Below are positions 1-64,000 of a stretch of 64,000 nt of DNA, in pieces (positions within the stretch are counted from its first letter, which is position 1; each line of letters begins with the position of its first letter). The position numbers and the translations under genes are program-made. The notes under the pieces are model-generated. The model made no database searches and was not told the DNA's origin. It saw nothing but the letters and a program-made list of their open reading frames with translations. Source of the DNA: Octopus sinensis (lineage: Eukaryota); the NCBI RefSeq assembly GCF_006345805.1, contig NC_043002.1:78926001-78990000 (forward strand), in the 5' to 3' direction.

Positions 1-210
1 GGTGTGTGTGTTTTTTATGTTGATGTGCTTTGGGTGGGTTGCCATGGTTTGATTTGCTACATATTTAGGAGTCCTATTCATGAATATGAACCAAAGGATC
101 TCATTTTGTTTATGAGCTTCAGGCACAAAGACACACTCACACATAGACATATGTGTCTGTCTATATCTATATATATATATATATAATATGTATATGTATA
201 TATATATATG

Positions 211-1422
211 TTGGGTCATCCCATAAATAATGCAGTTTTTTTATACTTCTTTTATTTTTCAAAATTAAGATAAACAATGTTCTTTTTTAATCTAAAATAT
301 ACTCTCCATTTTCTACAATGCTCTTCCATCTATCTAGCAGACTTGCAAGGCCCCTCTTCCAAAATTCACTTGTCCATAATGAAAAATACTCCTCCAGCTC
401 TGACCTCATCTACAGAATTCATATTTTTTCTGTCCAAATGATTTTGAAGTCTGCTGAATAAATGATAATCAGATGGGGCAATGTCTGGTGAATATGTTGG
501 GTGGGGCAGCATTTCCCAATCAAACTGCTCCAGCCTTTGGAATGTCATCCTCATTTTTCTTCTAATGCTGACTTAAGCCACTCAAGATGCTCACTGTAGA
601 TCTCCTTTGTTATTGTTTTGTTTGGGTTTAAAAGTTCAAAGTGGACTAAATCTGTCATATCCCACCAAACAGATAACAACACCTTACATGGGTAAAAACC
701 TTTAGCTGGGGTGCTGGTGTTGCTCTTTTCCCTACCCACTGTCTTTGGCACATGACATTTCTATAGAAAACCTATTTCTTGTCACTAGTCACTATTCAGT
801 CCAAAAAAAGGTTAATCCATGAGAAGTGGCTGCAAAGAAGAGCGCACATTCACTCTCTACATGCAATTAGACTCAGAAAGTTTGTGAGGAACCCATTGAC
901 TCAATTTGACTTTTCCAATGGCACGCAGGTGTTGATGAATGTTTGAATGACCAAATCCAAGCTTCTCTGCTAGTTTCTTAACAGTTATGATGAGATTTTG
1001 TTCTACCAGGTTTTGCAGGATGTCCTTGTCAAGGTCTACAAATCTTCCAGGACAAGGATAATCTTTTAGGCTATAGTTTCTGGCTAGGAGTTTCTGGAAC
1101 CACTGTTGACACTGGCTTGCGCTTATTGTCCAATCTCCATATACTGCATTAATATTCCTCACACTTTCCATTCCATTGTTGCCTTTATTGAACTCATAAA
1201 ACAAAAGATGCCAAATGTGCTCCTTTGTCACTTCCATTATAGCTTTGAAAAAATAACTGTTAAAATCAAACTGCACTCTTCAAAACTTGCACTAAGAAGA
1301 AGTACAAGATAAAATTACTACCTGTTTTTATAGCAAGTTGATGCAGGAAGTTTATTCCGTCCCCCTCAGACTCTTAGTTCATACAATTGAAAAAGAACTG
1401 CATTATTTATGGGATGACCCAA
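211..1422 (-). mobile_element. Mariner (DD34D-type) transposon, decayed
   Basis: 27-bp TIRs: ttgggtcatcccataaataatgcagtt at 211-237 and its inverse at 1396-1422, with TA on the right flank. ORF fragments include WVPHKL, KVLLSVWWD and [16 protein letters not shown]. The segment encoding the second catalytic Asp is deleted. Confidence 0.92.
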
Positions 1423-1976
1423 TATATATATATCTATATATATAAAAGAGGCTTCCACACTGTTACTGTTTACCATATCCACTCTCAAGGCATTGATCAA
1501 CCTAGCTAGAATTGAAAATAATTGCCCAAGGTTCTGTGCAGTGGGACTGAATCAGAAACCACCTGGTTGAAAAGCAAGCTTCTTAACCACACAGCCATGC
1601 ATGTGCGGTGGCACGTAAAAAGCACCCACTACACTCACAGAGTGGTTGGCATCCAGCTGTAGTACACTGCCAGATCAGACTGGGCCTGGTGCAGCCTCCT
1701 GGCTTCCAAGACTTCGGTCGAACCGTCCAACTCATGCTAGCATGGAAAGCAGACGTTAAACGATGATGATGATGATATATATATATATATATCATCATTT
1801 TAATGTTCATTTTTAAATGCTTTCATGGGTCAGACAATATTTACTTTAGCTGGATGCTCTTTCTGTTGCCAACCCTCACCTATTTCTAAGTAAGGTAATA
1901 TTTCCACAAAGCTAGATATCTCAGAAGATTGGAAATGAAGGACACCACTTGCATCCATATGTGTATGTTTATACAT

Positions 1977-2820
1977 ACAGGGTGCAGTGAATAAGCTGTC
2001 TAAATTATGCAAAAATGAAAATAACACTGATATCTCATTTTACCAGATATATGTACTAAAATTACACAGAAATATCTTGAAATACTAAAGAGTAAATTTA
2101 TTCAATAAAATCTTCATTGGCTTCAATCATGGCCTCCAGATGACTTCAGAATCTCTTCTGGAAGATCTTGTTTATGTTGGCGAATGCTGCTATAATCCTT
2201 GCTTTTGGTTAATCTTTGGTGTTTGTTGGTCAAGTGTTGTTGGTCTCATGCTCAAATGCATCCCACACATAACAATCAAGGGGTTGCAGTCTGGGGAGTT
2301 AGGTAGCCAGATGTCAGATGTTGTTGTAGATATTGTCTGACAGCCATGACTGCATTCTCCTGCTTGTGTGGTATGGTGCAGAGTCCTGTTGCCAGACAAA
2401 GTGTCTTCCAGCAGTTGCCCTCTTAACCCAGGGCAGCACTACATTCTCCAGGCACTTGATGTAGGCCTCTGTGTTGAGTTTGAGGCTATGTGAGAAGATG
2501 AATGGAGGCATAAAGTCACCATCACAAATGATCACTCCAAACACCATGATGTTGACTGGATGTTTGATTTTTATTATTCTTAGTACATGTCCTCAGATTG
2601 ACACCCAAGCATTCTGAAATTTTCATATTGGAGCTTCCAGCATATCATTTCCAAATTTCTGGCAAAATGGATTGCATCATGGTGCTGTTTTTCTCACAGA
2701 CAGTGCCCAACTGACCCTATTATACTGTGTAGTCAACAAAATCAAGAACAAAAACTGCACATGCACGAAATTAAATATATAAAAATATAAAATGGTGGCA
2801 ATTTACCCATCATTCCCTGT
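1977..2820 (-). mobile_element. Tc1/mariner superfamily remnant, maT/DD37D-like
   Basis: Fragments FGVIICDGDFMPPFIF, WQQDSAPYHTSR and WLPNSPDCNPLD. Imperfect tacaggg... termini at both ends. The subfamily call is inference from motif spacing. Confidence 0.7.
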
Positions 2821-2829
2821 ATATATATA

Positions 2830-3470
2830 TATTCCATTCCCCCCATTTGTGCTATCACTTATCTCTGTCCTTGGAGCCACATACCCAACATCATCCCTTA
2901 CCACTTTATTTTCCACTAAATCCCTTTTTCCCCTGAACACCCCCTCATATCTGCCATCAACAGCACCCCACACTTTTTTTGCTACTCACTATATACCTCT
3001 CAGCAGCCCATGTCTTTGTCATTGTGCATATCTCTCACTCTCTCCACCCACACTCTGCAATGGCTCCCTATTTCTCATTCATCTATAAGCTTATTATACT
3101 GTTGCTCTCCACCTCACCACTTTTTACCTATTACCTGCTCCTTGATCCACTTCTATTCTCCTTTACCTCCACTCCAACCCAAGATTCACCATTCACTGCA
3201 TTCGCCTCTGACCCCACCTCTAACCATCTGTCCCTCTCCTTTCACAGACTCAGAAACCTACCCCTCCAACCATCCTCAAGTCTTCTGGCTCTATTTTTTT
3301 CTTTATCTACTTCCTTGTAAATTGATGGTGTCCCCCAATACCTTGTCTCCATCTTTTCTCCCTTTCCTGCTGGGGTCGCCATGTATCTCCTTTACAGCCA
3401 GACACCTATTCCTGTCCCTCTATCCTATTATAGCCTCTTCACATCTGGCACGAAACCATCACCCTTGATA
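2830..3470 (-). mobile_element. Highly decayed RTE-like LINE remnant
   Basis: Purine-rich minus strand, weakly resembling the RTE C-terminal fragment at 27656-28078. A 75-bp piece (about 3027-3100) is duplicated at about 3830-3906. Confidence 0.3.
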
Positions 3471-3738
3471 CTGCACCCCTATTTACTTGAAGGGCCTTGT
3501 ATTGTGAGTTACTTGGTAACCTCACAAGCACTAGTGCAATGAAAAAAGCACCCAGGACACCTATATAAAGGGGTGGGTATTAGGAAGGATAGTTTGCATG
3601 TAGAAACCATGTCAAGGCAAGCATTGTTGTTGCATGCAATCCTCTGGTTCATCAGAGCCTATTAAACTGCCCAGCCCATGCCAGCATGAGATATGGATAT
3701 GTTAAATTATGACGATGCTGTGTAAACGTGTGTGTGTG

Positions 3739-3812
<74 letters not shown>

Positions 3813-4711
3813 CATTTATACATGTGTGCATATCTCTCTCTCTCTCTCTCTCCACCCATACTCTGCAATGGCTCCCTATTTCTCATTCATCTACAAGCTT
3901 ATTATACAGATATATAAACATGTGTGTGTATATATACCCCACACACACACATATATATAGATAGGGGGAGAGAAGGAGGTAGAGAGGAGGTAGAAAGAAG
4001 GAGAGAGAAGGAAAGGAGAGAGAGAGAGAGAGTGAAAGGAAGAGAAAGAGACTCTCTCACACACACACATATATGTATATATAAACAGTTGTATTTATAT
4101 GTATACACATAAAATAACACAGATAAGACAAAAATTAGGAACTATTATCTGAAACACCACTTATATGACATGTCATCCATTCATCATCATTATAAACAGT
4201 TTAATACCATATATAGTTTAGCACCAAGTTCTTGTGAACTAGCACTGGTCATTGATTGTCTTATAGTGTTCTTGCCCTCATTCATCCTTTTATAAACATT
4301 TGTCTATGTGAAATGGGCTTCACTTATATTTATTTGTCTTAATGTCATTTTAATTCTGAAATGTCTTCTTACTTGCTAGCTCAATATCAGTAACTCCAAT
4401 GTGAATGTGTTGCAAGAAGTTATCATTTTTTAATTAAACCCCACTCTACGTTATGCAGGTATACAATAGGGGAAGCAGGTGTCATCCCCAAAATACTTTC
4501 TTGCTTGATGCAGAGAGATTCTATGCTACTATATTGTTCAACAGATTGAAGTGTTTAACCCTATTATGTTTTAATTTGGTAATATGTTGAAAAAAAAACT
4601 GTCTTTCATGTGTAAATTATTCTCATCTTTTATCTTCATTTACTTGTTTTAATCACTAGACTGCAATACATGTATACACACACACTCACGCATGTATGTA
4701 TATATATATAT

Positions 4712-6135
4712 ATTCACATCAGCAGTGGCAGTGTTTTATCATCTGTCCGATAGTTTATTTGGCTTCTTCTTGATTTCTTCTTCCCCTCTGTCCATGTTTA
4801 TGCTTCTGATGGCTAATGAGGCTGGTTCTTGCATGGAGGTGTCTACTGCAAAGTTCACAAGGGATCCGTGGGGGAGGCTTTGGTTGTTGCAGCCTCCATT
4901 TTCTTTCTTGCCATGTCTCTTCTTCTTTCCTCTGTCGTTCAGCTACAAAATAATCTGTCACAGTGGAGATGGAATGATGCCAGCCTGGCCTGTCTGGAGC
5001 TTCAATGTCCCAAGCTTTGGGATCGATTCCAGTCAGTTTTAAGCTTTGCTTCAGTTGGTCCTTGTATTGACGAAGGGGACAGCCATGGCGTCTTCTTCCA
5101 GTGGAAAGTTCACCATATAAAATTTGATGAGGCAGACTGGTCTCTGTCACTCTTGCTACATAGCCCGCCCATCTCAGATGATGTTTCAAGATGGTAGCCT
5201 TGATGCTACAGCTTTTCGTTCTCTCCAAAATGGAGACATCAGTCACATAATCATTCCATTTGATATTCATAATAGAGAGGAGCTTCTGTTGGTGAAATCA
5301 CTCTAGTTTTTTGACATCACTTCAGTAAAGAGTCCACATTTCACAGCTACTTGGTAGACACTCAATTTTGTTTGGTGGTTCAGATCTTTGTTCTTAAACC
5401 CTCTTTTTGCGACTCCACCAAACGTGGTGTGAGCCACTCTTAATCAGTTCTCTACATCCTTTTCCGATGTGCACTTGTTTGAAAGCAAACTTTTTAGGTA
5501 TGAAATATGGTCAACTTTCTCCAGTGGCATCTCTGAGAAGGTAATGTTGAGATCTGGAGTTTCCTGACTCAGAACGGGTTGTGCCAGGATTTTTGTCTTT
5601 TTGATGTTGACTTTTAGGTCAAACCGAATGAAAACATTGGTGAAGTTATTCACCGATTGTTGAAGTTTTTCACTGGAGTGGCAGACTGCTGCATTATCAT
5701 CAGCATACTGAAGTTCAGTGTTTTTTTTTTGGTTTTTTGTTTTTGCTTCCTGGTCAGTCTTTGTGACTTCAATCTGGCAAGATTGAGACATCCCCCATCA
5801 TATCAGTACCTAATGTTGATTTCTGGATCATCTGAAGGCAGTTCATGAAACACTGCTGCAAGGTACTGGGAGAAGAGTGTCAGAGCAAAAACGCATCCTT
5901 GTTTTAATCCTCCAGTGATGGGTAAGTCTTCAGACAGTTGGTTTTGATGGAAGATGGTTCCAGTCATACCATCATATAATCCCTGTACTAGGGAAATGAA
6001 CTGATTGAAGCAGCCAGAAGACCTTCCAAATTGCAGGCCTTGGGACAGTATCAAGGGCCTTTTGAGGTCATAGAAAACAAAATAGGTTTTTGTTGTACTC
6101 TACTCTTTTCTTGTATTTGTCGAGTACAAAAGATC
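4712..6135 (-). mobile_element. RTE-clade (BovB-like) LINE 3' fragment, reverse transcriptase pseudogene
   Basis: ORF pieces GLKQGCVFALTLF, ELQYADDNA, LRWAGYVARV and QILYGEL..G.R..G....YKD.LK, interrupted by frameshifts. Confidence 0.9.
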
Positions 6136-6358
6136 ATGTCAGTTGTCCCTCTGGATGGTTGAAATCCACATTGTGGTTTGTGTAGGACTTCCTATATATA
6201 TGTATACACACACACATACACATATATTAAATATGTCTAACCCATGCCAGCACAGAAAGGGGATGATATATATGATGATATACATGCATATATATATATA
6301 TATATCCACACACATACATATATATATATATATTTATATATCCACACACACACATACA

Positions 6359-6399
<41 letters not shown>

Positions 6400-6419
6400 A
6401 AATCAAAATCAATTTGATG

Positions 6420-6901
6420 ACTGGCATCCATGCTAGCGGGGTACAAAGAGCACCATACGAGTGTGATCGTTGACAGAGTGGCTATTCGAGTATGATCGTT
6501 ACCGGCATCGCCTTACTGGCACTTATGCCTGTGCTAGTAGAGTGCCAAGAGCACCATCCGATTGTGATTGTTGCCAGAGCAGCCAACTGGCTTCCGTACC
6601 CGTGGCATGTAAAAGGGCACTATTCGAGCGTGATCGTTACCAACGTCGCTTCACTGGCACATGTAAAAAGATTCGAGCGAGGTCATTGCCAGTACCGCCT
6701 AACTGGCCCCCGTGCCGATGGCACGTAAAAAGCACCCACTACACTCTCAGAGTGGTTGGTGTTAGGAAGGGCATCCAGCTGTAGAAACTCTGCCAGATCA
6801 AGATTGGAGCCTGGTGCAGCCATCTGGTTCACCAGCCCTCAGTCAAAATCGTCCAACCCATGCTAGCATGGAAAACGAATGTTAAACGATGATGATGATG
6901 A
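6420..6901 (+). mobile_element. SINE family B (ends ...gttaaacgatgatgat) with internal minisatellite
   Basis: Conserved 3' block aaaaagcacccactacactc...catccagctgtagaaac...aacccatgctagcatggaa..gttaaacgatgatgat. Other copies at 1598-1775 (+), 19090-19330 (-), 28320-28641 (+), 35454-35925 (-), 41934-42380 (-) and 63320-63598 (+). Confidence 0.88.
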
Positions 6902-6954
6902 TATATATATATATAGTTGAAAAAAGATTAGAGATCTATACAAATCAAATATTT

Positions 6955-7222
6955 ATATATAAAAGATGGAGATGGAAATGGTGCAGAAGTAAGTCTAAGA
7001 CATTTCAATTTAAGAAGGAATTTAATAAAAATGTTCTTGACCCTCCAGACAGAATATAAAACTGTTTTTACTTCAAATTTTTAGAAAAATTTTTACTGAT
7101 AGTTGATGAAATACATCGAAACCCGTAATATTTTCTTTGTATAATTTTTTTATTAAATTCCCTTTTAAATTGAAATGTCTTAGACTTACTTCTGTGTTAT
7201 TTCCACCTCAATCTTTTATATG
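6955..7222. mobile_element. MITE-like element with inverted repeats of about 75 bp
   Basis: 6955-7032 is the approximate reverse complement of 7146-7222 (core cagaagtaagtctaagacatttcaattt). Confidence 0.7.
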
Positions 7223-7472
7223 TATGTATGTGTGTGTGTGTGTATGTATAAGCTGTCAATTGGACTCCACAAAAACTAGGATAAGCTCTTGTTTAATGAG
7301 CCTTTGAACTTGAGACAGGCTTAAAATTTTAACTTTAATTTGTTCATATTTATGTTGCTTGATCAAATTTGTATTGCGCAGTTGTATTATAAATGAATTA
7401 TACTTTCCTCAAAACAGAAAACACACAAATTATCATTTCTAAAAAAAATTTTAATCTAAATTTATTTTCTAG

Positions 7473-7590
7473 ATATGTGGCTGCAATAATTTTTCTGTCA
7501 ATACATCAGAGGTTGGTTTATCTTTGAACAAGTATTCTTTGAAAGATGCCTTCCTTGAAATCACAGCTTCAGTTACTGATGTAGAAACAA
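7473..7590 (+). CDS. TEP exon 1 in window (end of MG3)
   Basis: ag|ATATGT...ACAA|gtaag; [39 protein letters not shown]; ends phase 1. Confidence 0.85.
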
Positions 7591-7776
7591 GTAAGAGTCA
7601 TTCATCTTTTTTCTCAGTTGAAGTAAACATTGTCAATTTGATTTAATTTTTATTTTCCTTATTTAGAATATTTTAATAATTCTGGTTAGATAAACTGAAG
7701 CTAATAAAGTAACTTGACTTATTTTGATACCCTAAACTTGACTTCTCCATCATTATATTTCTTGACTTCAATAATG

Positions 7777-7821
<45 letters not shown>

Positions 7822-9228
7822 TTATGAGAGGTAATGGTGTCAAGAAGGCCCAAAGGTGTCAGGTAAGGCTGAGTAAGTGCTATAGACAGACCATAGTTAA
7901 GTTCCAGGTTCGGTGATTATATAAATGAGGAGTCCAACATAGGTCATATATTGGTATGCATATATATAAAAAATTAACTGAATGAGATAAAAATCCAAGG
8001 CTGAGGAAGATTTCAGAACATTTATAAAGAGATCTTACAGCTGTTTCCAGGATATTTTATATATCTCTTCATTGGAGACTGTGTGAGAAAAAGGTTAAGC
8101 AATAGTTATTCTAGAGAGGATATGAAATAGAGAGTGAAGTGGAGGAACGAAAACAGACATGAGATATGCACGGATATTGTATCTGCAGTTCCATTATTTA
8201 AGCAGAATGGTACTGCAGATACAATATCCGTGCATATCTCACGTCTGTTTTCATTCCTCCACTTCACTCTCTATTTCATATCTTCTCTAGAATAACTATT
8301 GCTTAACCATCTTCTCACACCGTCTCTGATGAAGGGATATATAAAATATCCCAGAAACAGCTGTAAGACCTTCTCTTTATAAATGTTCTGAAATCTGAAA
8401 TATGGGTTTTGATTTACTGTCAGATGACTTTTGGCCAACCCTGTATGATGAATGAGGAAGTGCATGTTGGTGCATACAAACATTCATCTCAGCCTGATTT
8501 ACTGAAAGACAAATGTCTGGGTTAGACTAGTGGAGAAAGCTGCAATTAAATGTGATGTATTTTATTCAAAATAATGAGCCCTAAAAATACATATACTCTA
8601 TTGCATGTGAGCTTATCAGGGACTGATGAACTTTTGGGTGATTCAGAATATGTATTTTGTTAGACTAATTGTTTTCGATAAAGCATATTGACACTCAGAC
8701 TTCATATTTTCAGTCCTTTATTCTAAGTGGCCTGACTATGTTCCGATGAACTGGTAACCCTCTGCAATATACGTGTGCATGTTTGTATTTATATTGTCCA
8801 GTAGTATATTACTGATTTTAGCATATAACTGATGTAAATGTTATCAACACTTTCATGCCAATTATTACACTTGCAATGTTGATGACTCTTTAGATATACT
8901 GGCTGGAAGTGCTTCTGGCCAGCATGTCTGAAGAGTTGTCAACATTACCAAATATAAATAGTCAGAATGAAATTGTCCGTAACATTCAAACCAGTTATGT
9001 GCCAAAACTAGTAATATAGAGCAATTATACATAAAATAATTGCTCTATTTTATGTATAATATAGGTGCAGGAGTGGCTGTGTGGTAAGTAGCTTGCTTAC
9101 CAACCACATGGTTCCGGGTTCATTCCCACTGCGTGGCACCTTGGGCAAGTGTCTTCTACTATAGCCTTGGGCCAACCAAAGCCTTGTGAGTGGATTTAGT
9201 AGATGGAAACTGAAAGAAGCCCGTCGTA

Positions 9229-9269
<41 letters not shown>

Positions 9270-9526
9270 ATATATATGTGTCTGTGTTTGTCCCCCAACC
9301 ATTGCTTGACAACCGATGTTGGTGTGTTTACATCCCCGTAACATAGTGGTTCAGCAAAAGAGACTGATAGAATAAGTACTAGGCTTACAAAGAATAAGTC
9401 CTGAGGTCGATTTACTTTACTAAAGGTGGTGCTCCAGCATGGCCGCAGTCAAATGACTGAAACAAGTAAAAGAGTAAAGAGTAATATATATAAGCAAAGT
9501 AGCTGGCTATGATGTATATATATGTA

Positions 9527-9560
<34 letters not shown>

Positions 9561-12500
9561 ATGTATGTATAGTAGCTATATAGTTACGATTTTAAAACTA
9601 ATACCCGTCATTTAACAAGACACATTACTCTGCTCGAGTTTGTCTACCTGGTTTACAACAGGTTCCACTTCTATTTAACAGTTGAATAGCTAACAACAGA
9701 GAAAGCATCCAACTGCAAAAAGATGTTTCCCAACAATAAATATTTTTTTTCATTTTATACAGAAATGGTTGTCAACTCAACAGTTTATGGACCAGAGATA
9801 AAGAATGAATATGTAAAAATTGACCTACAGTTTTCTCAAGGATATTTCAAGCCTGGTTTCCCTTACTATGGGAAGGTTTGATACTTTTTCATTACCTCCA
9901 AAACAATTCTAATGATTAATAAGATTTAAATCTGATTATTTCATTTCCTATTTTATTGTAACTGTTATCACTGAGATGACAAAGAGTGCCTAAATGTTGG
10001 TTTCAAATTTTGGTTCAAGCCCAACAATTTCAGGGAAGATTACATCGACCTCACTGGTGCTTATTTTATCAATCTGAAAGAATGAAAGGCAAAGTCGACC
10101 TCAGCTGAATTTGAACTCAGAACATTAAGATGGATGAAATGCTGCTAAGCATTTTTCCTGGTGTACTAACAATTCTGCCAGTTCACTGCCCTAAGGGGTA
10201 CCTAAATATTACACATATTCTTAGTGTTAGCTAGTGAAGGAGTCTTTACATGGTCATTTGGTTTGCTCAGACTAGCAGCCAAATGTTTCTCAGATCACTA
10301 CTATGCACTTGAAAAAAAAATAATAACTGGGTAGGACATATTGGACAATGTGGTCCTAGACATGCTAGTTTCAGAGAAGGTTGAAATGATAACATATGGC
10401 ACTCCTTTGTTCATAGGCTTGCTCAATGAGAGTAGATCTGAGGATAAAGAACACTAACATTCTGGCTCATGTAATGTTAGCATCTTCTATTTATATTGAT
10501 GTGGGACCTATTACTGTTAACTCAATGCAACTTATGTAAGCAAACTGAAAAGAGTGAAATGTTAGCGACAAATAATAATTTCAAATGTTTTCCACAAGGG
10601 CAGCTTGGGGGAAGTGAGGATGAGTTGATTACATCAACCCCAGTGTTCAACTGGTACTTATTTTATCAACCCTGAAAGGATGAAAGGCAAAGTCGACCTC
10701 AGTGGAATTTGAACTCAGAATGTTGCGACAGGCAAAATACCACTAAGTATTGCATCCAACATGCTAACAATTCTGCCAGCTTGCCACCTTTGCAACAAAT
10801 AACAATAATGATAATAGTGACAATTATTACCCTCATCATTAATATCAATTTCAAATTTTGGCACAAGGTCAATAATTTCAGGAGATGGGGTAAGCCAATT
10901 ACATCAACCCTAAATTATTTGGTAATTATTTTATCGAATCCAAAAGAATAAAAGGCAAAGTTGACCTTGGTAGAATTTGAACTCAGAACGCAAAGATGGA
11001 TGAAATGCTGCTACACATTTTACCCAGCATACTAATGATTCTGCCAGTTTGCCAACTCAACTTCAGCTAGTCATCTACGGTCACAGCTAGTGACTTAGCA
11101 ATACATAGCATTACATTTCTTATATATGTGGGGTTGGTTATAAAACCAAAAACTCCGTGGAAAAAGTAAATAAAAATAATGAATAAGAAAACATAGGAAA
11201 CAGTTTTAAGAGAAATTGCTTCAGAAAGTTGGACAGAACTGTAGTAATTCTGAAAGGAAGCCAAAAATGGTTGGTAGTTCTATAATTAGTCATCAAATCT
11301 CACCTTCACATTATCAAAAGGACTAGAGGAAGAAATGATTTTTTTATAAACTATGTTAAATGTTACATCCCATTAAACACATGGTCATATTACAAAATAG
11401 TTACATCCATTTTATAGCTTTCTTTAAAATTATATATATTTTATTTTATTTTCAGGTTTTAGTTTCCAAACCTGACAATAGTATTGCTGCAGGGGAAGTT
11501 ATAGAAGTCACAGCTGTTGACTATGTCAATGACATTGAACTTTCTGGTATTTTCACTTCCAATGAGAAAGGAGAAATATATTTTACTATTGACCACTTTG
11601 ATAAATATACTGAAGAATTTGTACTTCAGGTAACAATATTGTGTTCTATTCTTATTTAATTTTCAAAATGTTTTCTTAAATGTAAGAGTAAACTGCCAAT
11701 TGGATACGGCATTCGTACTACATATCTGCTCATTTCATTTCCATATTCTAAGTTTCTAAGTCTTTGGGCATGAGACTTAACCTTTTTGTGACCATATTTC
11801 AAATAAAATATACTGCTTATATAATACTACTATATTGTAATTAAATTTGAAAATATTCAACAATTTGAAGGGATTTAATAAAATCTCTAACTTTGTCATT
11901 GGTGTGTTAGGGCCATAGTTATGTTCCAAACACCATCTATTAAGCTAGTGTTTAGAATATAAATCTGCCTTAAGCCTATATGCTCTTGAAGCCCAAGCTT
12001 CTCAGAGGATTTTCAAGGCATTTAGGCTGAGAGTACAAGACTGACTTCTGAAAGGGATACCAGTCCATCACAAGGTTAACTGTCTGGTGCAATGCCAACA
12101 AGTTTAGCGGGAAAGGGTAAACCAATTACATCGACCTCAGTACTTGACTGTTACTTTTTTTTTTATCAAGCCTGAAAAAGGATGAAAGGCAAAGATGACC
12201 TCACCAGAATTTGAACTCAGTATGTAAAGAGTCAGTAGAAATGCCAACTAAGCATTTAATTCACATGCTAATGATTCTGCCAGCTCACTGTTTTTATTCT
12301 TTGATAAAATCAAAATACAGATAATATATATAAATATCAGAATTTGTTGGACCAATATACACATTTTAAAAATTTTGTTTAGAATGATCCATTTTTTTTT
12401 CATGGGTTTAAAAAATTTGTTGTCTTCAAATTTAGATGTTTACATGAAATATTGAATCCTAGTGATCCATTTTTATTTGTTAACCCTATACTTACAAGCT

Positions 12501-15500
12501 TAATACATTCACTGCACTTGTACTTAAAAAAATTTGTTGTTGTTTTGCCTCAATTAGCTGTCTGCATACTTTATAAGGTACTTATCAGTATCTAATATGC
12601 ATCTGTTTGTATGTATCTATCTACTTCATTTGGTATCTATATGTATTTTATCAAAGCTTTCATGTAATGCTATTGTTTAACCCCAGGTCATCTCTGATCA
12701 AGTAGACTAATGCTCAGTCTATTTGAATCATATTCGTTGTATATTTTTATAAATTTAAAATTACATTGTCCAGTATATCTTTTCACTTTTAATGACAGTA
12801 AGGTGTGATTTTAAAGCAATTTAGCTGCTATTTAAAGCTGATCAAACATGAGCTAGATTAAATTATAATAAAATTTAATTAACATCATATTTCATTCAAG
12901 CTATGAAGAAGGTAAAAACAGGCTCAAGTTATTAGTCAGTGAAAGTAATAACTTCTCGTACATATGCATGAACTGATTGTTTCATTTGTGACCATTAACA
13001 TTATAAAATATTTCAGGCTCGATCCATTAATGGGACTTTTGTCAATGAAGATAGCCATCACTATATGTACACACCAATTGATACATTCACTGTTAAACAG
13101 TGGTTTTCAAGAACGGGTAAATACCTTCAGATTAAACCATTAGAAAAAAATCTCCGGTGCAATTCAAAGCTGAATCTTGATATTTTATACACAGCTACAC
13201 TCAGAGAAAGAATTAACCTTTATTATTTGGTGAGTATCTGTCATCTATTTATTACATAACTTCTTTAATGCAACCCCAGAGATAATAAACTGCCATTTCA
13301 ATTGTCCCATACATTGTGTGTGTGTGTGTGTGTGTGTGTTAGGTTAGTAGAATTGCTTATCATCCAAATCATTCCTATAAGATTCATAAAGATGACTTGT
13401 GAAGACATATCATAGTAACATGAATCATTAGCTTCAAACAACAAAATAAAGTAGTAAGCACATTTTTCATGCTTATACAATAAAATTGCACACACACACA
13501 CACACACATACACATAGAGTTTCTCTATAATTGAATTTCTCTCATGATATGTATTATATATTCTCCATATAAGTATTTTTTCTAAATCAGTTTTAATGTC
13601 TTAAATTTTAAGTTATCATTTATGTGTAATAAAAAAAATAATAACTAAACTTTTTAATAAACTTGCTAGTCTATATGCAATTACTTATTACAAGATGAAA
13701 TGTGTTGAGAAAATTTCCAGTTTAAGTATATTTGCTACTCCTTATATTTTCAACTTTTATCTGTTTTCCAGGTTATGTCAAAAAGTCAAATAGTTGCCAA
13801 TGGTCAGATAGCTTTTCGTGCTGATCACCGTTATGTTTATAGAAAAGAAAATTTTAACAATTCCCTTAAAATTACTGCTGATCCAGATGATGAAGTTTTA
13901 TCTATGATGCCATATTCTAACCAAACTCAGTCTTCACCTGGGTACCAAAAAGACGCAAAACACAAGCACATAAATTACAAAAGCAAAAAGCATGCTAAAA
14001 GGGGTATGTCTCTTTTAAAAAATATATTTATATTTGTCATTTATAAAATACATGAAATATAAAAATGTTTAATCAATTACTTTCAACAAATTTTATTTTT
14101 CTACAGAAAATAATCGAAGATCTGATTCAGCACCCTTTATGGCTAATTTTGAATTTGATATCGACCTCATCCCTGAGATGTCTCCACTCAGTTATGTTTT
14201 GGTCTACTTGGTTGACGATAATGGAGAATTAGTTGATGATTACCAAGAGTTTTCAGTTAACTCCTGTTTCAAAAATGAAGTAAGTTCCCTGTATTTCTTT
14301 TAAACATATAGCAATTAATTCTTTGTGTATATTTACATATATAAAGGTGAGTTTTGAAAAGTGTGAGAACTTATGAATTGATATTTTCTGCCCCAGCCTT
14401 TTTTTTTTTTTTTACCTTCTGAGCCTAGTTGAAAGGGATGTATCTATGATTGTTGCAGTCCCTCCGCCAAGACTGGTGAAATTGTGGCCATTAATTTTCC
14501 ATTGAAAACACATGCAGAAAAAACATAAATAGAGAAGAGACTACAGAGGGCCAAATTTCTAAGAAGGAAAAACTGGGCATAGTGATTAGGAAAGACGTGT
14601 GCAGATAAGAAATTCCAGAAGACTGACATTCAGAGAAAGAAATCCTGGCATAGTATTTGGTGGGAACACAAGAGTGATAAGATGAGAAGTGATGAGTCAG
14701 GTATACATTAGTGGTGATGGCATGAGTCCAATCAACTTTGAGGAGTGGAGGCTATTTAGTACTGATATTTACATGTCATACAAAAAATTATAAATATTTA
14801 CAGTAATATTAACTTACAAAGATAATGTCATTAACAAAGTTAATTTTTTATTAATATTTTTCTTTCCATATCTAGGTAGAATTTGAGATTCCAAAAGGAC
14901 CACTCTACCCAAATGATTATATTACATTTAATCTGAAAACTACTGGGAATTCAGTATGTGCTATAAACTTGGCAGACCGAAGTACCTTTTCTGGATGGGA
15001 TAACTGGGTTACAGAACAACAGGTAAGCATGAAACTATTTTTATAATTCATTAATTCCAAGTTACTTATGATAGGCACAAGTTTGTTCCCTTCACAGACA
15101 TGTGGTTCCAGATTTGGTCATACTTTCAGCAAGTGTCTTCTAATGTGGTTTCCTGAAGCTGGCCGATGCATTGTGAAAGAAATTTGATTGATGGAAACTG
15201 TGTGGAAGCCCATATGTGTATTTGTGTGCATGCACGTGTGCATTTGCTTCTGTGTATACCAGCGCATTCAAAAGATAACTGTATCTATCTGATAAATAGA
15301 GACCTGTGTTTAATATAATCAAGTAAAACTCTTGAATGATGTGCCATAGCATGGCCATAGTCCAGTGACTGAAACCGATAGAAAGATGAAAAGAGGAAGT
15401 AGCAACAGTGTTATGAATGAAATTTCAACTTTGTCTCCTCATAAATTTATTCACACACACACACGCATTGCCATGGAGCTACTTACTCCATTTAAACCAT

Positions 15501-15786
15501 AAAAGTATGTGAAGAGAAAAAAGAGAGAATTACTTTCAGTCAAAGAAAAAAGTGACAAATATGACTGACTCTCAAGATCTTGGAGTAAACATGATTACAG
15601 TTCTATATTTAAGAGGTGAGGAATTATATACATTATTTACGTTATTTACAATTGACAGATATTTGTCCTTATCTTGTTTGTTGTTAACACAACATTTCGG
15701 CTGATATACCCTCCAGCCTTCATCAGGTATCTTGGGGAAATTTCGAACCTGGGTTCTCATTCCTAAGGTATTTTTTAATGTTATTA

Positions 15787-15822
<36 letters not shown>

Positions 15823-15958
15823 TCACTGCCTGGAATCGAACTCGGAATCTTGGGGTTAGTAGCCCGCGCTCTTAACCACTAAGCCACAGGCATATGGCAT
15901 AGTGGTTAAGAGTGCGGGCTATTAACCCCAAGATTCCGAGTTCGATTCCAGGCAGTGA

Positions 15959-16000
<42 letters not shown>

Positions 16001-19000
16001 CATTGAAAAATACCTTAGGAATGAGAACCCAGGTTTGAAATTTCCCCAAGACACCTGATGAAGGCTGGAGGGTATATCAGCCAAAATGTTGTGTTAACAA
16101 ACAAGATGAAGACAAATATCCATCAATTGTTAATAATGTAAACATAATTAAATTACAAATCTACATAGAAATGTCGGACTATATATATCGATTATACTAA
16201 AGTGACAGATTTATATTCTGTAAGGTAATTTTCATGAGTTGCAGTAATGTCTTTGTATCTACAACCTCAGCTTTAATTTATTGGTGTGGAAACACCATAG
16301 CATTAGCATAGTATTTAAAATATCATATTAGACTATTATATATGGTTGTGTGGATAAGAAGCTTGCTTCACAACCATAAGGTTTAAGTTTCAGTCCCATG
16401 ACTCAGCACCTTCTATTGTCTCAAACTAACCAAAGTTTTGTGAGTGAATTTGGTTGATAAACTACAGTAAGCCTATCATGTGTGTGTAAATGTTCATGAG
16501 TGTTAATATTTCCTGTATGTTGCCACTTGAGTGGAATAGTTTTGATGTTGGCATCCTCTGTTGATATTATGACTAGTAACTTTGTACATTCAAAGATCTC
16601 TGGGGAAAAAAAAACATCCCTCATTTGAAAAACATCTAAAGGTTGGTGACAGAAAGAGCATCCAATCATAAAATCCTGCTTCAAATAACTCCCCTTCCAA
16701 CCCATGCTAACTTCAAAAACTGGATGCCAAACAAACAAATAAATTAATGAATATGATTAAGAAGTGGTTTCCTCATTCATGCTTAATGAAAATATACTCT
16801 GTATTAATTTTATCTTTATGATATGTTTTGTTGTTTATTATTTTTTTTAAAGTATTTATTTAACTTTCACTCATAAAAAAAAAATTTAATTATAAGAATA
16901 TATCCCTTTTATTTTGTAGGTTTTCAATAAATTAAAAGAGCATCATTTTCAATTGAGCAGGTTTTATTCTGCTGAAGATAAATATTGCCAGAAGGTTCTG
17001 CTGGAAACACAACATGGAATTGAAATGAATGGTATGTACAGAAATATTAATTTCTTATAAATATTCATTTCTCTTTTTGTTTTATCTTTGTTAAACTCAG
17101 GAATTTGTGGTGTTCATATCAGGTAAACAGATAAGGTTAATGCAGTTAATTTTCAGCTTGTAACTCGTACATAATCTTGAAGATTGAGCAACTCTACCTT
17201 CTGTACCATGTTTAATTTCTTAAATTCCTTTAATTTGACAATATCGAACTCCATAAAATGTAAAAGTTTCATAAATTCTACAAGTCAATTCTATCATGCT
17301 AAGTCTACTGGCCAAACCTGAAGTTCCACAATGGAATACTACTCCTACATTTGAGACAGTGCTGTTAATATAAGCACAAATATCCTGGTCTACGTCAAAA
17401 AATTTTTTAAATCCTCTGACTAATTCGCAAAAACTAACTCCTCTCTTCATTACAAACATTCGTGAACTGTGGTTTAACCTGAACCCTATTCCATCTTGCT
17501 AACTCGCCCTATTCCTCACTGACAAAAAAATCTCACCCCTCACCACACACACACACACACACATACAAATATGCACTTATCTATGACCTGTCTTTGCTGT
17601 ATGGGCTACACCCCAAGTTTCAATTTTGCTTTTTGAGAGGTGGGTTTTTTGTGTATTTAAAAAACACTCTACTCTCTTGGCAAGTACTTTGCCTCAAAGT
17701 ATCTCACCTCATTCCTCCAAATCTATATGCTGCCTCTACCACTCTCCAAGTTCCTCCAATCACCAACAACTGCAACAAGGATCTTTATCAACTTTGCAGA
17801 ATCTTCCAACTGATCATTACTCACTTAAGATGATTCCTTGGTCAGAACTCTTGTGGTGGCGCTGGCATTTGCTTCTTGTATTGCTCGCAACTCCACAACA
17901 CACTCATTCAAAAAGAATAAAAACTTTTCTTGTCTACTCCTTGCCATCACTTAAGAATAAGAACTATCTTTGGGGTGCAGTATTCTAATCAAACTCTCCA
18001 ATCTTCCTCTTTCTACAGAGACCCATCTCATTCTTTGAAAACCTGCTGCAGTATCACTCATCCTTAGAATAGCAACCTGACTCTACTTACAACCCATTAT
18101 CCCAATAGCTCCAAAGTGATGGAAACAGTCCTTATCAGTCACCTTCTCCAGCACATTGAGTCAGTCTCTTCGGAGACCAAATGATAGTATGACTTCCACA
18201 GAGCTAGATCTACTAGGTACTTGCTCTCTGGTGTGATTCACCAATAACCTTTTCCTTTTGCAGGCCTGTCATCAGACTTCACTTCCTGGGGTGCTTCACA
18301 ATATTCTGGGTTGGCACTAATTTGTATTGCAGGAAGATTTTTGTAAACTGTATTTTCTAAATCTGAATAGTACGGGAGCAGTGCTGTCCAGTGCACCCCC
18401 TTAGCAACATGTGCTCTTGAGAAGTTCAGCAAAAGCAATGTTATACTTGACAGCAGAAAAGTATTTGACTTTGTCTGGCATAAGTATCTCCAAACAAAAT
18501 CACTCACCTTCATCCATCTCCCATCTCTTTCTGTTAGATCACAACATTTAAGCATTTGCTAACTGAGCCCTCTCTAATGCACACGCTGTCAACTTTGATG
18601 TGCCTCAAGGTTTGGTTACATACCCCACTCTTTTTCCTCCTCTATATTACAACCTGCTTTGTTTGTTGTCACTTTTAATAAAGTTAACTTCTATGTGAAT
18701 TATGTCAGTTTGTACTCCTTCCTCATCTTCCCATAGTGACATCATTCACATTCAACCTAAATACCTCATGCCAAACCTGCCTTGTCTCCAAAAAGAGAAA
18801 ATTTGAAAACATTCCCTTATGGAAACATAGCAATTCTTTCTTTTCCAACAGTGCAAAGACACACTCAGCACATATCATGGAAACAATCCTGTATCTCTAT
18901 AAAGTCTTGAACAACACACAATTAAAACCCTCAAAATCTCTATGAATGCTCAGCCACACAATTTCTGTTCTTTCTTGGTGATTCCACATGCATAACAGCT

Positions 19001-19437
19001 AATATTATATCCCAAAGACTAAACTTCCTCTTCAGTACCAGAAAATATTTCTGCTGTGGTCAATTGCTAACTCTATAATGCTGAAAATGTGCAATGGAAT
19101 GCTTCTACATTTTCCATGCTTGCATGGGTTGGATGGTTTGACTAAGGTCTGGAGAGCCAACAGCTGCACCAGGCTCCAATCTAATCTGGCAATATTTCTA
19201 CAGCTGGATGCTCTTCCTAACGCCAAGCACTCCGAGGGTGCTTATTGCATGCCATCAGCACAGGAGCCAGTGTCAGGTGGGCCTGGCATCAATCACGTTC
19301 AGATAGTACTTTTTACATGCCACTGGCGTGGGGGCAAACATTTAAGATTGCATCTTAACAATAGCTATCTAACTGATAGCAAAGACTCACTCATCAACAC
19401 AAATTGGACTGTGCCTCACAGATATACTGTCACTACA

Positions 19438-19470
<33 letters not shown>

Positions 19471-22400
19471 ATTGCTACTATAATGGTCTCTGCTTATCAA
19501 AACTATCTAGTTACATATCATCTTTACACAGGCCCATCTTCACTCATCCATCTCCTTTCCTCACCACTCATTCTTTGTCTCCTCCCATAGATCCTGCATT
19601 AACCATTTCTCCCAATCCTTCCTTCTAGGCATGTTTACATTCTGGAATATTTCCTGCAGATATCATAATAGATTTTCAAATTAAACATCAACTATACCAA
19701 TGTCACCATTTTGGAATTCCTGTAAAGTTTCACATTTCCCTGTCTAAACCCTACAAAAAAAAATCTTTTTTTTAAATTTCAGTCTTTTATATATCTCTAA
19801 CTGGAAACTGATTTCTGCTTATTGATTCTGTAATGTATGTATGAAACAAATTGAATGAAGATATAAAATTTCATCTCAAATCCCTTAGAATAAAAATCTA
19901 GAGGGGATGAATAAAGAGTTTATTCTTTTTAATATTAACAAAGGTTAACTGAAATTTAACAGTCATTTCTTTTTGTTTTATCCACTTCTGTCTCTTCCTT
20001 TTGTTTTACCCTTTTGGTACCAACACACCTAAGAGGAACTCTCATTTTATGATACAAAATCTTTCATTATAAAGGGTTCATACTTAAATTAAAGCCTTCT
20101 AGCATAATTCAATATAAGGAAATTTTGTTTAGTTAAGTTCTGAACACTATCTTAATATTGAAAACGCTATTTTACTAAACTTGTGAATTTGTGTTGCAAG
20201 ATTCCTGATGTGAGACTCTGTGTTGAAACAGATATTGTTATATTTCAGTATGGTCGTTTTTTTTTTTTTTGTTGTTTTTTTACCAAATAAACACACACAC
20301 TATAGAGCAGGAGCATATGAGGACAGAAAGTGTCACTGAAGGGATCACAGATGTGTGATGAAAGGGTTTCGAACAATGGACATGAGTTAAAATAAGAACA
20401 ATTATAAATGAGTGAAGAACGAATATATAGTGCATGTATTTATTTGACAAAAGAAAAATTGATGACTATCCTGAAATATAACAATATTTTACTAAATCTT
20501 TCCACATTCTTAATTATTTTCAAAATCAATTGAATTATATGGACTGTAATATAGCAACAATGGAGTTAACTTATGTTCTAAATCTTATAAAAATAATCAC
20601 GAGTGTTATAAGACAATTATGTAGTTAGATGCAAGTAAGGTAGAATTCTTTGAGCTTTTATTTCATAAGTTTGAATTTTACTGCAAGCATTACATTGTTC
20701 CTTAAGAAAATATTTAATTTTTTGTGACTAAATTCCAGCATTATTAAGAAATTTGCTATTTTGTTTATTTGCAATTTTTATTAATCGTTACTATTTATTG
20801 TTTATTATTCTTGATTAAATAATGTATATTCCTCTTTGATACAGAGCACAGAAAGAAACGGGTTGCTTCTGTATATTCATCAAGATATGTTGACGCAATG
20901 TTTGCTTTTAAGGTAAGACTGAAGTGATTATTTAATAATTTGTAGGTGCTGGAGTGGCTGTGTGGTATGTAGCTTGCTTACCAACCACATGGTTCCGGGT
21001 TCAGTCCTACTGCGTGGCACGTTGGGCAGGTGTCTTCTACTATAGCCTCAGGCCGACCAAAGCCTTGTGAGTGGATTTGGTAGACAGAAACTGAAAGAAG
21101 TCTGTCGTATATATATTATATATATATATATGTGTGTGTGTTTGTGTGTCTGTATTTGTCCCCCCAACATCGCTTGATAACCAATGCTGGTGTGTTTACG
21201 TCCCCGTAACTTAGCGGTTTGGCAAAAGAGACCGATAGAATAAGTACTAGACTTACAAAGAATAAGTCCTGGGGTCGATTTGCTTGAATAAAGTCGGTGC
21301 TCCAGCATGGCCACACTTAAATGACTGAAACAAGTAAAAGAGTAAAAGAATAACGGAGTAAGTGCTTTAGATTCCTGGTAAATTTCCAGGAATTTTGATT
21401 TCTGATTGGATCCCAGGCTTGACTGAATGCCTAAGAAATCTCCTTCACAAATATGATGCCTCACTGCCTGGCACCTTAGATGAGCAAGGGACTTTTACAA
21501 TTGCCTCAAGTCAGCCCAAACCATAAGAGTAAAATTATGTTGACGGTACTTTGTAGAAGTCTGTATTATGGATTTTGCCTGTAGATAAAATTCTTATCAT
21601 AATTAGTATCATGCTGAGTCTACCTGAGGATTATGTTATGGATGTAAGTATCTGTGGAATATTCAGTCACAAAGTTTATAATAAAATAAAGCAGTTCTGT
21701 TGATTGAACAACTGAAACTTGTATTGTAAAAACTGACACAAGCTGTATCATATTTATATCACTAATGAACTTAAGACAAGAAATCATAAAATTATATATC
21801 TTTTTTGTCTATAAGTCTAATATTTTTTGCTTATGTTAGGAATAAAATATTTACTTACTGTCAAACAATAACTGATTAATTAAGTAATAAATTAGATGAT
21901 ATGCTACATTTTCCTATCATAAATATATCAGTGATGAATAATTATGTAAAAGTAATTAAAATTACAATTCTGTTTGTAAACATTTGGATATTCTTATACC
22001 TGATGCAATATTTACAACACAGTCTTTGACACAGTGTTTATGAGAAATGAATATATCAATTCTTGTTGTTCAGTTGAATTAGGTCAGTCTAGCTTGGTAC
22101 TTAGACATAAGATATTTAGAATTGTATACCGTCTGCTGATACTTCCGAACATATCTACATTCATGTATTTTCATGTTCGCAAAATGATAACTTTCTCATT
22201 TACAATGATAACACAACACATAGATAAGGAATAAGAAATAGCTTACAAAATTGTCTTCTTTTAGATATATGCTTGTACTTTTCTTTTCTTTAAATATCAT
22301 AATGATAAAGGATGAAACTTTCTGGCGGTATATGGCTTCTATTGTGTCATTCAATCTCTAAGGGGTGTGAGATTAATAGTCTGCTGTGCAAGTAGGCAAG

Positions 22401-22642
22401 CATATTGTTTTAGATATTTAGAATTGTATTCTTTATTACTAAAAAAAAAAAGAATTTCTGACATGCAGTTTCAACAGGTTTCTTTCGAGTTCTTGAAAGA
22501 GTTTTCTACATTATTTTTTACCATAAATTTATGAGACAACTTTTCATTGTCTTGTTGTTTAGCTCTGTGCTATTCCAGATCAAGTAGACCTAAGCTGAAA
22601 GAAGCTGCAGTTAGTCTTCTGTAGATATAGTATGTGTCTACA

Positions 22643-22724
<82 letters not shown>

Positions 22725-22874
22725 TGTGTATGTATGCACATACATGTATATATATGTATGCACATATATATATATGTGTGTGTGTGTATATATATATGTG
22801 TGTGTATGTATATATGTGTGTGTATGTATATGTATGCATATATATATGTATGTATGTGTGCCCACACACACTCA

Positions 22875-22908
<34 letters not shown>

Positions 22909-22987
22909 TACATACACATACATATGTATATGTGTATGTACATACATATATGTATGTACTTACATATGTATGTATGTACACACACAC

Positions 22988-23019
<32 letters not shown>

Positions 23020-25111
23020 TATGTACATAGACATACATGTACACACACAGACACACACACACACTTCTTTCAAAGACAGCATGGTATCATTTGAGGGAGA
23101 TTTGGTTACTATTTATAGAAGGTTGCACAACCACATAATCTTCCACATAAATTTCTCTTTTTCTGTAAAATGTTAAGTGGTGTTAAGTAAATTTTGAAAC
23201 AACTGCAAGGGAATAGACCAAAACAGATCTCAAATAACCATGAAACATAACACTGTACACAACTAGAACTTTTAAATACAGTCACCTCTTTAGTAGTGTT
23301 TATTGTATATTGACCATTGTTAGAGATAAGTTTATTCTGAAAAGAACCCCTAATAACAGAATTGTTTTGTGGCTTTTGAATATTTCTTGTAACTTTTTTC
23401 TGTCCATTTTTATAAACCAATCTAAGTGAGAGGGATTTTGCAAATTGACTTTTATTTATAAAGTTAGGAAAAGGATAACACACTGGAAGAGTTCTTTAAG
23501 CATTGGATATTATTCCTCACAGCATTTGTTCTGACATTCTGCTATGGTCAACTTTATATTTCACCCTTTCAGGGCCAAAAAAAGCATCAATCCAGTGTGG
23601 GGAATTGGTTAAATTGTTAGAGTATAAAACAAGATGCCTTGTCATATCTGTTTCAGCCCTGAGTAATTTAATAGCAACACCTGTGATGATACAAAGGTCA
23701 AGTTGTATTGGCACAAAGGCAGTGGAATTTCTCTTGAATAATATTGGTTGTGTGGACAGAGACATAGCCAAGTTCTAAAGTTAGGGGGAGCAAGTACATT
23801 AAAAATTTTTAAAAAGTGCTGAACTCATTTTTCAATAGTTGAAAAGGTGTAAATTTTGAAAAATGAGCTCAGGGGAAATGGTCGCTTCCCCCTTGCTCCC
23901 CTATTAGCTATGCCACTGAGGGTGGAGAAGGAGATTGGTAAGCATGAGTTACAGTCAGTCTTCCACAAAAAAGCCTTAACCAGGTCTATGCACACCAATA
24001 CAGATAAATGGCCAACCCAGACTAATAGAGACCCTTATTTAACTTGGTAGTTCTTTTTTTTTCTAACCTAACAACTCAACTATGAGTTAAATTTTTCAGT
24101 TAGCTTGGCAAACTGACTATGGAACAGGTATCTCTGGCTATTTTCTCTTGTCGTCCCTATAAGTTATCATGCTACTCTGTAGTTATCAATACAAATCCTA
24201 TATCAGGTCATTTTATGTCCTTTCAGAATATAGTTGAAATATGCTTTGCTGACAAAATCATACAAGACCAAAACATAGCTGGAGTTGTCACTATACTACC
24301 AAACATTAGACTCATACCTCAGCATAGTCTGTTTCATTAATTTTGATTATTTTAAATTCCAAAGTTATCCCCCTGTCATTCTTAACTAGAATTGGTTTAA
24401 GATGATGACTATTTTGTCATCATTAGGGCTGTAATTTTAATAAACCAAAATACAGCTATTTTTTTAGTATCCACTTCATTCTTAATGTTTCCTGCATCAG
24501 GAATCACAGGTGCTTTCTTCCACTCATTTCTCAAGGTAAGTAAGGTTGTGTACCTTGCTCAGGGCACAATACTTTGGTAAGGTTTAAATTCTTGGTCAAT
24601 ATTTCAACCATTATATCTCGGATCCTTAAAATATATTGAGAAGTGGATGACAATAGTCAGTTTTAGAAATGGTAAAATTAATCATGAGGAATATTTATTT
24701 ACATTTTTAATTTTGTGCATTGTTTGTGGAATCATGTGGTTTAGTAGCTAGGGTATTCATCTGATTTTAAGGTCATAAGTTCAGCTCCTAGTGGCGTATT
24801 GTGTCCTTAAGCAAGACACTTTATTTTTCATTGCTCCACTCCACTCAGCTGACAAAAATGAGTTGCACCTGTAATTCAACAGGCAAGTCTTAGCACACTC
24901 TGTGTCCTGATGAATCTCCCTGAGAACTATGTTAAAGGTTGCGTGTCTGTGGAGTGCTCAGCTAATTTGCATGTTAATTTCATGAGCAGGCTGTTTGGTT
25001 TGATTCTATCAACTGGAACATTTATCATCATAACCAACGGAGGACCAAAGCCATAGATATGTGTTGAAAAGGTTGAAATGCAACTGGTGTACTTGCTGGC
25101 CTCTGCTGAAA

Positions 25112-25207
<96 letters not shown>

Positions 25208-26662
25208 TTACTGTGATTTTAACACAGTTCCGTAAGAGATGTTATTGTAGAACAAATACTGTACTAACTGCCTACCCTACTTACAGAGTGTATACATTAT
25301 GCTACATAGATGGATATTTTCATTAAACGTAGCCTATACCAGATTTTAAATTCTAATATAAAAGTAAAATGCTGTTTTTTTTCTTTTCTTTTTTTTTTTT
25401 CTAAATTGTGAAGTATTTAATTTGAAACAGCCTACTTCTGAATAGATTTTATCGACTTTATCCATAACTTAAAAAATTTGTCCTTATATTTGTCTCAAAT
25501 AAATCAATAATTTGTAACAAATCAACTCTCAAATTTTATATTAAACTGTGTGGAATATATGATTGGTATTGATAAAAATCTCATTAGCAGTTTGCAGTAC
25601 AGAGTTCTTATAGATATAAGAAAATAGTTTGTTCATTGATTTTTGCCCTGATCCTATTTTGTATTTCCATACTTTTCAGAGTTCTGGACTAACACTTATC
25701 TCTGATATTAACCTGGAAACCCGACCATGCACTTGGCTACAAGCCCCAGTTGATCTTCCGAGTAAAGAAGCAACTGATGTGTTGTGTAAGTGATTTGTTT
25801 TGTATTTATTTTAGTTTAAGATTCATAATGGAAACTTCTATAAGTAAGAATAACTGTTTCTATTTCATAATCTTTTAGTGTTGTTTTATTTCAGGGGAGC
25901 AGTTTTATAATGTTCCTGAAACAACGACAACTGATACAAGTGTTGCAGAAGACGCTTTCATGCCAGAAGAAAGATTTGGAATATTAGATTACTTTTCAGA
26001 AACATGGTTATGGAAAGATCTAGAAACTAGGTAATTATTTTTTTTTTTTCCTTCTTTCTTCAAATTTTCTTCCATTTCTTGCTGAGTTTTTTCCCTACAC
26101 CTAGGGCAGAAAAGCTCATTGTATGCATTCCCAGATTACACACGCAAATTCATAGGTAAAATATGTATTTAAAAAATTAATAAATAAAAAATTCATGAAT
26201 GGATGTTGTTTTCACAGCGATAATGCTCTTCTCAGTACATGAGTCGTTCCAGTTAACACGATTTTTTGCACTTCCTGTAGGGATTGTAAGCCTGGTATCA
26301 TTTTCAAATAGGTTTCAGTAGCTTTTTTTTTATCATTCCTAGAGATCCTATAATCACTGGTACTGTAGTCGCCTTGAGATGCCACATTTTTTCAATTTCT
26401 ATTAGCAAGTCTTTATATTTACTGATCTTGTCAAATTCTTTTGACGCTATATTGTGATCGCAAGGAATATTCGTGTCAATTAATAAACACACCTTTTTTG
26501 TCTGATCTTTTATAATAATATCCGGTTTATTAGCTTTTATAGTTTTGTCAGTATGTACGGGGAAGTCCCAGAGAATCGACACATTTTCTCCCTCAGTCAC
26601 AGCTTCTGGATGGTGTTTATGCCATTTGTCAGTGGTTTTGATTTTATTATTAATTATCTTGA

Positions 26663-26707
<45 letters not shown>

Positions 26708-29700
26708 GATATCATCATCAAAGCAATGAGCTGGCTGAATGGTTATCACACCAGACAAAATGCTTAGTGGCATTTCGTCCATCTCTAAGTTCAAATTCTG
26801 CCAAGGCTGACTTTGCTTTTCATCCTTTCAGGGTCACTAAAATAAGTACCAGCTGAGTACTGGTGTTGATGTAATCAACTGACCCCCTCCCCCAAAATTT
26901 CAGACTTTGTACCTATTGTAGAAAGAATTGTCATCATCATCATCATCATCTGTTAGCAAAATCATTGCAGTATTAGACAAAATGCCTTGTGATATTTAGA
27001 ACTGTTTGTATTCTGTGTTCAAATCCTACTGAGGTCAACTTAACCTTTCATCCTCATAGGGGTCAGTAAAATAAGATACCAGTCAAGTACTGATACTAAT
27101 ATAATTGATTAACCCCTCTCTTCATATTTCAGACCTTGTGCCAATACTAGAAACATTTATCCTTGTTAGGCATTGGTATGGCTGTGTAATTAAGAAGTTT
27201 GCATCCTAACCACATGGTGTCAGGTTCAGTCTCACTGTGTTGCACCTTGGACGAGTATCTTTTATTATAGCCCCAGGCTGGACAAAGAGTTGTGAGTGGA
27301 TCTTATCAATGAAAACCAAAAGATTATATCTTCTCTGAAGCCTTGTGCTTGAGCAAAGTGGCCAGTCTCACTCAAAAATAGACTGAGAAGGTATTGTCAG
27401 TGAGAAGCTAAGCAAAAATAGCTGACAGCTATGTTGCTTCAGCAATTTACTCCCTCCTAACCACTATGCCTTGTCTTAAGAAACTCTTGAGCAGATTGGA
27501 GTGCATGTTCTTTCAGTCCTTATGGAAGAAACAGAGTCCACTAGTCAGGTCTATCTGTTGTCAATAAGCACTACTGGGGCTTCTATGTGAAGCTGGTGCA
27601 GGAAACAGCCATGAACTCACGTTATTTGTTGGGTCTTCGCAGTCACAGCATATCTTCAGAGGTCTCGGTCTTTCGTCATTGCCTCTTTGAGACCCAACGT
27701 TCGAAGGTCATGCTTGACCACCTCATCCCATATCTTCCTGGGTCTACCTCTACCCCGGATTCCTTCAACTGTTTGGGAGTGGCACTTCTTCACACATCTC
27801 TCCTCACCCATCCATAGTACATGACCATACCAGCGCAGACATCTCTCTTGCACGCCACATCCAATGCTTATGACCAGCATTTCTCTCAGGGCCTTTACAA
27901 TCTGTCGTGTATGCACACTGACATTACACATCCAGCAGATCATGCTAGCTTCATTTCTTTCAAGCCTATGCATGTCCTCTGTAGTCACAGCCCATGTTTC
28001 ACTACCATGAAGCATGGCAGTTCGCACACATGCGTCGTACAATCTACCTTTCACTCTGAGCAAGAGACCCTTTGTCACCAGTAGGAGTAGGAGCTTTCTA
28101 AACTTTGCCCAGACTATTCTTATTCTAGTGGTAACACTCTCTGAGCATCCACCCCCACTACTAACTTGGTCACCTAGGTAGCAGAAACTATCAACTATTT
28201 CTAGTTTCTCCCCCAGGAGTGTTAGGTTTTTTTTATTTAAATCATTAGGAAGTGATTTTTATTGGAGAAATCTTCTTATTGGAACCTAACTATCAATACC
28301 ATTAAAACAAGCAAATATTTACTATATATATATATGAAAAGCACCATTCGAGCATGATCGTTGCCGGCTTCGGCTTACTGGTACATGTGCTGGTGGCATG
28401 TGAAAAACAACATTTGAGCATGGTTGTTGCCAATGCCGCCAGACTGGCTCCTGTGCAGGTAGCATGTAAAAACACCCACTATGCTCACATAGTGGTTGGC
28501 GTTAGGAAGTTCATCCAGCTGTAGAAACTTTGCTAGATCAGACTGGAGCCTGGTGCTGCCTGTGGCTCACCAGTCCCCAGTCAAACCGTCCAACCCATGA
28601 CAGCACTTTCAGTGACATTAAACGATGATGATGATGATGATATACATATATATATATATATATATGTTGGGAATCAAGTTTTGGTGCTTTTCAACATAAC
28701 ACTGCCAATAAAGGACACTTTGCCATGCTATTCTTAGAAATACATTTATAAAAACATGTGTAGTATGTGTGTTTGCTATATTATTTCAGTATGGTTATGC
28801 TTCGTGTTCTTGTTTTGTAACATCAACAACAAAATATAACCTAAGCTATAAAACATGCTTCAGGTTTGGTCAGCATTATGTAAATCCCATAGAAACTACA
28901 AGCAGACTGCATGTGTCACGAAATGGTGCAACTCCTTCTCTCCCTCCTTCTTTCTCTCTCTCTCTGTTTCTTTTCCCTTTCTTGTTTTAGCATAATAACA
29001 GTCTATATTTCTTTTGCTGGCTTTCAAGAAAAGAAAAATAAAAGGCTAAAAGAGATGCTGGTGACACTGTTATGAAACAATGCATTACATACTTTTCAAA
29101 TCATATAAGTTTTGTTTAGGAAGTTTAAATTCCTCTGTGATTTGTAATTGAAATTACATAAAAATGAATGGTAAAGTATTCTTTGCAAGCAAAATATAAT
29201 CAGTGTTAAGGTTATCAAAATATATATTAAACTATCCTTATATGTCAATAAATAGGTACATAAAAATATAAAACAAATTGTTATTGTTTAATAAAATGGA
29301 TTTATAGAAATACGCATGGCTGTGGGGGTAAGAAGCTTCCTTTTCAACCATGTGGTTTTGGGTTCAGTCCCACTGTATGGCACCCTGGGCAAAAGTTTTC
29401 TATTAACGCCCCTGATAAACTATTGTCTTCTGAATAACTTGGTAAATGGATGCTGTGTGGAAACCCATCATATGAATGTGTGTATTTATATATATATAAG
29501 GCGCAGGAGTGGCTGTGTGGTAAGTAGCTTGCTTACCAACCACATGGTTCCGGGTTCAGTCCCACTGCGTGGCATCTTGGGCAAGTGTCTTCTGCTATAG
29601 CCTCGGGCCGACCAATGCCTTGTGAGTGGATTTGGTAGACGGAAACTGAAAGAAGCCTGTCGTATATATGTGTATATATATGCATGTGTGTGTATATGTT

Positions 29701-32700
29701 TGTGTGTCTGTGTTTGTCCCCTCCCACCATCACTTGACAACCGATGCTGGTGTGTTTACGTCCCCGTCATCTAGCGGTTCGGCAAAAAGAGACCGATAGA
29801 ATAAGTGCTGGGCTTACAAAGAATAAGTCCCGGGGTCAATTTGCTCGACTAAAGGTGGTGCTCCAGCATGGCCGCAGTCAAATGACTGAAACAAGTAAAA
29901 GAGTAAAAGATATATATATATATATATATATATACATACACATAATTTATAAAATGTAAAAAGAGGTAGTCAAAATTTTGAATAATATATTTATTTAGTG
30001 CTTTCATCTCGTTTCAGAGATTCATAAGCTGAATCACTGAAATGTGATGAAAGCGCTAAATAAATAATTATCCAAAATTCTGTCTACCTCCTTTTTCTTA
30101 ATATATAAAATTTGCACGCTACTTCAAACAATCTACACACACACACACGCACACCACTTGACAACCAGTGTTGGTATGTTTACATAATCATAACTTAGCA
30201 GTTTGGAAAAGAGATCGATAAAGTGAATACCAGGCTTAAAAAATAAATACTGGGGTTGGTTTTGTTCAACCAAACCGTTCAAGATGGTGCCCCAGCATGG
30301 CTGCAGTCTTATGACTGAAACAAATAAAAAATATAGGTGCAGGAGTGGCTGTGTGGTAAGTAGCTTGCTTACCAACCACATGATTCCGGGTTCAGTCCCA
30401 CTGTGGGGCACCTTGAGCAAGTGTCTTCTTCTATAGCCTTGGGCCAACCAAAGCCTTGTGAGTGGATTTGGTAGACGGAAACTGAAAGAAGCCGTTGTAT
30501 ATATGTATATGTGTGTATGTGTATGTTTGTCCACCCGACATCGCTTGACAACTGATGCTGGTGTGTTTACATCCCCGTAACTTAGCGGTTTGGCAAAAGA
30601 GACTGATAGAATAAGTACTAGGCTTACAAAGAATAAGTCCTGGGGTTAATGTGCTTGACTAAAGGCATTGTTCCAGCATGACTGCAGTCAAATGACTGAA
30701 ACAAGTAAAAGAGTTAAAAGAGTAAGGAGAGTAAAGGATAGTGAGTATTGTAAGTATGTCAAATTTTTTTAACTGTTCTTCAAAATTTTCTTTGCATCAT
30801 TCTAGAAAAAATGAAAAATTACTGCTGAAAACCAAAGTACCAAGCCCAGCAACAGAATGGATTGGGAATGTGTTCTGTTCCAGTGAAACTGATGGCCTTG
30901 GCTTGTTAGCTTTGCCTACCATTTCTGTCTTTCAACCATTTTCCATTTCTTATATAATGCCATACACTGGCATTGCTGGGGAAAAGATTCCTATAAGCAT
31001 AACTATACAATCGAATATCAAGAAATGCCTTACTGTAAGTATCCTTTTTGTTATATTTTCTTTCTTTTTCTTTTTTTTTTATTCTTCTGAAAAATACATT
31101 TCGTAGATTTGAAACATTTTCCCTACATTGTCAAGTTTTTGTTATTTTATTTATTAATTTTTTTAGTCTGTTAAGGATTTTGTCATCCCTCTTAAACATC
31201 TTAACATTCATCTTTTTATTAGATATTCAACAAATTCCAGCTCTCCTTGAAGAGACAACAAAAATAGTTTTTCTTTGTTTTTTTCTCTTTTACTCTATTG
31301 ACTAAATAATCTTATCATTGTTCTACTTCATATTCTTTACTCAATAAGCTGAACAATCTCAGCCATGTGTTTTACAGTTGTTATTGTTATCAGTTTTAGA
31401 TGTATGATGGAGAAATAGATTAGATGCTCATATATGAGTTTTTATCATAATTGATTAGTGGGGTCAGAAGTTTGTCTTCAACTGCAAGCATTGTGCCACG
31501 TTCTCAGGCAAGACACTTGTTTCAGTTTTCTTTACAGGATTCAAATTATCTGAAAAGATAGAAAATGCGAATTTTATTTTTCCATTGCATGTGATAAATG
31601 AAGATAATCTTTTCTACTCTAGGTACAAGACCCCATACTTTTGTGGAGGGGTGGGCAGTAGATTAGATCGACCCCAGTATGCAACTGGTACTTAATTTAT
31701 TGACCCCCAAAAGGATGAAAGGCAAAGTCGACCTCGGTGGAACTTGATGGTAAATGAAAATAATATTAGCGAAAATGAACATTATGTATTGCTGCCTTTG
31801 AAAGAATTTACCATCTAATTAATTATATTTATCACAGTACATAACAACTTGGAAGCAATTTGGATATGTACTGTGAGAAATATACAGACACAGACATACA
31901 TTACAGTATTTAATATGCTACACATTTGTATATAACATATCTATCATACCAGCAATGGAAAAAGCCTCTGTGTCAGTTTCACCAATCTCAGAGGGTCTAC
32001 AATAGCCATCAGCACAGCCTCTTCCTTTGTATCAAACCTTGACATTTTGATTAGCTTCTGATTTATGAACCTTCTGATTGGCTGATCTGAGTTTAGGAAC
32101 AAAATAATATTTTCACTAATATTTAGGAATCGGCAAAACAGCATTGATCTTCTGAGTCATGTGACAATATAAGTAAGAAATGAACAAAGAATATGATGTT
32201 CCTGTATCCTTTGATTTAGTAAAAGGTTTCCAATACAACCTGGAAATGTGGAATTCTAAAATGCCATAATGCTTTTGATACTATACAAAACTACCACTAG
32301 TTTTATGATACAAAACTATCCTAGTTTTAAAGTGTTTATATCTAAATTTAAGCCTTTCGTAATTTTATGTAAGAACATTTTAAGTTATGTTCTAATCACA
32401 AGTTTAACAGCAACAAAGTTTATTTTTCTAAATCCCTCCAAATTCTTGAGATTTTTTTCTGAATTAATTGAAACATATGAGGAGTGTATTTCATTAAAAG
32501 TGCAGCTATGAAAAGGATTAAGGACAGTGTTACAAAGCAACTTTAAAAATTTATAATAAAATATCTGAAAGATAGAATTTTTATTATGCAACTAGGGGTC
32601 CCCTTCTCTAATGTTTTATAGCATCAAGATAAATATTCCAGTCAAGTTCACCAACTATGTCTAGCTTGCAACTTGCATAAACATCTTTGGTAAGAGAAGC

Positions 32701-35700
32701 TGTAGTCAAAATAAATGTGATATCTGATCATCATATAGTTAAACTGTTGTACTCCTGATCATATGGTTGTGGGCTAAATTCTTGGGCCACATATGTTTTG
32801 TCCTTTGACTAGGCACTTTATATCACATTCCTCCAGTTCACATAGCTGAAAATGTGCTGTGCTTGTTGCATAGCAGCGTCTTGCAGTTATTAGACCCAAA
32901 TTTTGAAAATGCAAGATATCAGGATCCTTTGACTGTGACAATACACTAAATGAGAATGAAGACCAATGAATTACTCCAAACATTTGGTCAGTTCAGCTAC
33001 AATTATCTTATAAGTCTACTCAAGTAGTGCTAATTAGAAATACTCAAAAATAATAACCAGCGAACTAAATTTAATTAAAATTTTGTGCTGTAGTTGTATT
33101 TTACAGCAAAGCAAAGTCATCCAAGAGCCTTGGTCACTCACTCCAATGTGAAAATGATCAACCCCAGAGTAAAAGGGGATCTGACCTCACAGCAGAGCAA
33201 ATTTTCTTGTGCTTGCATCATGATAAAACACCATGAACTGTTTTAAATTCTCTTTGGCTAAGGGGTAAAGGTTATGACAGGCCTGACACATCACCTGGTT
33301 TATCAAGACCCTCTTGGTCCTTTGCATTCATTTAACACCAAAGGATCAAGAGGATCTTGATAAACTGGATCTTTAAGTATTTCCTTGGCTACATTTTCTT
33401 TCAGACATAGACAATTCAAATGTTTAGACTGGACATCAGCCGCATCGATCTCACTTGTCCGGAAAAACCTTCATAGGCCATGAACACTGCTCTATGCACA
33501 AACTAAACAAGAAAAAAATTAAGATTGATGACAACAATACTTCAGACCTGTCCTAAACTTGAATTGCTTATGTTTCTCACTTTAGCTGTCCATAAAAAAA
33601 AACTTTCTCAAAGACCAACAATGTTCCTTTGCTAAATGTTTATGTTCCATTCTGTTTATTCCTTTGATAGATAGGGTTACGAGTGAAGGTGTCAAGTAAC
33701 TCAGAAAAGACACCAAAAGAAATCAAAGGGCCAGTGTCTTGTCTCTGTAAAGAAGAATATATTACTACCAACATTTACTTAAATGACCTCCCCATTGGTG
33801 TAATTAATGTTACAGTACAGGTAAGCCCTTGTTTTGATTTATTTTTCAGCAGTGGAGAGGTTTGGTAGATAACTAAAAAAAAAATTGGGGGTTTTGCTTT
33901 TTTGAGACTTTTCCAACAGATATAAATGATTGTATGGTATACATACGAGGAGATGCAGAAAAGTTCCTAGCTTTAAGGGTATTGTGAAAGGCCTGGTTGA
34001 AGGCCCAACCTTCCAAGTTCTTTTATAGGGCTTAGAAAAACTGAAGGACTACTGCAATAAATGTGAGAATCTGAGAGGGAAATATGTTGAATAAAATCCT
34101 CCTGTATTTTCTGTTACCCAAAACAAGGAACTTTTCAGCATTCCCTTGTGTGTGTGTGTGTGTGCATGCGTGCACATGTGAGTGTATGCACATATATTTT
34201 TAGCAGTTAACAAACAGGTAAATGACTTTTGATGAAGGTTTCCCTATATTTCATATTTTAACAAGTAATATATGCATTTATATGGATGTAAATGTGTATA
34301 AGTGCATGCACATATGTGCCTATTTATAACAGTTAATAAGTTCATTGCATACAGTGCTCAGGTGTACTAAAATTCATTGGCAAAAGTAAAAGAGGTGATT
34401 AAAAGCTGCAATAAGTCAAGTAAAGAAAGGAAAACAGCAATAATAGCTAAAAGTATATGCATAGTACACCAGATAAGACACAAGACAAAAATTAAACAGT
34501 GAAAGAGCCTTAAAGAGGAAAAGATACATAAGCATGCTAGATGTTGGCAAATTTCAGAAAGCATAGAATTTTTAAGGGATATAGTATTCTAACTGCTAAC
34601 AATGGTTGTGGTATTTTGTTCCATGCTTTAACAATTCTGATTGTGAAAACTGTTTCTGTAAGTTAATGGTGCTACATTGTTTTTGGTTTTAATTCATAAT
34701 TTTCACAAACACTTTTTAATTTGTATGTGGGTGGGAATTGGCTCCCAAGAATAAATGTAACAACTTTTTTTCTAGAGATCTCCATTCTCTTGATCAACCA
34801 CTTCAGTGGAGTTGGCATAGTAACTGCCTCCAAGTCTGTTTTACCTGTCTCCAAGTCCACCTTGCCTGCATCCAAGCCCAAATTGCTGTTTCCAAGTCCA
34901 TCTTGCCTTCCAGCATCATCAATCATACAAAAATAGATTGTACAGTACAGAGAATATATATCTATATTGTGACACTATATCTCATTCAACTGATCACTGC
35001 ATGTCAAAGTGTTTAGAATATATCTCAACTAGAGAGAAGTATGGTGTAGCCGAAACAACAGAGTTATGGAGTCAGAATTCATCATTAGGTGTATTACTTG
35101 TTTACCACATTTGTTTTGGCAGAGTTGAAATGGAGCTACACAACAACAACTAAAACAGCTATAGATATCTTCTATGTAGCACTCTAATATCATAAAATAT
35201 CATTGAATTTGGAAAGACATGTGTATAATTTCCCATAACTACAGAAAAGCTTTTACTGAAATATGACTCACTAACGTTTCTGGACTTTTCACCTAAAAAA
35301 AATAAGGATTTAATTTGTAATCATATCCTAACCCACAACTTAGATTAACACAATTACCTGATCCTTTGGTGCCTTTAGTAGAATGCACTTTACTGTAAAC
35401 ATTCAAATTTGATCCACAGTTGTTTCTCCATGTCCATGTTTTCCTGCAGGTAATCATCATCATCATCATCGTTTAACGTCCGTTTTCTGTGCTAGAACGG
35501 GTTGGACGGTTCGACCGGGGATCTGGGAAGCCAGAAGGCTGCACCAGACTCCAGTCTGATCTGGCAGTGTTTCTACAGCTGGATGCCCTTCCTAACACCA
35601 ACCACTCCGTGAGTGTAGTGGGTGCTTTTTACGTGCCACCTGCTCAGGTGCCAGGCGAGGCTGGCAACGGCCACTATCGGATTGGTGCATTTTACGTGCC

Positions 35701-38700
35701 ACCGGCATGGAAGCCAGTCAAGGTGGCGCTGGCATCGGCCACGATTCGGATGGTGCTTTTTACATGCCACCGGCACAGAAGCCAGTCAAGGCAGCGCTGG
35801 CATCGGTCACGATTCGGATGGTGCTTTTTACATGCCACCGGCACAGAAGCCAGTCAAGGCAGCGCTGGCATCGGTCACGATTCGGATGGTGCTTTTTACG
35901 TGCCACTGGCACAGGGATCACAACTGCAGTTTCCATTGATTTTGATGTTGGTGTACTTGACTCAATGGATCTCCTCAAGCACAGGGTCGAAATGGTAAGA
36001 ATTAGTTGTATCAAATTCACTACTCTGAGAGAATCTAAAAAAGATTATAGGCATTGCCCCTACCTTCTGACTAACTTAGGAAACATTGTTTTTATCTGAG
36101 GTTCCCTATTCAAAAGATATGAATAACATGATATATTTTCGTCTAAACACTTTGTTTGCAGGGTAAATCTATTTTGCCTAATAATAGAAGATGTAGTAAA
36201 AAGACTGTTGATTCTCGTTATATTGGAATGATTGATTCCAGCTCTGCTTTCATCAATATGAGGGTAAGTAATATTAATGTCTTATAATTTGTTGATTTTT
36301 TTCACCACTCACTTCAAAACCAAAAATCAAGTTTTTTTTTCTATTTTTGTAATTTAAATAGAGGATTACTTACTCATTTTTACTATATATCTGGTACCAA
36401 TTTTACATGAAGTTTTTTTAATCTTATTTTTTCTTCATTTCTTCAGCCAAAAGGTTTCTTACAAGAAATTACTCACTCCGAATACGTCTGTCCTTCAGGT
36501 ATGTTTATTCTAATAACTCGTAAAATATCTACTCTTGGTAGAGTAACTGATAAATTTGATCCCCAGTACTTGACTAGACCTTCTTTGATCCTGTAATTCC
36601 AAAAAGAATTGGAGAATCAAATAAACCCTAGTCAAGCTGACTTTCATAAGATATAAATTTAGAATATAAAGAAATATAAGTGAATTCTGCATGTTCATTT
36701 ATAGCTCACCTGGTTCAGCTTGCTGCTGTTTTCACCCTCTAATCCAACAGGTAATCATAGGAGCCCATCTTGGCTCTCTGTGCTCTAGATTCAGTGCTAG
36801 ATTAACTGTTAAACAAAATAAGCATTTGCTTAGAGCATCAAAGAAAAGGGGACACCATAGAAATGGTAAATGGTTTATGGCACAAAAGAAATCACTTCAA
36901 ACTTGCTAAAATAATATTCAAAGTGGTTTGTATGATCAGAAATATAATTTCAAAGTGTTTATGGTGTCATTGTGAGAAGCTGATCCAAGAATTTGAATTT
37001 TAAAAAGTAGAAAATTTTTCAAATATTAATGAAGTGGAAGTAGGCAAAAAAAATTATATTTATTTTATGGTTTATTATTGTTTATATTTTCAATTACATA
37101 TATATGGGAGCACCAAAATCTTTTAAGTGATTAAGGCCTCAATGGGTCTTAATCCAGCCCTGTTTAGACCAACAAACAAGCTGAACCTACTTCTTATAGA
37201 CCCTGGCTAGAAGGATAAGGAAAGGGTATCAAAAATCAGGCCAATGGGTGAATTATATTCAGCTAACACACATGCTGTATTTCATTAAGTTGTATGTATT
37301 AATTCATTGAAAATCATTAACTGAAACAGATTTTTGTTTGTTTGAATGTTTGTTCATTTAGCATTCATTTTTCTATACTAGCATGAATTGGATAGGGATG
37401 CATTTGTGGCCAGATGCTCTTCCTGTTGCCAACCTTACTTGTTTTTCAAGTAAAGGATTTCTTTATTCCACAGCTCTTTGAAAGTTCAGGATAACCAGTT
37501 GTAATCATCAATGAGGAATGTAAACACCATTCACTGTTTTATTGAAGTAAAAGCCTTGGGATGTTAACTTTCATTTGCATTCACACACACGTACACACAC
37601 ACACACACATTTTGATCCACTACATTGTCATTGAAAATAATTTTTTATGCACTGGATTGAATTAAGTAGTATGAAGAAGCATGCCAAAGTTATTGTTGTT
37701 TCTTCTCTTTATATATTTTGGTTTGAACATTAATAATTTTTGTGAAATTCCTCACATATAGCCTCTAAGATGTTCTGTCTTTTGTCTGTTGCATTGGCCT
37801 TCCTAGATATTAAGCCGGTATTTCAGATGTTTCCATGATGCTTTAAACAATTTTTGTATTGCACTCCAAGTTTACCAACAATTCTTTAGCCACTGTTTAT
37901 GACACCATACAAAACAACCTTGAACAGAGACTTGCAAACAGCTTGCCCATCCAAGTGCTGTGTCAATAGAAGGCTCCACATTCCAGATGCCAGTAGGTTT
38001 CAGTAGTCATCAGGATAGAATGCTACTGTTTCAGGAGCCTCCTCTTGATAATTCTACAGTTCACTAGCTCCCTTCACTGATGTGAGACCCCTACCTACTG
38101 GACCAACTGACTAGTATTCAATCTTAATTCCTTCAACCCAGGATTATCAACACCATTCCAAATGATCCTTACAACAGTTATGTTTGTTCTAGATATATGT
38201 ATAAATCCGTAATCTGAACAAGAAGCACATATTTTTCTAAGCATATTTATATTTTAAAAAAAGTTTGTAAAAGATTTATTTTAATTTGTTAAAGATTTTT
38301 TTATTCTTTTTCCCTCTAATTTCAGAGGATCATGGTGGAAATTATGTTAATATCCTTTCAACTGAACTACCAAAAGATACAGTCCCTGGAAGTGTGAAAG
38401 CAGAAATCAACATGTTTGGTAATAAATTTGGGTATCTTTATACTTTTTCTTCCTTTTTCAGTTTGTAATTTTTAGAAATGCTATCCAAATATTAATTTGT
38501 TTCAACTACACTTATTTAAAATATTGGTAATTATTGACACTTCATTTTCAGCATTAAATTATCTTATTGCCATTCTCTATTTAAAACTTCATGAATTATT
38601 TGGTTCAAACTTAACAAAACTAAACAACTTAACCAACAACTTTAATGACATTTTATTTCATTAACAATCCAGTAATGGAAATTAATGGGGAGGAAGGTAT

Positions 38701-40370
38701 ATGGTGAGTAGCTACTCCTCAATTTTTTTTTTTAATGAAATTCAGCCTCAAACATAAAACTGGGGTACAACTGTAATACTTAGGAGAATTCCAAAAGAAT
38801 TCTACAAGTGAAATTACTAGATGTGTTGAATCTAATGGTTCAGGCCCTTACTCTTCATCTGAGAGTGAAGAAGATTTGATGTTGTCATTTTTGTTGTGAG
38901 GAAAGTAGAATGGAGTTTCCCTTAAGGCTGCAAGGTGGTAGAATCCTTACTGCACTGGACAAAATGCTTAGCAGCATTTCTTCTGACTTTATGTTCTGAG
39001 TTCAAACACCACCTGGGTTGACTTTGCCTTTCATCCTTTCAAGGTTGATAAAATAAGTACCAGTTGAGCACTGGGGTTAGTGTAGTCAACTTACTCCCTC
39101 CCATGACATTGCTGGCTTTGTATCAAAATTTGAAACTATTATGTATTTACCGGATTCATCTCCATTCCCCTTTCTGTGAAGGGGAATCATTTTTCAAATA
39201 CTTAGATAAGTTCAAAAGAAATGGAAGTAGAGAGACGTGTCACTGAAGGGATTACAACAATGTGATGAAATAATTATTTGACAAAAAATAAGAAATGACA
39301 ACACAAACAATAATGAACATTTGAACTATTGATTAACTGCTTGACCAAAGTGTTTAGCATATGAGTTAGAAAAATTAGTAAAAAAAACAGCTGATCGATA
39401 AATTTGTTAGTGTAGTAACTAACCCATTATCTAACAATAGCAAAAGGGCCGAACATGTGCGTGTGTTTATTACCAGCATAATGCCCCTCTCAAGATTCAA
39501 TAGTATTTCTTTCAACATACGAATTCACATCAAGAATCTTGCAAACCAAATACAAATATGAAATACTTAGATGTTTCAGATCAAACATGTTGGAAAGACT
39601 AGAGTTAATATAAAGCCTGAACAACTTCAGTTTATCACTTTGTGTAGCTGAAACAGAGGAAGAATTCTTAATGAAGTACTTAATGTACTGTGTGATATGG
39701 AGCTTGGTTGATAAGACAAAGTGTAGCAGAAGATTAGAAAGACAAGTACATACAGTTTTAAGTGGGAGAAGTGTACAACCGATAAGCATTAGCCTCTTCA
39801 TTTTAAATTACATATACTCCAGTTTGATGGTTGGCTGTTGAAGGATAAGAAGGGTGGCTTTACAAAGACCTAAATAATCCAAAAATGTATGACATCTAAG
39901 TTTCTTTGTATAGAAAAATTATATTTACAACAGTTGTTGTATAGATTTATATAAATTTCTCCTATGTTTTACAATGAAAAATCTGACGTGATTTTGTTAT
40001 ATGATTTAATGGCACCTCATATTTTCTGTGCAATTCTAGGTAATATGTTATGGCCTGGGTTATCATCTCTAGAAAATATAGTGAATGATCCTATCACAAA
40101 TGGAGAAGGAAACATCCTGAGCTTGGCTGCTACCATTTTCGTCATGGATTTCTTGAATGCTGTTGGAAAAGTTTCTTATGAAATTGAAATGAAAGCAATA
40201 GAAATAATGGAAAAATGTATGACCAGAATTTAATTTCATTCTTTACATTGTAGTTTTGATTGCGTTGGTGTTTTTAAATGCACATAAGTAAAACAAAAAA
40301 AAAGCCTTAGGTAACTGGTAGGAGTCTGAGAGGGTAAAACATTTGAACACAAGACTCCCATCTGTATTTC

Positions 40371-40401
<31 letters not shown>

Positions 40402-42378
40402 ATTTTATAAGAGATACCACCACACTGAAAATAATAGTCAAAACTTGACTCTAAAACTACATTAAATGTTCATACAGCACCAGGAGACAAGACAAAGAGA
40501 CAAAATAAATTAGCAAAAAAATTACTGGATAATTCCAGATCCTGGATTTCTGGCTTTGCATAAGAGATGCTCTGCCTTCATCAGTGGTATACACTCAGAT
40601 AGTACATAAATACAAATATATATACATACAACACACGACATACTTACATATACAAACGTATAATCATACATATATATGCACATACATACATGACCAGTTT
40701 AAACTGCCTGCCTTAAAGCTCCTCTTGCGATATGGTCAGAATAAACACTGCAGTGAATATAATGACGAAATAAATATATAAATTTTTATATATATATATA
40801 TAAAATGGGCTTTCACATTTCCAACAGGCCTGTCACTGGTTCTCTGCATTACTTGTAAATGAGTACCTCAAAGACATGTCTGTAACTTGGTGCAGAACAA
40901 CAAATATCTTAAAGGATCTTGTTCAAAGAGTACTTTTTTTTTCCTGCACTGTTGTTTACATCCTTCCCTAATATACCTCAGCAAAAACACACACACACAC
41001 ACACAGTTATGGGACAAACTGTAAGAAATTGTATATTTGTTACTGTGACCATTCAAGATCTAAATTGTTAGTTGTTTAAGCAATAATCATTACAGGTGCT
41101 TAAAAAATAGCTTAAGCTATTATAATTGTAAGCTGCAATTGAATATTTTTTCTATATTTGTTAATAATGATTATTATCTATTCCTAAAGTTTTAAACTAA
41201 TTATTGAATCATTCATTTATTTATACATTTATTTTCTTCAACAGGTTATCAACAACAAATGAATTACATTCATAAAGACGGTTCTTTTAGTATATTTGGC
41301 TCACAAGACAGAGATGGTAGTGAACTCTTAACTGCATTTGTCCTCAGAATTCTCGTGAAAGCTCGATCATACATTTATGTTGATGAGGTGCAACTTCAGA
41401 AATCCATATCCTGGCTAAGAGATCAACAGCTCGAAAATGGTTGCTTTTATGATAAACTGAATTATTCATTGACATTTGGACTTTATGAAGATAGGAAAAA
41501 TATGGAAAGAATTAGTACTGCATTTGTGATTATGGCATTACTAGAATTTGGCACACCACAGCATGTATGTTTTATTTATTTCTCTCCTCATTCGTTTATA
41601 CACAAGATTTTCACTCTATATTTCATTTATGGAGACCATGTAATCATTTAATTATTTATTTATTTATTATATTGACATTGCTGATATTGTTTAGCCCAGG
41701 GATAGTTTTCATTGAACGGATCTATGTTCAGATATATTCCTGTATTAACCATCATCAAGACTTACTTTATAGTTCCCTATTTCCTTTTTTTATGATGATA
41801 AGATGTGATTTTATGTGGATTTAGATTCTATTTTTTGCACATTGAATAACTACTTTCATTCATTCATTCAATCTGCTCTGAATGAATGAATAGTTTGACT
41901 CAGTTGAAGTTTCACAAATGCAGATATATATATCATCATCATCATAATCATCATCGTTTAACGTCCGTTCTCCATGCTAGCATGGGTTGGACGGTTCGAC
42001 CGGGGATCTGGGAAGCCAGAAGGCTGCACCAGGCTCCAGTCTGATCTGGCAATGTTTCTACAGCTTGATGCCCTTCCTAACGCCAACCACTTCGTGAGTG
42101 TAGTGGGTGCTTTTTACGTGCCACCCGCACAGGTGCCAGGCGAGGCTGGCAACGGCCACGGTCGGATTGGTGCAATTTACGTGCCACCGGCACGGAAGCC
42201 AGTCGAGGTGGCGCTGGCATCAGCCACGATTCGGATGGTGCTTTTTACGTACCACCAGTCCAGGGGTCCTGGCATCTGCCAGGTGCTAGTCATAGGATTG
42301 GTTCAATTTCGATTTCGATTTCACTTGCCTCAACATGTCTTCGCAAGCAAAGGGGGTTGGCATGGGTGCCTGTCGTCG

Positions 42379-42418
<40 letters not shown>

Positions 42419-43345
42419 CAATAAGAAAATGGAGGAGAACAATAGGTGGTTCATCAACTTTTAGACATTATATTATGTTAACTTATTTATTTATTTACTA
42501 AACTGATAATTACAATAATATACATACATATAACATATTATTCTTTACATATAAGATATAAGAAATAAAATATAGTAATATATAAGGATACCAGTAATTA
42601 TTATAAAAAACATGAATATAAATTGGGAAAATAGCTTACAGCTATTTCAGCCAATAGATAAAAATACCTCATTCTACCTTTATTACTCAAGTGGATTGAA
42701 GTAATAGGTAAATGAACATGAGGTACTTGTATATATCTCTAGGCTTCGTCAGAGATTATAAAGTACATAATGTTAAGTTATAATAAATATAAATATAAAA
42801 TAAATAAAATACACACACATTTGAATATACATACATATATAGATATACATAAATGCTTATATATATACTGAAATATACATACATATCTACATCTATAAGC
42901 ATATATAATATTCAGTTATTATTAATATTAGATGCCTTCTGTTATTCACATAGATAGTATATAGAATGTAGAATATAATATATAAACAGATATTTTTGAA
43001 AGTTATAAAGGTAGTAATTATACAATCAATATATCATACAGTTATGTCAAAACTAATCTGCATACACATGAGGAACATATATATGCATATGCACACATAC
43101 ATATATACACAAACATATATATACATATGCACACATACATATATACACAAACATATATATACATATAAATTTTTTTTCCATTTAAACATACTAAGATGTA
43201 CATATGTATTATATGTTTTGGAATGTAGGATAATTCACAGACTAATTTATATTTATATATAGAGAGAGAAACGTGGTAAACCTTCTTCTCCATTATTTAT
43301 TATTATTGCAGTAGTTTAAATCTTGCAGGAAGTTGGGAAGGATTA

Positions 43346-43413
<68 letters not shown>

Positions 43414-45165
43414 TTTGCGACCAAATGTTCAGAACGGCATTGTTTTCGTCAGAAAAGTAGATATAATTTTTTATCAAACTTGTTTTATATTCTATAATTT
43501 TCACAGACAATAAATACAATATTAATTGTTATTGTCTGGTGTAATTTGAGAGGATAATACAAAAGTTATGGCTGATTTAGTGATTTACTGCAAATCCCAT
43601 GGCGGCCAAAATGATCAGAACGGTTGAAAAAATAACAAAATAATCAAAAATGACAGAGAATACTGGAATTATTTAATATTTAGTGTGAAGCCCTTTAGCT
43701 TCAATCACACTCTAACATCTTTGACTGCATGAGGAAATTAAATTTTCAATTTCTTGCTGGGTGATCTTATTCCATTCTTCTGGAAGGGCATTCCATAATT
43801 GCTCAGTTGTTTTAGGATTTCTGGCTTTCGAACGTTCTCCTAGAATATTCCATACATTTTCAATAGGATTGAGATCTGGGCTTTGAGCAGGCCAATCCAT
43901 AACAATAACCTTTTCAGCCTTGAGGAAGTTCATGACCACCTTAGCCTTGTGACATGAGGCATTGTCATGCATGAATATGAGTGGTCACTTAGTTGAATTT
44001 CTCAGCACAGGCAAGACATGATCTTTTACAAGTTGTTTATAAACTCCTGCATTTACCTTTCCATGTAATCACACCAAAGAGCCCACACCATCTCCAGATA
44101 TCATCCCCCAAACCATGACACTTCCTCCACTGAATTTAACACTAGTCTTAAGGCATTTAGGCGACAATTTTTCACCTACTTTTCTATGAACGTACCTTTT
44201 CCCATCTGAGCCAAATAACATAAACTTAGATTCATCACTGAAATGCACCGTTTGCCATTTTTCTTGAGACCACAACACATGTTCGGTTGCAAAGGTAAGA
44301 CGACACTTTTTATTCTTGGAGCTGATCAGTGGCTTCACTGCAGGTGCTCTTGCTTGTAGGTCATGTTCAACTAAACGACGAGACACAGTTTTATCGAGAT
44401 AAAGTTTTCTTCAATACAATGCTCATTTTCTGAGAAACAGCAGCAGCAGTTTTAAATCTGTCCTTTTTAACCAACTTTACCGTAGCATGATCTTCTCTCT
44501 TGGTCGTTTTTCTTGGCCTACCTGTAAACTTTCTTGCTTCACACGAACCACAATCATCGTAGACCTTAAGAATACCGTGTACAACACTTTTTAACTTGTT
44601 AACAATCTTTGCAATAGATCCAATACTTAAATTATCCTTCCTTCGAAGCTTAATAATCTGCTGATGAATTGGTAACGGAGTAAGTGGCATTATATTAACA
44701 AAATACACTGCAAATATTCTTACTAATGTTTAGTAAACGAACCGTCACGTAAACAAATTCAAAACATTAGAGTTCGCCGGTTAAATATACTAAAACACGG
44801 AGTAAAAGCAACCGTTCTGATCATTTTGGCCGCCATGGGTTTTGCAGTAAATCACTAAATCAGCCATAACTTTTGTATTATCCTCTCAAATTACACCAAA
44901 ACCTCAGGCAACAACAAATAATATCGTATTTATTGTCTGTGAAAATTATAGAATATAAAACAAGTTTGATAAAAAATTATATCTACTTTTCTGACGAAAA
45001 CAATGTCATTCTGAACATTTTGGCTGCCACTGTATATAATAAGTAATGCCTTGATATACAAGTTAATTCATTCCTGGAAAATGCTCGTAAAGCAAAACCT
45101 CATAAACAAAAAATATAACTCATAGAAACTTGTAAACCTATGAGATATTACTATGTATGTATGTG

Positions 45166-45209
<44 letters not shown>

Positions 45210-48200
45210 GAAGTCTAAAGAAGCATTTCAAGGTTCATCAAGGTCAGACACCACAAGCAGTTCAAGTTGCACCAAGACTGGTGTGCAATTTGTGTAGACA
45301 TCTTTTTAAAAGTATATCTGGTTTAAAAAGCCACATGAAATCTCATACCAGAATTGAGCTTCATGTACACTAAGATGGTCAAGCTCTGTATTGAGCAAAT
45401 CTATAAAATTAGCTTCATTAGCTTTCTTAATAATGAGAGGATGATTTATAAGTTATTAACACCAAAGTATGCCCTGCTTACTTTAAGAAAATGCTTAAAT
45501 GAATGCAAGTGCTTGTAATTCTGCATTTGGTAGGGAAGAAGTTAAGGATAATTAGGTTATACAGCAACCATTGGTGTTATCTTCTAAATCTGCAGTTCCT
45601 AAACTTATATTGTTGCAGAGTTCAAGTATTTTTTGGACAACACATGCCAACCTAATTTTAAAAAACATTTAAATGAAAAGGAGAATTTGTTCATATAAAA
45701 ACATATGTAATACAGCATAAAAGACACATAACAGCATTTCAAAAGCATACAAAATTTGTTAACTTGACATCAATTAATAAACATTTAAGTGAAGTTAACA
45801 GTTTTGGTGTTTTTGAATGGTTAGTATGTCTTTCATGCTGTAATTGTCAAAGTTTCAACACAGCCTCAGATCAAATCACTTGCTAGGCAAGTACATCTCC
45901 AAAAAAAAACATATAACTTATCATTTGTAAGATGGTGCTTACTTTATGAAATCGTCATTGTCATCATCATTTAACGTCCATTTTCCTTGGTGCCATGGGT
46001 TGAACAGCTTGACCACTGCTTTGTCCCCTGATAATTTCTGCTAGGTAATTGTTAGTACCTTGACAAGTATTGGTCCTCCATGTTTTATGTGTTCTGGATG
46101 GGATGTTATTCACTCTTGGAGATTTCCTGTCTTTGAGCATGTATACTATCTCTTCAATTTCCTCCTGGAGAATTGGAGTCTCCCCAAGTTCTCTGTTGTT
46201 GTTGGAATTGTCCAGGATGTTGCTGTTATGTTTGTGTTTGAGATTGTATGCATGACAGAGAACAGAGACCAGTGGTGATGACTGACTGCAAAAGCATCTA
46301 GAATGGCACCCCAATGACTTGCTGCATTAGTTAAGGAATCTTTATGATGATGAAACATGTTTAGCACCATGGTGAAGAAAGATGAATTATATGGATCCAA
46401 ATGTTCTTCTGTCTTGTTAATGAAGGAGGGAAAGAGGGCAAATATGTCATTTTTTATAAGATCTACCTAGTGTTTCTGTTTGAGAAGCTCTAGCCTAGAG
46501 AGTAGACATGGAAATATTTATGAAAAATTCAATTGTAATATTTAACTCTTTATTAAATTTTAGGACCTGATCATTGATAAAGGGCTTAACTGTCTCCGAT
46601 CCCATGATTATGAAGACATATACATGTTATCACTCTATGCCTATGTCTTTACTCTGTATGGCCATGCTGAAGCTGATAAGGAAAAATATCAGAATGTCCT
46701 TGAGAGAAGATCAAAGGTTTTAGGTAATATTTCCTTTTTTTAAATATTCCTTTTATTTATTCATGTATTTATTAATATTTCCAAAGATTTTTATCAGCAT
46801 CATATGAAATGAACTTAGTTACTGTTCAGGTCATTTTCCTGAGTCACAATCTCATCCTTATATGCCAGTCCATTGCAAGGTAACCTATTCACAGCTGAGT
46901 GAACTGGAGCAATAGGAAATGCAGTGTTTTGCTCAAGAGCACAATGCACAGCCAGTTTGAGAATTGAAGCCATAATCTCATGATTGTGAGTGCAACACCC
47001 TAACCACCAGGCCCACATTTTCTTATGCAAATACACGTATTCTTTATGAATTTTGTTCTCATTCTCTTACTAATAAAATGGAACTGGTGTCTAATAAACT
47101 ATTCACTATTCATAATAATTATTCTGCTGAGATCAAGTTTGCCTTTCATCCTTTCAGGGGTTGATAAAATAAGCACCAGTTGCATACTGGGGTTCATGTA
47201 ATTGATTTGCCCCTCCCCCAAAATTGCTGGCCTTGTGCCAAAATTTGAAACCAATATTTATAAAAGTTTATTTATCTAAAATGTTTCCCCAAACAATTTC
47301 ATTTATATCATGACATCTAAGTTATTAAACATAGATTTCATATTAATCTGATGCAAGTATTATTTACACAAATATGACACATCTATTATTACCTCAGCTG
47401 AAAACTTGCTTACAAGTCCTATTTGCAAAAGTTATTTTGCATTAGGCACAGGAATATGATAAAGCAGTTTTGCATTGCCACTACATATGGTTCCAGATTT
47501 GATCTCATTTTGTGTACCTTTGGAAAGTGTCTTCTATCATAGCTTTATCTTGTAGAATTCATCACATGATAGCTGTTTATGCAAAAGCTCATCATATATG
47601 TAGTTTCATCATTGGTTTTATATCTACTTTACCATGCTGGCATAGGTTGGATGGAACATTTTCGAGGTAGTTTTTTTATAACTGGATACTCTCTTTGACA
47701 CCTATAATTTTAGTTGTCTTTAACCCTTTAGCAAATATTTTACTTGTTTCATGTTCATGCTGGCCAGATCTGGCTTCTTGCACCAACCCTACAATGTCAT
47801 TTTAAAAATAAACAATCACAAATCTCAAAGCGACAAAATATTACATGATTAATTCAAGACAATGTGAATAAATAAGCATTACATTTGACAGATTAATCTG
47901 AATGCTAAAGGGTTAATGATATGCTGAGATATGAGCTACCTATTCTAAAACTCAGGATACACACAATGTGTGTTTTGCCAATGTATATCAGCAAAGGATA
48001 TACACATTGGCAAAGCAAAAACAAAAACCTGGTGCTTTACAAATGAAGTCCCTTGAGTTATTTCTTCTGTTAACCCTCTCGATACCAACCCTGCTGAAAT
48101 GACCTCTGGTTCTGTAGTACAGGTCTTATTTTCATAAGTTTTGAATTAGAATCTTCCACCAAACCTTAGTCACAATTTATGTTCCTAACACTAGCTTAAT

Positions 48201-48858
48201 GATAACTAAGTTACAGATTGTCCACAGATGCAGGGACAGAACGACCGAGGAGCCGCCAGTTACCGAAACAGACACTCCGAGGATTTTCACCAGTTGTGGC
48301 CCTAATACCACTCGGTGTCAGACCAATCCGACGACATAGCTCTGACACTACCCGTTGCCAGCGTCCCCACCACGATGAGGAGGGGATGGACTTTGGGGGC
48401 GCAATCCATCATACTATTCACAATAAAATATGTTACTGATCTAAAATCAATAGAACAAAATTGAATATCAAAAACTGTGATCCATATAAGGGACCCTAAT
48501 ACCCTTACAAATTTTTTAACTTGTTCAATAATTTACTGGCAATTACTAAAATTGGATATCCTAAAGCAATCATTCTTCATTCATTATCTTATACTTGTTT
48601 CAGTTATTGAACTGTGATCATACTGGGGTACTGCCTTAAACGGTTTAGTCAGACAAGTCAACACTTGGTACTTATTTCTATGTTTGGTGCTTAATCTGTT
48701 GGTGTCTTTTTGCCAAACCACTATGTTATAGAGATGTAAACAAACCAACACCAGTTGTTGAGAAGTGGGATAGAGGGTAAGCATAAACATAAAGACACAT
48801 GCATATATCTATCTATCTATATATGCTAGGATAAAGTCAAAAATACCAGTTAGGTTTT

Positions 48859-48909
<51 letters not shown>

Positions 48910-51900
48910 GTAAACATATATATATATATAATTGTGAAATAGAAAGATGAATAATCTTGTAGTAGATTAATCACAAAATTTAACCGATACCTTAGTAGCA
49001 AATCACAGCAGTAAACAGCACGGTTGGAGGTACAACCATCTGGCGTTGCAACCGTGCGTTGGTGCGATAATTGAAATTAAAACATTATTGGTGAATTGAA
49101 GAAATGGAGCTGAACGCAGATTGAACAGAAATCGTTTTATTTCATTCTACACGTGTTTCGAAAGGCACAAATTACCAAAATCCGATTGATAATATGGGAC
49201 CATATTGTGTCTTTCTCTTCAGGAAGAAAAAAGGAAATCCGTTGGAAAAAAAACAAAACAAACAGAGGCGGAGCAAAAAACAAATCGACGTGCTCCTAAG
49301 AGCCCATGGCGAAACTGTTTATCATGTATGTTGAAGAAACCGGTGGCTGAAGAATTCAACGGGTCAGGCATCGGTCAATCATGTGGGGTGAGGGTGTATA
49401 GATGTTTCTTTGTGACCGAGAATAAAGTTTCTGACTATTTAAAGAATATTGGATGTTTTATAAGGGCGAGAAAAAATCTACTTAGAGACGTGTGGTGTGT
49501 GTATACTGTTCTATATATGTGTGTGTTGGCGTAGGGGGTAGAAAACATTTTTTGTGTACGTTTGTGCGTTTGATCGTCGGGGCTGTCAGTGGCTACTGCC
49601 GTGATACCGTTGGGTGGCAGAAAGAAAAAAAGAAAAAAAATATATATAATATTATGTTTTTATGTTTGTGTGTGTGTGTGTTCATCTAAGCCTGCCTTGT
49701 CAAGGAAACCCCCGCTGTGAAAAAACCAAGCCCCGTTGTGTCTTACAGGAGTAATTTTCCCTTGCAGTGGTTAATCATAGATATCTAAAGGCTATTTCAG
49801 AATTTGTTACCAAGGGCTATGGGTGCGGGGTATTATTTATGAACGCTATTTAAGGCCAGATAAGTGTAACGCCGCCAATGGGGGCATCGAAAACCGACTG
49901 TAAGAGCCACGTTTAATACCATCCGGCCTCTGGCAAACAAAATATGGAAGAGGTTCGGAGACACAAAGGTTGCACTGTCTTCTGCCCCTATCAATGGGAG
50001 GGCCACCGACAAATTGACCATTCCACCATTCCAAGCCTATAGCTTAAGTTCGCATCCTTCAGTCGCCATATTAGCTTACTGAGTCCCTGGTCTGGCGCTT
50101 GTTCACGTCCCGAAAATTGCGTAATGGTTGGAGACACGCAAGACAATCTTGAGGATGATGCCCCTACATAAGTGAAGGCATCTGAGTCCGTGTAAACCTT
50201 GCATTGGTAGACTGCGTTTTTGATCTTGGAGTTCGCCGACGTGAATCTTAATCTGCTAGGATTGTTTTCTGAAATTAGAACTGCGTTCCTGTCACTATAT
50301 TCGTTCTGAGACCTGCAGCCGCTTACTACTACTCTATTTCCACACGTTCCACTACGTCACTATTACTTAGGAATAACCCCTGATTCTCCCTATCTATCAG
50401 AGGCTGTCATTGCTGTCATTGCTACTGCCCGTGGTACTGCTATTTGCGGGAAATGATGCTGGGGATGCTAATGGGGCTCTCTACCTACACTCTACCCTCC
50501 CATTGTTACCGTCACCACAACAAACACCCCTATTTATAACTATACCCCTAGTGGGTACTCCCTGGCTGAGCTGAGATTATGTGTCACTGTACTGGCTACT
50601 GCTCTCATATGTACTGTACTGGCTTCTCATATCATCCTACTATAATTATTCCTACTGAGCATTAAACCGGGAGCGGAAGAGGCTGTGCCTCCGGAAAAAG
50701 GTGATAGGGTCTTAGTAAGTAGCCTATTATTATGGGAGGCGATTATCTGGCGAGGTTTTTAGTGTTGGAGAAAGCTATCCTAACTTTATGTGAGTTACCG
50801 TGGAGTAATATTTGGAATTTTCTGGGGAAGTTTTGGGATGGCTTGTCTAAAAACATGAGGGGGGGAGGAGTTAGTTTCTAATCTGCTTACCAAAGGGGAT
50901 TACAACCATATATGCTTATTCCTATCAGTGTGATGGGTCGGGACGCCCAGCTCTCTCGCATTCGGGTGGGTGATTCTCTCGGATTGAATAACGGTCTGGG
51001 TTAGTGTAAGACCTCCCGGACCGATAATTATCCTTGTTCGCTAAATTAATGCGGGAGCGGACTACCCCTACCCGCATCCGCCGCGCTCCCGTCCTTACTT
51101 AAAATGTTAATGTTATATATATAGCCACTGACAGCCGCAACGATCAAACGCACACACGTACCCAAAAAAGTACACACAAAATGTTTCTACCCCTACCGCC
51201 AACACCAACACACACATATATAGAACAGTATACACACACACCGTCTCTAAGTAGATTTTTTTCTCGCCCCTTATAAAACATCCAATATTCTTTAAATAGT
51301 CAGAACTTTATTCTCGGTCACAAAGAAATCATCATACACCCTCACCCCACATGATTGACCGATGCCTGACCCGTTGAATTCTTCAGCCACCGGTTCTCAA
51401 CATACCTGATAAACAGTTTCGCCATGGGCTCTTAGGAGCACAGTTCGATTTTTTTTTTTGCTCCGCCTCTGTTCTGTTTTTGTTTTTCCAACGGATTTCC
51501 TTTTTTCTTCCTGAAGAGAAAGACACAATATGGTCCCATTATTCAATCGGATTTTGGTATTTGTGCCTTCGAAACACGTGTAGAAATGAAAAATAAAACG
51601 ATTTCTGTTCACATCTGCGTTCAGCTCCATTCTTCAATTCACCAATAAGTTTAATATATTATATATATATCTATATATTTATATACATATATATTATATA
51701 TATATACATAGTATATATATACAATTTTAAAAATAGGATAAAATCTTCATAAGAAATTATCAAGTAGTTAGCATGAAAAACACCTCATAAGGAAAAAAAT
51801 TATTAATTATTCCCTTTAAATATATTTATTATATTAAGGGCATTACTATACATAAATGCCTCATGCTAGGAGGGACTCTTAAAGTCAAAACTACTGGTAA

Positions 51901-54900
51901 TTTTGACTTTAAGAGCCCTCCTAGCATGAGGCATTTATGTATATAATGCCTTAATATAAATATCTATATCTATCTGCGTGTGTGTGTGTGCGTGCGTGAG
52001 AGAGAGAGAGACACACACACATACAACAGGCTTCTACACAGTTTCCATATATCAAAATCACTCACAAGGCATTAGTCAGAGAAGGACTCTAGTTGAAGTC
52101 ATTGGCCCAAGGAGTTGTGCAGTGGGACTGAACTCAAAACCACAAGGTTGCAAAACAAGCTTCTTAACCACACAACTATGCCTGTGCCCTATTTATTTAT
52201 ATTATTTATTATTTATTTATTTATTCATTTATTTTACAGGGGAAGAAACATTTTGGTTGAATTCAGAAGACTCCAATTCTATAACATCTATGGACATTGA
52301 AGCAACATCTTATGCTTTGCTCTCTCTTTTGGGAACGGAAGCCACCAGCAAATGGCAAGATTTGAGACCAGTTATCAGGTGGCTTACCAAACAACGGAAA
52401 CCTATGGGAGGATTTATGGCTGCAAAGGTTTTTATTATCTTTTTTTAAACTCCTCAGTTTCTTTTAAGTTATGTGTGTGTGTGTGTGTGTGTGTATACGT
52501 GCATGTGTTGGACAGTTTGACCAGGGCTGGTAAGCTTTCCCTGAAGAGATGCTGGTGCAAGGTTTCCGCCCCGACATCTGAAACCCGGAGTTTTATCATG
52601 GCAACTGAATAATTGTCATCATATTATATTACAAATATATATATATATATATATAAATGGCGGTGCCTAGCATGGCCACAGCTTGTGAACTAAGACTGAT
52701 TCAATTCAATTCATATAAATGAATGATCATCATGGCTATTCCAATCTCTGCTGATTTCCCCGACAATGTAATATAGCCTCCACTTGATGTACTGAGTACT
52801 GTACTTTAGTTGAGAATCCTTCTGTTTCTAATGGAATTACCTACAATCTAAAATCTTTTAATATTTCAGGATTCAGTTATAGCATTTCAAGCCATTTCCC
52901 AGTATGCACTGATGTGGTCAGAGCGACAGGAACCAGCAGATATAACCATTTATATTGACAATGAATATGACCCAACAGAGACCTTTCAACTCACTAACCA
53001 AAACCAGTTTGAATTGTTCACTTATTCAAAGCCATTTAAGAACAAGATTCGGATTGATGCTGAAGGCAGAGGTTGTGGTATCATTCAGGTAAACCTTTCT
53101 TTATTCGTATCCAAACAGTGAATGTAAATATATAAACATTTGAAGTATCAATATTTTATGCTCTATATATATGCTTGCATATATACACACATGCATACAT
53201 ACATAGATACATACACACTTGCTTACATACATACATTATATAATATATATTATATATTTATACATGCTACTTACTTACTTACTTACCTACATACATCTTA
53301 TACATGCATACATACATGCTTACATCATACATACATCATACATATTCATACATGCATACAACATACATGCTTACATATTTACATACAACATACATGCTAC
53401 ATACATACATGCTTACATACATACTTGCATAAATATTTGAAAAAATAAATCCTCACCAAAATCAAGTTGGTCTAACCATATTAATATTCTCTGTATCTTT
53501 TTTTCTTATACATTTTAAGACTTCCTTGACATACAATGTTCTTAATCTAAAACAAGAACAGAGCTTCCATTTGCGTGTATCAGTGGAAAATACTTACAAT
53601 AACTGTGCTGAAAGGAAGCTGAAAATCTGCAGTCGGTTAGTGTTGGTTTACTTATTTCTTATTTTGTTGATTTTCGTTTTTCTTTTTAAATATCACTTTA
53701 AGATTACAGAGATGTACTTGCATAGCAAGTGACCTGACCTGATCTGAGATTGTCTGCTGGAACGAAAACAATTACAGCGTGGAATTTTTAAGTGAAACCA
53801 GCGTGCAATAGTTTAAGATTAGTTATATCATTAGGGTGTTGGACAAAATGTCTTGCAGTATTTATTATGGCCTTCTATATTTCAGAATTCAAATCCTGGC
53901 AAAATCAACTTAGCTTTCATCCTTCTAGGGTTACAACTAAATCCACTTTACAATTTGTCACAAAAAGCATGTCCTTGTGCCAATATTAGAAAACATTATT
54001 CTTTTCTAATCTAGGCACAAGGCCAGAAATTTTGAGGGGAGGGGACCAGTTGATTAGATCGACCCCTGTATACAACTGGTGCTTAATTTATCAGCCCCGA
54101 AAGGATGAAAGGCAAAATCGACCTTGAAGGAATTTGAACTCAGAATGTAATGATGAACAAAATGCTGCTAAGCATTTCATCCAGCATGCTAATGTTTCTG
54201 CCAGTTCACTGCCTTTTAGAAAATTCTTTTCTACTCTAGGCACAAGGCCTGAAATTTTGGGGGAGGCAGCTAGTCTATTAGATCGACCCCAGTATGCAAC
54301 TGGTATATAATTTATCGACCCCAAAAGGATGAAAGGCAAAGTTGACCTTGGGAGAATTTGAACTCAGAACGTAAAGACAAGTGTGCTAACATTTCTGCCA
54401 GCTCACCACCTTATTAGAGAACCTTATTATAGATTTCCTATATATACTGCTCTCAACTAAATGTTAGTTGAAATCAACTTCCCCCATCCGTGCTCAGAAA
54501 TTGCTGACCTTGTACCAAACATTTGAAATCATTATTATCTCTGCCTTAGCAAAGGCGGAGGTTTTATTTTCAGTCATGTTTGCTTGTTTGTTTGTCCATG
54601 GACAAGATATCTCAAGAACCGCTGGGTAAATTCAGATGAAACTTTCAGGGATGTTCGGCCCCATGACTGATTAGATTTTGGGATCAATCTGGTACCAGAC
54701 AAGGATTCTGGATTATTTTTCCAGTTTTTTATACTTAATTTTTGAGAGCAATCGGGTTCATTTTTAGTATTCTCGTTTGTGAGAGCAGTCGAGTATATTT
54801 CAGGTATTCTCATTTTAAAAATCATCTCCAGCTAATCATTGAGAGGATGTTGGTGTTGCCTTGGCGGAGGTTTGCGCTCTCTGAGTGCTCTTGTTATTAT

Positions 54901-57900
54901 TGTCTTTACTGCTACTACTACTTTATTAGCCATTAAAAAAAGCATCAACTACAATGGAATGTTCTGCTTGAAAAGCTAAACTTTTTATCTTCCTTACAAC
55001 AAACCTATTTATTCCACTTTCGGAATTGTTTATACTCTCTTATTCCTGATACATATTACAAGTTTCATCATTTGAAGAACTTAATATTTTTGGAAGCAGC
55101 ATGAATACCACACCATCATATTTCCCAATTATCTGTATCTTTAATTTTTTAATGTTTAATTATCAAATTGTTGTTTATTTCTAATAGTTACACAGGGAGG
55201 AGTGAAAAGACAAATATTGTTATAATGGAAGTGAAAATGCTAACAGGTTGGATCCCACAGCAAATTGTTGATGTGAGTCGCTTTATTATATCTTTGCTTT
55301 TTCACTGACTTCAGGTGCTAGACTGTGGCTATGCTGGAGCACCACAAAGTTTTACTTGACCATGTAGTCAGAAATTTGCTTTCCAACCACATGGTTCAAG
55401 GTTCAGTTCCACTGCATGGCACTCTCAACAAGTTTCTTCTAATTTAGTCTCAGGCTAACCAAATCCTTGTGTGTAGATTTGATTGAGGGAAAACTGAAAG
55501 AAGCCTGTCATATATGTATTAGGTCATCCCATAAATAATGCATTTTTTTTTATATTTCTTTTATTTTTCGAAATTAAGATAAACAAAGTTCTTTTTTAAT
55601 CTAAAATATACTCTCCTTCATCTTCTACAATTCTCTTCCAAATATCTGGTAGACTTGCAAGGCCCCTCTTCCAAAATTCACTTATCCGTGATGAAAAATA
55701 CTCCTCCAGTGCTGTTATGACCTAGTCTACAGAATTCATGTTTTCTCCATCCAAAAAATTTTGAAGACCACAGAATAAATGATAATCAGATGGAGCAACA
55801 TCCAGCAAATATGGTGGGTGGGGCATCGTTTCCTATTCAAACCGCTCCAGCTTTTGGAATGTCATCCTTGCTGTATGTGAATGAGCATTATCCTAATGGA
55901 AAAATATTTTTCATCTTGAAACCAAAGATGGTCATTTTCCTTCTAGCACTGGCTTGAATGACTTGTTGAATGACCAAATCCAAACTTCTCTGCTAATTCC
56001 TCAACACTTATAATGGGATTTTGTTCCACCAGCGTTTGCAGGACATCCTTGTCGAACTCTACAGATCTTCCAGGATGAGGCTTGTCTTCTAGGCTTAGTT
56101 TCCCACTCAGAATTTCCGAACCACTGTTGACACTGGCTTACACTTATTATCTGATCCCCATATACTACATTAATATTCCTCATACTTTCCATTGTGTTGT
56201 TACCATTCTTGAACTCATAAAGCAAAATATGCCAAATATGTTCCTTTGTCACTTCCATTATAGCTTTGGAAAAATAACTGTTAAAATTGAACTACACTCT
56301 TCAAAACTTGCACTAAGAATAAGGACAAGGTAAAATTACTACCTGCTTTTATAGCAAGTTGATGCAGGTAGTTTATCCCATCCCCCTCTGACCTTTAGTT
56401 CATGCAGGTGGAAAAAACCTCATTACTTATGGAATGACCCAATATATATATGTATACATTTTTGTGTTTGTCCCCCATCACCGCCACTTCACAACCAGTG
56501 CTGGTTTGTTTACATCCCTGTAACTTAGTGCTTTGGCAAAACAAGACTAATAAAATACATACCAGGCTTAGAAAAAAATGGGGCTGATTTGTTCAACTAA
56601 ACACTTCAAGGTTGTGCCCTAGTATGGCCACAATCTGATTGAAAGAAGTAAGATAAAAGATGAAAGTCATACATACATACACACACACATACACACAACC
56701 ACCCAATCCTGAGAAATTAAGCTTCTCAAAACCAGAAGGGTGTAAAACTAATCCGAAGACCACAGATCCAATCCATCACTGGAACTATAAAAATTTGTCA
56801 AATTTTCCAGAAGTTTATCATTTAAATATATATGAGCATGTCTAGATATGAAGCTATATACATGAGAATACATTCATAAAGCAAAACATACAAACCTGCA
56901 CATATACATGCATGCATGCATGCATACATACATACATACATACATACATACAAACAAAAATACCCTGTTGCTGATGCTGAAAGTCCAATGAAGGAGCCTT
57001 AAATCTAGATTAGAAACCAGCTCTTTCTCTGTTGGCAAGAAATCTTGAAATAAAACTGGACAAGGACATGCATACATGTATGTATGGGTTAACTGAAAGT
57101 AGTACCTGTGATGTATTGGGGACAATTTAAATGTCTTTACCTCTTGACTGTAAATGTATCATCTTGTGTCAATATCAGAAATCACTATTATCTATTTGCT
57201 TAAGACAACGCACAGGTGGAATCATTAGCACGCTGAGAAAAACGCTTAGTGGCATTTCATCTGTCTTCGTGTTTTGAGTTCAAATTCCACCAAGATCAAC
57301 TTTGTCTTTCATCCTTCTGAAGTCGAGAAAATAAATAGCAGTTGAACACTGGAATCAATATAATCAACTGATCCCTCCTCCGAAATTGCTGGCCTTATGC
57401 AAAAATTTGAAACCAGTATTATCTATTTGCTTATGAGATATTGTAAGATGAGTTGTCAGAAGTGAGTGAGTGTTGGAATAAACACCTCACTCCTTTATGT
57501 TCCGAGTTCAAGTCTTATCTACATAGACTTTTCCATTCATCCCTCACAAAATAAGTACCAGTAATATATTGTAAACAATTGAATGTATTATAATGGACAC
57601 ACCAGCCCTAGAACTGTTGTCCAAGTGCAGAGACAAAATAAATTAATTATTTCTACTCTAGGCACAAGGTCTTGAAAACTTTGGGAGAAGGGGGCTAGTC
57701 GATTACATCAACCCCAGTGCATAACTGGTACTTATTTCATTGACCCTGGAAGGATGACAGACAAAGTCAACCTCAATGGAATTTTAACTCAGAACGTAGC
57801 AGCAGATGATATACCGCTAAGCATTTCGCCCAGCATGCTAACAATTCTGCCAGCTCCTCACCTTTGAGACAAAACAAAATAAATTAATATTTACTGCTTA

Positions 57901-60900
57901 TCTAGTTTTGTATCTGCTTTAATATTTGTGTTGTTTTAATGATCTTTCAGCCAAAACATACAGAAAAAGTCGGTGTTAAAAAGTATGAAATGACAGAAGA
58001 CTATGTATATTTATATTTTGATGAGGTAAGTGTAAAACTACACATAGAATTTCTATAATACACATATGTGCTCCACATTATACATAGATTTATTCAACTA
58101 TATATAGATTTATTCTGTTGCACATAGTTTTACTACAGTACCCATAGATTGACTCTGTAAAGGAACTGTCTGGAACAGGTTGTGTCTTTTGCACTGTTTG
58201 GGTGCAACACAATTTCCTTCTTTGTTTCCAAAAACTACCGGTGTCGGGAACAAGAAAGCAACCTTAGAAAATATGACACTTTATTTCGTTATTTACATAA
58301 AGAAGGCACGTTGGTGTAGGTACAGCAAGACTGAAGTTAAACATTTGTAAAGATAAACCTCACAAAAACTCCAGCAGCAACAGAGCCGGTCAAATCCCAA
58401 GCGTCTGGGACTGGAGCATAGACTGATAACACGTTAAACACGTCTTCTCTCTTCAGTAGCCATGTCTCAAGTCACCTAACAAGGAACACGATAGAATTTT
58501 TTTCCCCAGTCTTTAGTGCATGTGCATGAGGAAACTTCCTTGGGCCTTTCCAGAAGGTTCCAACCCCGTGCACGCACACTGAAGAATGACGTCACTACAA
58601 CTCTACTTCACATAACCTTAATTGCTCTATCTACCATACTGCAGTCAATTTGAATAGCTGGGCCCTCTTTCTCCCAGCCATTCTCCTCATCTAGCAACCT
58701 CTCATAGTAGCACTTCTATGCCTCTTTCATTTTTTTCATAAGAGCAAGTGTACCATTATCATTCCATAACACACTTCTCTTCATGCAGTATCTCAATTCT
58801 CTCCTGTACACTGCTTTGCAATCCAGACTGCATCATGCTCTGAGCTTCATGCTGTACATAGAACATTGGAAAACCTCTTTCTTTCTGCTTTTATCTTTGA
58901 TAAATACAGCTGATGTCTTGCTTCTTTTTTTTTTTTTTGTTTCTTTATTTGTAAAGATGAATAAAACTGCAAAATGTATTGAAATCGAGATTGAACAAGT
59001 GTTGGCATTGAGCAGTCTTCCAGCAGGAGTGGTTGTCTATGATTATTATGATAGAGGTCAGTATCTTTCAGTATGTACATACATATATATATATATATAT
59101 GATCATAGTTTAGCTGGCTGAAACTTCAAAGCCACTATCAACAAAATTCTTGTATAAGAATAATAAATTTGTACTCTACAAATGTATATAATGTAAAATT
59201 GTTTTAATTATAACTGAACATAAAAACAAGTATTAACACACACACACACACACCTTTTTTTGTTTTACCATTTGTTTTTCCATGCTGGCATGGGTTTAGA
59301 TTGGATTTCATTTGAACCATAATTTTACAGCTGGATGCTTTACCTGTCACCAACCCTTACCTGTTTTTCAAGTAAGGGATTTCTGTATTCCATTGATCTT
59401 CAAAAGCACAGTGACTAATCTTAATGCCAACAAGGAATGTCAATAATGTCACCCATTTCACTCAAGCCATGATAAGCACAGAATATGGATATTCATAAGC
59501 ATTCACACATGTGTGCATGCACACACATACACACATGATGGGCTTCTAGCAGTTTCCCTCTATCAAATTCACTCATAACACATTGGTCACTGCAAGACTA
59601 TAGTAGAAGACACTTGCCTAAGATACCACACAGTGGGACTGAAACTGAAACCATGTGATTGCAAAGCAAACATTTTAACCATACAGTCAATAGTCCTTTC
59701 TACTATAGGCACAAGGCCTGAAATTTTGGCAGAGCAGGGCAGTCGATTTGATCGACCCCAGTATGCAAGTAGTACTTAATTTATCGACCCTGAAAGGATG
59801 AAAGGCAAAGTCGACTTTGCCAGAATTTGAACTCAGAATGTAGCGATAGGCGAAATACCACTAAGCACTTTGTTCAGTGTGCTAACATTTCTGTCAACCC
59901 ACCACCTTAACCACACAGTCAATAATATCATACAGGCCTGCACTGTTGAACCTTATCAAAAGTGTCTGAATTTTATGCTAACTAGGTATGATTTGAAGAA
60001 GATTTGGCTGCTATTTTTTGTAAGTCAAACAATCCCACAGAGATCCCCTTATTGGCTCAATCAATATGGAGAATCAACAGAATCATTAGAGCATAGAGTG
60101 GAATTAACTTGAGGCATTTGTTTTGGTTGTCTGTATTCTAAATTTATATGTTCCTAAGGATAACTTTGCTTTTCATTTTTTGCTGATCCTCTTACAGATG
60201 ATTATATCTGTAAAGTATGTGTTAGTTGGTCTTTCTCTTTGTCCCCAAATCCTAGCATTTCCATATAGTTACTCAGACATTTATTAAGATAACTGAGTGC
60301 ATAAATTATTTACTAGTGAATTTATAATTAGAGTAGATGAGCTGTAGATTTAGAAGCAGTCTATAAATATTCTTCTTTCTTATTTCAGAAGAGATGTTCA
60401 CATCTTCAGGGCAGTTAACATCAATCACAATATATGACTTTTTTTTTCAATCCCTAATAATTATATCAGGCTTGTTCTGTTCAAGCATGGGAAAAGTTTT
60501 GATGGGAATGTTCCACCAATATTTTTTGTGTGTGTGTTTAAGGTGCTGAACTGGCAGAATCAATACTGTGCCAGACAAAATGCTTTGTGGCATTTCCTCT
60601 GTCTTTGTGTTCTGAGTTCAAATCCCACTAAGGCTGACTTTGCTTTTCAACTTTATTGGGTTGATAAAATATCAGTTGAGCTCTGGGGTCAATGTAACCA
60701 ATTTACTCTCTTCTCCGAAATTGCTGGCTCTGTGCCTACATTTGAAACTAATATATTTTTTTGTGTTGATATGCATGCAGTGAACTAAGGTAACACCTCT
60801 TATTTTTCAAGCACCTTCCAGAGTATTTGAGCAGTTTCAAGCAGTGCTTATTATTATTATTATTATTATTATTATATTATTGAGTGAGAGAGCTGTGCAT

Positions 60901-62761
60901 GCTATCAAAGTGACACTGGGGTAAACTATACGAAGCCCAGTGTACACATGCATCGCAACCATATGTGCGTGACATGGTGATCTCATATCAAGATAAACAG
61001 CACATGACCTTGCAAGTGGGGCCCGGTTAGAATTTTCTTCTGGTCGAGTAACCCATCCCGCTCAAAAGGTCCCTGAATAAGGGTTGCTTAAGGATGTTGA
61101 ATGAAACACCCATGTTCCCTGAGGTGAATTATTCAAACCCCAAAGAATCCTTCTCAACACATGGCTATGATGCTCTCCCACTACTTCTGCTCATGATCAG
61201 AGATGCACATATTGTCAGCCACTAAGGGACATGCTCAGCTGGTTAAGGTCAAACAACTGACAAGCAAATCTGTGGTATTGAGCAGAATATTTGCTGTAGC
61301 CCATCTTTTATACCAAGACAAAACAATGTACATGATAACACTTCTAATCAGTTAAGATCAGAAGCCACGAGAACCACTGCCTGGTACTGCATCAGGGCAT
61401 TTATTATTACTATTATTATTATTATTATTATTATTATTTATTATTTATTATTATTATTATTATTCAATAATCATGTTTTTAACATGTACTTTCACTTCAC
61501 TTTTGATTATGTACTTGTCTGTATGTTTTTTAATCATACCTAATGCACCTATTATTATAGGGTTTTATAATCATTATTATTTGTTGTTGTTGTTGTTGTT
61601 GTTGTTTTGTTTTTTTAAGCCCTAACTCTACAGTTATTTCTTTTATGAAAATCCATTGATTATGTCCAATAGTCTAAAGCAGGAAAAGACATTAATATAA
61701 TCCATAATTTCTAGTGTACCTGTCCTGTGATTCATTTAATTGTCATTTTCCTTTTTCTTATATCTTCCAGATGTGATTGGTCATACGTTGTATGGAGTGA
61801 AAACAACATGTGGAACTAAAGAAGAACTACCAGTAGTTTCTCAAGAAGAATATGAAAATTCTATGACACAACAAAGACAGCCTATTGCACTACCTCCTGC
61901 ACTACAAAAGTTGTTGAAGCTAAAGTCTAAAAACGTAAACCATATGAATGCTGCAGCAGGTATGTTCCTAAACTGGAAAACTAACAATCGTGGATCATTT
62001 ATTGTTACTTGATTGCATCTCCTCAGGTGTTGTTCTTTCTTATCTACATTTCACTCAGCTCTATTAAAATATATTCTTAGGAAGTTTGCTACATTCTAGT
62101 AGTTGTCATACCACTAAGTTACAGGGATGCTAACACACAAATACCTGTAGTCAAGTGGTGGTGGGTGACAAGCACACACACACACACATGCAATGAGCTT
62201 CTTACCAAATATACTCACAAGACTTTGATAGGCCCAGGGCTATAATAGAAAACCCTTGCCCAAGGTGCCATACAGTGGAACTGAACCCAGAATCATGTGG
62301 TTGAGAAGCAAACTTCTTAATACACAGCTGCACCTGCACCCATACACACACAAACACACACATATACACACATACACACACAGAGCCATACCTGCACTTA
62401 TGTGTGTTTGTATGTATACACACACACACACACACACACTACACACATATAATTGACTGATGACAAGCAGAAACTAAACTATTAAAAAATTTCTAAGATG
62501 AGGTTAATAGTTCAAATCTTTCTCTACCCCGCACCCCATTAATACAAACTATGGTTTACTTTTTCAGTAAACATTCATCTCTTCTTGCCAAATCCTATTA
62601 CCACCTCCACAATCATTTCTTCTTCTCTCTCCCTTTCTTCCCCTCTCTCTCTCTCTCTTTTTTCTTCTTCACTCCTCTTTTTTCCTTTCTTCTATCTCTG
62701 TTCTTTTTCTTCTCGTTTTTTTTTTCTTTTGTCATTCTCTCTTTTCCCAGGCTGCTATTGA
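7473..62761 (+). CDS. Multi-exon alpha-2-macroglobulin-type TEP family gene (A2M/CD109 superfamily), 5'-incomplete, 27 exons, about 1285 aa in window, thioester motif absent
   Basis: Exons join with consistent phases into one ORF of 3858 nt including the stop. It carries A2M-family motifs in the expected order: [39 protein letters not shown][13 protein letters not shown], FQPF...MPY, TED ([15 protein letters not shown]...Q.ENGCF), WLTKQR..GGF, and RBD ([15 protein letters not shown]). Family assignment is from recalled motifs, not a database search. Confidence 0.93.
8008..8396. repeat. Palindromic Penelope-type pLTR pair (arms about 190 bp, 10-nt loop) with hammerhead motif
   Basis: 8008-8195 is the reverse complement of 8206-8396 with few mismatches. 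The right arm contains CTGATGA...GAAACAGCTGTA. Confidence 0.8.
8322..8369 (+). ncRNA. Minimal type I hammerhead ribozyme motif (predicted)
   Basis: GUCU-CUGAUGA-A-GGGAUAU(AUAAA)AUAUCCC-A-GAA-ACAGCUGU-A-AGAC. Stem I is GUCU/AGAC, stem II has 7 bp, stem III is palindromic, and the cleavage triplet is GUA (after 8365). Confidence 0.7.
9064..9484 (+). mobile_element. tRNA-derived SINE family A (full length)
   Basis: Head gtggctgtgtggtaag...ggttcagtcccactgcgtggcac, internal (TA/TG)n, tail aacaagtaaaagagtaaaagag. Near-identical copies at 20945-21350, 29500-29910 and 30336-30725. Partial or inverted copies near 1445-1600, 15070-15390, 27176-27300, 29316-29470, 48570-48780, 52025-52185, 55370-55510, 59530-59690 and 62110-62340. 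Confidence 0.9.
9763..9875 (+). CDS. TEP exon 2 (MG4 start)
   Basis: acag|AAATGG...GAAG|gtttga; [38 protein letters not shown]. Confidence 0.92.
11456..11629 (+). CDS. TEP exon 3
   Basis: ttcag|GTTTTA...TCAG|gtaac; [58 protein letters not shown]. Confidence 0.92.
13017..13229 (+). CDS. TEP exon 4
   Basis: ttcag|GCTCGA...TTTG|gtgag; [71 protein letters not shown]. Confidence 0.92.
13772..14003 (+). CDS. TEP exon 5 (MG5 with long insertion)
   Basis: ccag|GTTATG...AGGG|gtatgt; [28 protein letters not shown]...YKSKKHAKR; ends phase 1. Confidence 0.9.
14107..14279 (+). CDS. TEP exon 6
   Basis: acag|AAAATA...TGAA|gtaag; [58 protein letters not shown]. Confidence 0.93.
14876..15022 (+). CDS. TEP exon 7 (MG6a)
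   Basis: ctag|GTAGAA...ACAG|gtaag; [49 protein letters not shown]. Confidence 0.92.
15622..16149. repeat. Head-to-head palindrome of a tRNA-headed, (AAT)n-containing element ending in a Penelope-type hammerhead motif
   Basis: Arms are 15622-15886 and 15895-16149, with an 8-nt loop. A-box TGGCATAGTGG and B-box GTTCGATTCC are present. CTGATGA-A-GGCTG..CAGCC-GAAA lies at 15686-15731 (-), with a mutated copy at 16050-16095 (+). Confidence 0.8.
16920..17031 (+). CDS. TEP exon 8 (linker region)
   Basis: gtag|GTTTTC...AATG|gtatgt; [37 protein letters not shown]; ends phase 1. Confidence 0.88.
17440..19070 (+). mobile_element. Decayed CR1/L2/Jockey-group LINE ORF2 (APE + RT remnants)
   Basis: Degenerate motifs: ITNIRELW (APE N-terminus) near 17450, [13 protein letters not shown] near 18450-18490, and VPQGLV..PTL near 18600. 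Confidence 0.6.
20845..20912 (+). CDS. TEP exon 9 (RKKR site)
   Basis: acag|AGCACA...TAAG|gtaag; [23 protein letters not shown]. Confidence 0.9.
20945..21350 (+). mobile_element. SINE family A copy
   Basis: Same head, body and tail as 9064-9484. Confidence 0.9.
22632..23065. repeat. Compound (TC)n/(TA)n/(TG)n/(TATG)n microsatellite
   Basis: Read directly; source of several spurious ORFs. Confidence 0.97.
25114..25203. repeat. Perfect (TC)n tract of about 90 bp
   Basis: Read directly. Confidence 0.98.
25680..25785 (+). CDS. TEP exon 10 (start of bait region)
   Basis: ttcag|AGTTCT...TTGT|gtaag; [35 protein letters not shown]. Confidence 0.92.
25895..26030 (+). CDS. TEP exon 11 (bait region end, MG6b)
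   Basis: ttcag|GGGAGC...CTAG|gtaat; [45 protein letters not shown]; ends phase 2. Confidence 0.92.
26036..26640 (-). mobile_element. RLE-type (R4/Dong-like) non-LTR retrotransposon 3' end
   Basis: [40 protein letters not shown]...[11 protein letters not shown]...KE..K..KY..L...W...T.VP.IIG.LG: a PD-(D/E)xK restriction-like endonuclease domain. After a frameshift it continues [20 protein letters not shown], then a 3' UTR and an A-rich tail. The 5' junction abuts (TAA)n. Confidence 0.88.
27560..28200 (-). mobile_element. RTE-clade LINE C-terminal fragment
   Basis: [21 protein letters not shown]...LRWYGHV...[12 protein letters not shown]. Confidence 0.88.
29500..29910 (+). mobile_element. SINE family A copy
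   Basis: Same head, body and tail as 9064-9484. Confidence 0.9.
30336..30725 (+). mobile_element. SINE family A copy ending about 80 bp upstream of TEP exon 12
   Basis: Same head, body and tail as 9064-9484. Confidence 0.9.
30806..31034 (+). CDS. TEP exon 12 (MG6b-MG7)
   Basis: ctag|AAAAAA...TACT|gtaag; [76 protein letters not shown]. Confidence 0.93.
33671..33820 (+). CDS. TEP exon 13 (MG7)
   Basis: atag|ATAGGG...ACAG|gtaag; [50 protein letters not shown]. Confidence 0.9.
34500..35200 (-). mobile_element. CR1-type LINE 3' remnant with embedded 21-bp tandem repeat
   Basis: Minus strand reads [16 protein letters not shown] near 34590-34660, resembling the CR1 terminal motif FFxxRVVxxWNxLP. 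Confidence 0.5.
35454..35925 (-). mobile_element. SINE family B copy with three 68-bp tandem units
   Basis: The unit anchor gaagccagtcaagg recurs at 35710, 35778 and 35846. Confidence 0.88.
36162..36263 (+). CDS. TEP exon 14
   Basis: gcag|GGTAAA...GAGG|gtaag; [34 protein letters not shown]. Confidence 0.88.
36447..36498 (+). CDS. TEP exon 15 (CUB start)
   Basis: ttcag|CCAAAA...TCAG|gtatg; [17 protein letters not shown], matching the A2M P-E-G......CPS motif. Confidence 0.9.
38326..38418 (+). CDS. TEP exon 16
   Basis: ttcag|AGGATC...TTTG|gtaat; [31 protein letters not shown]. Confidence 0.92.
40040..40216 (+). CDS. TEP exon 17 (TED start, degenerate thioester site)
   Basis: ctag|GTAATA...AAAT|gtatga; [59 protein letters not shown]. 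Confidence 0.93.
41245..41564 (+). CDS. TEP exon 18 (TED)
   Basis: acag|GTTATC...GCAT|gtatgt; [48 protein letters not shown]...[12 protein letters not shown]...[18 protein letters not shown]. Confidence 0.95.
41934..42380 (-). mobile_element. SINE family B copy
   Basis: Near-identical to 35454-35760 over the first 300 bp or so. Confidence 0.88.
43348..43410. repeat. (TA)n tract at the left junction of the Tc1 element
   Basis: Read directly; similar tracts at about 3746-3795, 7778-7818, 48860-48930 and 51655-51720. Confidence 0.97.
43411..45032 (-). mobile_element. Tc1-family (DD34E) transposon with long IR/DR-type TIRs, full length, inactivated
   Basis: TIRs of about 216-224 bp at 43411-43626 and 44809-45032, with TA on both flanks. 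Transposase spans 44690 to 43673 and has GRPRK, FSDESKF, HDNA...(34 aa)...E and [15 protein letters not shown]. It carries one 1-bp frameshift and three in-frame stops. Confidence 0.95.
45965..46430 (-). mobile_element. RTE-type LINE remnant
   Basis: [26 protein letters not shown] resembles the RTE linker motif EV..AI..LK..K.PG.D.IP. It ends in a (GAT)n tail. Confidence 0.55.
46564..46723 (+). CDS. TEP exon 19 (TED)
   Basis: ttag|GACCTG...TTAG|gtaat; [53 protein letters not shown]. Confidence 0.92.
47724..47912. mobile_element. piggyBac-type MITE
   Basis: TTAA|CCCTTTAG...CTAAAGGG|TTAA; same family as 62978-63193. Confidence 0.8.
48074..48213. mobile_element. Truncated piggyBac-type MITE of another family
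   Basis: Begins TTAA|CCCTCTCGATACC; no right end found. Confidence 0.45.
49138..49232 (-). ncRNA. Type I hammerhead ribozyme motif in PLE 3' pLTR (predicted)
   Basis: UUCUUC-CUGAAGA-GAAAGACACAA...UUGUGCCUUUC-GAA-ACACGUGU-A-GAAUGAAA. The core is intact, stem II has 10 of 11 positions paired, and stem III is palindromic. Confidence 0.8.
51501..51592 (+). ncRNA. Type I hammerhead ribozyme motif in inverted PLE pLTR (predicted), sense to TEP pre-mRNA
   Basis: CTGAAGA at 51511-51517, stem II 51518-51528 with 51561-51570, GAA at 51571-51573, palindrome ACACGTGT at 51574-51581, predicted cleavage after A51582. Confidence 0.78.
51829..51958. repeat. Near-perfect hairpin of about 60 bp (MITE-like or PLE-associated foldback)
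   Basis: ...gcattactatacataaatgcctcatgctaggagggactcttaaagtcaaaa ctactggtaa ttttgactttaagagccctcctagcatgaggcatttatgtatataatgc... Confidence 0.85.
52240..52427 (+). CDS. TEP exon 20 (TED)
   Basis: acag|GGGAAG...AAAG|gtttt; [63 protein letters not shown]. Confidence 0.94.
52870..53088 (+). CDS. TEP exon 21 (TED end, CUB second half)
   Basis: ttcag|GATTCA...TCAG|gtaaa; [33 protein letters not shown]...[14 protein letters not shown]. Confidence 0.94.
53170..53435. repeat. Degenerate (ACAT)n/(ACTT)n tract filling most of the intron between exons 21 and 22
   Basis: Read directly. Confidence 0.9.
53520..53635 (+). CDS. TEP exon 22 (start of RBD/MG8)
   Basis: taag|ACTTCC...GTCG|gttagt; [38 protein letters not shown]; ends phase 2. 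Confidence 0.9.
54535..54895 (+). mobile_element. Non-autonomous Helentron-type (HINE/DINE-1-like) element
   Basis: 5' subterminal ctctgcctt..aaggcggagg, then a (TTTG)n-like core. The 3' end has ccttggcggagg followed by the short stem-loop gcgctc-tct-gagtgc and tcttgtt. The ends lie in T-rich sequence. Confidence 0.6.
55188..55272 (+). CDS. TEP exon 23 (RBD)
   Basis: atag|TTACAC...TGAT|gtgag; [28 protein letters not shown]. Confidence 0.93.
55519..56442 (-). mobile_element. Second copy of the same mariner family, internally deleted
   Basis: Same TIRs with TA on both flanks. The same N-terminus ([10 protein letters not shown]) is present, along with [10 protein letters not shown] and YSPDIAPSDY remnants. 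Confidence 0.9.
57203..57416 (+). mobile_element. tRNA-derived SINE family C with 17-bp target-site duplication
   Basis: Core gagttcaaattcc...ctttgcctttcatcc...aaataagtaccagt. Flanking direct repeat tattatctatttgctta at 57186-57202 and 57417-57433. About 15 further copies, e.g. 10000-10190, 10575-10787, 10845-11055, 12085-12290, 26725-26930, 26950-27165, 31610-31745, 38930-39137, 47125-47257, 53840-54412, 57648-57863, 59697-59908 and 60545-60752. Confidence 0.88.
57951..58025 (+). CDS. TEP exon 24 (RBD)
   Basis: ttcag|CCAAAA...TGAG|gtaag; [25 protein letters not shown]. Confidence 0.92.
58242..58612 (-). mobile_element. Putative solo LTR (371 bp)
   Basis: TG...CA termini, CpG-retaining and GC-richer than the flanks, with AATAAA near the 3' end on the minus strand. 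No clean TSD was seen. Confidence 0.5.
58957..59056 (+). CDS. TEP exon 25 (RBD end)
   Basis: aaag|ATGAAT...AGAG|gtcag; [33 protein letters not shown]; ends phase 1. Confidence 0.92.
60150..60520 (-). mobile_element. Second, older RLE-type LINE endonuclease remnant
   Basis: Minus strand reads [33 protein letters not shown], followed by LQ..S..GS.K-like C-terminal remnants. Confidence 0.7.
60882..61400 (-). mobile_element. Non-coding interspersed element of about 520 bp inserted in an (ATT)n microsatellite
   Basis: A sharply bounded GC-richer block flanked by (ATT)n at 60848-60881 and 61400-61466; no ORF. Confidence 0.6.
61771..61959 (+). CDS. TEP exon 26 (last RBD strand plus C-terminal extension)
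   Basis: ccag|ATGTGA...GCAG|gtatgt; [63 protein letters not shown]; ends phase 1. Confidence 0.88.
62751..62761 (+). CDS. Probable terminal TEP coding micro-exon (G-C-Y-stop) followed by 3' UTR
   Basis: A pyrimidine tract of about 150 nt ends in cccag|GCTGCTATTGA. In phase 1 this reads G-C-Y-TGA. AATAAA occurs near 62787-62792 and again near 62934-62943. Confidence 0.6.
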
Positions 62762-62977
62762 ATTAATTGGCTCTATAAATTTGGAGCAAATAAATAACTT
62801 CTGGCTCCTGGCAAGTATTCACGAGAACAAGCTGAGATTTCGCTAACTTCCATAGATTTGCAATTCTTCAGATACAATGGCAAACACTTAAGTAGCCTTG
62901 TAATCGTTGGTCGTAGTTTTGTAACAAGTTACAAATAAATAAAAGTCTCAGCATTACATATTACAATAATGTTTTAA

Positions 62978-63193
62978 CCCTTTAGTACTCAAAGTAGCCA
63001 TATCCGACCCAAATATTGTACTTGTTTTATAATCAAACTGGCCAGATCAGGCCTCTCATACCTATCCCACAATGTCATTCTAAAAACAATCACATCGTTG
63101 AAATCTCAAAGCTCCAAGATAATGCATGATAAATTCATGTCAATGTGAATAAATAAACATTACATTTGACAGAATAATCTGAATGCTAAAGGG
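62978..63193. mobile_element. piggyBac-type MITE (second copy)
   Basis: TTAA|CCCTTTAG...CTAAAGGG|TTAA; internal sequence shared with 47724-47912. Confidence 0.8.
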
Positions 63194-64000
63194 TTAAATT
63201 TGACAAAGTAGGTCAATTGTTGGAATGTTGTATTTGTCTTGCACCAAATCTATATGAAAGGGCCTCTCAAGGCAAACAACACAGCATCTGGTGTTCTAAC
63301 AATACATCCACATTAGGTGCTGGTGGCACATAAAAAGCACCATCCAAACGTGGCCGATGCCAGCGCCGCCTTGACTGGCTTCTGTGCCGGTGGCACGTAA
63401 AAAGCACAATTCAAACGTGGACGTAAAAAGCACCCACTACACTCACGGAGTGGTTGGTGTTAGGAAGGGCATCCAGCTGTAGAAACACTGCCAGATCAGA
63501 CTGAAGCCTGGTGCAGCCTCCTGGCTTCCCAGACCCCAGTCGAACCGTCCAACCCGTTCTAGCACAGAAAACGGACGTTAAACAATGATGATGATGATTA
63601 TGTATGCTGTTTACATTAGTCAAACTATATGTCCTGAACTTGGTTGTTACTTTCACTATGTTTTGGCTGTTGTATGCTCCAACCTTCTTCAGGTGGTACC
63701 TTGTGATTCATCTTAGTGCTTTGCCTGGGATTGAACTTAGAACCTCTAGGTTACTGCACTGCATTAACCAACACCTTTATCTGCTATGCTATGCCCGTAG
63801 GCAGTGACAGTGAATTTTTACGGCTTACCCATTGATGTCTTATGTCAGGTCTGGACTGATTATATTGTACAATTCCACAAAGGGGTATTGAAAAGTTCTT
63901 GTCTTTGGGTAAAAGAAAATACTGGATGATCAGTCCGTTTATTCTTTTACACATTTCAGCCCTAAGGCTGTGGCCATTCTGGGGCACTTCTAGTATCCAA

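What the first reader, a model, noticed from the sequence alone, without database searches (positions are those of the whole stretch)
40090..40113. Intact A2M-type TEP gene whose thioester motif is completely erased (GCGEQ replaced by TNGEG)
Seen: the thioester position reads P-I-T-N-G-E-G-N (CCT ATC ACA AAT GGA GAA GGA AAC). The surrounding spacing is preserved: [29 protein letters not shown] versus the canonical L.NLL.MPYGCGEQNM..FAPNI.V..YL. Both the Cys and the Gln are replaced by multi-nucleotide changes, while all 27 exons stay open with canonical splice sites. Established: the Cys-Gln thioester gives A2M, C3, C4 and insect TEPs their covalent capture chemistry. Thioester-less members exist elsewhere (C5, Drosophila Mcr/Tep6). 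Inference: this is a maintained, repurposed non-covalent A2M paralogue in a cephalopod, for example a pure cage trap, a carrier, or a structural or signalling protein. Its linker ([25 protein letters not shown]) is of the invertebrate A2M type, and I see no anaphylatoxin domain.
Basis: partly seen in the sequence, partly recalled or inferred. Interest (0 to 1): 0.82.

Follow-up and report, generated by a model that had tools for sequence, protein, structure and literature searches.

The report
Octopod alpha-macroglobulin without its thioester
This is a real octopod alpha-2-macroglobulin-type gene that lost its covalent "thioester" warhead long ago and has been kept under strong selection since, which adds a cephalopod lineage to the known thioester-less members of this immune protein family.

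Summary
Window 40090-40113 reads P-I-T-N-G-E-G-N inside a clean exon (40040-40216). It aligns exactly to the (M)P(Y)GCGEQN thioester site of A2M and A2ML1.

The window holds 26 GT-AG exons, not 27. They form one open frame of 1282 codons, running from MG3 to the receptor-binding domain. They are a gene fragment: both gene ends lie outside the window.

A full-length orthologue exists in Argonauta hians (GAB1607259.1, "murinoglobulin-1-like", 1757 aa). Its exon sizes match in 24 of 26 cases, it is 83.8% identical, and it has the same TNGEG. Pairwise dN/dS is 0.075 (dS about 1.2). The ex-thioester exon is among the most constrained (0.018).

A third, more distant genome (57% identity) keeps [12 protein letters not shown] unchanged, with six synonymous and no amino-acid differences. 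This is the longest invariant block in the TED region.

No alternative GCGEQ exon exists in any of the three loci. A. hians also has a canonical GCGEQ paralogue.

The gene is therefore an old, selectively maintained, non-covalent A2M-class paralogue. It is not MCR, C3 or CD109. Thioester loss recurs in this family (ovostatin, MCR, C5, snail TEPs, spider and mantis-shrimp A2Ms), so novelty is moderate. Its function is untested.

The parts
40090..40113 (+). Former thioester site, reads PITNGEGN where canonical proteins have P(Y/T)GCGEQN
   Evidence: Identical amino acids in A. hians and in L002.
40087..40122 (+). [12 protein letters not shown], the longest block invariant across three genomes in the TED region
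   Evidence: a 12-residue run; the next longest is 9. Six synonymous and no non-synonymous differences against L002.
7473..7590 (+). Exon 1 in the window (equals A. hians coding exon 9 of my list; end of MG2/MG3 region)
   Evidence: AG/GT; 118 nt, the same size as in A. hians.
9763..9875 (+). Exon 2
   Evidence: AG/GT; 113 nt, as in A. hians.
11456..11629 (+). Exon 3 (hit to Pfam MG4)
13017..13229 (+). Exon 4
13772..14003 (+). Exon 5, containing a Lys/His-rich stretch that does not align to human A2M
14107..14279 (+). Exon 6 (A2M_BRD region)
   Evidence: 173 nt against 176 nt in A. hians.
14876..15022 (+). Exon 7 (A2M_BRD region)
16920..17031 (+). Exon 8 (start of the linker / bait-region domain); omega 0.027
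20845..20912 (+). Exon 9, with the dibasic site HRKKR|V at 20847-20864 and YVDAMFAFK; omega 0.012
   Evidence: HRRKRV in A. hians; basic clusters at the same alignment position in Ischnura, Bacillus, Solemya and Ptychodera A2Ms.
25680..25785 (+). Exon 10 ([17 protein letters not shown]... bait-type region)
25895..26030 (+). Exon 11 (end of the bait-type region, ...[12 protein letters not shown])
30806..31034 (+). Exon 12 (Pfam A2M domain)
33671..33820 (+). Exon 13
36162..36263 (+). Exon 14
36447..36498 (+). Exon 15 (52 nt)
38326..38418 (+). Exon 16
40040..40216 (+). Exon 17, the ex-thioester exon (start of TED); omega 0.018
41245..41564 (+). Exon 18 (TED); 91% identical to A. hians
46564..46723 (+). 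Exon 19 (TED)
52240..52427 (+). Exon 20 (TED)
52870..53088 (+). Exon 21 (end of TED)
53520..53635 (+). Exon 22
55188..55272 (+). Exon 23 (A2M_recep)
57951..58025 (+). Exon 24 (A2M_recep)
58957..59056 (+). Exon 25 (A2M_recep, ...VVVYDYYDR)
61771..61959 (+). Exon 26, the last one found in the window. It probably splices on at AAAG|gt to exons beyond the window.
   Evidence: 82.5% nucleotide identity to A. hians exon 81920-82096, which is followed by four more coding exons.

Best explanation
What it is. The window carries the central 26 exons of an alpha-2-macroglobulin-class gene of an incirrate octopod. The orthologue is the Argonauta hians 'murinoglobulin-1-like' gene. The species of the window is inferred to be another octopod genus.

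Shown here.
- The Cys and Gln that form the internal thioester are gone (TNGEG instead of GCGEQ).
- The loss is old. It is shared with A. hians and with a third genome only 57% identical.
- Since then the gene has been under strong purifying selection.
- The replaced loop [12 protein letters not shown] is the most conserved block of the TED region.
- The rest of the A2M machine is kept: MG domains, a bait-region domain with a conserved dibasic RKKR site, TED and the receptor-binding domain.
- A canonical GCGEQ paralogue coexists in the A. hians genome.

Inferred mechanism.
- The protein is made as an ordinary alpha-macroglobulin, probably cut into two chains at RKKR.
- It acts without covalent capture.
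- The conserved ex-thioester loop most likely serves as a structural latch at the buried TED / receptor-binding-domain interface, holding the native 'loaded' conformation.
- Cleavage in the bait-type region would then trigger the usual rearrangement.
- The target would be held sterically, as in ovostatin. This requires an oligomeric cage.
- Because the bait-type region is conserved rather than hypervariable, the target is more likely one specific, probably endogenous, protease or ligand than a broad range of pathogen proteases.
For: Motif and alignment.

Gene model. 26 AG/GT exons give one open frame of 1282 codons, against 76 and 134 stops in the other frames.

Domains and relatives.
- Pfam finds TED 4e-60, A2M_BRD, A2M, MG4 and A2M_recep.
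- The best solved relatives are A2ML1 at 1.9e-106 and A2M at 8.8e-103, ahead of CD109 at 2.7e-78, TEP1 at 6e-54 and C3 at about 1e-38.

Orthologue. P0028 is GAB1607259.1 from A. hians. Its locus was fetched and mapped exon by exon, and 24 of 26 exon sizes are identical.

Selection. Identity is 83.8%, dN 0.092, dS 1.23 and omega 0.075. The thioester exon has omega 0.018. The motif differs from A. hians only at synonymous sites.

Third genome. L002 has [12 protein letters not shown] with 6 synonymous and 0 non-synonymous differences, and this is the longest invariant run.

No alternative exon. No GCGEQ-like sequence occurs in six frames of the window, L001 or L002.

Canonical paralogue. A. hians P0123 has MPYGCGEQNM.

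Dibasic site. It is conserved in the window and in A. hians, and basic clusters sit at the same alignment position in other invertebrate A2Ms.

Literature.
- Tetrameric alpha-macroglobulins, including ovostatins, inhibit without covalent linkage, while monomers and dimers need it (PMC7864068).
- Chicken and human ovostatins lack CXEQ (bioRxiv 10.1101/2021.09.22.461418).
Against: - No expression or protein evidence was obtainable. No spliced transcript fragment turned up in the protein collections, though that index also missed the known orthologue.
- The oligomeric state is unknown. From memory, the purified Octopus vulgaris alpha-macroglobulin is a dimer, and dimers normally need the thioester to inhibit.
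- The bait-type region is 79% identical between the two octopods, which is unlike a broad-spectrum bait.
- The TED is only 30-34% identical to canonical A2Ms, whereas mussel and fish A2Ms are 43-45% identical to each other. The function may therefore have shifted well away from protease trapping.
- Gene ends are missing from the window, so integrity of this particular copy is shown only for residues of about 276-1553.
- dS is near saturation, so omega is approximate.
Confidence: 0.72

Rival explanations
1. Same gene, different mechanism. It is no longer a protease trap. It is instead a binding, opsonin-like or structural protein, as Drosophila Mcr is in septate junctions and Candida binding, or as C5 is after specific cleavage. 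The conserved TNGEG loop and linker would be part of a specific interaction surface.
For: - The linker and bait-type exons are among the most conserved (omega 0.012-0.056) instead of hypervariable.
- There is a long stem branch and low identity to canonical A2Ms.
- Thioester-less TEPs with non-trapping roles are documented (PMC7016707; PMC1310651, listed).
- Non-tetrameric alpha-macroglobulins need the thioester to inhibit.
Against: The full trap architecture, including the receptor-binding domain, is retained under selection. There is no LDLa or transmembrane segment as in MCR. No partner or localisation data exist.
Confidence: 0.3
2. It is a decaying or incipient pseudogene, or the TNGEG reading is a sequencing or assembly error.
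For: Loss of the family's defining chemistry. The gene ends cannot be checked in this window.
Against: The same motif occurs in two other independent assemblies. Omega is 0.075 with dS 1.2. There are no stops in 1282 codons. All 52 splice dinucleotides are canonical.
Confidence: 0.02
3. A functional thioester is supplied by an alternative (mutually exclusive) exon, so the protein can still be covalent.
For: Alternative splicing of variable regions is known in snail and arthropod TEPs (PMC7016707). A. hians has partial tandem copies of the 5' end of this exon.
Against: No G[CS]GE[QN]/CGEQ-like peptide occurs in any frame of the window, of the 88-kb A. hians locus or of L002. Sensitive tblastn with three homologous thioester exons hits only 40040-40216. 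The A. hians partial copies stop before the motif.
Confidence: 0.02
4. It belongs to an already described thioester-less class (MCR, or C3-like as BgC3-1 and BgC3-3, or CD109/iTEP) rather than to the A2M class.
For: Mutated thioester sites are typical of MCR and of some mollusc C3-like proteins. The A. hians orthologue has an extra C-terminal six-Cys domain that I could not name.
Against: No LDLa, ANATO, NTR or Kazal hit appears in the window protein or the orthologue. There is no C-terminal hydrophobic helix in the orthologue. Scores are far better to A2ML1 and A2M than to CD109, TEP1 or C3. The nearest named relatives are all A2M-like, and the same C-terminal domain occurs in GCGEQ-bearing arthropod A2Ms.
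Confidence: 0.05

Closest known systems
Ovostatin / ovomacroglobulin (chicken; human OVOS1/2)
   Same: An A2M-class protein with the full trap architecture but no CXEQ thioester. It is the known model for purely steric, non-covalent trapping by a tetramer.
   Different: The loss is independent. The octopod gene groups with invertebrate A2Ms and is at most 30% identical to anything outside cephalopods. Its oligomeric state and inhibitory activity are unknown, and its replacement motif (TNGEG) is itself strongly conserved.
Canonical cephalopod alpha-macroglobulin (A. hians GAB1609825.1 'pregnancy zone protein-like'; the Octopus vulgaris haemolymph alpha-macroglobulin)
   Same: Same genome lineage and same domain plan.
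   Different: The canonical paralogue keeps MPYGCGEQNM and is only 25-30% identical to the TNGEG gene, so the duplication is ancient.
MCR (macroglobulin complement-related; Drosophila Mcr/TEP6, BgMCR1/2)
   Same: A TEP with a mutated thioester that is nevertheless functional.
   Different: MCR is defined by an LDLa domain in place of the bait region and by a C-terminal transmembrane helix. Neither is present here.
Other mollusc TEPs with mutated sites (Biomphalaria BgC3-1, BgC3-3, BgTEP3)
   Same: They show that 5 of 11 TEPs in one snail lack a working CGEQ, so the phenomenon is common in molluscs.
   Different: Those are C3-like or iTEP-class genes. In that snail the single A2M keeps its thioester.
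Independent losses in other invertebrate A2M-class genes (Parasteatoda 'alpha-1-macroglobulin' QGGEL; Oratosquilla 'ovostatin-like' GNGEH; Saccostrea 'CD109-like' ETGEE)
   Same: Same class, same site, and the G-E core is kept while Cys and Gln are lost.
   Different: They are different lineages with different replacement residues. None has been studied functionally, as far as the searched literature shows.
Complement C5
   Same: A thioester-less family member that still works through proteolytic activation and conformational change.
   Different: C5 has anaphylatoxin and C345C domains, and its similarity is far weaker (E about 6e-21).

Membership tests
Alpha-2-macroglobulin class of the TEP superfamily | Domain order MG domains, bait-region domain, A2M, TED, receptor-binding domain | tested here: met
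   Pfam hits on the window protein and on the orthologue, which also has MG2 and MG3. The alignment to A2ML1 and A2M is collinear over about 930 residues.
Alpha-2-macroglobulin class of the TEP superfamily | Internal Cys-Gln thioester motif (G)CGEQ | tested here: not met
   TNGEG in the window, A. hians and L002. By contrast, 96 of 101 representative relatives have GCGEQ.
Alpha-2-macroglobulin class of the TEP superfamily | Bait-type linker instead of an anaphylatoxin or LDLa domain | tested here: met
   No ANATO or LDLa hit. The linker has only two Cys and matches the invertebrate A2M pattern YVDxxxAF...LETRPC.
Alpha-2-macroglobulin class of the TEP superfamily | Closest relatives are A2M-class proteins | tested here: met
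   PDB ranking; named nearest relatives; crude NJ tree without support values.
Alpha-2-macroglobulin class of the TEP superfamily | Protease trapping after bait cleavage | not testable with these tools
   Needs protein biochemistry.
MCR (macroglobulin complement-related) | LDLa domain in place of the bait region | tested here: not met
   No Ldl_recept_a hit at E<=0.01 (window protein) or E<=10 (orthologue).
MCR (macroglobulin complement-related) | C-terminal transmembrane helix | tested here: not met
   The orthologue's C-terminus is read directly. It is charged and Cys-containing, with no hydrophobic 20-mer. This region is off the window for this copy.
MCR (macroglobulin complement-related) | Mutated thioester | tested here: met
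Complement C3/C4/C5 | Anaphylatoxin domain (six Cys) in the linker | tested here: not met
Complement C3/C4/C5 | C-terminal C345C/NTR domain | tested here: inconclusive
   This region is not in the window. The orthologue has a C-terminal six-Cys domain that looked NTR-like to me from memory, but Pfam gives no NTR hit at E<=10. The same domain is present in GCGEQ-bearing arthropod A2M-like proteins.
CD109 / iTEP | Closest similarity to CD109/TEP1, shorter length, GPI signal or C-terminal Cys signature | tested here: not met
   CD109 at 2.7e-78 and TEP1 at 6e-54 are clearly weaker than A2ML1 at 1.9e-106. The orthologue is 1757 aa. A GPI signal was not tested.
Ovostatin (vertebrate thioester-less tetramer) | Orthology to vertebrate ovostatin | tested here: not met
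   The nearest relatives are invertebrate A2Ms, so the loss is independent.
Ovostatin (vertebrate thioester-less tetramer) | Tetrameric, non-covalent trapping | not testable with these tools
   Needs SEC-MALS or cryo-EM and inhibition assays.

The most novel reading that the evidence does not exclude
The invariant [12 protein letters not shown] loop is not just a scar. It could be a new functional centre that replaced the thioester. One possibility is an Asn-Gly-based latent reactive site, such as succinimide or isopeptide chemistry. Another is a specific latch whose release couples cleavage at the conserved linker to a new, lineage-specific binding activity in coleoid cephalopods.
Probability: 0.08. 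Interest if true: 0.75.

Novelty: new member of a known kind. Interest (0 to 1): 0.4.

Why it matters
Thioester loss is usually read as loss of function, or is only noted in gene catalogues. Here the former thioester loop is the most conserved block of the domain across three cephalopod genomes, and a canonical paralogue coexists with it in A. hians. That makes it a clean natural experiment on what an alpha-macroglobulin does without covalent capture. It also gives a concrete candidate for biochemical work on cephalopod humoral immunity, which is poorly characterised. The finding does not reveal a new kind of system.

Tried and rejected
- The search for homologous proteins with a spliced TED query returned only relatives at or below 33% identity and at most 676 aa. 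It missed the orthologue that a later search found, so its silence on cephalopods or transcripts means little.
I used the single largest exon instead, and that search found the orthologue.
- tblastn with distant homologues was too insensitive for exon finding. The first exon starts at 7473, not 7510. The ORF end at 62012 was rejected as the terminus in favour of the donor at 61959.
- I searched for the missing N- and C-terminal exons in the window by tblastn and blastn and found nothing.
- My impression that the orthologue's C-terminal domain is NTR/C345C was not supported by Pfam, so I dropped it as a claim.
- The Rfam scan of the window found nothing.
- A literature search for the run and assembly accessions of L002-L004 gave no species.
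- Literature searches for a described thioester-less cephalopod A2M found none.
- I did not attempt structure prediction.
Full report
**1. The observation**

Window 40090-40113 reads CCT ATC ACA AAT GGA GAA GGA AAC, which translates to P-I-T-N-G-E-G-N. It sits in an exon bounded by AG (40038-40039) and GT (40217-40218), that is 40040-40216.

When the spliced protein is compared with solved structures, HMMER puts '[10 protein letters not shown]' over 'qmpsgcgeqn' of human A2ML1 and 'qmpygcgeqn' of human A2M. These lie within collinear alignments of about 930 residues, with E-values of 1.9e-106 and 8.8e-103. A MAFFT alignment with fish, mussel and metagenomic relatives gives the same column.

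Three of the five motif residues are replaced: Gly to Thr, Cys to Asn, and Gln to Gly. Each change needs at least two nucleotide substitutions. The Pro before the motif, the central Gly-Glu and the following Asn are retained. The reactive pair is therefore gone, but the loop scaffold is not 'completely erased'.

**2. The gene model**

I built a plus-strand model from open segments and splice sites. I then corrected it against an orthologue (see section 3).

The window contains 26 exons, from 7473-7590 to 61771-61959. Every one has AG/GT boundaries. Together they give 3847 nt and 1282 codons without a stop. The other two frames of the same spliced sequence carry 76 and 134 stops.

Pfam finds MG4, A2M_BRD, A2M, TED_complement (4e-60, covering positions 16-312 of 312) and A2M_recep. 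It finds no anaphylatoxin, NTR, LDLa or Kazal domain. The ranking against solved structures is A2ML1, then A2M, then CD109 (2.7e-78), TEP1 (6e-54), C3 (about 1e-38) and C5 (6e-21).

**3. The orthologue and the limits of the window**

A whole-library HMMER search with the largest exon (41247-41564) found P0028. It is 1757 aa long and 91% identical over that exon. It is GAB1607259.1, 'murinoglobulin-1-like isoform X1' of Argonauta hians, an octopod. It reads [23 protein letters not shown] at the same place.

I fetched its locus (L001, GCA_054771915.1) and mapped the protein exactly onto 38 coding exons, plus a first exon carrying Met-Lys. The 26 window exons correspond one-to-one to exons 9-34 of that list. 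Exon sizes are identical in 24 cases. The two exceptions are 173 against 176 nt, and 189 against 177 nt.

Neither tblastn nor blastn finds A. hians exons 1-8 or 35-38 in the window. The window therefore holds only residues of about 276-1553 of a protein of about 1750 residues. The in-frame stop at 62010-62012 is probably intronic, because a good donor (AAAG|gt) follows 61959.

**4. Is it maintained?**

Window against A. hians gives 83.8% amino-acid identity over 1277 aligned codons. The Nei-Gojobori estimates are dN = 0.092, dS = 1.23 and omega = 0.075. dS is near saturation, so omega is approximate. The contrast between dN and dS is nevertheless unambiguous.

By exon, the lowest omegas are:
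- 20845-20912: 0.012
- 40040-40216, the ex-thioester exon: 0.018 (dN 0.037)
- 16920-17031: 0.027

Within PITNGEGN the two octopods differ only at two synonymous sites.

A third genome gives further evidence. This is L002, contig ctg120398l of ENA assembly ERZ21867824. Its species is unknown, and it was found through the exon fragment P0029. It carries the same gene at 57% identity to the window and 55% to A. hians over 382 aligned residues.

Its thioester exon reads [44 protein letters not shown]. The twelve codons of [12 protein letters not shown] show six synonymous and no non-synonymous differences from the window. This is the longest block invariant among the three sequences in the TED region. 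The next longest block, YQQQMNYIH, has nine residues.

L002 is either a distant orthologue, perhaps from a decapodiform, or an old paralogue. Either way, the loss predates that split.

**5. Alternative exons and artefacts**

No G[CS]GE[QN]/CGEQ-like peptide occurs in any of the six frames of the window, of the 88-kb A. hians locus or of L002. Sensitive tblastn with the thioester exons of three homologues hits only 40040-40216. Three independent assemblies agree on the motif, so a sequencing error is excluded.

**6. Classification**

The nearest named full-length relatives are all invertebrate A2M-like proteins at 25-30% identity. They come from:
- Molluscs: Bulinus, Solemya, Haliotis, Elysia, Plakobranchus, Argopecten
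- Arthropods: Ischnura, Bacillus rossius, Tachypleus, Dermacentor
- Hemichordates: Ptychodera

The linker ...[27 protein letters not shown] matches their shared pattern. The dibasic HRKKR|V site (HRRKRV in A. hians) coincides with basic clusters in the Ischnura, Bacillus, Solemya and Ptychodera proteins. This suggests two-chain processing, as reported for tick alpha-macroglobulin (from my own knowledge).

MCR is excluded. There is no LDLa domain and no transmembrane end in the orthologue (definition from PMC7016707). C3-like is excluded by the absence of an anaphylatoxin domain.

A. hians also has a canonical paralogue, GAB1609825.1 'pregnancy zone protein-like', with MPYGCGEQNM. It is only 25-30% identical to the TNGEG gene.

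In the TED the octopod protein is 30-34% identical to canonical A2Ms. Mussel and fish A2Ms are 43-45% identical to each other. A crude NJ tree shows a long stem leading to a short window / A. hians pair. The pattern is fast change early and tight constraint since.

**7. How it most likely works**

Shown: the covalent chemistry cannot exist, the remainder of the machine is conserved, and the former warhead loop is the most constrained element.

Established knowledge: in native alpha-macroglobulins and C3 the thioester loop is buried at the interface between the TED and the receptor-binding/MG8 domain. Tetrameric alpha-macroglobulins and ovostatins inhibit without covalent linkage, whereas monomeric and dimeric ones need it (PMC7864068). 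Ovostatins lack CXEQ.

Inference: the loop now acts as a structural latch that keeps the native conformation, and the protein works by steric, non-covalent capture after cleavage of its linker or bait region. This would require an oligomeric cage.

The linker and bait exons are conserved (omega 0.012-0.056, with about 79% identity in the bait-type stretch). I therefore think a specific, possibly endogenous, protease or ligand is a more likely target than a broad spectrum of pathogen proteases.

The main rival is that the protein has left protease inhibition altogether, as Mcr and C5 have, and that the conserved loop is a binding surface. I cannot separate the two readings with sequence alone.

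**8. Novelty**

Thioester loss is common in this family:
- Ovostatin, C5 and MCR all lack a working thioester.
- Five of eleven Biomphalaria TEPs have a mutated site.
- Among the 101 representative relatives covering the site here, there are independent losses in a spider alpha-1-macroglobulin (QGGEL), a mantis-shrimp 'ovostatin-like' protein (GNGEH) and an oyster CD109-like protein (ETGEE).

The gene is already in public databases under an automatic name. I found no paper describing a thioester-less cephalopod A2M.

It is therefore a new member of a known kind. Its one uncommon feature is that the replacement motif itself is under very strong constraint.

**9. Not done or not possible**

I obtained no expression evidence, oligomeric state, species identity for L002, supported phylogeny or structure model. 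The steps needed are listed under decisive next steps.

Noticed in passing
window 20847-20864: A conserved dibasic, furin-type site HRKKR|V lies in the linker exon (HRRKRV in A. hians). Basic clusters sit at the same alignment position in dragonfly, stick-insect, bivalve and acorn-worm A2M-like proteins. This suggests two-chain processing.
   Followed up: partly
window 13880-14003 and 14107-14130: A stretch of about 70 residues, including the Lys/His-rich [24 protein letters not shown], does not align to human A2M or A2ML1. It falls in the gap between the two HMMER domains. It is present in A. hians, more diverged.
   Followed up: no
L001 69028-69143 (A. hians): Two partial tandem copies of the first 12-16 codons of the thioester exon ([12 protein letters not shown]..., ...NIVN) lie just upstream of the real exon at 69165. 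They are absent from the window.
   Followed up: partly
P0028 residues about 1640-1757 (A. hians orthologue; off window): A C-terminal domain with six conserved Cys (CPxC...FC...CxC...C) follows a Ser/Thr-rich linker. It is shared with Ischnura, Bacillus rossius and Tachypleus-like A2Ms. Pfam has no match, so the NTR-like resemblance rests only on my memory.
   Followed up: partly
window 860-1279 (-) and 56004-56291 (-): Remnants of Mos1/mariner-type transposases (Pfam HTH_48, E about 1e-15). One lies upstream of the first in-window exon and one in an intron.
   Followed up: partly
window 4758-6099 (-): Open segments of a retroelement. The 5447-5797 segment hits RVT_1 just below the Pfam cut-off (27.6 against 29.6 bits).
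   Followed up: partly
window ~9092, 20973, 29528, 30364 (+): Four copies of a short interspersed repeat whose translation reads [22 protein letters not shown], each next to TA/CA microsatellites. It was not classified, and Rfam found nothing in the window.
   Followed up: no
window ~1522-1822, 6467-6860, 19003-19587, 28306-28734, 35413-36096, 41886-42498, 63300-63700: Copies of a longer repeat with internal tandem units (translations such as ...AFYVPPAQ...GWCFL...), with long spurious ORFs in several frames, scattered through the introns.
   Followed up: no
window introns 14004-14106, 25786-25894, 36264-36446: Three very short introns (103, 109 and 183 nt) occur among introns of 0.4-5.5 kb. 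The corresponding A. hians introns are about 1.5 kb, 112 nt and about 1.0 kb, so only the middle one (25786-25894) is short there too.
   Followed up: partly
P0123 (A. hians GAB1609825.1): A canonical A2M-class paralogue with MPYGCGEQNM exists in the same octopod genome on another contig. The covalent function is therefore presumably retained elsewhere.
   Followed up: partly
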